A DNA stretch of 64,000 bases. It comes from Octopus vulgaris. Taxonomy: Eukaryota. Positions within the stretch are counted from its first letter, which is position 1. Every line of letters starts with the position of its first letter. The notes beneath the pieces were generated by a model. It did not search any database, was not told where the DNA came from, and worked only from the letters and a program-made list of their open reading frames with translations. The stretch spans positions 58,652,001 to 58,716,000 of the forward strand of contig OX597822.1 of NCBI GenBank assembly GCA_951406725.2, written 5' to 3'. Shown in pieces: positions 1 to 64,000 of the stretch. A program made the translations under genes and the position numbers.

Positions 1-793
1 TACCGATAATGTTTTTTGACATACTGAACTACTTGGTAAAATTATTGATTATTAATTAATTAATTTTACCCTTTATTATATATATATAAGAGAACAAGGT
101 GTACGTACAAGATTAATCAGCAGAAATTGCGAGGATGATCCGGTTCTTGACTGAAGATTAGAGGCTTCGAAAGACCCGTCCGTGTTTTTTGTATCGTCTA
201 TTTGAATGTTTTGCGTTCTTGTCCCATTTTGTATTTATATATATATATATATATCTCATGTCCCGAATGTTATGTAGTATTCCGATGACAAAGTATAAAA
301 TTGGATTTGGATCTAGTTACTTCTGTAATTTGCGAGTAATAACGGCTGCTGAAACTTTCAGTAGTATTTTGTTATTATTTCAAATATTACGACTTGCTTG
401 AGATCAGTTGTAAAGCTCGAGATTCATAACAATTTATCATTTGTAAACCAAAACATTTCACCTCTAAACCCAAGAAATAATCATAGCTTACTTTACTACG
501 ACATGTATGATGAACGAGGGTTATAGAGTTACGTTAAAATGTAAGGCTTATAGTGTTGTTGGTTATGCTTGCCATGTTCTTTCTATCATTATCTCGATAA
601 AGTTATGTTCAAGCTGTTGTTTTACTTATTAGAAATGTATCACTGAAATTGCTGCTGTTGTTGCTCTCTCGGCATCTACTGCTGTCTCTGCTGCTGTTGC
701 TGTTGTTGTTTAACTGCATTACAATTCAGTCCTGATCGAGCTGTTCTATGAACAAAGGCATTCCATCAGAGCCCATTCATTGTTATGTGTATA

Positions 794-1176
794 CTAGCAG
801 TATCGCCCGGCGTTGCTCGGGTTTGTAAGGGAAATAACTATAAAGCATTTTTAGAGAGTTATAGCCAAAAAATAGCAAAAAAATGGAAAAAAAAGTATGG
901 TAAATTTTTTTGAGAGTTAAAAAGGTCGAGTTGCATCCCCTAGACAGTCTGTGGTTTGTGTTTCTGATTCTCGACCCCATGTCGAATTTATCGATTTTTT
1001 TCAGAACTGGGGGAACTTTTCAAAATTTTTGCTGCGTTAGTTTTGAATTATGACATTGGGCTATGTGTGTGTCAAGTTTCATCAGAATCAGTTGAAAGCC
1101 GTGGTCAGGGTGAGGGTACAACCTAACAGACACACAGACACACACACAGACAAACTGCCGTTTATATAGAGAGAGA
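794..1176 (-). mobile_element. Non-autonomous Helitron
   Basis: On the minus strand it starts A|TCTCTCTCTATATAAAC and ends with a GC hairpin (CCCGAGCAACGCCGGG) then ...GCTAG|T. These are 5'-TC and CTAG-3' termini inserted in an AT dinucleotide with no TSD. Confidence 0.8.
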
Positions 1177-1291
1177 TATAGTAATACATTAGCCAACATG
1201 AACTTCCTTTCTTTGAAAGAGTTGGTTGCTATTTCAAGTAGTTGATCACTTAGAGACTCACTTGTATGTCGTCCCGTATACTTTGTACATG

Positions 1292-1532
1292 TTAAACCTT
1301 TGCCTGTCTTAAGCATTTTCACAAGTTTGTCCTAAACGACCATGCTTGTTTTCAAACTTTTAGTCAGCCCTTGCTTTATACGTTCTGAATGATATAAAGC
1401 CTTTCTTTCATAAGTTTCAAGTTACCCTGGTAATTGAAAGCAATTTGGGCTGTGTATCATATATAATGCATAGACGCCAAAGAAATATGTCCTGTGTGTC
1501 ACATGTGATACACAGGACAGGCAAAATGTTAA
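1292..1532. mobile_element. TTAA-flanked MITE (piggyBac-like), copy 1
   Basis: TTAA at both ends; TIR CTTTGCCTGTC / GACAGGCAAAA; subterminal palindrome TGTCCTGTGTGTCACATGTGATACACAGGACA. Confidence 0.65.
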
Positions 1533-1835
1533 TTCATGATATCTTCAGTTGAGTCTGATTGGTACGATTAATTAATTTTGTAAACCGATCACAGATTCAA
1601 TTTTCTATTGAATTTCTTTTTATTAGTGTAGATCTCCTTCGACGTGTCTAATAGTGATAATCAGGAGACTACAAACCATCGAGAATGTCACTCCGGATGA
1701 ACTCCATACAATCCATCAGTACAGGCTGGAATATGAAGTTTCTAATTTCATAAACTAATCAAAAATTCAACTCTCTACTACAATTTTACTTTTAATTTTT
1801 TTTTTCATTAGTGTAGGTCCTCGTCAACGTCTCTA

Positions 1836-2073
1836 TTAATTCTTTGCCTGTCCAAAGATTTTTCATAAGATTGTCCTCTACGTCCATACATGTTTTCAGA
1901 CTTAATTAGCCTTAGTTTCATACGTTCTGAGAAATATAAGTTTTCCTTTCATATGTCCCAAGTCAATCTGGTAACTGAAAAAAATTGTGAATGTGTATCT
2001 GATATGATGCACAGATACCAGGCAAATATACCCTGTGTATTTCATGCAATACACAGGATAGGTAATGTGTTAA
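1836..2073. mobile_element. TTAA-flanked MITE, copy 2 (diverged)
   Basis: Similar length and colinear similarity to 1292-1532; TTAA ends; interrupts the second unit of a local duplication. Confidence 0.6.
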
Positions 2074-2740
2074 TGATAATGAAGAGAGTACAACCCGTGT
2101 AAAGAGTCACACAGTACGCATTCCGAGTGTGTAGTTTAATCCCGGCATAGACAATGCCATGGAGCATAAGGAACAGCAGATCATTGAACAATGTTTAGTC
2201 GTTCAGCTAAATACTTTTGTGCTGAAAATGCGAGGATTAGAGATAAGATTATCATTATCGGTGAGTGAAATGGCAGAAGCGGTAGATTGACGGACAAGAT
2301 GCTTTGCAGTATTTGGTCTGGTTCTTTACGTTTCGAGTTTGAAGTCCACCGATGTCGCCTTCACTTTCATCCTTCTTCGGTCTATAAAATAAAGCATCTG
2401 TCAAATACTGTGACTATCCTCTCCCTCAAATTACTGGTCTTATGCCTAGATAGAAATCATTATTATAAATATTTGCAGGGTATCAAGCTGGCAGAATCGG
2501 TAGAGTCGGAATAAATGCTTTACAGTATATGTTCCGACACTTAACGTTCTGAATTCAGATTCCACCGGAGTTAGGCTTTTCTTTCATTCTTCTGGAGTGG
2601 TAATATAAATTACTTTACCTTTCATCCTTTCGGGCTCAATAGATTAAGTACCAGTGAAACACTGGAGTTGATGTAATCGACTAGTCCCCTTCCACCAAAT
2701 TTCAGGTCTTGTGCCTATAGTAGATAGGAATATTATTATT

Positions 2741-3293
2741 GAGTGAGAGAGCAGTGCATGCCATCAAAGTGACACTGGGGTAAAATATACGAAGCCCAGT
2801 ATACCCATCATGACTACCCGTATGATAAGAGTACACTAGGTACATGTATTACAACCATATGTGCGCGACATGGTGATCTCATATCAAGATAAACAGCACA
2901 TGATCTTGCAGGTGGGGCCCAGTTAGAATTTTCTTCTGGTCGAGTAACCCATCCCGTCCAAAAGGTCCCTGAATAAGGGTTGTTTAAGGATGTTGAACGA
3001 AACACCCATGTTTCCAGAGGTGAATTATTCAAACTCCAAAGAATCCCTCTCAAAACATGGCTATGATGCTCCCCCACTACTTCTGCTCGTGATCAGAGAT
3101 GCACATATCGTCAGCCACTAAGGGACATGCTCAACTGGTTAAGGTCAAACAACTGACAAGCAAATCTGTGGTACTGAGCAGGATATTTGCTGTAGCCCAT
3201 CTTTTATACCAAGACAAAACAATGTAAATGATGACACTTCCAATCAATTAAGATCAGAAGCCATGTGAGCCACTGCCTGGTACTGCATCAGGG

Positions 3294-3294
<1 letters not shown>
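2741..3294 (-). mobile_element. ~550-bp interspersed element embedded in (ATT)n
   Basis: Complex sequence flanked by TATTATTATT on the left and a long (ATT)n on the right. Targeting of (TAA)n is typical of Dong/R4-type retroelements; this assignment and the strand are inferred. Confidence 0.45.
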
Positions 3295-3351
<57 letters not shown>

Positions 3352-3896
3352 GATGCTGTTGTTGTTGTTAGTAGACATTTTGTTGATTTTAATGTTGTGT
3401 TGTGTGATGATTGTGATTTCTATAGAAGCTCGTTGTGTGGCTTATAATGTTTTCGATGCTCTTATTACAGTGCATTGCAGCTGCCTTTTTGTAAGTTTAC
3501 TACTTTGTTGCTCGCAAAAATATTTGTAAATCACACTGGTATTAAAATGATTGCAAACTTCACGACATAACTGTTGCATTGGCCATTAAGTAGCATACTT
3601 TTCCGTGGGCTGACCGTGCATTTACAACAAGCAAATGCAATATAATGCATCACACGATAGAAAATATAACTTTAATAGAGATATATTAATAAGCAATACA
3701 TTCATATTATACAAAATGTCGTACACTCAGTCCTTGACGATTAATTATACTACCGATATTCATTTCAAAGTACAGTGCTACAGTGTACGGAAATTGTATG
3801 CAAGTCGCAAAAAAGCAAAAACAAAAACAAAAACAACCCTTCCATCCTCACTGACTGTTGAGATTAACGACCAACGGTCAAAAATTGATGCTTACC

Positions 3897-6060
3897 TCAC
3901 CAATGAATGAAGCATGTTCTCATAGCCTCTAGTTGATCTCGAACAGACAGCGCCCCTCGGTAGCACTGCCAGGCAAGGGATTTGTGGAAGTTGTCCATAG
4001 GCCCAAGCCCGAAAGTTCTCCGAAACAGACCGGTTAGTTGATCTTCATCGACGTCCAGAATTTCCCCGAGAACGTCGTCGCACTTTCCCTCCTCTAGCCC
4101 TCTATAGAACGCTAGGGTAGAACAACCACCGACCGTATTGCCCGCCTGGTGGAGGGCTGTGAGCGCTTGACGGCATTCGAGGTGCCAAGCGTCCCACCTC
4201 GGTCTACGCGCAATCCAGGATTGCAACTCAGTCAAAGTGACGAACTGTGGAAAAGCGTGTCTTATAAACGGTGATCATACCTGCTCAGCATCAAGGAAAC
4301 GCTGGAGATGCTACAACCTCAGCGCATGTCAGCGCATCAGTAACCACGGCATACCCAGCCCGCCCCCATTCAGCGGCTCTTGATAACAGATGGAGCGCCT
4401 GACCAGTGGAACGCATCCCTTCCACAGAAAGCGGAAGAGTAAGCGCACTAGCTTGGTCAACCAGCAAACAGGGCAATCAAGCGGTAATAGATGACGGAAA
4501 TAAGGCGGCGAGCTGGCAGAATCGTTAGCACGTCGGGCGAAATGCTTAGCAGTATTTCGTCTGCCGTTACGTTCTAAGTTCAAATTCCGCCAAGGTCGAC
4601 TTTGCCTTTCATCCTTTCGGGGTCGATAAACTAAGTATCAGTTACGCACTGGGGCCGATATAATCGACTTAATCCGTTTGTCTGTCTTTGATTGTCCCCT
4701 CTGTGTTTAACCCCTTGTGGGTAGTAAAGAAATGGGTAATAGATGACGGATGCGATGCACGCATTCGCCACCTCCGCTCGACCTTTCAGGGACAGCTTTC
4801 TTTTGGTCTATTTCTGGGTGAGATTGACCACCCTGCTCGTCACCTCGTCTCAGTTATTTTCCACCTGGAAGTCCGGACCAAACCAAAGTCCGAGCAACTT
4901 AACGGGACCGTCTGTCGAGTGCCCCGCCACGCTATTGGACGGCATGGGCTTGCCTCTCCAGATGCCGAGTTGCAAGCCCACTGACTTTTCTGCGTTAATT
5001 TTAGCTCCTGTCACCGCTTCATATACCTGTAGTGTTTCGCCAATCAGGTCTATATACCTGTGGTTCGACACTATGTCGGTGACATCATCAGCGTAAGCAG
5101 ACACACTTCTCCCACATTCTAGATCACGTGGGACATCTCTCAAACCCTCCAACTTTCGCAGTAATGGCTCAAGAGTCAGTACATAGAGAAGGGAGGAGAG
5201 AGGGTACCCTTGACGGACTGAATGCAAGATGCTGAATGGCTCCGACAGGTGACCATTAACCCGAACAACTGAGCAGATGCCGCTGTATAAAGCAGCGATC
5301 CAACTGCAGAAAACTGGGCTGAAACCGGCTGCCCTGAGGACAGACGCAAAGTATTGATGGTCGATCCTATCAAAAGCTTTAGAATGATCTAAATTGATCA
5401 GAGTCCTACCCATGTCAACTTCGTTACTCACCCTCTTTATGATGTAGCGCATAAGATGGAGGTTATCGTGAACACTCCTGGTTGAGATGGCGCAAGTTTG
5501 CGCCTCACCAACCAGCTTGACCATGACATGCGCCGACCTCTAGGGTAACACCTTGGCCAAAATCTTCAAATCTGCATTGAGCAGAGTGATGGGCCTGAAA
5601 TTCTCTATAACGTCCCCCTTGTTTGGGTCCTTTCTTAACAATGCCACTACCTCTCGACACACAAAGTGGAAATTCTCCCGTTTTGCTGCCAGTTGCAGAA
5701 GACATTTGCTAAGAGGCCCGCAAACAAGTCTGGTATCGAAATATAAAGCTCATAGGGCAGACCATCCAAACCCGGCGATCTACCTCTCGTACAACTCTTC
5801 ATCGCTTCCTGTATTTCGGTGGCTGTTATCGGCCTTTCACAGCACTCCGCCTCATCGAGTGTCGAGGCAGGCCGTCCAGGTAGACACCGCAGTCTGCTCT
5901 GTTATCCGTCCTACCATTCGTCCCGAACAGCTGAGCAAAGTGCCGCTGAAAAGCCGTACACATCTGTTTCGGCTCGAACACCAGTTCTGGTCCACCGAAG
6001 ACCGAATGGTGGCTTTCGTTCCCTCTTCGCTTAGTGAACGTACCTTAGCTCTGAAACGCT
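3897..6060 (-). mobile_element. Degenerate L1/Tx1-clade LINE ORF2 (RT and C-terminal part)
   Basis: ORF 4850-5524 has RT motifs LDHSKAFDRIDH, VRQGYPLSSLLY, AYADDVT, GAKINAEKS. Downstream frames give FLWKG...GGLGMP and AWQCYRGAL. Frameshifted. Confidence 0.92.
4499..4734 (+). mobile_element. tRNA-type SINE (family B) inserted in the Tx1 LINE
   Basis: Head GGCGGCGAGCTGGCAGAATCGTTAGC; core GTCGACTTTGCCTTTCATCCTTTCGGGGTCGATAAA; perfect 16-bp TSD GGTAATAGATGACGGA at 4483-4498 and 4735-4750. Confidence 0.9.
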
Positions 6061-6222
6061 AAGAAGGAATCTTTTTTCCTTGGCGGTCCTTGACGATCAT
6101 ATCTGGCCGATTAGTCTTGGTCTCTCTATTTATGTATATCCCAAAGTATGATTGCTTTGTTATTTTACAATCTTTTTCCCATTGGCATTCCATTGTGCCG
6201 GTACAATTTTCAGCGCATTAAA

Positions 6223-6489
6223 TCTTCTTCTTCTTCTTCTTCTTCTTCTTCTTCTTCTTCTTCTTCTTCTTCTTCTTCTTCTTCTTCTTCTTCTTCTTCA
6301 TTATCATCATCTTTTTCTTCTTCTTCTTCTTCTTCTTCTTCTTCTTCTTCTTCTTCTTCTTCTTCTCCTTCTTCTTCTTCTTCTTCTTCATTATCATCAT
6401 CTTTTTCTTCTTCTTCTTCTTCTTCTTCTTCTTCTTCTTCTTCATTATCATCATCTTTTTCTTCTTCTTCTTCTTCTTCTTCTTCTTCT

Positions 6490-6520
<31 letters not shown>

Positions 6521-6625
6521 GTCTGACTCGTCGTCGCCATCAACACCACCACCGCCGTCGCCGCCGCCGCCGCCGTCGTCGTCATCATCATCATCATCAT
6601 CAGCAACAGAAGCAGCAGCAGTAGC
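6223..6625. repeat. Compound trinucleotide microsatellite (TCT)n/(GCC)n/(TCA)n
   Basis: Direct reading; three recurring TCATTATCATCATCTTT interruptions. Confidence 0.97.
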
Positions 6626-6819
6626 ATCACATTTTTTTAAAATACCCAAAAATTTTATGGCATTAGTAAATCCCTGAAGATCACACAACTGATGACAGTT
6701 TCTCTGATATCTTGAAATTAGAACACTGGAGGCTTTGGTTGAGACCAGACTCCCGGAAGTGAGGCGGGTGTTTGGTGGGGACGGAATTATGATGCTTTAC
6801 TGATACTTACTAAACGCAT

Positions 6820-6850
<31 letters not shown>

Positions 6851-6949
6851 CGCGTGCGTATTCACTCATACGTGCACGCACATATATATATGCTTATTTA
6901 TTGGTACGTACGTGAGTATATGCCTGTCTGCGAGCGTGTTTATGAGTGT

Positions 6950-7063
<114 letters not shown>

Positions 7064-7414
7064 ATTTGTGTATGTAAGTAGGTGTCTAATCTGTAGATGC
7101 TTAATCGTTGCCGTACATCTAATACATACATTTATTTAAAGCAAATGGTTGTTAATTACGGTTATACGGTTATGGCGGTGATGGTGATGGTGATGGTGGT
7201 GATTAAGGTGTAGATAAATGGAGTGTTGTAATGATGGTGATGATGATGATGATAACGACGACGATGATGACAATGATGACAATGATGATGATCATGACGA
7301 TAGTAGTGGTGGTGTGTAGAAAACCGGTGGAAAACGAGTCGTGACTAATAACTGACACATCTCCCATTCACCCTACACTGTGGGGATTTATGACTTATAA
7401 TATTTGATTGTTGG

Positions 7415-7700
7415 TCGCCGGAAATGGACATATTTACAGGAAGTATTACTTACATGTACGGATGGATGTCAGGTGGTAACGTGGGGCCTCACTTCACTAA
7501 CCACACATCTCACTGACTCATCACTCAGTTCCGATGACTTCTCTGAAACATGCCTTCTTGGAATTTCTTCCCCCTACTCCCTCTCCCGTTTACGCGCGCG
7601 CACACACACACACACATACCCCCACACACACAGAGGCACGCATTCACACAGGTCAACGAGACGGGCCCTACGTCGTTGTTCGCCCCGTCAGATATAGCAG
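7415..7700 (-). promoter_or_regulatory. Candidate alternative promoter / first exon with strong donor
   Basis: Minus-strand donor CAT|GTAAGT (intron starts 7453); AP-1 TGACTCA 7514-7520; ETS motifs CCGGAAAT 7418-7425 and CAGGAAGT 7437-7444; local CpG cluster 7590-7690; stops in all upstream frames. Confidence 0.35.
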
Positions 7701-8264
7701 CCAAATCTTTAATATCATACTCATAATAAAAGGAAAGAATAAGAACGTATGGGTTAATGCTCTAGAAAGAAAAAAATGAGTTGCTTACGACTGGAATGTC
7801 TTTAATCTTAATCCGCCTGATTAAAGTTGATTTGAAGCTATATAGGCGTGGTTATGTGGCAAAAAGAAGTTTGTTTCCCAGCCATATGGTTCCAGGTTCA
7901 GTCCCACTGTTGAGCAGCTGGGGCATTTATATTCAGCTATATCTTCCAGGCCGACCGAAGCCTTGTGATTGGATTTGAAAACTGAGAGAGGCCCGTCGTA
8001 TATATTATGTGTGCGTATGTGTGCTCACGTGTGTACATACATGCGTGTGTGCACGTGCATGTGTGTTTTTATGTCTGCGTTTGTTCCCCACCCCCGCTTG
8101 GCTGCCGGTGTTGGTTTGTTTACGTCCACGTAACTTTGCTGTTCAGCAACGCAGACCGAGAGAAAAAATATGAGGCTTAAAAAATGTACTTGGGTTGATT
8201 CTTTCGACTAAAAACTCTTCAAGTTGGTGCCCCAGCCTAGCCGCAGTCTAATGACTGAAACAAG

Positions 8265-8341
<77 letters not shown>

Positions 8342-8750
8342 AAGAGAGAGAGGGAGAGAGAAAGAGCCAGACGGACAGGTAGAGATCTTTTATCTCTGTG
8401 GCCATGCTGGGGCACCGCCTTAAAAAGTTTTTAGTCGAATGAATCGACTACAGGACTACAGGCCTAATACTTATTCTATCTGTTCCTTTTGCCGAACCGC
8501 TATTTTATGAGAACGCGAACACACTAACAGCGGTTGTCAATCGGTGTTGTGGGACAGACACAGACACACAGACACATACACATAGATGTACTCAAATATA
8601 CATAAATACGACGGGCTTCTTTCAACTTCAGTCTACCAAATCCAATCTTAAGTCTTTGGTTGGCCTGAAGCTATAGTATAAGAGACTTGCTCAAGCTGCT
8701 ACGCTGTGGGAGTAAAACCTGGAACGATGTTGGTTGGGAAGCAAACGTCT

Positions 8751-9400
8751 TTATTTCTTTTAAATTGCCATAAAGGCATTACACATGTGGGGGACACTAT
8801 AACACATGTGGGGGACACTATAACACATGTGGGGGACATATAACAATTAAAAATATAAAAATAAAATATGATATAATGAATGACACATGAAAATGAACAT
8901 GAACAACAAATTAAAATATGATAACATGAATGATATCTGAAAATGATATGAAGAGTGTGCTATTCATCCCACACTGAGTAACACCACTAGCCGCCTCTGG
9001 CTCCCAAGTCCTTTTTTTCCTTCAGTCCAATCCTTTTTCACCTTTCTCCATCACTTAGTGACATCATTCTCTCCGCCATGCATTCGTAACCTTTTTCACC
9101 GGGAGGGGGGGGTCTTCTAAATTTTGTGGTGTCTGTTCTCTCCTTTTCTTTTTTTTTTCTTGTGTGGGAAATGAGGTGGGTGGGATTGGTGGCTGTATGG
9201 GGAGGGTGGGTCTGAGTGGTCTTGGGTGGGATGGAGTTGGACTGGGGTACCACATCATACTCAGTGTTTTTCCTTTTTTTCTCTTTCTCTTTCCGCTCTC
9301 TGTAACTTTCCATTCTTCCTCCTTTCCTTCGTCTGTCTTTTCTTCCTCTCTTTTCTCTTCTGTCTCCACAACTTTTTCCTCGGCCATTGTCCTCTGTAGA
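8751..9400 (-). mobile_element. Retroelement 3' fragment with ORF1-like peptide and shared tail
   Basis: ORF 9064-9387 has an acidic stretch, EEEWKVTESGKRKRKK and a Pro-rich region, resembling non-LTR ORF1 linkers. Tail TGTCCCCCACATGTGTAATGCCTTTATGGCAATTTAAAAGAAATAA; 21-bp unit x3 at about 8780-8842. Confidence 0.45.
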
Positions 9401-9459
9401 GGGCAGTATGCTCTAATATGGCCCTAAGATTGTCTCCCTGAGACCGCTTTGCGTAATCG

Positions 9460-10900
9460 ATGCGGTCGGCTTGTGGGTCCAAGGACTTCAATAGGAATCT
9501 CCTGAAGTGTAACCAGGGTCCGAAGACTTCCTTCCTGGAAATGAAGATGTTTCTCAGATCGAGATATTCTTACCCGTTCAGCTACGCACAGCTTGCAACG
9601 CTTGCTCCCGTTGATGTAGTTGGGGAGGCGGTTCTTCTAGAATCTTCCATGAGATTACGTGTGGTGTCCCTTCATCCTTCAAGCCCCATCCTTCAAGTTC
9701 GGGATCCTGAACGAGGATTTGTGGTTGGAGAGGTGCTGCTTGAAGGTGTTTCCGGAACATCCCATATATCTTCGAACACTGCTGCTGGCGATGCTGCTTC
9801 TGGTGTGGTTGACGCTGCTACTTCCGCTGGAGCTGTTGCTGGTATTGGCGTCGTTAGTACTGGCGTAGGGGACATCATCAGTGGCGGTGTTGGTGTTAGC
9901 ACTGTTGGTTCTGCTATAGCCATCGTCTTTGCTGTTGGAGCCGTTATCGGCGTTATATTGGTGATGACTGTTGTTGTCGATGTTATTATCGTTATCATTA
10001 TTAGCATTATCATTAGTGATGGTGCTGCTGCTATTTCCTTTAGAATTGCTGCCGTTGTCGTTAATAATACTTCTGTAGAAGTAGTTGGGGAAACCAATGC
10101 TGCTTTTAGGGTCAGATACCACATCAGCCTCGTAAACGATCCCCTTGGTTTCCCATTGGCCTCCTACTGGGCATTTGCTGTAGTTCCTGTATGAGTATTC
10201 CGCCTCCACTTGTGGTCTAGGGGTGTTAACTAAAATGCTCTTAATATTGGGGAACAGCTAAAAGAGAATCTTAGGTTGTGTCTGATGAATATGTGTTCGG
10301 ACGTGTGTGATTGTGTAAAGTGTTTATCCACTAATCTAAGGAATATCCTACCTACTTTACGGAGAAGGTGGGTGGGTGGGCGGCAAACAACCCGATATTT
10401 CTGTGAGTGTTAGGGCCCGGAATGTAGGAGATCATAAACCCGCTAGCAGCTCGAGCCTCGTTATAGTAGGGCGCTGCCGCGTCAAAAATCTTTTGGCTAG
10501 AAGAAAGATTCGAGATCCTCTTGCTGACACCTTTCACCGGGAGGCTGTGTTGATATATGCCAGCCTCTCGTTTGGCTTGCAATCGGGTCTGTATGTTCTA
10601 GGGCCCAAGTCGGGCGTAACGTCTAAGAAGTCCTCGGTAGTAAAGTTGGTCCCGATTGTAATTTTCAGTCCTCTAGAGCTAAGGATGATAATCAGATCTT
10701 TCCTAAGCCTATCTAGGGTGTGCCCGTTAGCTTCTCTAGAGATTGTAAGGACATCATCTCTGTAAAAACCAGAGTGGACAGAGGGGAATTTCTTCTTTAG
10801 TATCGAGGATGTACAACCAAATGAGGTTGCATACATCAGTGCTGTCTTAGACCCCCATCACTATGTCAAAAGAGTCCACGGGATCGGTTCGCTTGACCTG
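9460..10900 (-). mobile_element. Degenerate Penelope-like element (RT + C-terminal GIY-YIG)
   Basis: Frames give FDIVMGS..DVCNLI.LYIL, GFYRDD, DFLDVT, KRISNLSS..IFDAAAPYY, CPVGG..GIVYEA..YMGCSGNTFK..NHKSSF, WGLKD..SWKILE, NGSKRCKLC. Many frameshifts. Confidence 0.9.
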
Positions 10901-11551
10901 GGTCGATTTGCCTTTCCACCCATCTATATGTCTTGCTCCGTTCCGAAGGATGAGAAGCATAATCAGGTATGGTGTAACTTGATCTTTGAACATATAAAAA
11001 CAAAAAAATGCTGTTGGTATTTAGGCTGGTACTGTACCGTTTCTCAGGCACACACACACACACAAATACGCACATATATACAATATGATATAAACATAAC
11101 AAAGCGGTGACGGAGAGAAATTTATGTCATGTAGATATCACGTGTACAAAGATCTGATTTAAAAACATCAACAATGAGTCCAACAAAAATAGTAACAGCA
11201 ACAACAACAGAAAAACTGACAGCTTCAACAGAGATATCAATAGCAATAACAAACAACAACACTATTGAAAATATCTTATATATCTTATAAAAGAATTATT
11301 TCTATCGTTTCTCAAATTGTTTTCTTAGAATGACTGTCAAATAGATCAGCAGACGGGTCGACTAGCAAAGTAGATAGAGACTGACAAACAGATAAACAAG
11401 ACAATAGATAAGCACATACATACATGCATACATACGTACATACATACATATATACATACATATATATACATGCGCATGCGCGTGTGTGAACTGACAGACA
11501 TATAAACTGATACACGAGTAGAGAGAGGCAAACAAATAGACTGCTTACCAT

Positions 11552-12108
<557 letters not shown>

Positions 12109-12851
12109 GAAAAAGGAGACAGACTGCAGAGCCGGCAGAAGGTATCGCTAACTCGAGCAGTCAGTCAACCGAGGCGTCATGTGTTTGGGAGATCGAAATA
12201 AAAGGGGAATAATAAATAAAATATTTCTATAGTCAAGAAATTGTTATAAACACCTTTCCCGTACATTCTCAGGATTTAACTTCTTGGAAAAAACATTCTA
12301 AACATACGTCTACAAATTCATCTTGTCCAGGGTATCAGCAATCATAGAGCCAGTCATAATATTGATTGGCTGACAGATAGACTTCCTTGCAGATAGAAAT
12401 GCGAACAGGTAGATTTCCAGGCAGATGAAAAGGTTGATAGACAGATAAATAGATTGCCAGAGAGATAGACATGTTAATTAGCAGAGAAAGAGAGAGAGAG
12501 AAGGGTGGGGGGAGACTGTTACACAGACACTGTCAGATATGGAAAAATAGACAGACATAAATAGATTGCCAGACAGGTAGATGGATAAATTGACAGGTAC
12601 GCTGACATACAGAAATATATAAATAAAAATGGCCAATGAATTTGCATAGATGCGGTGTTCCTGTAAGGAGTAGCAATACCTGGTATTATTATCAGCTTTG
12701 AAAGATCACAATGAAGTAGCAATGTCATACAAATACTTCGTTCGTCTTTACGTTCTGCGTTCAAATTCTGCTAGGTCGACTTTGCCCCTCATCCTTTCAG
12801 GGTCGATAAAATACGTACTAGTTGAGCACTGGAGTCGATGTACTCGACTTT

Positions 12852-12889
12852 CCACCACCGCTGCCACAGCTGCCGCCGCTGCCTCCGCT

Positions 12890-12920
<31 letters not shown>

Positions 12921-13078
12921 CCGCTGCCGCCGCTGCCGCCGCTGCCGCCGCTGCCGCCGCTGCCGCCGCTGCCGCCGCTGCCGCCGCCGCCGCCACCGCC
13001 GCCGCCACTACCGCCGCCGCCACCACCATCACCACCACCGCCGCCGCCACCACCACCACCACCACCACCGCCGCCACC
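12852..13078. repeat. GC-rich (GCTGCCGCC)n/(ACC)n repeat
   Basis: 9-bp period visible; directly follows a SINE B fragment. Confidence 0.95.
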
Positions 13079-13362
13079 TAACTTGCTGGCATTGTGGCTA
13101 AATTTGAAACTGATAGCATACAAATAATATAATGAATGGGATAAAATAGTGCTTCTGTCGACATGCTCGACGGAAATTAACAGAAGTATACTAAGTACGT
13201 AGACTCAGTAATTAACTAAGAATTCTGGCAGACCTAAAGATTGATTATAAATTACTCGCCACTATTAGTAATCAACAATCTCAAAATACGCTATTCTTGT
13301 TCTGACAAAATAACAAAATAAATACAAATAACAACAACAAAAAACAAAAACAAAGAGAGTTA

Positions 13363-13747
13363 CTCGTTTTATTCTTTTACTCGTTTCAGTCATTTGGCTG
13401 TGGCCATGCTGGAACACTGCCTTTAGTCGAGCAGGACTTATTCTTTGTAAGCCTAGTACTTATTCTATCGGTCTCTTTGTCCAACCGCTAAGTTACGCGG
13501 ACCTAAAGACACCAGCATCGGTTGTCAAGCGATGTTGGGGGGACAAACATATACACACACATACACATATATATACATATATATGACGGGCTTCTTTCAG
13601 TTTCTATCTACCAAATCCACTCACAAGGCTTTGGTCGGCCCGAGGCTATAGTAGAAGACACTTGCCCAAGGTGCCACGCAGTGGGACTGAATCCGGAACC
13701 ATGTGGTTCGTAAGCAAGCTACTTACCACACAGCCACTCCTACGCCT
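13363..13747 (-). mobile_element. tRNA-derived SINE (family A), full length
   Basis: Head GGCGTAGGAGTGGCTGTGTGGTAAG..GATTCAGTCC, CORE-like CCTTGGGCAAGT, internal TA/TG tract, tail ..AAACGAGTAAAAGAATA. Many further copies in the window (about 7.85, 8.4, 14.9, 19.5, 26.1, 26.7, 33.8, 38.0, 40.4, 40.7, 42.55, 45.3, 45.9, 48.3, 50.25, 52.6, 63.1 kb). Confidence 0.9.
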
Positions 13748-13759
13748 AAAAATGGTACA

Positions 13760-13851
13760 CGCCCGCAGAGGGACTCGAAGCCACGACCTTCAGATTACTT
13801 CTAAGTTTGACCTATAAAAGTCTGATGCTCTACCGACTGAACTATACAGGC
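13760..13851 (-). tRNA. tRNA-Lys(UUU) with 19-nt intron (13796-13814); possibly a pseudogene
   Basis: Minus strand: GCCTGTATAGTTCAGTCGGTAGAGCATCAGACTTTTA[TAGGTCAAACTTAGAAGTA]ATCTGAAGGTCGTGGCTTCGAGTCCCTCTGCGGGCG. Exons total 73 nt; A box intact, B box has one substitution; TTTTT terminator 13748-13752; two mismatches in the T-stem. Confidence 0.88.
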
Positions 13852-14896
13852 GGACAACAATCAGTAATCAGTAATCAACAATTACAAAATACGTTATTCT
13901 TGTTCTGACAAAGAAACGAAATAAATACAAATAACAAAAAAAAAAAAAAAGAACAAAGAGAGTTAAAAACTTTTCCACCAGCATGAAACTGCAAGCCAGC
14001 AAGCCAGAGAGTGTAATACAACTAACCAATGCAATATAGGAATTTCAATGTATACATGTATGCTTGCATGACTTAAGATGTTATATTGCGCACAGAAGTT
14101 TGACACTTTCTCGGCAATTGACCGTGCATTTACTAAAAAACCTTAGGATAGCCTTCCCCATTGCAGGAATAAAAAAAAATGCTTAGAAACAATATTGTTG
14201 GCACTCCGTCGGTTACGACGACGAGGGTTCCAATTGATCCGATCAACGGAACAGCCTGCTCGAGAAATGAACGTGCAAGTGGTTGAGCACTCCACAGACA
14301 CGTGTACCTTTAACATAGCTCTCACGGAGATTTCATCTTGAAACAAAATGCGACAAGGTTGGACCTTTGAAATACAGGTACAGCAGAAACAGAAAGAGTG
14401 AGAGAAAGTTGTGGTGAAAGAGTACAGCAGGGGTCGCCCCCCCCCCCTACCGGAGCCTCGTGGAACTTTAGGTGTTTTCGCTCAATAAACACTCACAACG
14501 CCTGTTCTGGGAATCGAAACCGCGATCCTACTACCGCGAGTCTGATGCCCCTAACCACTGGGCAGCTTGCGTGCTCATCTTTCGCTGAACGGCCTGCACA
14601 AATGTTTCTTTATAGGGATCAAATTTATGTGTTGTACCTTAGCTCACTCTCTCCATCAAATCGACGTTGCCTCAGCAAGTGCACACTGAACCATGCGTCA
14701 CGTGTCGAAGTGATCGCGGAGCAATGTGAGATGATGTATTTTGCTCAAGGACACAACGTATCACCCGGTCTCTGAATTGAAACTACGATCTTGCGATCAT
14801 GAGTGCAACACCCTAACCACTAAGCCATGTGCCCTCTCAGTAATATAGAGCATTAAAGAAAACTAGATAAAAATATATTAGATGATAATAAACTAC

Positions 14897-15033
14897 AGGC
14901 GTAGGAGTGGCTGTGTAGTAAGTAGCTTGCTTATGAACTACATGGTTCCCGGTTCAGTCCCACTGCGTGGCACCTTTAGCCGACCATAACCTTGTGAGTG
15001 GATTTGGTGGACGGAAACTGAAAGAAGCCCGTC

Positions 15034-15103
<70 letters not shown>

Positions 15104-15320
15104 GTGTATGTTTGTGTGTCTGTGTTTGTCCCCACCAACATCGCTTGACAACTGATGCTGGTGTGTTTACGTCCCCGTAACATAGCAGTTCGGCAAAAGA
15201 GACCGATAGAGTAAGTACTAGGCTTACAAAGAATAAGTTCTGGGGTCGCTTTGCTCGACTAAAGGTGGTGCTCCAGTATGACCACAGTCAAATGACTGAA
15301 ACAAGTAAAAAAAGTATAAG
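14897..15320 (+). mobile_element. SINE family A
   Basis: Matches 13363-13747 with a small internal deletion. Confidence 0.88.
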
Positions 15321-16512
15321 AGTACTGTCCTTAGAATTCTACACAAAAGTAGATGATTACATATGTAAACTTTATGGATAATAAAGTAGAAAATCTAGAC
15401 GAACACAGAAATACAGCAGACGTAAAACCAACTATGGAAGTAAATAGACGTTAATTGCAAAACAATTCAAAATCTGGCGTTGATTATATTATCAGTTACA
15501 ATGTCATTCCTTTTATCTTTTACAGACAACCACAAAACGCGAAAACAACGTGCTACTATCATTATTTCGATCAGAAGAAGAGACCATGAAGGTCTTGGAA
15601 CGTTAATGAATTTAGTGAATTATTGTTCAAATCCAACCATTAAAAACTAATAAGAAAACTTGAAAAATCTTAAATACAAAATTAAACTCAAGCACAGCCG
15701 TACACACAAATTCTATGTCACTCTTTCTCTTTCTTTCTGTCTGTCTGACTCTCTCCCTCTCTCTTTCTCTTCTCAGACTCTATCAGTCTTCTATCTATGT
15801 TTTTATCTGTCTAATACACCTCCTTTTATTATATTTCATTTCACTCTTTTCCACCACTTTCAGCACAACCACTGCTTTCTCCTCTCATATCCTTATACCA
15901 TGACAGAAAGTGAGGAAACCAGAAAAGAAAAGAGTAATACGAGATTTTGGGATTTTATAATATGTATGTGTGCATTGGTGCATGTTAGTGTATGTGTGCA
16001 TATGTATGTGTGTGCGCACGTGCGTTTGTGTTAGTGTGAATGCGCCTCCGTGTATGTTTTAAAATATGAAAATAGCTAAAGCAAAAAGACACTAGAAAAT
16101 CAATAATGGATATACATATTAAAACAAGTATGTGGATATATTCATATATTTTCTCCAGACACGAACTCGTGTTTCCAGACTACCTCACGTTTACAATAAA
16201 ATGTAATGGAGAATTGTGAAAAAATAACATTGACTATGTACAGGTCGGTAAAGACGAAAAGGATAAACCGGAAAGATATGAATACACTCAAAATATAGAT
16301 AAAAAGTTTACGACCTTTCTGTCTGTAAAATATCTTACAAAATGTTTGATTTTTCCGAAATTAATTGTTGAAAAAATGTATTAAAAGCCAGCTACCAGAA
16401 ATGAGCCGTATTTTAATATTCGAAGTAAATATTTAGCAAGTATAATGAAGATATTTTTCTATTATTAATATACTCAGTAATGCATGTATGTATGCATAAA
16501 TATATACTTATA

Positions 16513-16574
<62 letters not shown>

Positions 16575-16689
16575 GTCACACATAGCTGCATACCTATACA
16601 TGAATGTAGTTGACTCTGCGTCTATTAAACCCTCGGAAGCGGTGAACCGCACTAATTCCTTAACGGCCCGTACTTTACGGATTACTCAC

Positions 16690-16705
16690 ATGGAAACACT
16701 TCGAC
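16690..16705 (-). CDS. Candidate 16-nt micro-exon of an unidentified gene (G-R-S-V-S-I/M)
   Basis: cttttctgtag|GTCGAAGTGTTTCCAT|gtgagt; phase 1 to 2, compatible with the exon at 17316-17365. Confidence 0.45.
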
Positions 16706-16740
16706 CTACAGAAAAGTGTTAACAAAACAACAACAACAGC

Positions 16741-16771
<31 letters not shown>

Positions 16772-17315
16772 GCAGCAACAGCAACAGCAACATCACTATA
16801 ACAAGAGGTGAGTAGAAGAGACTGTTTCTCAACAATCTTAACCTGAATAACGAGAATATCAATAATAATGAAGAAAGAAAGAAAGAAAGAAAGGAAGAAA
16901 GAAAGGAAGGAAGGAAGGAAGGAAGGAAGGAAGGAAGCAAGAAAGAAAGAAACAAAAGAAAGAAACAAAGAAAGAAACAAAGGGAGGAAAGAAAGGAGGA
17001 AGGTAGAAAGAAACAAAGAAAGAAAAGAGGAAAGGAAGGAAGGGAGGAAGAAAGAAAGAAGAAAAGGAAGAAAGAGAGAATGTAAGCTAGAAAGAGAGAA
17101 AGAATGTAAGGTAGAAAGAGAGAAAGGAATAAAGAAGATCATATAAAGGAAGAAAATAAGAAAGAATAGAAAGATGGGAAAAAACGATGGGAAACGAAAA
17201 GGGAAAAGAAATGAAGAAAGAGAAATGACAGGAAAATAGAAAATAAGAGTAGACAGAAGATTGAAAAATCAGTGTTTTAAGATGAATAATTTTCATGACT
17301 TGATAATATACTTAC

Positions 17316-17365
17316 CCTCTGGCAGGCATTCAAACACCCATTCGCTCGTAGTGTCAAACCGTGAA
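17316..17365 (-). CDS. Candidate 50-nt exon (SRFDTTSEWVFECLPE)
   Basis: ccgtag| ... GAGG|gtaagt; open in phase 2 to 1. The acceptor is preceded by (AC)n instead of a pyrimidine tract. Confidence 0.45.
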
Positions 17366-18159
17366 CTACGGTGTGTGTGTGTGTGTGTGTGTTTGGGTGT
17401 GTGATTTGTAAATAGTAAAATAGCAAAATAATATCCCTGCTTTATACAATCCAGGAAGACGGTGGTTTGGTGGAATTGTAAGAGCGTTGGACAAAAATTA
17501 TGCTTTTCCGGCATTTGTTTCGGAGTTTTTGCGTTCAGAATTTGTTTTGAGACGACATTGGTGCCATGCTGTAAGGGCTTTTGACTTGTCCCCGTGGGTA
17601 ATATCGTTAGCTTTAAGATGAAGGACTCTCTGCAATGACAACCGCTGGTCTTCCATGAAAATGAAAAGAAAAAAAAATGCCTAGGCCTGCGACCTTGAGA
17701 AGAACATACTAGGTTTAAAACCATAGCCAACCCTGGAGGACGTACTACTTTGAAATATAAACATGAAATGTCGAACTAGCGAAAGTTTCAGGAAATAAAT
17801 TTTTAAGTCGATTGCAAGGCACCATAATTCCTGTTAATTCCTGAAATAGGGAAAATGAGGCGATATGATCAACACTGAGGAGACACCGTACCCCTTGCGA
17901 ATAAAGTCATGTATAAAGGAAGGCCATGAAGGGGATGGTTTATCAAACTCAAGGAATGAATAGGGAAGAAGATACGCGGTTGGATGATAAATGGGAAAGA
18001 TGTAAGGAAAAGGTTGCGTCTTTTGTTGTGGACTAATATGTTATTTCATTGATCCCAAAAGCTTTACAGTTGGTCTCGGTGGGGTTTCACCTCAGAATAT
18101 AAATACCAGTAGAAATATCGTAACACATATTCTTATCCGACCGAGCAGTAGTAACGCCA

Positions 18160-18205
<46 letters not shown>

Positions 18206-18239
18206 TATAGGGTCCCTTATTGTCTTCCTAATTGTTAAC

Positions 18240-18950
18240 TTATTCGCCCAGCAAAGACCACTTTATTCATTCAGTAAAAACAACCTTGTTGATTCACCAA
18301 AGACTTCCGTATTGACTTAGCAAAATTCATGAAATTACTTCAATATTCTTTTCTACTCTAGGCACAAAGGTTGAAATTTTGGGGGAGGGGGCCAGTCGAT
18401 TAGATCCGCCCCAGTACGCAACTGATACTTAATTCATCGACCCCGAAAGGATGAAAGGCAAAGTCGACCTCGGCGGAATTTGAACTCAGAACGTAAAGAC
18501 AGACGAACTACCTATTTCTTTACTACCCATAAGGGGCTAAACACAGAGAGGACAAACAAGGACAAACAAACGGATTAAGTCGATTATATCGACCCCAGTG
18601 CGCAACTGGTACTTATTTAATCGACCCCGAAAGGATGAAAGGCAAAGTCGACCTCGGTGGAATTTGAACTCTGAACGTAGCGGCAGACGAAATACCGCTA
18701 AGCATTTCGCCCAGCGCGCTAACGATTCTGCCAGCTCTTCGCTTTGAAATTACTTCAATATTAATTCAATAAAATCTTCCTTATTGACTCAATAATGACT
18801 CCCTTATTGATTGAGCAAATGTCATCTTATTGACTGAGTAAAGGTTTCCTTAATGACTCAATAAAGGCTCCCGTATTGACTCAGTAATGACTCCCGTATT
18901 GGATCAGTAACGGCCCCTTTATCAACTCAGTAAAGGCTAGCTTATTGATT
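18240..18950. repeat. Degenerate 21-bp minisatellite (TTATTGACTCAGTAA..) split by a SINE insertion
   Basis: About 4 units at 18240-18330 and about 8 units at 18763-18950. Confidence 0.8.
18348..18744 (-). mobile_element. Composite SINE B (two bodies, two different tails)
   Basis: Flanked by an 18-bp TSD TGAAATTACTTCAATATT (18330-18347, 18745-18762). Confidence 0.88.
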
Positions 18951-19216
18951 ACTATGCCAGTAAGTATTGAAGACAGAAATACATTCACGACATGAAAAGG
19001 AACGTGACCAAAAGTACAACTGTATTGAATGCAGTAAAAGTGCAGCTGTTAAGTGAGTCGAGACAAGTAAACGAGTAAGAGAGATGTAAAGATATGAAAG
19101 TGTGTCGGGAGGTTTTGAAATATGACTTCTAGATCAGGACACATATTAACACCACCACCACCACCACCACCACCACCATCATCATCATCAGAAGCGTTCT
19201 TTCTCTCGGCGCTTAC

Positions 19217-19266
19217 AAGTTCGTATCGGTTAAAGTCGGCGGCCATAACCTCAGATGACATCGGTG
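19217..19266 (-). CDS. Candidate 50-nt exon (HRCHLRLWPPTLTDTN in the frame that joins its neighbours)
   Basis: tctcttctttcacag| ... CTT|gtaagc; phase 0 to 2. Confidence 0.42.
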
Positions 19267-19438
19267 CTGTGAAAGAAGAGACTTGCATGAATGACCAATG
19301 TTCTTTAGAAAAAGAAAATCTTGCTCAGACTTGTACATATGTGTGCAGATAAATGGTCATTCTAGGTATCATCTTGAATGTGTATACACATACATACATA
19401 CATACATACATACATACATACATACATACATACATACA

Positions 19439-19469
<31 letters not shown>

Positions 19470-19888
19470 TCTCTTTACTCTTTACTCTTTTACTTGTTTC
19501 AGTCATTTGACTGTGGTCATGTTGGAGCAGCGCCTTTAGTCGAGCAAATCGACCCCAGGACTTATTCTTTGTAAGCCTAGTACTTATTCTATCGGTGTCT
19601 TTTGCCGAAACGCTAAGTTACGGGGGCGTAAACACACTAGAATCGGTTGTCAAGCGATGTTGGTGGGGACAAACACAGACACACAAACATATACACACAC
19701 ACAAGCATATACATATACATATATACGACGGGCTTCTTTCAGTTTCCGTCTACCAAATCCACTCACAGGGCTTTGGTCGGCCCGAGGCTATAGTAGAAGA
19801 CACTTGCCCAAGGTGTCACGTAGTGGGACTGAACCCGGAACCATGTGGTTGGTAAGCAAGGTACTTACCACACAGCCACTCCTACGCC
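19470..19888 (-). mobile_element. SINE family A
   Basis: Full-length match to other copies. Confidence 0.88.
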
Positions 19889-19921
19889 TATACATACATA
19901 CATACATACTTACATACATAC

Positions 19922-19973
<52 letters not shown>

Positions 19974-20001
19974 TTACATATATATATATATACATACATA
20001 C

Positions 20002-20058
<57 letters not shown>

Positions 20059-20059
20059 C

Positions 20060-20141
<82 letters not shown>

Positions 20142-20196
20142 TTTATTTTATCTAGTTTCAGCTCACGAACTGTGGGCATGCTGGGGCACATGTATG

Positions 20197-20265
<69 letters not shown>

Positions 20266-20399
20266 GTGTGTGTATGAATATGTAAATGATAGTGTGTGCT
20301 TGTGTGCATGTACAGTGTGTGCTTACAGGAATAATCAGACAAGGAATTTTTTAGTTTCGCCTTTGTAAGTTCAATCAACTCCCTCTTTTCTATATTTAA

Positions 20400-21377
20400 G
20401 AGATGAGGACGGGCGTTGTCGTGCTACAGAAGAGCGCCATTTCGCCTGTTCGGTCACTCTTGCTGAATTGCTGAATCGTTGAGTCGGTGAAGTTGTTGAA
20501 TGCAGAGCTCCGCATTAAGTATTTGGTTGCGCTCAAGCAGTTCGTAATGAATTATGCCTTCCGAATCCCACCATACACACAACATGGTCTTTCGAGTATG
20601 AAAGCCTTGTTTTGCTCGCGGAGTCGCTTGTCTGTCGGGGCTGCTGAGCCATTCTTTTCACTGCTTCATATAGACGTAAAGGCACCATTTTTCATCGCCA
20701 GTGACAATGCAGTAAAGAAAACGCTGTTTGCGACTATGTGTTGAGCAATGCCGAACGATGTCGAGCGATGTCGAGCGAGCAAACTGGAGGTGATTGTGAA
20801 GCATTGGTATTTGTTGTTTTCGCTCAAAGTGTGTGACACCCAAGCGCCGAGTTTCTGAACCTTACCCACTGACTGAAGGTGGTTCACCACAGTTTTTTTT
20901 AGTTTTTTTATCACGATCCATCTGCTCCACCAATTCTCTGGTCGTTTGACGCGGATTTTCGTGAAGAAGTTGATTCAGTCGCTCTTTATCGAACTCAGTT
21001 GGTCGACCGGTGTGTGATCCGTCCTTGAGCTCAAAGTTCCCATTTTTGAAGCGCGCGAAGACCAACGGCGCCCGGTACTTTGTGGCATTGCTTCTTCTTC
21101 ATACACAGCACAAATCTCACGAGCAGCTTCACCGGCCTAAACACCTCGATTAAACGCAAAAAGCAACTGGTGTCGAAAATGCTCAGTTGACATTCCATTT
21201 TAATGATCTGAAAATATACAAAAATCAATAAAATTAAAAAAATCAAAGCAGATTTTCTTATAGAGTAAAAAATTCTTTTAAATGACATAAAACATTTTCC
21301 CAATGCGTTTTATTTCTGCGTGCATTTTTAAAATTGAAAAAAAAAATAAACCGCTCCTGAATTATACCTCAACCTAG
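20400..21377 (-). mobile_element. Degenerate mariner transposon (5' TIR + truncated transposase)
   Basis: TA|CTAGGTTGAGGTATAATTC TIR; ATG about 21198; frames give FKNGNFELKD..GRP, NPRQTTREL, LGAWVSHTL, IVTGDEKWCLY, MLCVWWD, HDNARPH. Stops and frameshifts. Confidence 0.93.
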
Positions 21378-21594
21378 TACGTGTATGTATATGTATACAG
21401 ACGCACACAGACACATACATACACACACACATGTGTGTACGTGCGTGCGTGTGCGTGTGTGTGTGTGTGCGTGTGTGTGTGTATTTGCATACATGGGGAA
21501 CAACTTTTAAAAATATTAACGCATGTTGCGTGTTAATTGTATCATTGTGCTACAATTGCTCCTTATTTGCCGATGTTATATATACATACATACT

Positions 21595-21739
<145 letters not shown>

Positions 21740-21775
21740 GCTAGAGTATATATAGTGACCACTCTTTATTTATTT

Positions 21776-21839
<64 letters not shown>

Positions 21840-21985
21840 ATTGAAAAAATTGAGCTATATACATATATATATATATCTATTTATACTTACACACATATAG
21901 AGGTACATAGATACATGCATACTTAAATGGATAGAGACATACATGCATACGTACGAACATTAACACATATACACACAGCACACAT

Positions 21986-22048
<63 letters not shown>

Positions 22049-22229
22049 AAGAGAGAGAGAAAACGCATACGCACGCGCGCATATTCAGCAACCGAATTCG
22101 GACACTCCCAACAAGTGATCTCCAATGGGAACAATTATCCATAGCAGCAGGCAGATTTTCCAACTTGATCCTGGTAACTTGTACCAGTTGGTGCTGCACA
22201 CATAAAGTGAGGCCTTCCTTCCGATTAGT

Positions 22230-23830
22230 ATACTCAGATTAGGCTAACATAGAGTAGCCAGAGATGTGGTGGTCAATTGTTTCTCTAGTTGTAACACAAA
22301 AGTGGCAGGAAGGGTCGACATCGTTTTTAAGAATGTTGGTTGGCTTGGTAATTTCTAGTAGGTAAACACTGATTCTGAGATGATATAATAAATGTTTCTG
22401 TTTCTGATATAAGTCTACTGTGGTTCTCAACCATTTTTTGTTTCTATGGACCGATCTGATTCCCATTTTACTCAATTGGTCCCTCGTAGCCATTCGATGT
22501 TCAAGAAATTCCCTATTATATTTTTATAATTAAATATCATTAGGAATTGTATGAAAGTAATGTTAAAATATTTTGTGTAGCATAGAAGTATAAGCGATTT
22601 ATTTCACATAATCTTACATGGAATTCGAAGAGTCATGTGGACCCAGTTGAGAACTACCGGATTAGATGCCGACAACAACTAGTGAGTCGTGTTTGCATAA
22701 TCGGAATTGCTGGGTTTTGTGGAGTATTTACCGTATAATGCCTTATTGTTCCATCGAATTCGATTTGGTTTATGTTTTGTTTTGCTTTCACGGTGGGTTC
22801 TTCTGTTTCATTTATTTCTACCCCAGTCTCGCTGGTCTTTAATTACTTCACATATTTCTTTGCTTCTTCTGATATCGAGTGTAGTTTCTTGATTCTTACA
22901 TACTTGAAGGCAAGTTCAATCATCCAGTCCTTAATGTTCTTTCGATAGGTATCTAACCTACGGGCGCTGTCTTTTGAGACAGTTATAGCTGCATCAGTTC
23001 ATATCCTCCAACCATTCGTAGGACGTATAGTCTATCTACATCTGCTTTTGGGTGATGCATGTAGTGCATTGTAGAAACTAGCGTATTTTTGTGTTAATTG
23101 TACTTATTCCATTAATAGGCCATTTTATGATATTAAAGCTGCAGATCACAATAGGTATAGCTATGGTATTGATTGCATTAATTCTGTTTCTCGCATTAAG
23201 TTCGCTTTTTAGATTATCTTTCACTCCATGATAACATTCTTTCCGTATTTTCACGTACATGTATGGGTATTGGCTGGTATCCATTCACGCACCTAAATAT
23301 TTCTAGTTTTTTTTTTCAGGATCTAATTCATTAATTACGATATTTTTAGTTGTGTGTTATAGGTTATCAAGAGTTTTACATTAATAAACGAAGCTTTATT
23401 ACATATATCAAGGCCAAACTCTGCTTCACTATCGTCATAGACTTGTTTTACTATAGTTACAAGCGTTTTCGATTGCTGATCATGTTTCACGAAAGCTTTA
23501 GATCTGTCGTAAATTCTGTACCCATGTCTTATATCAACTGATAGCTTACTTAAGGGAATGAGAACTGCGCAAGAGAAAACTGGTGATTGAGAATCACCTT
23601 GAAAAGTGCTACAGTTTATATAAATGTCACCCGCATTTTACAGTACCTACCTCTATATTCAGTGTTAGAGTTGTCATTCAAATAGAAAATTATCAACAAT
23701 CAGAGAGATTTTATAGATTTCTAAGCATTTCTCACTCCAGCTATAGGGAATGCTATCAAACGCATTCTTTAAAAAAATCAATCCATGTAATGCGAAGATT
23801 TTTGTGTCACTTATGGCACTTTTCCAGAAT
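22230..23830 (-). mobile_element. Highly degenerate R4/Dong-like (RLE-type) LINE
   Basis: Remnants FQGDSQSP, DLKLF-like, KYLG, SELNARNRINAINTIAIP, HHPKADVDRLY and CCHC-like CHFC..RETIDHHISG..LA. Confidence 0.75.
22418..22660. mobile_element. hAT-type MITE inserted in the R4-like LINE
   Basis: Termini CTGTGGTTCTCAAC / GTTGAGAACTACCG. Confidence 0.55.
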
Positions 23831-24241
23831 TATTTTTTTGGTTTTTATGCTCTCCTCTTTCTTCTCCCCCTTTTCTCCCCCCTGTCTCCTCTGTCTCTGT
23901 GATTTTCTTTTCACTCTTACTGTGTATAGGTAGCATTTTTACTCATTGCTTTCCTCTGAACACACTTCCTGTCCCACTTACGTTAACTCTGTCTGAGTCT
24001 CACCTTTACTCTTTCTCTCTCCTCTTCTCTCTCCTTGTCTCTATACGAAGTAAAGCGAGATTGGAGAAACCAACCAACAAACTAATCAACAAACGAACCA
24101 ACCAACGAACCAACTAACGAACCAACCAACCAACCAATCAACCAACGTTTGTAATATCGGTTATAATTATATTGATATTATGAGGGTGATGGATTGATAG
24201 AATCATTAAAGAGTCGGACGAAAAGAATCGTTAAATATTTA

Positions 24242-24701
24242 TTACGAAGAGGGAGTGCTAAGCAGTGATAAGTGAAATTGCAATGTTATTATCAATCCGA
24301 ATATGCCTGATACACGTTCGAACTGGAGAACAAGCTACTCACTGCGTTTTGGCACGAAGAATATATCTCGCTTATTGACAAATGGTGTGTATACGTCTAG
24401 ATCAGCTCACAACGCCATCTACCTAAATAATTACTTCGAAATGCTCTTCATCGGCCGCAGACATTAATCATAATTCAGCCCGTAGCGTCGTCTGTTTTGT
24501 GTCTGTAACTGATGAGGAGATAATTACCCCGAAATGCTAGTATCTCACAGTCTAGATGGATGGCGCTGCGAGTTGATCTAGGTATATACACACCATTTGT
24601 CCACATCCAAGATGTATTCTTCGTGACAAAACACAGTGAGTAGCTTGTTCTCAAGTCGAACGTGCACCAAGCATATTCGGATTGATAATAACATTGCAAT
24701 T
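24242..24701. mobile_element. Inverted (head-to-head) Penelope-pLTR-like insertion
   Basis: Long imperfect inverted arms 24276-24462 / 24500-24701; 11-bp direct repeat TTAAATATTTA on both sides; interrupts a decayed SINE B; carries a hammerhead core. Confidence 0.7.
24501..24552 (+). ncRNA. Minimal type I hammerhead ribozyme
   Basis: GTCTGTAA-CTGATGA-GGAGATAATTACCCC-GAAA-TGCTAGTA-TC|TCACAGTC. Intact CUGAUGA and GAAA cores, near-palindromic stems II and III, AUC cleavage triplet (after 24544), stem I 6/8 paired. Confidence 0.72.
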
Positions 24702-24873
24702 AAATATTTAGTTTCGGCCCTTTACCTTCTGAGGTGAAATTTTGCCCTAGTCGACCTTGTGTTTCATCCTTCCGGGATCGATAAAATAAGTACCAGTTGA
24801 ACACTGGGGTCGAAAGTAATCGACTTACTCCCCTCCCTGAAATAGTTGCCCTTGTGCTAAATTTGGTGTTAAA

Positions 24874-24989
24874 TTGCTGCTGCTACCACCACCACCACCA
24901 CCACCACCACCACCACCACCACCACCACTACTACCACCACCACCACCACCACCACCACCACCACTACCACCACTATCACCACCACCACC

Positions 24990-25042
<53 letters not shown>

Positions 25043-25085
25043 CACACCACCACAACTACCACCACCACCACCACCACCACTACTG
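24874..25085. repeat. (ACC)n/(ACT)n microsatellite
   Basis: Direct reading. Confidence 0.96.
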
Positions 25086-25507
25086 GTTTGAGAAATGCAT
25101 TAAGTGTTTCCCTTTTTGAAATTTGCTACGTCATGAAGAATATACATTGAAGCGTTGAAGGTTAGCAAGGATATTCATAGTGAGCGAAAATATTCAAGGT
25201 TAACGAACGCTGTGTGATCATATCCTAATAATGTTTGCAGGTCCTTGTAATGTTATTTCTGGAACGTGCCTAAGTCTATCCTTAGAATATAAGATTGTGT
25301 GCCATTCCAGTTGTGCCAATTATAAATGAAGTGATAGACACATTCCTTAACTGCCATTATATTTTTAGTTCAACAGCTAAGTCTGTGCAATTCATTAGCT
25401 TTTTTTCTGCATACATCTACCTATCGTTATAGTAATTTAGTATTGCTATGTCAATAATTAAAACGTTACTGTCACTTTACATCTCAGTTTTATTTCGCGC
25501 TGTATGC

Positions 25508-25846
25508 TGGTCTGTCTGTCTGTCTGTCTGCACGTCTGCTCGAGTTCCGTAGCATTTTCACATTGTCAATTTTCATTTTCTAAGACTGCTGAAGTCTCCT
25601 CTACGTAACACAGCGCTTTATCTTGATGAAGTTAGACGTTAGTTGGTAGGTGTATTCAGACCAAGTTCGTTACGTTATTCCGTGGTCTGTTTGTCTATCC
25701 GTCTGTTCAAGTTCCGCAGCACTTTCACATTGTCATTTTTATTTTCTAAGACAGATGAATGCCCGTATACGTATCACAGAATTTCATCTTGCAGAAATTA
25801 AGCTTCAGTGGCTAAGTGTATGCAGACCAGGTTCGTTCCGTTATTG
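25508..25846. repeat. Diverged tandem duplication, period about 167 bp
   Basis: GTTCCG.AGCA.TTTCACATTGTCA..TTTTCTAAGAC and CAGACCA.GTTCGTT.CGTTATT each occur twice. Confidence 0.85.
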
Positions 25847-26244
25847 TGTCTCAAAATATATTTTGTTAGAGTTAGTGTGCCGTCCTGATGCAATGTAGTA
25901 CATGTCTACCGAGAAGTGTGTCTACATTTGTACTACTTTCATTCACATCCTTTCCACTCAGTCGTTCCTCTTCCTCTTGTCACACGTATTGCGTCCACCT
26001 TTCGTTATCCCATATTAACCACTTCACTCACTGCAACCATACCAGAACGTCGAACCTCTGGAATTCTTTCCCTACATTATTGGTGCAAGTGTGGCCGTGT
26101 GGCAAGAAGTTTGCTTCCCAACTACATGGTCCAGGGTTCAGTTCCACGGCATAAAAATTTGGGCAAGTGTCTTCTACTATGGCTACAGGCCGAGCAAAGC
26201 GTTGTGAATAGATTTGGTAGACGGAAACTGAAAGAATCACGTAG

Positions 26245-26301
<57 letters not shown>

Positions 26302-28372
26302 TTGTCTGTCCTCCACCACCGTTTGATAAACGGTGTTGGTATGTTTACGCCATCGTAACATAATAGTTCGGCAAAAAAAACTCGATAGAATAAATACCAA
26401 CTTTAAAAAAAAAAAAAAGTCACTGGGGTCGATTCGTTCGGCTAAAGTTCCCCCAAGGCAGTGCCCCAGCATGGTCGTTATATAATGGCTGATGCAAGTG
26501 AAAGATATGTCTTTTTTTTTCTTTCCTTAAGCCATTTACGTTCAACTTTTCAAGAGAATTATTAACCAGGTCAATCTCACTAGTCTGAGAGGCCTTCCCA
26601 TTGCTATAGCCACGACTCTTTCATCAGACCAAACCAAAACTTTTGGACTGAAGAAATGTCGGAAACTAACAATAAAACGAAAGAGGAGGAGCGGCAGTGT
26701 GGTAAGTAGCTTGCTTACGAACCACATGGTTCCGGGTTCAGTCCCACTGTATGGCAATTCGAGCAAGTGTCTTCTACTATAGCCGCGGGCCGACCAAAGC
26801 GTTGTGAGTGGATTTGGTAGACGGAAACTGAAAGAAGCTCGTCGTATATCTGATAATATATATATATATATGTACGTGTGTGTATATATTTGTGTGTCTG
26901 TGTTTGTCCTCCTAACATCGCTTGACAACCGACGCTGGTGTGTTTGCGTCCCTATAACTTAGCGGTTCAGCAAAAGAGACCTATAGAATAAGTAAAAGGC
27001 TTACAAAGAATAAGTCCTGGGGTCGATTTGCTCGACTAAAGGCGGTGCTCCAGTATGGCCGCAGTCAAATGACTGAAACAAGTAAAGTAAGTAAGCCTGA
27101 TTACTGGAAATGATTTGGAATTCTGGTATCATTCGGAATTCTGTATCAGCAGAAGCTTATACAGTAGTTGGATGATTCTCTTTTCTATAGATATTTGATC
27201 ATAGGTGCGTGCGTGGGTGTACGGTGTGTAATTAAGATTGAAAATTCAATACTTTAATAGCGTTAAAATAAATATTAGTAATAAATTTTGGCTCAAGGCC
27301 AGAAAGTTCGGGGAGGGAATAAGTCGACTACATTGACCCCAGTGTTCAACTGGCTTATCGACCCCGGAAAGGATAAAAGGCAAAGTCGACCCCAGCAAAA
27401 TTTGAACCTAGAACGTAAAGACAGACGAAATGTCGCTTAGCATTTGCCCTGAAATTTTGTGGATGGAGCTAAGTCAATTACATTGACCCCACTGTTCAAC
27501 TGGTACTTATTTAATCGACCCCGAAATGATGAAAGGCAAAGTCGATCCCGGCGGAATTTGAACCCAGAACGTAAAGACGGACGAAATGTCGCTAAGCATT
27601 TTGCCCTGTGCGGTAACAATTCTGCCAGCCCACCGCCTTCTGAGTTAAGAGAAATATTAAAACCTCATCTCAGTAACACGAAAACTATGCCTGCTTATCA
27701 ACAGATTTGCAGTGCCAGCAGCTATGACATAATGGCCTGTGGCGTTGTCCAGGCATGTAAGAAAACTAAATTCTATAGAATATAACACGAGTAATTTATT
27801 CTAAACACACGCGCACACACACGCACACACACAATCTGACACATCAATGTATATATCCAGAAAATTAGATCTTCGTCTATGTACTGAGATAAGTGTGTTG
27901 AAACTAAAACGATCACTGCATGGGAGAGAGATACTAGACATTCAAAAGCACACAAAGACTGTTAACTTCACTTAAACGTCTATTATTTTGTGTCAAAATT
28001 TTCGTCGCACTAATTGCGATCTGGTCACTGAAACCATCCCACTGGCGATTATTAAAGATCTGGGACTAACAATTAGAGAATCATTGGCTTGGCCTAATAA
28101 CTTTCCAACTCAGAAGAAGACCTGATAACGGCCTTGCTGGGGCACCGTCTTGGGGGAACTTTAGCCGAACGAATCGACCTCAGTGATTTAAAAAAAAAAG
28201 CCTGGTATTTATTCTATCGAGTTATTATTATTTTTTTTTTGCTGAACTGTTATGTTACGGTGGCGTAAAAACACCAACACCGGTTATCAAGCGGTGGTGG
28301 AGGACAAACAAAAATAGACACACTCACACACACACACACACACACACATACACACACGCACATACACATACA

Positions 28373-28414
<42 letters not shown>

Positions 28415-28936
28415 ATAAATAAATGCGCCCTTTTAAAGCCTAGCCAGGTTCATGGGCCCGGTTTCCCGGTTTCTATAGCGTACGTGTTCCCCAGCTGGAG
28501 TGGACTGGAGCAACGTGAAATGAAGTGTTTTGCTCAAAAACACAACGCGTTGCCCAGTCCAAGAATCGAAACCACAATCTTACGACCATGATGCTGACAC
28601 CCTGACCACTAAGCCACGCGCCTCCACACAAACACACACACACACACAAACACACACATAATTTACTATTTACTGTTTATTGTTTATGTACTTTATTGAA
28701 GAACTCGGTTGAATATAATCAGAGTGAGACAAAGAGAGAGAGAGGGGGAGATGGTGGGGAGAGGGATTTCCCATCACCACTGATCACAATGAAATAGGTG
28801 AGCTGACAGGAAGCCAAAGATCCAAGCGACGAGGGTTCAGTGGAGTCAATAAGCAAGCAGTTTTGCTGCAAAAAAGTGTTCTTGATACGGATGAAATTTT
28901 TACCGATATAATCGAGTACAACAAAACTGTTCTTAC

Positions 28937-28957
28937 AAAATAGCTACGCTTCAGCAT
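28937..28957 (-). CDS. Candidate start-codon exon (MLKRSYF), within the 37-nt exon 28937-28973
   Basis: tttttcttctcag|GTGAGGAAATTCAAAC-ATG CTG AAG CGT AGC TAT TTT|gtaaga; good CAAAC-ATG context; phase 0. Confidence 0.4.
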
Positions 28958-29259
28958 GTTTGAATTTCCTCACCTGAGAAGAAAAAGTACTGGGTGGGAT
29001 AAGTAGTGTGTGCATCTACATTACCATCTCCCCCACATACATACTTACACTCACGCGCGCGCACATACACACATGGCGACCACATCTGGGAGCAATAATC
29101 TATCCGATTGAGAATAATGTTGTTCATAGAACCTATACGCATGCATACACACAAATATACAAACACACACACGCACACATACACATACATTTTGTATATG
29201 TATCTATCTATATACATAGATATATGTGTGTGTGTATGTATGTATATATGTATGTATAT

Positions 29260-29343
<84 letters not shown>

Positions 29344-29366
29344 ATGAATGTATGTATATATACATA

Positions 29367-29570
29367 TAGTTAATCCAAACAAGAAAGCACAAAAAAACAC
29401 AACAACGCGAGGACGTGGAACAACTATAGTATTATTGGACGCTCAGGAAAGAAGGAAAGAAGGAGGATTTAACGTTTTGAGCGGAGCTCTTCGTCGGAAA
29501 CATAGAAGGAAAGATCCAGAGAAGGGAAGACAGAGGAAAAAAATCGCCAACGGTACACACGAGGTCACAT
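29367..29570 (-). mobile_element. Penelope-type terminal repeat fragment with decayed hammerhead
   Basis: Minus strand CCGACGA-A-GAGC-TCC-GCTC-AAAA-CGTT. Confidence 0.5.
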
Positions 29571-29739
29571 TGTGTATCTAAACAGGATTTAGATAATCCT
29601 ATCAGGTGGTGCTATTAAGTTAGACATGGCCTGGACCAATTTTTGGTCGAAACATATCTAAGTTTATCTAAGTTTATGTGTGTGTGTGTGTGTATGTATA
29701 TATAAATACCGTTTTATTGATTCCACCCTGTCACCTCTG

Positions 29740-30930
29740 TTCCCATGATAGGAAAACAATGCCAATGCTTGTAGAAGCCCTTGTTTTGTATTTGATATTT
29801 GAAGAATTATGGCTTTTGATGCATTATCTCTCACCTTTATCTCCACCTCTGTTGCAGCTTTACCTAGAATTCTACTATGTAGAATATCCAAGAGTTGTTT
29901 GGATATATCGGTATCAACTTCATATGGTTCACTTATATTTCGAGGTAACAAGATGAAGATTTGTGTCCATATCAATCCCAAATTCCAAATTATTGCATTA
30001 TTTAGTTCTAACTCGGGACACGAAAGGAGAACATTTTGGAGTTAAACTGTGTCATCAGGTTCAAGAATTTATATAGTTCCAAGTTTTCATTTTGTACAAG
30101 CAATCATCTTAACGTAACACAGTTGGATGGCTTTGTGCTATACAGAGGTCACAGCTGTGAGTAATTGTCTCCATAGAACCAACATAAATTCTTGTTCATT
30201 TTTACTAAATATTCTCAGAATCCATCCGGCCAGTCGTTTATCATCTTAGTTGTCTATGAAATAATGCATGGTTACTCATTATAATTTCTATGTTTAGTAC
30301 AGACCTGATTCTAGAATTACAATCTCATCCAATCATCTGTATCCATAACGAGTTCATAGAGATGACAGCGAAGTATTTGAAGCTTTCTAGTAACGAATTG
30401 TATGTTGTTTACATAAGTTCTTCACCTACATACGGCAGTATAGTTTTTCCTGAAGGCTGCAGGCTCGTCTCTAGACTTTGGTGACTGGGAGTGCCTTAAG
30501 ATATTCTGGGTGGGCACTAATTTGTAATAATGTTAAAGTGGATTACGAAGTAAGGGTGCCACTGTAAATCTGAGGGTGCTTCATTAAATAGTGAGGGGAC
30601 AGTGTCGTCCGGTGCACCTTATTAGCGACGGGTAATGGAAGGCTGTTGACATAATTTGAATTGTTGATCATTTTCTTTTAATAATTTGGTATCTTCAGAA
30701 AAGTTAGTGAGAATGGAGATCTTAGTAACATAACATTTTTTTATGTCTGTTAAAGCTATTACACTGCGTAATGAAAGCAAGATAGTTCCCTGAGGCACTC
30801 CCATTCAGAGAGTATCGTTGGTCTGTTTCTTAATAAAATCATTCAACCGTTGTCCTAGTTTTCCAGCTATGCTGAGATCCCGTAGCTTGTGATATTAGCC
30901 CATATCAACTTTAATAAATTACTGGTACAT
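29740..30930 (-). mobile_element. Highly degenerate CR1/L2/Jockey-group LINE RT fragment
   Basis: GVPQGTIL...DI...NFSEDTKL (corresponding to GVPQG..FADDTKL). Boundaries approximate. Confidence 0.65.
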
Positions 30931-32057
30931 TAAGTACTTTGTGTCAATGCTATTATGTAGTACAGAAAGCCAGCGAGTTGGCAGAATCGCTAGAACGTCG
31001 GAAAAATGCTTTACGTTATTTGTCTCGTCTCTTTACGTTCTGAGTTCAATACAGCCAGAAGTCGTCTTTGCCTTTCATCTCTCTGGGGTCGTAAAAACAA
31101 GTACCAGTAAAGAAAGTATTGGCTAACCCCTCCCTTCAAAACTGTTGGCCTCGTGCTTAAATCAGAGGAAAATTACATAATACTCAACACGTTTTTCGTC
31201 CATGTAGAAGCTACTTGAGATAGCTTTTAGAACATTTCCAATGGGTATTGCTTGGATGCACTACTAATCTAATGTATATAGATTTTGTGAAAAAATCTAT
31301 CGCTCTATTACAATAAAAATACAAAAAAAAACCCCTTCCAATATACAAATAGTGTTTTCATATACAAAATACACAAAGCTCTTGTATATTATAGCATATG
31401 CCAACACTAATATTGTCTAAAGCTTTCTAAATGTCGGATTTGATTCGTTGAGGAGCTGTATAATATTCAGTCAAAACACTTTAAAAGCTGCCCCAGGTAG
31501 CTTTACTTGGACAGAAAACGCGCTGAGTGTTGTAACTAATTTTCCTCAGAGAGTATTAACACTAGTTCCGTCCCATGACTTGGCTGATAGCTGAAGTCAG
31601 AGAGATAGGTTCTCCCTTATGAATAAGATCTATGCCATTTTCCATCCCCTCTCTCTCTCTCTTCTTGTATGTTTGTCCTTCGGAGGAAGCTTGGGAAACA
31701 TACCTGGAGTAGACTTGTTAAAACATTTTTACATATTTATTATTTTTTTTTAATAAAACAGAATTGTCTGAAGTCATAAGGACCTATTTCTGAATCCAGG
31801 CTCATCTTACATACATCAGACATTACATTTATATCACGATGATAACTGATTAAATATCTTTACTGATTTACATTATGAGCATGCGCAACAGTGGAATTGT
31901 GAAGACATTGTTTATTGTTCATTGTTCATTCGGTTTTCATTTACCTTTTGAGGGGGTAATGCAAATGAACCACTTCCTTCAAACAATAACTGCACATTTT
32001 AATGCACTGAAGCTGTTTCTTTTGCAAATATATAATGTCTGATGATACGCCATATGG

Positions 32058-32122
<65 letters not shown>

Positions 32123-32622
32123 TGTGTCCCCGCACACGTGCTTGTGTGTGTGAAAGAGAGAAAGCGTGTGTGTGTGTATGTAAGTATAAACAAAGAGCTA
32201 AAGAAAGAAATAACGAAGCGTTTTGTTGTTGTTTATTTTGTTTTGTTTTGTATTTCGGTCTTCCGAACGAGGGGTATGTGTGTTATGGAGAGAGAAGGAG
32301 AGAGATGGCAGCAGCTAGACAAAGAAATATGGGCGTGTAGGTTACGTAACTCGTTGCGAAATGAGAGGCTTATCAAAGCAGGAATTCTTACCAACTGATA
32401 TGACATCACACACTCAAACGCACACACATTATACATACATACATACACACACACATACATACATACATACATACATACATACATACATACATACATACCA
32501 TACATACATGCACACATACATACCATACATACATACCATACATACATACACACATACACACACATATATACACATACATGCATACGCACACACGTGCATA
32601 TATATATAGATGTATATGCATA

Positions 32623-32665
<43 letters not shown>

Positions 32666-32699
32666 AGATATATATATATACATATGGTATGTATGGTAT

Positions 32700-32864
<165 letters not shown>

Positions 32865-32948
32865 TGTATGTATGGGCGTCTATGTTACGTAAGTACTTGC
32901 GAAATAAAAGACTTATCAAAGGAGGAGGCATTCTTAACTGATATAACA

Positions 32949-32990
<42 letters not shown>

Positions 32991-33387
32991 TACCACACGT
33001 TGCTACACACCGCCACACACACACTGCTATACACATAAACACACATACAGAGGGGAACAAAAAGAAAAAAAGATCAAGAGCAAAACACACGCACGTGCAC
33101 CGTAATCGTATATATATATATAATTTGTGTGTTTGTGTATATGTATAAATGATGCACTGAACAGCGGATGTTGCATAATTCGAAATGTACTGTAAAGTAT
33201 ATCTTGTGATAAACAATACAAATTTTAACTATCGGCGTGATTAGTAATCAGATATACCTTGGAAAATATAAACAAATGTCTTCTTTATCTCTCCGATAAA
33301 GCGTTCTTGATCTGATTGGTTTCGTCTCTAATTGGGGGCCTTCGTTTGGGACCACGAACTAGCCCAATCTGCTCAGAGAGGGAGAGA

Positions 33388-33459
<72 letters not shown>

Positions 33460-34613
33460 TGTGGAAGAAAGAGAGAGGAAAAGAAAAAGAGAAAGAAAAA
33501 GGAAGAAGGGAAAATTATAACGGGAATAGGATAAGCGAGGATGAAGACACACGTAGGAAGAAAAAAACAGCTATGAAAGAAAGAAAATACGAAAAGGAAG
33601 AAAATATATGAATTAAAGCGAAGAAGGCAAAGAAGGAAAGAAAGCAGAATAAAAGGAATGAAAAGAAAAGAGGAAGAAAGAAGCGAAATGTGAAATGTCT
33701 TTCTGGGACAAAGGCGAAGGGAGAGAAAATTGTCTGCAAATAGAAGGAAAGAAAGAAAGAATAAGTGGAAGAAAGAATGATAAAAACATAGGCGCAGGCT
33801 TGGCTGTGCAATGGTTCCGGGTTCAGTCCCACTGCATGGTACCTTGGGCAACTTTCTTTTTCTATTGTACCGGGTCGACCGAAGCCTTGTGAGTGGATTT
33901 GGTAGACGGAAACTGAAAGAACGACAGGCTTCTTTTAGTAAAATACACACGTGTTTGTGTGTGTGTGTGTGTGTGTTTGTCACTCGGCATCGATTGACAA
34001 CCGGTGTTGGAATGTTTACGTTCCCGTAACTTAACGGTTCGGTTAAAGTTACCGATAAAATGAGTACCGGGCTTACAAAAATACAAAGAACAAAACAACT
34101 AACGAAAGAAAAGAAGCACTAGGGTTGATTCATTCCACTAAAAAATTCCTCAAGGTGCTGCCCCAGCATGGCCATAGGCAAATGACTGTAAAGAAATAAA
34201 GGTTAAAAGATAAATAAATAAATAAATAAATAAATAAAAACAACAAGAGAAGAAAGAAAGTTATGAAAAGCGGCGGGTGGTGAGTTAGCAGAATCGTTAG
34301 GATGTCAGACAAAATGCTATATTAAATTTCAGCTCCTTACGTTCAAATCCCGTTGAGGTTAACTTTTCCTGTTCGTCATTTTGCTCTCAATAAAATAAAG
34401 TATCAGTAAAGTTCCTGGGGTCAATGGCATCAACTAATTACTATTACTTGCGGCCTTGTGCCTCATTCAAAACCATTATTTTAAAGCACTATTAAGAATG
34501 ACATCATATCATTTACTGATGGCAGTGACTCTATACAGAGAGTAGAGTCTAATTTAGTGTGAAGCCTAACTCAACCATTCGAGGAATAAGCCGATAGGCG
34601 AAACTTGATCTTC

Positions 34614-34667
<54 letters not shown>

Positions 34668-34669
34668 AG

Positions 34670-34993
34670 GAGCATTCTGTCGGTTACGACGACGAGGGTC
34701 CCAGCTGATACGATCAACGGAACAGCCTGCTCGTGAAATTAACGTGCAAGTGACTGAGCAATCCACAGACACGTGTACCCTTAACGTAGTTCTCAGGGAG
34801 ATTCAGTGTGACACAAAGTGTGACAAGGCTGGCTCTTTGAAATACAGGTACAACTCATTTTTACCAGCTGAGTGGACTGGAGCAACGTGAAATAAAGTGT
34901 CTTGCTCAAGGACGCAACGCGTCGCCGGGAATTGAACTCACGACCTTACAATCGTGAGCCGAATGCCCTAACCACTAAACCACGTGCCTTCAC
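34670..34993 (-). mobile_element. tRNA-derived SINE (family C)
   Basis: Head GAAGGCACGTGGTTTAGTGGTTAGG..GAGTTCAATTCC; GTCCTTGAGCAAGACACT; related copies at about 14.2, 28.5, 39.2 and 43.0 kb. Confidence 0.85.
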
Positions 34994-35018
34994 GTATATA
35001 TATGTTTGTATGTATATA

Positions 35019-37405
35019 CAGTAAAACCTAGCAGTTCGAGTGCACCATTGTACGAGTAATTTGCTGTACGAGCCGAGGCTCGTGCGAATTTTTGTCTTGA
35101 AGTACGAGCGAAAATCCACAGAACGAGCGAGTTTCATACAAGCGACCGCTAGTCGGCCCTGAGCTCGCACACGCTCTCCCAACAAGCGCAGCCTCTGCTC
35201 GCTCAGTTCGCGTCTTTATCTCGTTGTGCAGCGTTCCTGTTGTGTTTTTCCAAGTGGTGTTTTGTTTTTTTACTTTTGTACATTTTTTGCTATTATTTTA
35301 TGATAATTAGTTGTGTTAGTCATGGGTCCTAAGAAAATTAGTGCAAAGAACAGTGCCGGAAGAAGAAAAGCTGATAACGATAGAATTGAAGAAAAAAATC
35401 ATTGATAAACATGAGAGAGGAGTGCGTGTAGTGGACATAGCACGTAAATACGACCGAAGCACGTCGACGATCTGCGCCATCCTGAAGAAAAAGAATGAGA
35501 TCAAGGCCGAGACGATCAAGGTAAAGGGTGTCTCCAGACTCTCAAATCAACGCACATCTATCCGCGAAGAGATGGAAAAATTACTTCTGTGGATCAACGA
35601 GAAGCAACTCACAGAGGATACGATTATGGAGACCATCATCTGCGAGAAAGCACGAACGCTGTATGGAGATCTCCTGAAGCAGAGACCTGGGACATCGACA
35701 GAGGAGACATCAACAGACGCATTTAAGGCCAGTCGTAGCTGGTTCGATAATTTCAAGAGGAGAGCTGGTGTTCATAGCACAGTCGGGTATGGAGAAACAG
35801 CGAATTCTGACACAAAAGCAACTGGGGGTTTCGTGTGTGAATTCCGTCAGCTCATCGCAGCCGAGGGGTACATCGTACAACAAGTATTTAACTATGATGA
35901 AACTGGCCTTTATTGGGGAAAAAAATTCACCAGAAGAACCTACATAACTGCAAAGGAGAAGAAAATGCCAGGCCACAAACCTTTGAAAGATAGACTAACT
36001 CTCGCCTTTTGTATCTATGCGAGTGGAGACTTGAAAATTAAGCCGCTCCTTGTCTACCATTCCGAAAATCCACGAGCGTTCAAATCACACAAAATCCTGA
36101 AGGAGGAGCTGCTGGTCATTTGTAGAGCAAACGTTAAAGCCTGGATCACCGGCAAATTCCTCACCGAGTGGGTCAACCTTATCTTCGGACCAGCTGTGAG
36201 AAAGGACCTTCTGGAGAACGATCTTCCTCTCAAGGCTCTCCTCATTCTAGATAATGCTCCTGCTTACCCTCCTAACTTCGAAGATGATATCCTGGACAAA
36301 TTCAAATTCATAAAAGTTCTATACCGTTCACGTAACACCACTCCTATTTGATCCCATGGATCAACAGGTAGTTTCTAATTTTAAGAAATTGTACACCAAA
36401 CACCTGTTTCGTCGGTGCTTTGAATTCACCGAAAGTACAAATCTAAACATTCGTGAATTTTCGAAGGAACACTACAATCTTGTTAACCTCCTGAAAATCA
36501 TCAGTATGGCAGGGTGTAACGAGGAGAACGCTGAATTCTGCAGGAAACTGTTGCCTGACTGCGTATCCGAAAGAGACTTCGGGGGGTTTGAGTCTGAGAC
36601 ACCTGTAGTCGAGGAGATAGTGTCTCTTGGCAAGTCCATGGACCTCGAGGTTGACGATGGGGACATTAACGATCTCGTCGAGGAACACTCAGAGGTGTTG
36701 ACGACATGAACTCCTGCAGCTTCAGGAGTAGCGGCATTCGGACGCGGTGGAAGAGATTGGTTCCCCGGAGGAGAACAGTGTAGCGGAGAAGGCTATCTCT
36801 ACGAGTGACATAAAGGCTGTGTTGGCAAGCAGTATGTTTCTGAATTTGTAAAAAAAACTATCATCCTGAAAACGTATCTACAGGTCGTGCAGTTGTTTTA
36901 TTTAATGACACGGCTCTGGATCATTTTCATAACATTTTGAAAGGCAAATAAAAGCAAACTTCTCTTTATGTGTTTCTAATGAAACGACTTGAAAGTGTGA
37001 AAAGTGAAGAGAGTGTGTCCAAAAAGCCTAAATTAAGCGAAGTGAGAGAGAAAACGTTAAAAATTGTTCTTCCTGAAGTTTTAATGGAAGGAGGTTCTCC
37101 TTCCAAACAATAATCCACCCCCTCTCTGCTCTATCGTCTTCCTCGCGCACACATCGTCCCATATTTAAGGTAATTCAATTAATAAAACCAGTTTATATAT
37201 TTTTGTATTTTCTTTTATTATGTTTTTTTCTTAATTGTCATTTTCCTTATAACTGCACCTTTTCTGTTTCAGAACCCATAAAAATGATTTTTTGGTGGTT
37301 TTGTCGGGCTGGAACGGATTAATTATATTTTAATTAATTTCAACGGGGAAAATTGATTTGTAAAACGAGTAAATCGTAAAACGAGCTCGGTCATGGAACT
37401 CGTAC
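35019..37405 (+). mobile_element. Tigger/pogo DNA transposon, near full length
   Basis: TA|CAGTAAAACCT left end; right end decayed and overrun by a SINE A fragment. Confidence 0.9.
35322..37113 (+). pseudogene. Tigger-type transposase pseudogene (CENP-B-type HTH + DDE_1)
   Basis: MGPKK start, frameshift into ORF 35341-36351 (ITIELKKKII.., FKASRSWFDNFKRR, VFNYDETGLYW, LLILDNAPAYP, NTTP), break before PMDQQVVSNFK, and C-terminal MEGGSPSKQ*. Confidence 0.93.
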
Positions 37406-37744
37406 AGCTGGTGTTGGTTTGTTTACGTCCCCATAAATTAGCGGTTCGGCAAAAACCGATAGAATAAGTATCAGGCTTTAAAAAATATACTGGGGTCGAT
37501 TCGTTCGACTAAGAACTCTTCAAGAAGGTACCCCAGTATGGCCGCAGTCTAATGACTTAAATGAGCAAATGAGAAAAGACAGACACACACGCACGCACAC
37601 ACACACACAAACACACACACACACACACAGATACACACAGACACACACACAAACACACACAGACAGACACACACACACAAACACACACACGCATATATAA
37701 GAGCTTTGTAGTTCGCTTGTTGAAGTATTGTAATATCAAAGAAG

Positions 37745-37935
37745 ATAAAAAGAGAGAAAATACACAATGCAGAATGTTTTATAAAACCTATTAATTTCAA
37801 GCACAAAGACCCATCTTCAGAGGAAAAAGCATTCCAGTTATGTAGGTTCTGTTAACTCATTCAAATTCTTTGAAGATGGGCTTTTGCGCCTGAAATATGA
37901 AGATTACAGAAACTTTCTACTTTTTCTCCTTTTTA
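37745..37935. repeat. Inverted repeat with two decayed hammerhead-like cores
   Basis: Minus strand CTGAAGA-T-GGGT..GCTT-GAAA (37795-37820); plus strand TTGAAGA-T-GGGC..GCCT-GAAA (37870-37895). Confidence 0.55.
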
Positions 37936-38537
37936 CATTCTCCGACATGCACAGACATACACAGACACACACACACGCACGCACACACATACATACATAG
38001 ACTCTTTTATGACTGCGGCCATGCTGGAGCACCGCCTTTAGTCGAGCAAATCGACCCCAGTACTTATTCTGTGTAAGCCTAGTACTTACTCTATCGGTCT
38101 CTTTGCCGAATCGCTAGGTTACGGGTACGTAAACACACCAGCATCAGTTGTCAAGCGATGTTGAGGGGGGGGGGACAAACACACACACACACACACACAT
38201 ATATATACATATACATATACGACTGGCATTGGTCGGCCCGAGGCTATAGTAGAAGACACTTGCCCAAGGTGCCACGCAATAGGACTGAACCCAGAACCCT
38301 GCGGTTCTGCAAGCTACTTACCACCCAACCACCCCTGGAGTCAGAATGCTGGATGATTTTTATACATATATATTTTATTTATTTACATCTTATTTTCATT
38401 TTTTGTGCTGTTTTTCCATTATCAGATTTATAAAAAATGGCTCAAATTTAGATTTCTTGGCCTTTTTATAAAGAATTTTCTGTGGTTTGCCAAGCAAGGA
38501 AGAAGAAAAAAAGAAGAAAATTTGTTTGAGATGGATG

Positions 38538-40041
38538 ATAAGGTAAAGAGGCATGGTTTTTGTATGGTCAGACTAGTTTGTTTAGTACTTAGTGGCCCTT
38601 TAAGGCAGGGGAGAGAAAAGAGGAGAAAGGAAAAAGAATATTTGTATTTGGATTGGTCAAGGTTTTAATTGAAAAACCAGATGTTGTTTTTGACTTTCTT
38701 CAGTAAAAGATTATAATTGCATTTCCAGGACTTGTTCTTTTGTGTTCATTAAAGAATAGTTGTATGGATGTGGTCAACTTTTTCTCACTGAAATTTTAGA
38801 TGTTTACGAAAGAGTGATTTTTGAGTTCCCTATACGCCCACACAGCAATTATATATCTATATACATACCGCCCCCACCCCCATATATATATATATATATA
38901 TATATATTCCTACACACACATACATATATCCACACAGAAAAACACATACATATACATACACACGTACACACACTCACTCAAAGACATCTATATAGGTACA
39001 TGTCCATATTTGTGCACACATACATATGTACACGTTATGATTTTTTCAGGACAATACTTAATTAATATAATTGAAGGTTCATCTCTGTGGTTAAATAAAT
39101 TTGGAAAGTTTTGGTCATTTTAGCTGTTCCTCTTGATTTTTAGCCTTCAGTCTGCAAAATGGAGTTTTAAAAAAAGCAATACACGTAGGCGTAGGAGTGG
39201 CTGTCTGGTGAGGGCGTGTGGCTTAGTGGTTAGGGCATTCGGCTCATGATCGTAAGGTTGTGAGTTCGATTCCCGGCGACGCGTTGTGTCCTTGAGCAAG
39301 ACACTTTATTTCACGTTGCTCCAGTCCACTCAGCTGGCAAAAATGAGTTGTACTTGTATTTCAAAGGGTCAGCCTTGTCACTCTCTGTGTCACGCTGATT
39401 ATCCCCGAGAACTACGTTAAGGGTACACGTGTCTGTGGAATGCTCAGCCATTTGCACGTTAATTTCACGAGCAAGCTGTTCCGTTGATCGTATCAGCAGG
39501 GACCCTCGTCGTCGCAACCGGCGGAGTCTTTAAGGAGTGGCTGTGTGGTAAGTAGCTTGCTTACGAACCACATGGTTCCGGGTTCAGTCCCACTGCGTAG
39601 CACCTTGGGCAAGTGTCTTCTACTAAAGTCTTGTGACTGGATTTGGTAGACGGAAACTGAAAGAAGCCTGTCGTATATATGTATTTGTGTGTGTGTATAT
39701 GTTTGTGTGTCTGTGTTTGTATCCCCCCCAACATCGCTTGACAATCGATGCTTGTGTGTTTACGTCCCCGTAAAAGAAACCGATAGAATAAGTACTAGGC
39801 TTACAAAGAATAAGTCCTGGGGGCGGTACTCCAGCATGGCCACAGTCAAATGACTAAAACAGATAAAAGAATGAAAGAGTAGGAGTACACAAGAAAGTAA
39901 AAAAACATCTGGTTTTTCAATTAAATCCTTGACCAATTCAAATACAATAATTCTTTTTCCTTTCTCTTCTTTTTCCTCCTCCATCTTAAAAGGCCAAACA
40001 AACAAGTCTGACCACACAAAAAAACACGCCTCGTTGTTATT
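38538..40041. repeat. Pair of ~155-bp inverted repeats (38538-38700 / 39891-40041)
   Basis: For example TTGGTCAAGGTTTTAATTGAAAAACCAGATGTT versus AACATCTGGTTTTTCAATTAAATCCTTGACCAA. Confidence 0.85.
39187..39880 (+). mobile_element. SINE A with SINE C nested in its head (39210-39531)
   Basis: TSD AGGAGTGGCTGT(C/G)TGGT on both sides of the nested element. Confidence 0.9.
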
Positions 40042-40117
40042 GACGTAAACGGAGGAGATTAGATGCTAATATGGATGATCATTTTTTTTTATTCATGTAG
40101 CTATACAATTGTTTCAT

Positions 40118-40391
40118 ACAGAAATACAAGAAATTCATATTTAAGAATCTGAGTTATCAGAAAGTGCTCGTCAGTACCTAAAATGATAAAAAGAAAAACT
40201 AAAAAAGACGTTAGCAATTACATTGGTATGGTGTTATTAATCAGTTTGTAGTGTTATTGTTCTTGAAGTCATGTCTATTTAAATAAGAACACCATAGCTA
40301 TGTAATTTCTAACGTATTTTTAGTTTTTTCAACTACCGACGAGTACTTTATGACTCAGATTCTTAAATATGAATTTCTTGTTGAATTCTGT
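40118..40391. mobile_element. Foldback/MITE-like element with ~110-bp inverted arms
   Basis: CAAGAAATTCATATTTAAGAATCTGAGT ... ACTCAGATTCTTAAATATGAATTTCTTG. Confidence 0.75.
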
Positions 40392-40403
40392 TCAATAAGT
40401 TAA

Positions 40404-40442
<39 letters not shown>

Positions 40443-41611
40443 TCTTTACTCTTTTACTTGTTTTAGTCATTTGACTGTGGCCATGCCGGAGCACCGCCTT
40501 TTAGTCGTGAAAATCGACCCTAGGACTTATTCTTTGTAAGCCTAGTAATTACTCTAGCGGTTTTTTTGCCGAACCGCTAAGTTACGGGGACGTAAACACA
40601 TCAGCATCGGTTGTCAAGCGATGTTGGGGGGACAAACACAGACGCACAAACATAAGCACACACATACATATACATACATATATATACACATATACGACAT
40701 CTACATCTACTGTTTACTCTTCTACTTGTTTCAGTCATTTGACTGTGGCCATACTGGAGCACCGCCTTTAGTCGAGCACATCGACCCAAGGACTTATTCT
40801 TTGTAAGCCTAGTACTTATTGTATTGGTCTTTTTTGCCGAACCGCTAAGTTACGGGGACGTAAACACACCAGCATCGGTTGTCGAGCAATGTTGGGGGGA
40901 CAGAGAGAAAGAGAGGGAGAGATGGGGTGGGGGAGAACAAAAGAAATAACAAAGCATCGGTGTGAAGTAAATCATTGACGAATCAGTGACGCCAAAACGG
41001 CTGTGCCACAACGTCTCATGCCCTTAAATAACGAACGCACAACTATAGTTATAATATGACGCTCATATTATACTACACATAAACAAGTCTACTATAACAC
41101 TGTTATAATATCAAGTTTTACGAAACTCGCTGAACTTGGTAAGTTATTTTCATTGCTATGAGCATTAGACAACTCAATATTAAACTGAAATATATACGTA
41201 CATGCACACCTAGCACTTCTGATATAGAACTGTGTTTTCTGTAATTCGGTACGCCCCCCCCTTTTTTTTTGAAATAGCGATAGTTTACCTGGTAAATGCC
41301 ATGGTTGACACCTCCAATCAGCGCTGATGGATTTCGGTTATCTCATTGTGTTTGAGAGTCTGTCTATGGGATTCTTCCAAACTCGAATGCCAACCCAAAA
41401 TTCAGTCCTTTATCACTTCCAGTCTAGAAGCAACGCGAAACTAAACATATATCTTTTTATCTCTCACTTGTTTCAGTCATTGGGCTGTGGCCATGCTGTA
41501 GCATCGCCTTGAAGGGTTTAGTCGAAAAAAAAAAAAACGACGCCAGTACTTACTGGTACTTATTCTAGTGGTATTTCTTGCTGAACAGCTAGATTACAGA
41601 GACGTAAAGAA

Positions 41612-41677
<66 letters not shown>

Positions 41678-42509
41678 TTATTTATCTATTTATCTATCTA
41701 CCTACCTACCTATCTACCTACCTACCTACCTACCTATCTATCTATCTATCTCTTTGTCTTTCTGTCTGTCTGTCTGTCTGTTCGTCCATCCATCCATCCA
41801 TACATATATACATACATGCATGCATACATACATAAATACATACATACACGCGTCTGCCATCGCATTCCTACGACAGAAGTGAAATTCAGTGACAGAGCGA
41901 AAAAAGTACAAACAGCTTGTGAGGAGAAGGATGAGTAAATTGAGGGGGAAAGGATTATGAGAAGAAAACGCAAGGCGGTCGGAGTGGAACAGATGCGCAC
42001 GTTGAGCATGCTGTGTAATAGTGTAACAGACTTGGACTCGTTTTGTATAGACAAAACTTGTGGAGCGGATAGTAATATCTTTCACAGTACCATTGACACA
42101 CGCACACGCACAAACACTTATTAGTAAATAGAATGTAAAGCATTAAGTGACTTGATAAAGGGCTTACTCATTTGGTATATTTCAATGTATAGATATATAG
42201 GTACGAGTGCGTGTGTGGGTGTGTGTGTGTGTATGTATATGTGTGTATGTGTGTGTGTGTGTGTGTGTGTATGTGGGTTTGTGATTCTAATTGGCCACGA
42301 AACTGAGTAAGGGTTTCGAAATTTCAAAAATATACCTGAAAGTTATTTTTAGATATTTCCTTTTGTTCTCTTAATTCGTTTATTTATATACCTTTCCACA
42401 TTCTTCTTACCTGTAATTGTTTATGTGTGTGTCATTACCCACACACACACACACACACATTTGTGTGTTTGTATATTTCATCATAAAAGAGCTATTTAAT
42501 GACACCTAA

Positions 42510-42554
<45 letters not shown>

Positions 42555-44063
42555 CGCAGGAGTGGCTGTGTGGTAGGAAGCTTGCTTCCCAACCACATGG
42601 TTCCGGGTTCAGTCCCGTTGCGTGGCACCTGGTAGACGGAAACTAAAAGAAAACCCTATATATAGGTGTGTGTTTGTATGTATTTGTGTGTCTGTGGTTG
42701 TCCCCTCCCACCATCGCTCGACACCGATGTTGGTGTGTTTACGCCCCCATAACTTAGCGGTTCGGCAAAATAGACCGATATTTTGTACTAGGCTTACAAA
42801 GAATAAGTCCGGGGACGGATTTGTCCGACTAAAGGCGATGCTTTAGTATATATATTCTTTTATTCTTATACTTGTTTCTGTCATTTGACTGCGGCCATGC
42901 TGAAGCACCGCCTTTAGTCGAACAAATCTTTGTGCAGGTTGTGTCTGAGATTTAAAAAAAAAATGTTACAAAAGTCTGAAGGCACGTGGCCTTGTGGTCA
43001 AGGTTGCTGCACTCACGATCGATAGGTCGTGGGTTCGATACCCGGACAGGGCGACGTGTTGCGCTCTTGAGCAAAACACTCCATTTCACATGGTTCTAGT
43101 GCTATGTGGGGATCGGCATGTTAAAGAATAAACCCAACATTTCCGCAGCGTGTTGGAGAAGGCAACTAACAGAAGTCGTAGCAGGATCTGCACTCCAAAT
43201 TCGTAAAATACCATCAACGACTGTCCAAACAAAACCATGGGGTGCAGAGGTGTAATTTGCCAGTAGTAGGGAATCACCAACAAATGGTGGATGTTACAGC
43301 ACATGCCTCCATCCTCCTCCTCCTACTTCTACTAAAATTCTTTGAAGAGCTTGTACGCGGTTTCAGATACCAATGAAGGTTTTTTTTTGCCATTTGAATT
43401 TGTATATATTGATATAAAATCATTTACGCTTAATAAAACCGGGAGACAATTGTATTTCACTCAAACTATGCAGACAACAACATTAGAACTGTGTTTATTG
43501 ATATACATATTTAAAAAAAAAAATTATATCTCCGAGAAGTTAATACAGCGTTTTAAATATTATAGATGTAAAAAAAAACCCCAGTTGTCTATACTTTCAT
43601 TGTTACAAGGCCTATATTTGTTTGTGTTACGAAAATATTCAGGTATTATGCTTTACAAATCGAACTGTTAATTTTTATCATAGTTAAAATATATAGTCAA
43701 TGAAAACTATTAAGGATACGAATTAATTTAGATGTGAAACTATAAAGAAGTGCGTTGTTTCCTATCTTGTATGGTATTTGGAACAGCATCCTCAGGTTTC
43801 GTAGATATGATTTTTAAATGTAGAATTTGAATAACGATAGCATTCCACACGCACACACATATACATACATACACACACACACATTGTATATAGTCGCCAT
43901 GTTTGACCACTAAATCCACAATTTTTTCTTTTATTTTCTCTTATTCCTTTCTGTTAAAGGGCGTAGGCTCGAAACGCAAAACACCTTTTCAGTTTCCCGA
44001 GCGTCAAACTAATACACTTGCTTGTTGTTCATACACCTTCGTCTTTTTTCCAGTAAATTTCAG

Positions 44064-44472
44064 TCGCCAACCCCGCCTCGAATGGCTTCTGTGCCGGTGG
44101 CACATAAAAAGCACCATCCGAACGTGACTGATGCCAACCCCGCCTCGAATGGCTTCTGTGCCGGTGGCACATAAAAAGCACCATCCGAACGTGGCCGATG
44201 CCAGCACCGCCCCGACTGGCTTCCGTGCCGGTGGCACATAAAAAGCACCATCCGAACGTGGCCGATGCCAGCACCGCCTCGACTGGCTTCTGTGCCGGTG
44301 GCACATAAAAAGCACCCACTACACTCGCGGAGTGGTTGGCGTTAGGAAGGGCATCCAGCTGTAGAAACACTGCCAGATCAGACTGGAGCCTGGAGCAGCC
44401 CCTGGCTCCCCAGACCCCGATCGAACCGTCCAACCCGTGCTAGCGCGGGAAACGGACGTTAAACGATGATGA
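44064..44472 (+). mobile_element. SINE with V-like domain, (GAT)n tail and a 4 x 67-bp internal tandem array
   Basis: Unit containing GTGCCGGTGGCACATAAAAAGCACC x4; then GGCGTTAGGAAGGGCATCCAGCTGTAGAAAC; tail GGACGTTAAACGATGATGAT. Confidence 0.8.
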
Positions 44473-44537
44473 TATATATATATATATATCTATGAGTTAT
44501 ACGTTCTTGTCCATGTTGTATTTTTCTACATACCTTA

Positions 44538-44574
<37 letters not shown>

Positions 44575-44727
44575 TATATTGCAGGTCTATGATTTCTATT
44601 TCATTTTCAAAACATGCATGCTTATGTCTCTCAAAATTTTGGTTACACTACATATCAAAATACACAAATGTGTGTGTGTGTGTGTACACACGCACCTATG
44701 TCAAAAATGAAGAATCTCATGGTTATT

Positions 44728-44928
44728 ATTGGTTCTCAACCGGGGTCCACATAAGATTTTAAAATTTATGAGTAATAAACTACTTATACTTCTACAATAC
44801 ACCAGGTCTTTTAACAATTTATTAAACACAATTCCTGCAAATATAATAGGATTTTTTTAAACATGCGATCCAGTTGGGTAAAATAGAAATCAAAGGAATC
44901 CACAGGCAAACAACGATTGAGAATCACT
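44728..44928. mobile_element. hAT-type MITE
   Basis: Termini TGGTTCTCAAC / ATTGAGAATCACTG. Confidence 0.5.
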
Positions 44929-46282
44929 GCACTGTATAGTCTGGCAAACGAACTGAAGCTTGAGGTTTTCTTCAAGCTAACTTCTCCAACTCCCTGTCTT
45001 GTTTCACGTCCAATTACAAAAAAACCTGTACAATTATAACTTTCTGCAAGCAAACAGACGCCACAGGTACCGCCATTTTTGCACATTTTAAATATCAAGA
45101 ATTACTGTACTGTTGGATCTCCGTCGGTTTCGATAAGTATTCACTTGTTCAATCAGTTAACATATAAGTGGCTATGTATTCCATAAACGCAGGAAGAATC
45201 AACGCGATGCAGTGTTATAAGCCACACCCTTTTGAATTAGATACAATCCACACGTCCATCTTCTATAGTTTTCATCTACCTAGCTTCATTCACAAATTAT
45301 CAGTTAATCCACGGTTATAGAAAATATTTTCCCCAGGAGTGGCTGTGTGGTAAGTAGCTTGTTTACCAACCACATGGTTTCGGGTTCAGTCCCACTGCGT
45401 GGCACCTTGGGTAAGTGTCTTCTACTATAGCCTCGGGCCGACCAAAACCTTGTGAGTGGATTTGGTAGACGGAAACTGAAAGAAGCCCATCGTATATATA
45501 TATGTATATGCGTGTGTGTGCGTTTGTCCCCCTAGCATTGCTTGACAACCGATGCTGGTGTGTTTATGTCCCCGTTACTTAGCGGTTCGGCAAAACAGAC
45601 CGATAGAATAAGTACTGGGGTCGAGTTGCTCGATTAAAGGCGGTGCTCCAGCATGGCCGCAGTCAAATGACTGAAACAAGTAAAAAAGTAAGATGCCACG
45701 TAGTAAGATCGAACCCAAGAACTTGTCGTTGCGAAGCGAACTTCTTAACCTTTTGGTCGTTTACCGCAAAGTACTCTTCCCACCAATCCTTCGGGGGCGG
45801 ATGTAAATTACACATACACCCCCATCAAGTTTTTACATCCACCGCAAAACCACGAAAGCAAATGTCCCAATATTTAGCAGCAATCGCTTTTTTTCTCTCT
45901 CCCTCTGTCAATTACACTAACAACCCGTAGGAGTGGCTGTGTGGTAAGTAGCTTGCTTACCAACTACATGGTTCCGGGTTCAGTCCCACTGCGTGGCACT
46001 TTGGGCAAGTGTCTTGTACTATATAGCCTCGGGTCGACCAAATCCTTGTGAGTGGATTTGGTAGACGGAAACTGAAAGAAGCCCGTCGTACATATTACAT
46101 ATGTGTGTGTGTGTGTGTTCGTGTTTGTCCCCACATCATTTGACAACCGATGCTGGTGTTTACGTTCCCGTAACTTAGCGTTTCGACAAAAGATATCGAT
46201 AGAATAAGTACTAGGCTTACAAAGAATAAGTCCTTGGATCGATCTGCTCGACTAAAGGCGGTGCTCCAGCATGGTGTAAAAG

Positions 46283-46335
<53 letters not shown>

Positions 46336-46337
<2 letters not shown>

Positions 46338-46824
46338 TCATCATCATCATTTAGCGTCCGTTTTCCATGCTAGCATGGGTTGGACAGTTCAACTGGGGTC
46401 TGTGAAGCCAGAAGGCTGCATCAGGCCCAGTCTGATCTGGCAGTGTTTCTACGGCTGGATGCCCTTCCTAATGCCAACCACTCCGCGAGTGTAGTGGGTG
46501 CTTTTTACATGCCACCCGCACAGGTGCCAGACTGTGCTGGCAAACGGCTACGAACGGATAGTGCTTTTACCGCCACCGGCACGGGGGCCAGGCGAGGCTG
46601 GCAACGGACACGAACGGATGGTGCTTTTACGCGCCACCGGCACGGAGGCCAGTCGGGGCGGCGCTGGCAACGGTCACGAACGGATGGCGCTTTTTACGTG
46701 CCACCGGCACGGGGGCCAGGCGAGGCTGGCAACGGCCACGAACGGATGGTGCTTTTATGTGCCACCGGCACGGGGTCCAGGCGAGGCTGGCAACGGACAC
46801 GAACGGATGGTGCTTTTACGTGCC
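46336..46824 (-). mobile_element. Second copy of the V-like SINE with a 5-6 unit array
   Basis: Reverse-complement similarity to 44064-44472; units 58-67 bp. Confidence 0.8.
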
Positions 46825-46840
46825 ATATATATATATGTGC

Positions 46841-47110
46841 GTGGAGCCGCAATGGCCCAGTGGTTAGGGCAGCGGACACGCGGTCGTAGGATCGCGGTTT
46901 CGATTCCCAGACCGGGCGTTGTTTATTGAGCGAAAATACCTAAAAGCTCCACGACGCTCCGGCAGGGGGTGGTGATCCCTGCTGTACTCTTTCTTCTGTT
47001 GGCCTGCTCGCTTAGCCAGCGGGGCGGCGTTATTCGAAGGCTAAAACAATGCGAACGCATTGTGACCAGCGATGTGTAACTAGATCTGGTGGACTGGTCG
47101 GTCACGTGAT
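46841..47110 (+). mobile_element. tRNA-derived SINE (further family)
   Basis: GGAGCCGCAATGGCCCAGTGGTTAGG..GGTTTCGATTCC A/B boxes; related minus-strand copy at about 14.39-14.57 kb. Confidence 0.8.
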
Positions 47111-47118
47111 ATATATGA

Positions 47119-47160
<42 letters not shown>

Positions 47161-47247
47161 TCTCACATATATACAGGCTAATAATTTAGCATTTACTGGT
47201 GACCAGCGATGTGTAACTAGATCTGGTGGACTGGTCGGTCACGTGAT

Positions 47248-47278
<31 letters not shown>

Positions 47279-47325
47279 CACACACACTCACATATATACA
47301 GGCTAATAATTTAGCATTTACTGGT
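47062..47325. repeat. Near-identical tandem duplication (about 130-137 bp)
   Basis: GTGACCAGCGATGTGTAACTAGATCTGG..GGCTAATAATTTAGCATTTACTGGT occurs twice. Confidence 0.93.
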
Positions 47326-47649
47326 TATTTCAGGTCTGTAACTTCTCTTTCATTTTCAAAGCATGCCTGCTTATGTCTCTCAAAATATTTTTGGTTACAC
47401 TATAAATCAATATACACAGATATCATTTGTTGAGGTAAATCTTCTGATGGCCTTCCTGTTGCCAACCGTCACTTTTCTCAAGCGAGGTAATAATATCCCC
47501 ACTGTCAGACACGTTTCCACGGAAGATTGGAAACAAAGAACACTAAATGACAGCCATGTTCGTTTATTATTTTATCGATGGTTGATCAAAAATGTTGGTA
47601 AAGAGGAGACGAAAAAGTATTGCGGTATTTGTACTCGTATATATATATA

Positions 47650-47879
47650 TTTGTTTACTACCCACAAGGGGCTAAACACAGAGGGGACAAACAAGGACAG
47701 ACAAAGGGATTAAGTCGATTACATCGACCCCAGTGCGAAACTGGTACTTAATTTATTGACCCCGAAAGGATGAAAGGCAAAGTCGACCTCGGCGGAATTT
47801 GAACTCAGAACGTAACGGCAGACGAAATACCGCTAAGCATTTCGCCCGGCGTGCTAACGTGTCTGCCAGCTCGCCGCCT
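47650..47879 (-). mobile_element. SINE family B, full length
   Basis: TSD ACTCGTATATATATAT; similar copies at 49.14, 55.57 (20-bp TSD AGAAAAAGCTTAATGGACCT), 27.3 and 63.6 kb. Confidence 0.88.
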
Positions 47880-48671
47880 AACTCGTATATATATATACTC
47901 AGATGTTGAGTCTCATGCAGGTGATGAGAAGTGACCAGGACTTGGCAAATTGCTGTGCTTGAGAAAACAAGTCAAGCTAAGTAGAATCATGATGATGGCC
48001 AGTAAATAACACTTGTGCCAGTGACACATAAAAGACACCAAGTACACTCTGTGAAGTGGTTGGTCCAAGGAAAGGGCAGCCATAGAAAGCAAGCGAAATC
48101 CAACTGGAGCCAATCACTATCATATATACATGTGTGTTTGTGTGTGTGTGTATACATATATATATATATATATATATAGCTGAAATTTACAGGAAAAAAG
48201 ACGAAGACAGGTGTATGAACACAGTAGCCCTCCATATTATATCATCTCCAGTCAAACCATCAGAAACCAACATGGAAAATAGAGGTTAAACGATGATGAT
48301 GACGACGATCACATACACATGTGGTAAGTAGTTTGCTTACAAACCACATGTCCCCGGGTTCAATCCCCACTTCATGGCACCTTGGGCAAATGTCTTCTAC
48401 TATAGCCTCAGGTCGACCAAAGCCTTGTGAGTGGATTTGGTAGATGTAAACTGAAATAAGTCCGTCGTATATATGTATATGTGTGTGTGTGCGTGTATGT
48501 TTGTGTTTGTCCCCCCACCATCACTTGATAACCGATGCTGGTGTGTTTACGTCCCCGTAACTTAGTGGTTCGGCAAAAGAGACTGATAAGTACTAAATGA
48601 CCGAAACAAGTAAAAGAATAAAGAGTAAACACTGAGAAAAAACAGAAAAACAAATAACTGTATAAAAATAA

Positions 48672-48677
48672 TTTATT
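48672..48677 (-). terminator. Candidate polyadenylation signal
   Basis: AATAAA on the minus strand followed by a U/GU-rich tract, about 330 nt after the stop at 49011; lies near the left edge of the CpG-depleted domain. Confidence 0.45.
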
Positions 48678-49010
48678 TTTTTGTTATTTTTAGCTTTCTA
48701 CAAAAATATACTTCTCAAGTCAAGTAAAAGTATTTACACATGAGGAGGCAGAGAAGGGAGAAGAAACTATATGAAGGAACTGGGAAGAGTTAAAAAAAAA
48801 AGAGCATACAAAAGTTGAACAAAAACTACTTTAATAAAACATAAATAAATAAAAAAATCTACAGCTCACAAAAAAAAAAAAAAAAATTGATTCAGATGGA
48901 TGTATGTGTATATGGATGGGTGGATGGTATGGCAGTGTTTTCAGTCTTATGAATTGGTGAAAGTATGTAAAAATGGTGAGGTTTCTGTAATGTCTTTTCT
49001 GGAAGTGCAC

Positions 49011-49057
49011 TTATACAACAGATACATGTTCATCTTCAGATAAACCACTGTCCATGT
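49011..49057 (-). CDS. Probable terminal exon of the bHLH-ZIP gene (DMDSGLSEDEHVSVV*)
   Basis: Strong acceptor tttttttctctctatttcag|; phase 1 matches the donor at 56468; the acidic tail resembles Mxd C-termini. Confidence 0.55.
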
Positions 49058-49364
49058 CTGAAATAGAGAGAAAAAAACAAAAAGATAAGTAAATTTTATA
49101 TACATACAGACATATGCACAATTTTTATAATAATTTTGTTTCTTTATTATCCACAAGGGGCTAAACATAGAGGGGGCAAACAAGGACAGACAAACGGACT
49201 AAGTCGATTACATTGACCACAGTGCATAACTGGTACTTAATATATCGACCCCGAAATTCAGGGAAATTTGAACTCAGAACGCAATGGCAGACGAAATACT
49301 GCAAAGCATTTCGCCCGGGGTGCTAATGTTTCTGCTAGCTCGCCGCCTTAAATCTTTATAATAA

Positions 49365-49683
49365 TTACCTCCGCCTTAGCAAAGGTGGAGGTATTGTTTT
49401 CAGTTTGTTTGTCCGTGGACAAGATACCTCAAGAACCACTGGATGGATTCTGATGAAACTTTCAGGGATGTTTGGCCTCACGATTAATATGAACTCATTA
49501 GATTTTGGGGTCAATTCGATCGATACCAGACAAGGATTTTAGGCATTTTCCGTTTGTTTTTACTTAATGTTTGAGAGCAGTCAAGTTTATTTCAGATATT
49601 CTCATTTTAAAAACCATCTGACTAATTGTTGAGAGGACGTTGGTGTTGCCTTGGCAGAGGTTTGCACTCTCCGAGTGCTTGTT
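49365..49683 (+). mobile_element. HINE/DINE-1-like non-autonomous Helentron
   Basis: 5' TTACCTCCGCC with adjacent inverted copy GGTGGAGGTA; short (GTTT)n; 3' subTIR GGCAGAGGT followed by hairpin GCACTC-TCC-GAGTGC. Confidence 0.8.
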
Positions 49684-50401
49684 ATAATTGTAACGATAAT
49701 TGTTTCAAATTTTGGCACAGGGCCTGCAGTTTTTAAGGAGAGAGGGAAGGCAGTTACATTGAACCCCTGGTACTTATTTTATCGTCTCTGAAAAGGCTCA
49801 GACTATAAAGAGGAATGAAATGCTACTAAGCATTCTTTATCTTGTGTGAATTGTTTGTGTGTCACAGGGTAATGACGGAAGGATATAGGGGGAACCCCCC
49901 CCCCCAAAAAAAAGCATTCCCAATGACACAAACATACTTAACTCCAACCAAATATCATCACAATTTTAACACTTTCTGACAATATTGTTCAATCTGATGG
50001 TGTAAGCAAGAACATAAGCTACTGAGTTACATATGAGTGGATATGCACACACACACACACAACAAAAATTTAATCATCAGCACATGGTCACACATTTTTG
50101 GTAGGAGGCAGTGACATTTGATTTAATCAACTGCAGTATATGGCTGGTACTTTTAATATCTCAACCATAAGGTTTTATACGAGCACATTCATTCCCTTTC
50201 ACCTCATTATCTATCTATCTATCTATATATATACACACACACACACACAACAGGCTTCCAGTTTCCATCAACCAAAATTCACCAACAAGGCATTTGTCTG
50301 CCTGGGGTGAGGCTATAGTAGAAAGTGCCATGTAGTGGGACTGAACCTGAAATCATATGTATTTGCAAAGCAAAGCTCTTAATCACACAGCTGTGCCTGT
50401 A

Positions 50402-50444
<43 letters not shown>

Positions 50445-52819
50445 CTATTTATCATTAAGGTCATATAAAATAAGAAGAGAGAATGGAGTTTGGTATGTTC
50501 CTAATATTTGTTGTATCTCAAAAGCTTCCAAATGGAAATTAAATTATATTTCAAAGCCAACATCAAATATAGAAGCTTTCAAATTTACGCATAAAAGATA
50601 TATATAGATTTGTATGTACATGTGTGTGTGTGTAGTAATAATTATTAGAGCGTCAATGATTGATAAAACATAAAGCTCACAACTTCCACACCATATTTAC
50701 TATTTGTAACAGACATTACAACTAGTCTATATGAAAAAAATACTATGAATGTGCATAGATTTATGATCAAAAGTGTTCCAGCCACAACCACCCAGTCTTT
50801 TAGAGACATCTATGGTTACATTTTCTTCACCATTTTTGTGTGATTTATGTGAGATTTTGCTAACACCACCCAACATGTGTATACACCAAACAAGGAATAG
50901 ACTTGCATTGGCTGGCACCAGCAGAACTACCTAATCATTGAATCAGCCATCAACCTGCAAGCATCCTGGAGCACTGCCTTGAAAAGCCCCCACACTTCCA
51001 GTATTGTTCAACAGAACTCAAACTTTGGCCCAACTCAAGCATTCAAATTACTCTATAAAACGCAATGCTTATTTATTCACATTATTTTGAAGTAGCAATC
51101 ATGCTAATGTAGCTTCAAGATTTTCATGATGTGACTGTTTATTTTTACAACAATGCTGTATGGTAGGAGACTGAGAGAGAGCCTGAGTTCGACCAGTTTC
51201 AATGCTGAAGAGTTAAAATCCCACACAGTAGGGTTCAAGCATTCATGATTGTGACGTTATGCTTCCATCCTAACACATGTATATAATTCCTTAGTAACAT
51301 ATATACAAGTGCATAATATTGTCTATATTCAATGCATATGCATAAAGCTAGGCAACTGAGTAAGAAGTCATAGACCCCCAAGAGTAACACAACAGCATGG
51401 AAGACTTACATAGTAGCCAGACTGACACATTGCTGTGTAACTTCAGAACACTTAACACAGACCATACAAACATGTCAACCATTTCAAGATTTGAACAGAG
51501 AGCAAAAAAAGTGTATTAACCAGATTCTGGTGTGACCTTGGACTGTGTAACGAGAGAATCCAGAAATATATGTGTTTGTGTTTATTGTTAAGACTAAATT
51601 TATGAACCAGTGTTGTGTCCCTTTTAAATGGTCTGACATATAGAGATCGATAGGCTGGTGTGATTAATCAGTTCTTGAAAGTAATTCCCCAGCATGGCTG
51701 CAGACCAATGACTTACACCAATTGTCTCATACTCGTTACAGGGAGATGGATTAGCCGAATTGTTATAGGTGAGACAACATTAGCTTTTAGATTAGGCGTT
51801 TGTAGGTCCTTGAAATTAGACCCTATTTATATCTCATGACATTACTGACTTTCTGTGTGTGTGTGCAAGCAAGGCGGGTGAGCATAAATATAATCACTCC
51901 AGCTGATGCTTCAAATTAGTTTGTTGGTCTGGAAGATGTAAGAAAGAAACCATTGAAAAATAAGAAAAAGAAATTGTATCATTTCTCTTCAGAACACACA
52001 CAGAGGAATATTTAATCATAAGACATGACCCCACATAGCATGCTGTGGAAGCATAGGGGTCAAAAGGTGAGCCCATAATATACACAAAGGTAAAATCTAA
52101 TCCTAAAACTAAACTTATACCAACTGTGGTAGGAGTTCAACAATGAATACAACAGCACTGTAAAAGCCAAAGTTCAGGACATCAAAAAGAAAAAGAACCA
52201 CCAGAAAGGAAAGTTATTCATTGGAGTTAAAAATGAGCTGAGTATCTGAAAGTGAATACCTAATAATGTGACTTGAACGTTTTTCTTCACATTTCTTGTC
52301 TATCGTTCAGCAAAGATACATATTTATTTACACAGCAGCATCCATGCATAAATTATTCAATAATTATCACACATAACTACTGACATACCTTGGCTCTCAT
52401 ACATTCATTGAACAGTGCAATTCTGATGAACACACGCTACTCTTTCTTTCTTAACCCCCTTGCACTCAATTTTCACAGAACATATTAAAATAGTGTACAT
52501 TGACTATGACCCATAGTGTTATAAGGTCCCTGATGTAACCTACTCATGAACCACCAAAGAGCTAGCCTGTTATCTCATTTTACATCCTGCACTAAGCTAC
52601 AAATGATGTCTGACATTCCTCTTTTACTTGTTTCAGTCATTTGACTGTGGCCATGCTGGAACACCGCCTTTAGTCGAGCAAACCGACCCCAGGATTTATT
52701 CTTTGTAAGCCTAGTACTTATTCTATCAGTCGCTTTTGCCGTACCACTAAGTTATGGGGACGTAAACACACCAGCATCTCGTCAAGCGATGTTAGGGGGG
52801 GGGACACAGACATACTTAT

Positions 52820-52854
<35 letters not shown>

Positions 52855-53976
52855 CACACACATATATATACGACGGGCTTCTTTAAGTTTCTGTCTACCA
52901 AATCCACAAGACACTTGCCCAAGGTGCCACACAGTGGGACTGAACCTGCAACCATGTGGTTCGTAAGCAAGCTACTTACTACACAACCACTCCTATGCCT
53001 ATTATTCCTATTAACAAATTGTCTGTCAGCACAAGATGAGTGGAAAGAAAGACACCTATTGAAAAGATCAGGTATTATCAACAAGAGGGGTATTCAGCTG
53101 TAAAACAATATTCATCTAACTCATGCTAGCATGATAAAAAAGGATGTAAAATGAACAAAAGAATGAATCATGTATCACTGAAGGCTAGGTCTTTTGATCC
53201 ACTACTTTCCCTGAAAACATGTGAAGGTCTTTTGTCAGCATGCTTTTCTGTATAATTTGATGGGACAAAAACATTTATTTTACCATGGAAACTATTATGT
53301 AACTGTTCAACCAATCACTGGTAGCCCAAAGAGTAATGGGTAAGAACAAAATTATAAATTTCAAACTGTTCAAGATGTAAGGGTTGGCCTAATTGAAAAT
53401 GTAGGTAAGTAGATCCACTATTATAAAACAATAAAACACCTTATAAGTTGCATAAAAAATACCTTATTTTTTCTAAGTGGGAAACCTAGATGTGGTCATG
53501 GTTATTATATGTACTTGAGTGAAGTGAATTCATTTCAAGACTACTGAAACTGCAGCATGGGTTTTCTCTCATCAGAAAACATGCTTTAGGGTAGGTAGCC
53601 ACAGAAATGAGTTCAAATCCCAACAAGGTCAACCTTCATTTCCCTCTTTTCAAATGCCAATAAAACAAAAGTACCAGTTACATACTGGGTATGGATTACA
53701 CTTATCACATTGCTTAAGTGGGATTTCAATTAAGTATGCTAAATGCATCAATTTAATACCCACTTTTCCAAGGCCAGATTGCTCTTCCTGTTACCGATGA
53801 GGTTCCAAGCAAGGAAAAAACTTCCCGTTGGCTAGACATTTTTTCATGGAAGATTGCTGGACACTCACACGGTGACGCTTGTTTACAAACTATCATATCA
53901 ATACAAGAAGAAACATACTTGTTCTTATACACACAAATACATATGTAAGATATTCTACCAAAGCATTCTTCTAGGC

Positions 53977-54179
53977 CAGGAGTCTCCAAAGTGGTCAATA
54001 TCGACCCTATGGGGTCGATAAATGCACATCTACTTGATTATTGCTATTATTTATTTATTTTCTTGTACATGCCTGGAGGGGGGTGTCGATGAGGGGGTCA
54101 AGGATTCCACGAAGGGGGTCGATGAAGGGTTAAAGATTCCATAAAGGGGTCGATGGTCTAAAATGTTTGGGGACCCCTG
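53977..54179. mobile_element. hAT MITE
   Basis: TIR CAGGAGTCTCCAAA / TTTGGGGACCCCTG; 8-bp TSD TTCTAGGC / CTCAAGGC (6/8); repeated GGGGTCGAT motifs. Confidence 0.8.
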
Positions 54180-54275
54180 CTCAAGGCCAGCATATTTTTC
54201 CCCTCACACGATTATACATATAATACATGCAGCCATGTTCATATATGTAAATACACACATTTTATATACATACAA

Positions 54276-54316
<41 letters not shown>

Positions 54317-54349
54317 CACACATCACATACATATATTACATATATGTGT

Positions 54350-54800
54350 ATACACGCGGGAAACGTTGTAGACGGAAATGGCGCGATAAACCATCGTGTG
54401 TGTGTGTGTGTGTGTAGCTCTTATGTCTTACATGTTGAGTCGAACAATGCTTTAATGTCCTAATTTGAGACATTTAGACAATGAAATTATGCCGACTTAA
54501 CCGTTTCAATAAAATATATACAAAATGAAATCTTTTAGTCGATATACTTTTAGTGGAGGTGCTCCAGTATGTCAGCAAAATATATAGCTTGAAAAGTATG
54601 ACGAAGAAAGCAGCCTCGACAAAGAAGAATAGTTTCGCGGGCTTATACGGAGAGGAAGAAAAAGGAAAACGAACTCCGTACGCTGATTGGTTGCTGCTTT
54701 CCCGCCATTTCAACTGCAACAACGTTGAAGAGGCGGAGTTAGAGAACGGGGCGATAATTTAGAATATCGTATGTGAATTTGAGACGTCATGATTACGTAA
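54350..54800 (-). promoter_or_regulatory. CpG-rich promoter with E2F, CCAAT, GC-box, YY1/ETS and CRE motifs
   Basis: TTTCCCGCC 54698-54706, TTTCGCGGG 54633-54641, GCGGGAAA 54356-54363, CTGATTGGTT 54683-54692, GGCGGAGT 54732-54739, CGGAAATGGCG 54373-54383, GACGTCA 54783-54789; minus-strand donor CAT|GTAAGA at 54431. Confidence 0.65.
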
Positions 54801-56467
54801 GGAAAAACATTACCTTACATGTTAAACGTCTTTGTTATATAGTTTAGCCCGAAGTTATTACCCTACCTTTTGTTTAAAAAAAAGGCATTCCAGCTAGGAC
54901 ACCAGCGTTTTTTGTTTTTTGCTGGCGAACTCCTTTTTCTTTTTGAGACAGTACAATGTAGATATGAAAAAGACTCAGCGATCACTTAGCTTGTCGGGTA
55001 ACCACGTTTGGTTACCTAGTTTGGGATAATCTTTGTATTTCTGTCTAGTTCAAACCTAACTCGCACGCACACACACAGAGACTCCAAACAAGGAAGAAGA
55101 GGTAAGGGTAGCAGTATGGAGCAAGGAGGTAAATAATATCTGTAGTAGAGGTACATTAATGTATTTAACGAAAATAGCGGTGAAGGAAACGAGCTACCTT
55201 TCTACTTATTTCCAATTTAAATGTTTTAATTCGCATACTCCAAGAATGCCATAAAGTAAAGGAACGCGTATCACATACAGGGCCCCAGATAAGGCAAACT
55301 GAATCTTAAACGTACAAGCTTAAAAGACTGAACCTCCTCGACTCCTACCCATTGTCTGAACTGACCAGCCATTTACGACAGACAGTGGGGACTAAGAGAT
55401 TAAAAATTTACTTTCCTGCCAAATCAGGCAACCATATTAAATATAATTTATTTTTATTTATTAATTTGATCCTGAATAGCAAAATAAGCAAGTCAGTCAT
55501 GGCAAGATTAAAAAAAATGAAAAGACTACACTGAATAAATTTGGCAACAGAAAAAGCTTAATGGACCTTGCCTTTCATCCTTTCGGGGTCAATTAAATAA
55601 GTACCAGTTACGCACTGGGATCGATGTAATTGACTTAATCCGTGTCTGTCTTTGTTTGTCCCCTCTGTGTTTAGCCCCTTGTGGGCAGTAAAGAAATAAG
55701 AAAAAGCTTAATGGACCTCAACTGTCACATCGATCCCAGAGGGGTTATTTGAATTCAGAACGTGAAGAGCCGGAAGAAATACCGATTGTTTAGCAACATA
55801 GCCAGCATTTGTTAGTGGTAGTGGGCAGGGGTGGGGACAGCAAATTACATCGATTCACTACTTGACTGGTAGTTTGTTAAATCGGTCTCGAATGGAGGAA
55901 AGGCAAAGTTGACCTCTGCAGGATTTGAATGCAAAGCGTTATGAGCCGGGAACAAAAGCCAATCATGTACCCCTCGCCCACATGCAAAAACAATTCAGCG
56001 AACTCGCCGCCCTCCTTTTGAACAGCAAATCTGACCTCGGCGAGATTTGAACGAAGAATGTAAACAGCAGGGAAAATTGCTGCAACGCATTGCCCCAACA
56101 ATCTGACTGACAACTGCCGGCTCGCTTCCTTCCTCCTCCCAAGTATTTCTGACATGGGCTCAAGGGGAAAGGGGAGTAAGTCTACATTTGACTGGTACTG
56201 CTCTATTTGACCCCGGAGGGATAAACGGCAAAGTTGATCTTGGCGGGATTTGAAATCAAAACGTAAAGAGTCGCAAGAAATACAAGGGTGATTCGCTAAC
56301 GAGTCTGTCGAGCCACCCTCCTTACAGTAAATAATAAAGGCCCGATTTCCTGGAGAGAGAGAGAGAGAGAGGGAGAGAGAGAGAGAGAGATTGGTTAGTC
56401 GATTAAATCGACCCAGTATTTTGGGCAATGCCTTATCGACCCCAAAAACATGAAAGATAAAATGTAC

Positions 56468-56881
56468 CTGTTAGCGTTGCTGTGAAAGAATAATCTGTTC
56501 CGTTTTCCATAGATTGTATCCGCGCCTTTAGCCTCCGCCGGTGATCTGCCAAATTCTGTTTCTCGATCAGAAGTTCCTGCTCATGGAGCTTACAGTCCTC
56601 AATAGCAACAATTGCTTCATCGACTATTTTTTTTGTCGACGCTTTTGGATCATCGCGAATTTTTTCAACAGAGTCTTTTAAATGTGCCAGACGCACAGAC
56701 ATGGCAGCACGGCGCCTTCGTTCCAGTTCGTTATGAATTTTCTTCTCTTCGTCTGTCATGCATTTACGTTTCTTTCTCTCTGTTACGGCTGTTGATGTGC
56801 TACTACTACAACTGGTGTTTGTATGATTTGTGTGGGACAGTCTCACCATTGAGTCTTCGAGTGTTTCTGGAGAAATGATAG
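56468..56881 (-). CDS. bHLH-leucine zipper exon of a Myc/Max/Mxd-network-like transcription factor
   Basis: Acceptor tccttttag|, donor CAG|gtacat. Encodes KKIHNELERRRRAAMSVRLAHLKDSV..DPKASTKKIVDEAIVAI..EQELLIEKQNLADHRRRLKARIQSM with the H-E-R basic triad and L-L-L-M heptads. Confidence 0.88.
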
Positions 56882-58418
56882 CTAAAAGGAATTGAAATGA
56901 TAGAAAAAAGACCGTTTTATTTTACTTCATAAAGAAAAGTGATATGCAACATAGAATCTTTTGAAATAGTAAATTTACCAAGCCAAAGCAGACGGGAATT
57001 GAACCTACAACAATGGGATATTTTTGCACAGATTTCAATCTGCGGCCATGCCGGAGCACTGCCTATTCAGCTATAATCGATTACGCTCGAAGGGGTACGT
57101 ATTTTATCGATCGATCTTGTTAGGATGAACTAGCCCGGAATTTTAATACTGAGAACGTATAGGAGCAATATATAACCAAAAGTTTTAAAATGTATTGTCT
57201 CACATTTATCGTGTTTTTAAAAACTGTAATCGACCATAAAAGGAGATAAACTCAATCTTCGACGATCAAATACAAGGTTAATATATACACTTCGACGTAC
57301 TTCTGTTTGGGCAGCCAGGGAATAAGCCTCTATGTAGTCACTTGACCCACTAGAGATAGCACCCCCCCCCCCCCCATAACACCTCTACCGTCTTAGATAA
57401 TGTTGTCCTAACCCTAGATAAACTAAGACGATCTGCTCGATTAGAGCCATCCTAGGTTTAAACTACTACTTGGGTAGAAACCTGAAAATTTTAAGGGAAT
57501 GCAGACGGAATTGGTGATCTACGTAGAGCTAACTGGTTTTAATCGAAACCTACATAGAATCGAATTGTATGATCAGATAATTACTACAGTATTGATCCAC
57601 AAAAACACAAGCAAATGACCTGTTATATTTTATGAATTTAATAAGGAAGTAATTAAACAAAGAAACTCATTTACTGACAATATGACATGGACGCAAGGAG
57701 TGCAATTTATATAATTGTATCAGGCATACAAAAAACCCAATGTTTTATAGAAACAATAAAAAAAACCTAAAAACTATTTACTGAAAATTTCCTTACTGTT
57801 TTCATGAATTCAATTTACTGCAATAAAAATGCTTGTTTATTACGTACTCCGGCAAGTACTTGTAGGAGAAATACCTTTATTTAACTAATATCTTATACTA
57901 CATAACTAGTGTTTAATAAATACAATATATTTTCCCTAAGTTATAGAAAATATTTTATTTGGGGAAGGAACCCCGATGATCAAAGCAACACTCAATTCCT
58001 AACATCATTTAATCGATGGTTGATCAAAAGAGTCGGCAAGGGGGAGGAGATGAAAAAAGCATTACGGTATTTGTACTCGGTGTTTACATTCATACCTAGC
58101 TTTCAACCCTCCGGTGTCGATAAAATAAAAGTACCAATATCGACTTTTACCATCCCCTAACTATTTTAGGGCCTTGTGTTTATATTAAATATTTTATCTA
58201 TTCTTGTGCCAATATAGGGACAAATCTCTGTTTGTTGCAATAAACGCTAAATATCACGACTCCTTTATCTAAAAAGGGTCGAAAGTATTGCGGTTGATCA
58301 AGTTGATGGCAGGAGCGGGTCGATAGGTCGGTTGTAGTGGTTGTTCAGCTCCTAACTATAACTAAAAATGATCGAGCAGACTTATGGATCAAAAAGTATT
58401 TCAGTCATTAACACCGTC

Positions 58419-58468
<50 letters not shown>

Positions 58469-61400
58469 ACTGCATCAAGACTGATTTAAGATGGTAGAAA
58501 GGAATTTAGCTGCTATTTCTTAAAAATCGAAGGCGTATAAGAGGCTCCCTCTAACTTTGAGGTTCAAAATTAAAGGCACCGATAAACTTTCAAACTAAAC
58601 TTTCTAAAAATTTCCACTGTCTTATATTTTTTTATGCGAACACAATAAATAAGTTTGTTTTAACGATAACGCTGAAACATTCAGTGAAAAAAAAGTCTGA
58701 TTAATTATGAAATAACGACGAAAATACAACTGTTGCATTGAAAAACATTTATTGACACAAGACCACAAGCATGCAACGGGTGAGGGAGATATAGAATATA
58801 GTTGATCTTTATTTATTCAGTATTCAACACCTAGGGGGATATTTTTTCATTAAATCTGGAAGGAACTAGTGACCATATTCTGCGCAAACCCTCCGATAGC
58901 GATGAATCTAATTCCCTGGCAGGAATTGTAATTAAACTGAGAGCCTGAAATTATTTCACTAAATTGGAAACTATGCCCGTGAATTTATTACACGTATCAA
59001 TCAGAATGTCAAAAGTCTTTTAGGGCGAATTTTCAGAAGAGGTGTTTGCTTTTTAATATTTGACACTAATTAACATAGTACAAATTGAAGATTAAACTTC
59101 TTAACACATTAGCTGACATATACATATTAACTCACGTCAAACTACAAAACAAGTTATTAACTGATAAAAGGAAACGTCTCGCATCCCTTTTAACTGGGCA
59201 ACACCTCAGCCCTATTCATCTCCTGTATTAAAAAAAAGGACTAAATTCTATTTAGTATATAAAACATTAGAGGGACCTTAAGCTAATTTTTTTTAACTGT
59301 TGTCTTGGGAGATACTCTGCGAAAGACTTTTTAGAGAATGTTTTTTTTTTTTTTATCAGCAAAGACGTTATACAAAAGTCACCCCACTCGCCATCTCAAC
59401 AACCCAGTTTAAGTGACTATTTTCGTGTAAGGTACAACCTATCACTTTCACTTATCTATCCTTTTAAAGATCATACTTGTTAGAGAAACAGATGGAAGCG
59501 AGGGGGAGGGAGACAGTTGAAATGTGAATTAGGATGCTTGACATTGTATATTCAACTCACAGAAAGAAGTGCATATAAAAAGAGATAAGAGAATTGATAG
59601 TCACTTTAGAAAGAAAGAGGGAATGAATTTGGTGTAGACGGTAAGAAAATCAGACTAAGGTTGCTTTTCTAGTTCGACTTTGCCAGAATCAAAGACAAAG
59701 TAAGCCACCAGTCATATGACGAGATCCAATCATCACATTTTATTAAAAATAAAGAGACTGTGCTTCATAAAGAACTCTCTCAGCTGTGAGAAACGATGAA
59801 GCTAAGAGGTAAATTCTCTGCAAATAGATACAGCGACCTGGTTTCGTTTCCACTGGGAATAGCAGCAACAAACGGCGTGTATGCCCATAGGAGAATAATG
59901 TTTTCAGCTAAAAATAAACCTCTCCTTGGTTTTCGATAAATCTGAGTCTACATTTATAGATATGGAATGAAGAAAAATAAAGTTTTATCTAGCTACTATG
60001 AGATCGTAGGGGGGTATAAGGGACAGTTTCAAAAGTAAGTCGCTATAGTATCTCTACAAAGACAAACTAACACAATTAAACTTTGTTAGTTCTGCTATAA
60101 CACTTTGTTTTTATCGTCTGAATAAAAATTGCTTATTTGTCAGGATACAACCAGGGAATGAGGGACAGAGTTGTTTGAATTAATGTCACTGGTATTTATT
60201 TATTTTACTGGTAACGATCGAAGAAGTTTGACCCATCGTCTCTCAAGTTTAAATAAAAACGAACGAGGGATTGGTTACAAAATGCATAGACAAAAGGTTG
60301 GCTGGTTAGAAGTATTAGAGCTTCGTTCGTTGCTATGGCGTTTGAAATGACTGGGTTACGTATAAAAAAAAAAAGAGAAGAGAGTAACTTAGTTACCCCG
60401 GCAGTTTTTTCACCATGCTGATGTGTGTAAGTGTAAGTGTGTGTGTGTTGTCATGCCGGTTGTCAAAAATCATGAGGTGGAAGGAAAGTGTGTCTTCAAT
60501 ACGGTTCGTGTGGGAATCCCAAGACTAGTTTCCTTAGTATTCTTTTTCTTTCTTTTAACTTTAACAAAGTGTAACCTAAACGTATAAATAAACTTATACA
60601 AAGCAAAAATGCTCTGTGGTAAAATTTGTCCAAATCTACAAAGAACTGGTATGGTAAGACTGACTGGTCGTAAAAGTTAACCATTATGAACAAAATACAT
60701 TCATAAATATACGCTTACAAGCATTAGTTATCAATGGAGTGTTTGCTTTCCCCACCACTATTGTATGTTTAAACGAGCTAACGAGGAAGCCTCTACATGA
60801 CCATTCAACCTGCTAGAAATAACAGCCAAATTCCTTATACCCTACCGTTTTAAAAATGGGACGTACTCCCTCATCCCATACCCATTATGGCATTTGCTAA
60901 TCAGGGTTGACCTCAGCGTACTTTAGGGTACAAAGAAAGTAAGCTTTGAGAACAAAAGGAAAACGCTATTTGTTGACAGAAAGAGAGACAAAAAACTGAA
61001 TAATGTCCAGAGTGAAGAGTTTATTCGAACCCCTAATTTTTGAATAGTGTAAGTATAAATTAATGTGAAAGAAGAGGCTACATGTTCCGGTGGTGGGGTA
61101 AGTGTATAAGTGTATGCTGTTATCTAACTTACAACTGATAAATTATTGTTTAGCCCATGGTAGCTCTGATTGAGCAGATCTATGAACAAGAACCTTCTGG
61201 GTAGTGTAATTATCTGAATATATATATATTTGACTAATATATTATTTGTTCTAATTTAGTAACTGACTCCACCAGATTCTTGTACAAGAATCGAAACGAG
61301 AAACCCTACATCTAACAGAAGTGGAGTCTCGCTGCTATATTGACTATTCTTGTTAAATATATGTTTTTTTATACAAGTTTCAAGCATTAATTCAGTGACG

Positions 61401-61618
61401 TTCATGTTTGTATTGTAATTTGTAATTTTTTAAAATTAAGTTTACAGTCGTAATATAGAAGATCGTCGCCGGTCAAGCGATTACATAGAGACTACCTTGT
61501 TAATTAATATGTATTGAATAGAAATAACAAAGTTATGGTAAGGAGTAATTAATTTTAGTAACGAAGAAGGGTTTGATTAGAAACGGAACAAAAAAAAACA
61601 AACAAAAAGGAATCTTAC

Positions 61619-62288
61619 CATTTCTTTTCCCTTTCTGTATTCGTCGGTCGAGGTTTTTCTTTGGAGGTCGACCTCTCTTCCCCTTTTCCTTAGGCTGGGG
61701 TTTGTTTGGGGTCTGTTCAACTGGAACTTGAAGATTTGATTTACTTAGTAAAGTCCGAAAATCAAAAGAATTCTCAGATGTGTTTAATCCGAGTGGTGAA
61801 TCTGGTTGTGTTGACAATGGGGAACCGACAGAAGAGTGTTGGGACCAGGGTGAGGGTGGTGCTGAAGTTTGTGAAGAGAAGAATTCTCGTGATGAAGATG
61901 ATGGCGATGGTGTCTGTTGTTCGTCTTGACCAGTTGCCAAGAAATCCGACTCATAATTGGTGTGCGTGGGTGAAGGGTTCGCAGATGATAAGTTAGGATT
62001 AGGATTACGAGTCGATCTGCTATTGCGGTCTGTGTTTTCGCTGTTGTGATTGTCAATACGATTAGCAACAAGAAAGTCGGGGTCTGCAAATAACATTTCA
62101 AAATTATCGAAGTTGAAATCACTGAAAGGATCCGACGACGATAGCCATTCGTCGTTGACAGAACTTAACTCCAGAGACTGTGACATGAATTCGAACTCTT
62201 CTAGTGTAGGATCATTATGAAGTAAAGGCCACGTAGAGGGGTCAATAAAATCTGCTGCTATTTCACTCATACTTTTTCTATCGTTCAT
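61619..62288 (-). CDS. First coding exon of the same gene: acidic/aromatic N-terminus, Ser/Pro-rich region, AT-hook (KRGRPPKK)
   Basis: CAAA-ATG context; 223 open codons of non-repeat sequence; donor ATG|gtaaga in phase 1 joins in frame (G|CT) to the exon at 56881. Confidence 0.85.
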
Positions 62289-62599
62289 TTTGTGCGTTTA
62301 TATATATAGTCCTTTTAACTAAATAAAGTTTACGCGTGATATGTTCAATGTATTTTGCACGTTAATTTTTCGCCTCAAAGTAAGCCAGATTTTAAAATAT
62401 GTGTGCATGTATATAATATATATATATAAATATAATTATATATATATTTATATATATATATATATATGTACAAACACAAAAAAATTCAGACGTTTACAAA
62501 AAAAACGTTGCAATTCAAACTGATGTGTGTAATTCCAGTGTAAGATCTTTGGTGTTAAAATACAACCCCAGTTAAAAAAAAAACAGCCGGCTTTGAAGC

Positions 62600-62730
62600 A
62601 AGCAACTGGCGGTACACGTTAAACATGAAAATACTACGAGTTTCACGCCGACAGAAACATATATTTGTGGAAAGACCCGCCTTGATAGGCGGAGCTTAAA
62701 TTAAGCAGTTGACCAATCGGTGAAGAGATC
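62600..62730 (-). promoter_or_regulatory. Candidate promoter of the bHLH-ZIP gene
   Basis: CCCGCC and GGCGGAGC GC boxes and a GACCAATC box about 400 bp upstream of the ATG. Confidence 0.5.
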
Positions 62731-63139
62731 GAGGTAAGCTGTATTTTATGAATTGAAATCTTTTGTCAGAAATGTTATTGTCGTTTTTTCTCTCTACTGG
62801 ACGTGTGTGCTTGTTTATGTATGTCTGTGTACGTTGTTTATGCGTCTATATACATGCATGTATGTTTGTCCATGTGTGTTAGTATGTATGTATGTGTTTG
62901 TGTGAAAGTTTATGTGTATCTACATATACGCATGTTTATGTATGTACGTGTGTGTGTGTGTGTGTGTCTATTTTTGTTTACAATGTATATATATATATAT
63001 ATATGCATGTTTATAAGTATTTGTAAGTTTGTGTGTATGTATGTGTGTGCGTAGGCGCACGCATTCGTGTGTCTATGTGTTCGATTATGTATACAATTGC
63101 GTGTGTGTGTGTGTGTGTGTGCACGCGCATTGATTTATT

Positions 63140-63493
63140 ATTCTTTTACTTGTTTCAGTCATTTGACTGCGGCCATGCTGGAGCATCACCTTTAGTCGAG
63201 CAAATCGACCCCAGGACTTATTCTTTATAAACCTTGTACTTATTCTATCGGTGTCTTTGCCGAGACGGGGATACAAACACACCAGCATCGGTTGTCAAGC
63301 GATGTGGGGGGGGGGGGGGGGACAAACACACACACACATATACATACACATATATACGACGGGCTTCTTTCAGTTTCCGTCTACCAAATCCACTCACAAG
63401 GCTTTGGTCGGCCCGAGGCTATAGTAGAAGACACTTGCCCAAGGCGCCACGCAGTGGGACTGAACCCGGCACCACACAGCCACTCCTGCGCCT
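63140..63493 (-). mobile_element. SINE family A
   Basis: Matches other copies. Confidence 0.88.
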
Positions 63494-63900
63494 AAGTATT
63501 TTAGTGTGAGTGTGTGCATGTATTTGTGTGTGTGCATGTATGTGTGTGTGTGTGTGTACGCGCAATTAAATTTGTAAATGTGCATATGCATACTAGGCGG
63601 CGAGCTGGCAGAACAGTTAGCATGCAGGGCAAAATAATTAGCGACGTTTCGTCCGTCTTTGTGCTCTGAGTTCAAATTACCGCCGAGGTCAATTTTGCCT
63701 TTCGTCCTTTCTGGGTCGATAAAATATGTACCAGTCAATCGACTTAAGTCCTCGCCAAAACTGCTGGGCTTGTACCAAAATTTGATACCTATTTATATCT
63801 TTTCTCTTTCGCTTGTTTCAGTCATTTTACTGCGGCCATGCTGGGGCACCACACTGAAGGGAACAAATCAACTGCAGGACTTGTTTTTTTTTTTTTGGTA

Positions 63901-64000
63901 CTATTTAAGAAGAGTGGTCCCGGTGCGCGCACTCGCGTACTCACGCATCCGCATTAGCTAGTCGTGACTAGTCGATCCTACTAGTCGTGACTAGTCGATC
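63901..64000. repeat. CpG-rich insert with palindromic 23-bp period repeat, truncated by the window edge
   Basis: CTAGTCGTGACTAGTCGATC at 63958-63977 and 63981-64000; interrupts a SINE A fragment. Confidence 0.6.

Follow-up and report, generated by a model that had tools for sequence, protein, structure and literature searches.

The closest described systems come from Myc genes, in which a phase-1 intron precedes a single exon carrying the whole bHLH-ZIP, and, for an AT-hook combined with a bHLH, from NeuroD1, a class-A bHLH protein. Among the cnidarian Myc paralogues that lack Myc boxes, Hydra Myc3 is a 197-aa protein whose N-terminus is short and whose bHLH-ZIP is well conserved; it is without all boxes, still binds E-boxes with Max, and has been proposed to be out of reach of the cofactors that Myc boxes usually engage (PMC10177328). 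In molluscs, the snail Biomphalaria glabrata encodes the lineage-specific duplicates Myc1-5 (PMC5381572), while NeuroD1 has its AT-hook beside the bHLH and recognises an AT-rich sequence located 3 bp away from the half-site (PMC8431614). Here, a gene of Octopus vulgaris was analysed within a window of 64,000 nt (the whole stretch of DNA under study). On present evidence, the gene is a lineage-specific, divergent paralogue, and similar cases have been described in cnidarians and a snail. Its 376-aa product is a box-less bHLH-ZIP protein that, judged from its sequence, is on balance probably a fast-evolving Myc duplicate, predicted to bind CACGTG as a heterodimer with Max. Like Hydra Myc3, it combines a Myc-type bHLH-ZIP with the loss of the boxes; unlike Myc3, it has a long conserved acidic and Ser/Pro-rich N-terminus, a GRP hook and a divergent bHLH, and the box-less state would have arisen independently in octopus and cnidarians.

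The gene lies on the minus strand, where three GT-AG exons join into a CDS of 1131 nt encoding 376 aa plus a stop. Coding exon 1 (61619..62288, 670 nt) holds residues 1-223 and the first base of A224, with an in-frame stop three codons 5' of its ATG; in the Argonauta orthologue, the first residue corresponds to M7 (62270). After intron 1 (56882..61618, 4737 nt), coding exon 2 (56468..56881, 414 nt) contains the entire bHLH-ZIP uninterrupted, and after intron 2 (49058..56467, 7410 nt), coding exon 3 (49011..49057, 47 nt including TAA) supplies an acidic tail ending in EDEHVSVV. Both introns are GT-AG and of phase 1, all donors are GT and the AG acceptors are pyrimidine-rich, and the layout, a full bHLH-ZIP in one exon with a phase-1 intron before it, is that of Myc genes. 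The translation is 100% identical to the O. vulgaris protein CAI9727889.1 (P0005), annotated as 'myc proto-oncogene protein-like', which possibly comes from the same genome, so that the identity is not independent. The O. sinensis protein XP_029641997.1 differs at 2/376 sites, and orthologues are found in O. bimaculoides (XP_014772167.1, 374 aa) and Argonauta (GAB1603523.1, 391 aa, 67% identity). Tblastn with the Argonauta protein recovered all three exons, the third weakly (11/15 identical, E 0.12). Splice signals, annotation and orthologues bear out the three phase-compatible exons and about 376 aa proposed in the earlier note, and at the level of sequence the gene model is real.

Comparison with homologues shows that the gene is paralogue A of a small family, new here, comprising two octopod paralogues and several unnamed relatives. 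Its members share the GRP hook (8/8 full-length proteins), an extension of the form KxKCM[ST]xxEK and the acidic tail, the end of which reads EHINVEV or CSVVEIM in relatives, as against EDEHVSVV in the O. vulgaris protein. In a bHLH-ZIP tree, the family members group in a single, long-branched clade with 97-98% support. The earlier description as a lineage-specific Myc-network bHLH-ZIP without Myc boxes is supported. As to the architecture that the earlier note did not recognise, its parts have precedents in cnidarian box-less Myc and NeuroD1, and the gene is already annotated as Myc-like. No description of the family was found in the open-access literature (in PMC8384421, myc appears in a reference title only). 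A metagenomic match to the family profile (L001, one locus from 180 pattern matches) was rejected as a chance hit running antisense to a long bacterial ORF.

The bHLH (residues 269-320, 56592..56747, minus strand) is 47/52 identical to Argonauta and scores 28.6 bits with Pfam HLH against a cut-off of 20.7. It is followed by the leucine zipper (residues 321-348, 56508..56591, minus strand) with L327, L334 and L341. In the predicted structure, the heptad zipper is continuous with helix 2 in one helix spanning 306-349 (pLDDT 88-97 over 261-350). The class-B residues H273 (b5), E277 (b9), R280 (b12), R281 (b13) and L291 (H110) are present, together with R278, confirming the H-E-R basic region first pointed out from the sequence, and CACGTG binding is predicted; the class-B Leu at H205 is V310 here, with Val in 10/11 family members and Leu in P0014. 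As in Myc (c-Myc, PDB 1NKP/6G6J, and mollusc Myc), these basic residues are accompanied by Arg at b10, a 9-residue loop, charged zipper core positions and an acidic N-terminus, and the bHLH-ZIP aligns with c-Myc without gaps, so that the zipper is in register, as had been noticed. Arg at b10, common to Myc, Max and MGA, occurs in 11/11 family members, and Arg or Lys at this site is a diagnostic rule for Myc versus Mxd/Mnt (PMC3177325). In a lophotrochozoan alignment, b10 is Arg in 16/16 Myc rows and Lys in 10/10 complete Mad and 7/7 complete Mnt rows. The loop, KIRDDPKAS, has no Gly at position 2, where the Ile/Val of the family fits Myc; its length in the same alignment is 9 in 16/16 Myc rows, 9 with a position-2 Gly in 12/12 Mad rows and 8 in 7/8 Mnt rows, and, in the part of the alignment consulted for Max, 8 in 3/4 rows. 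Finally, Z17-Z18 are H337-R338, basic or polar like the R-R of c-Myc and unlike the E-Q of Mxd or the Q-N of Max.

The octopus protein nonetheless departs from Myc at several sites. Helix 2 begins T-K-K-I-V-D-E-A, which gives S-T-K instead of [AP]-Lys-Val at L16-H201-H202; H115 is Glu instead of Pro; and the H205 Leu and the basic residues at b1, H104 and H201 are lost. Further features foreign to Myc are the GRP hook, the KRKCM extension and a third exon that encodes an acidic tail. The Biomphalaria duplicates, compared over the bHLH alone, show similar decay, with an eroded PKV (H201 Lys lost in 4/5), an acidic b7, KAS in Myc3 and an exact ERRRRxxM in Myc5 (PMC5381572); the strings IVDEA, KASQK, HNELERR and HNHLER have 0 exact occurrences in the supplement of that paper. 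The view of the protein as a Myc/Mxd/MGA mosaic could not be upheld, as the published Mxd/Mnt markers fail and the motifs also occur in snail Myc duplicates. The HNE taken as an Mxd-type signature has its b7 Glu in 3/16 Myc rows of the lophotrochozoan alignment, and the supposedly Mxd-type Thr of helix 2 occurs in only 4/11 family members, the other 7/11 having Gln or Lys. ERRRRxxM is an MGA-like motif, but it is present in exact form in snail Myc5; moreover, Pfam detects neither a T-box, a second bHLH nor any other MGA domain in the protein, only HLH, and 376 aa contrasts with the very long MGA. A truncated relative of MGA is therefore extremely improbable, even though MGA also has Arg at b10 and lies near Myc in some trees (PMC3177325).

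A descent from Mxd or Mnt would require that the Sin3 helix was lost and an acidic N-terminus gained, turning a repressor into an activator. Paralogues A and B share HNELE with Mxd/Mnt, including b7 Glu and H101 Ala, paralogue A has Thr at H201, the 9-residue loop agrees with Mxd, and both Mxd and the family have an acidic post-zipper tail. However, the unnamed members have other residues at b7 and H101, and Mxd/Mnt markers are missing elsewhere: b10 is Arg instead of Lys in 11/11, H106 is Arg instead of Cys, S-T-K replaces the Thr-Thr-Leu of Mxd or Ser-Asn-Leu of Mnt, Z17-18 of paralogue A lack Glu-Gln, and neither the loop Gly of Mxd nor the 8-residue loop of Mnt is found. The Sin3-interaction helix pattern was detected in the Mnt control P0015 only. 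The best solved-structure sequence match is c-Myc (25.5 bits vs 14.5 for Mad1), and a fold search with the predicted structure placed MYC:MAX, Myc-Max or OmoMYC at ranks 1-9 (rmsd 1.0-1.8 Å, none at E<=0.001). With the family profile, Max scored 43.5, c-Myc 40.5 and Mad1 26.6 bits, so that Mad1 falls 14 bits under c-Myc, the reverse of a true Mnt control (Mad1 28.8, c-Myc 24.1). In favor of Mnt, two Mnt-like proteins were the top outside matches in an exhaustive homologue search, which otherwise returned one Max-like protein and no Myc, and the maximum-likelihood tree shows a non-significant preference for Mnt (bp-RELL 0.68-0.78). Yet, none of three placements was rejected (AU p 0.18-0.84; Myc placement 0.36 and 0.18), and with only 4 reference proteins, none of them Mxd or MGA, the family's position is not fixed by the tree, which left out P0012 (4-residue gap) and near-identical duplicates, and the longer alignment also the zippers of three unnamed members. 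Taken together, an Mxd/Mnt origin seems quite unlikely.

Profile comparison ranked the Max-like P0016 (71.8) above two Mnt-like proteins (64.0 and 61.9) and canonical Myc (50.9), and KAS at the loop end as well as an invariant Asp at H206 recall Max. The family might thus derive from Max or an older separate branch and act on DNA as a Max-independent homodimer or A/B heterodimer, to which the more neutral zipper of paralogue B would be suited. This is very unlikely, as the loop has 9 residues and not 8, the Arg-Ala of Max at H201-H202 and Gln-Asn at Z17-18 are absent, and charged residues occupy zipper core positions in paralogue A; since Max also tops the list for the true Mnt, its high score is a generic effect. 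In the last homologue search, canonical Myc was the only non-family protein among the matches listed. ESM Atlas features, leads only, rank unnamed HLH clusters (0.91, 0.90, 0.89) above Myc-named ones (0.87) for the whole protein; for residues 255-352 all feature scores are below 0.9, and the two structure rows meeting the naming bar are Myc clusters. Weighing for a Myc duplicate are thus the solved-structure match, b10 Arg, the loop, Z17-Z18, box-like remnants in paralogue B and the similar decay of the snail duplicates. Against it stand the tree placement, the Max- and Mnt-like profile ranks, the Myc-invariant sites that fail (H115 Pro, H205 Leu, H201-H202 Lys-Val), a tail exon absent from canonical Myc P0030, and a zipper that varies across the family (M at Z11 and E-N at Z17-18 in paralogue B, L at Z11 and Y at Z17 in Argonauta A).

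The lack of Myc boxes, MBI to MBIV, is consistent across approaches. The 376-aa protein has no Myc_N or Myc-LZ Pfam match at E<=1, while the positive control, canonical Myc P0030, reached 188.9 bits with Myc_N; as a measure of scope, only 41-43% of the proteins in two Myc-named ESM Atlas clusters carry Myc_N. No MBI, MBII, MBIIIb or SID-like peptide occurs in the six frames of the window, and tblastn with P0030 matched the bHLH only. The absence of MBI, MBII and the Sin3 helix seen earlier in the protein extends to the rest of the window, and no Myc-box exon was missed within it. Five near-matches from a fuzzy six-frame box scan were discarded, all of which lie outside the gene, at position 46044 or lower, and several in repeats. 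In paralogue B, [DE]HxY and TPP motifs are present in 3/3 proteins scanned, with shuffle frequencies of about 1% and 0.4-2%, respectively, for motifs picked after being noticed. In Octopus, an acidic EVNVC stretch precedes [DE]HxY, the MBIIIb-then-MBIV order of P0030, suggesting that paralogue B kept Myc-box-like remnants. Such remnants could mean that the family is what is left of octopod Myc, the canonical box-bearing gene being lost and A and B carrying its function, with HCF-1 and degron motifs retained in B and none in A. In RefSeq, 'myc proto-oncogene protein' is the name given to the genes of O. sinensis and O. bimaculoides, and no box-bearing Octopus Myc was among the matches listed in the homologue searches. 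However, automatic names follow the best hit, the searches were not designed for canonical Myc, used no mollusc Myc query, were in two cases capped at 8000 candidates and in one of these missed the family member P0010, and 7/8 lophotrochozoans tabulated have one or two Myc genes (PMC5381572), which makes this scenario distinctly unlikely. If octopods did lack canonical Myc, they would join the nematodes as rare Myc-less animals.

N-terminal to the bHLH, as in NeuroD1, lies an AT-hook-type motif, KRGRPPKK (residues 204-211, 61656..61679, minus strand), which is also NLS-like. Its RGRP core has basic flanks; when the N-terminal part was shuffled 5000 times, RGRP arose in 0.16% of the shuffled sequences. 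Pfam AT_hook (PF02178) gives 13.2 bits, and 15.0 bits in P0011, both under the cut-off of 17.4. The motif reported earlier can nevertheless be retained as a conserved hook, as GRP with a basic flank occurs in 8/8 full-length members and strict RGRP in 5/8, paralogue B having PGRP. With NeuroD1 as precedent, it could be speculated that hook and bHLH jointly read a composite site of E-box and AT-tract. This is fairly unlikely: the distance from hook to basic His is 42, 64, 67, 67, 88, 134, 136 and 294/321 aa across the family, long and variable unlike in NeuroD1, and the linker is predicted to be disordered, which argues against a fixed site. The hook is sub-threshold and its function putative, and the window, at 39.2% GC, does not match the very AT-rich genome invoked earlier.

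For the favored Myc duplicate, H273, E277 and R281 would read the E-box half-site. The four zipper sites changed in Omomyc are E324, K331, H337 and R338, charged residues that would disfavour homodimers and thus make Max necessary. At three backbone-contact positions, c-Myc has basic residues (b1, H104, H201) where this protein has E269, S285 and T306, so the grip of the bHLH on DNA is likely weaker. The family signature KKRKCMTDEEK (residues 260-270, 56742..56774, minus strand) forms a basic extension before the basic helix, and residues 258-268 are 11/11 identical to Argonauta; from a flexible tether, its invariant KKRKC and the GRP hook would probably contribute non-specific affinity for DNA and nuclear import, and not the reading of a fixed composite site. 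Because MBII and the Sin3 helix are missing, output would depend on the acidic-aromatic N-terminus (residues 1-75, 62064..62288, minus strand), which has 17 D/E, 11 F/W/Y and 2 K/R, is predicted to be disordered, is 46/75 identical to Argonauta and is likely an activation domain. At Myc/Max targets, the protein would then activate or compete, with no access to the cofactors that Myc boxes usually engage. The Ser/Pro-rich region (residues 121-185, 61734..61928, minus strand; 47/65 identical to Argonauta) has a cluster of SP/TP sites that is possibly a phospho-degron.

The public annotation names this gene as octopus 'myc' although every Myc box is lacking, so that it could be taken for the canonical growth regulator in studies of expression or regeneration. 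The family also offers a natural experiment on Myc-type bHLH-ZIP function without cofactor boxes, and on a hook compensating for lost backbone contacts. A broader proposal would be that octopods run the Myc/Max network with an undescribed hook-bearing, box-less bHLH-ZIP branch, which either took the place of canonical Myc or adds a seventh arm, its DNA grip moved from the backbone contacts of the bHLH to AT-hook and basic extension and its cofactor contacts relocated to the C-terminal tail and a novel acidic N-terminus; this is rather unlikely. Downstream of exon 3, the likely 3' UTR (48672..48850, minus strand) contains tandem ATTTA (48850, 48846), ATTAAA (48835) and AATAAA (48677).

The gene under study, paralogue A, lies on the minus strand and encodes a bHLH-ZIP protein of 376 aa. 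Splice signals and annotation define exon 1 at 62288-61619, exon 2 at 56881-56468 and exon 3 at 49057-49011 on the minus strand, just where the earlier note had placed them, separated by two GT-AG introns, 4737 nt and 7410 nt long, each in phase 1. Its product matches O. vulgaris CAI9727889.1 (annotated as 'myc proto-oncogene protein-like') at every residue and RefSeq O. sinensis XP_029641997.1 at all but 2, and further orthologues were found in O. bimaculoides and Argonauta hians. Judged by annotation and conservation across species, the gene is real, and its Myc-like annotation is already public. A missed coding extension at the N-terminus is unlikely within the only 1.7 kb of upstream sequence in the window, since a stop lies in frame three codons 5' of the ATG and the Argonauta orthologue starts at the equivalent of M7. 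The Argonauta model (P0004) has 21 additional residues at the exon 1/2 junction, for which tblastn against intron 1 in the window gave no match. Downstream of the stop, at 48672-48850 on the minus strand, ATTTA elements in tandem are seen together with poly(A) signals, a pattern that fits rapid mRNA turnover, a trait of myc genes. CACGCG is present at 62338, immediately upstream of the ATG.

The protein had been described as free of Myc boxes, and this held: no hidden box-bearing exon was found in the window, Myc-box peptides were absent from the gene span in any frame, and the canonical Myc P0030 (Myc_N, 188.9 bits) matched the window at the bHLH only. In an AlphaFold model based on an input alignment of 7 rows, the bHLH-ZIP is predicted confidently, its helices spanning 267-294 and 306-349; pLDDT is below 50 for 250 residues. 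Regional identities to the Argonauta orthologue, taken from an alignment of the O. sinensis protein, show that the disordered part has conserved motifs too. The acidic-aromatic N-terminus is identical at 46/75 positions, the linker after it at 17/45, the S/P region at 47/65, the stretch around the AT-hook-like KRGRPPKK (the hook) at 25/38, the linker from there to the KRKCM extension at 15/34, this extension, which precedes the basic helix, at 11/11, the bHLH at 47/52, the zipper at 18/28 and the acidic tail at 14/28.

By sequence comparison, paralogue A belongs to a small family rather than standing alone. When 1.84 billion representatives were searched exhaustively with HMMER (E<=0.001), 10 matches came back, namely 7 family members, 2 Mnt-like proteins and 1 Max-like protein, where the labels 'Mnt-like' (P0013) and 'Max-like' (P0016) were assigned from residue states; two further homologue searches added at least P0028, P0029 and one canonical Myc. 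All family members with a named source are octopods, which have two paralogues, A and B (CAI9742976.1, XP_029654790.1, XP_014787880.1, GAB1607183.1). A third group (P0011, P0028, P0012 and P0014) is 48-57% identical to A and B across 46 columns of the bHLH. The motif KxKCM[ST]xxEK precedes the basic helix in 9/11 members, the two others being fragments that start at Met, and the loop end and helix 2 are of the DxKASxKxIVDEA type family-wide. The acidic tail is likewise common to the family, and a GRP hook occurs in all eight full-length proteins (strict RGRP in five).

The groups also have features of their own. Paralogue B (P0009/P0018/P0029/P0010), annotated mostly as uncharacterised, displays a PGRP hook and, in the Octopus proteins, an acidic EVNVC stretch. 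A [DE]HxY and a TPP motif were present in 3/3 paralogue B proteins scanned, with shuffles at ~1% and 0.4-2% for motifs picked post hoc; [DE]HxY is the consensus of the HCF-1 motif. The third group has a perfect hook, KKRGRPRK, and a C-terminus, EEEHINVEV, that resembles a WDR5-binding motif. The HCF-1 motif sits in MbIV and the WDR5 motif in MbIIIb (PMC7793627). P0012 and P0014, both genomic-looking fragments, part from P0011 directly after Gly-Lys just beyond the zipper, a divergence suggestive of a phase-1 intron at this point, matching the octopus gene.

Branch diagnostics and numbering (b, H, L and Z for basic region, helix, loop and zipper) were those of McFerrin and Atchley (PMC3177325), and the comparison alignment was that of Bao et al. 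(PMC5381572). Arg occupies b10 in 11/11 family members and 16/16 Myc rows, and Lys in 10/10 complete Mad and 7/7 complete Mnt rows, setting aside 2 Mad rows and 1 Mnt row with truncated or aberrant basic regions. Paralogue A has a residue other than Cys at H106, S-T-K at L16-H201-H202 (neither TTL, SNL nor [AP]KV), a loop of 9 residues without the Mad Gly, and H-R at Z17-18, where the unlike zipper of paralogue B has E-N. Strictly, Myc membership failed on the boxes and several invariant sites. The Myc/Mxd/MGA mosaic proposed earlier did not survive comparison: b7 Glu, of the supposedly Mxd-type HNELE, occurs in 3/16 Myc rows and is His in 4/11 family members; the MGA-like ERRRRxxM is present in Biomphalaria Myc5, and ERRRR in Lottia Myc and Drosophila Max (PMC5381572); and the Mxd-like helix-2 Thr (H201) is Thr in 4/11, Gln in 6/11 and Lys in 1/11 members. 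Against solved structures, the family profile scored 43.5 bits for Max, 40.5 for c-Myc, 34.9 for USF2 and 26.6 for Mad1, and a true Mnt, as control, 40.7 for Max, 28.8 for Mad1 and 24.1 for c-Myc. Because Max leads for both, it is a generic top match, and the Mad-versus-Myc contrast of the family profile points to Myc. Counting against Myc, a profile comparison with four stored references ranked the single canonical Myc last. In a tree with the same four references, the family forms one long-branched clade (97-98% support); its position leans to Mnt, and none of the placements compared was rejected (AU p 0.18-0.84). Paralogue A is best classed as a Myc-like factor of the Max network that probably derives from Myc.

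Paralogue A is predicted to read CACGTG through b5, b9 and b13, base-reading residues that are intact and, from known structures, give this specificity. At the four sites separating c-Myc from Omomyc zippers it has E324, K331, H337 and R338; each of these is charged or basic, so the protein would homodimerise poorly and depend on Max; zipper charge is no family-wide rule, because Argonauta A retains only two of the four and paralogue B differs. Positions b1, H104 and H201, listed as phosphate contacts and basic in c-Myc (PMC3177325), are E, S and T, and with these non-basic residues the intrinsic DNA grip is probably weaker, a loss that the hook and the KKRKC patch, which is invariant, would offset. 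Across the family, 42-321 residues separate the hook from the basic His, and the linker between them is disordered, which makes a role as tether and NLS more likely than one as either half of a fixed composite site. The very AT-rich genome invoked in the earlier note finds no echo in the window, whose GC of 39.2% is nothing extreme. With the Sin3 helix absent and an acidic-aromatic N-terminus (of 75 residues, 17 are acidic, 11 aromatic and 2 basic), activation or passive competition would be more likely than active repression.

Hydra Myc3, like paralogue A, is without Myc boxes, all being absent; it dimerises with Max and binds the E-box with a Kd of ~1.6e-8 M, and Myc paralogues without boxes are found in every cnidarian class (PMC10177328). 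Five Myc duplicates are described in Biomphalaria (PMC5381572). NeuroD1 resembles paralogue A in joining an AT-hook-type motif and a bHLH in one protein, and uses an AT-hook adjoining its bHLH (PMC8431614). As yet undescribed are the small family itself, the hook, the extension and the tail. No description of the octopod family, or of an AT-hook in any Myc-network protein, was found in the open-access literature; four exact family strings had 0 occurrences in the supplement of Bao et al., and octopus goes unmentioned in the main text of that paper (PMC5381572).

Among window ORFs of 70 aa or more, inspection revealed no further host protein-coding gene. A broken Tigger/pogo-type transposase is present at 35320-36709 (plus strand), with HTH_Tnp_Tc5 and DDE_1 over two frames, and a non-LTR retroelement lies in fragments at 3897-6044 (minus strand; RVT_1, 70.9 bits at 4853-5539). 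Repeat-like ORF fragments occupy 9064-10857 (minus strand): one, at 9064-9423, is rich in Lys and Glu, and those at 9679-10857 look Penelope-like by eye; the two that were run against Pfam gave no meaningful match. Many copies of short interspersed repeats and of microsatellites, as is usual for Octopus genomes, are spread over the whole window, e.g., at 52650-52960 and 63150-63490, intron 2 included.
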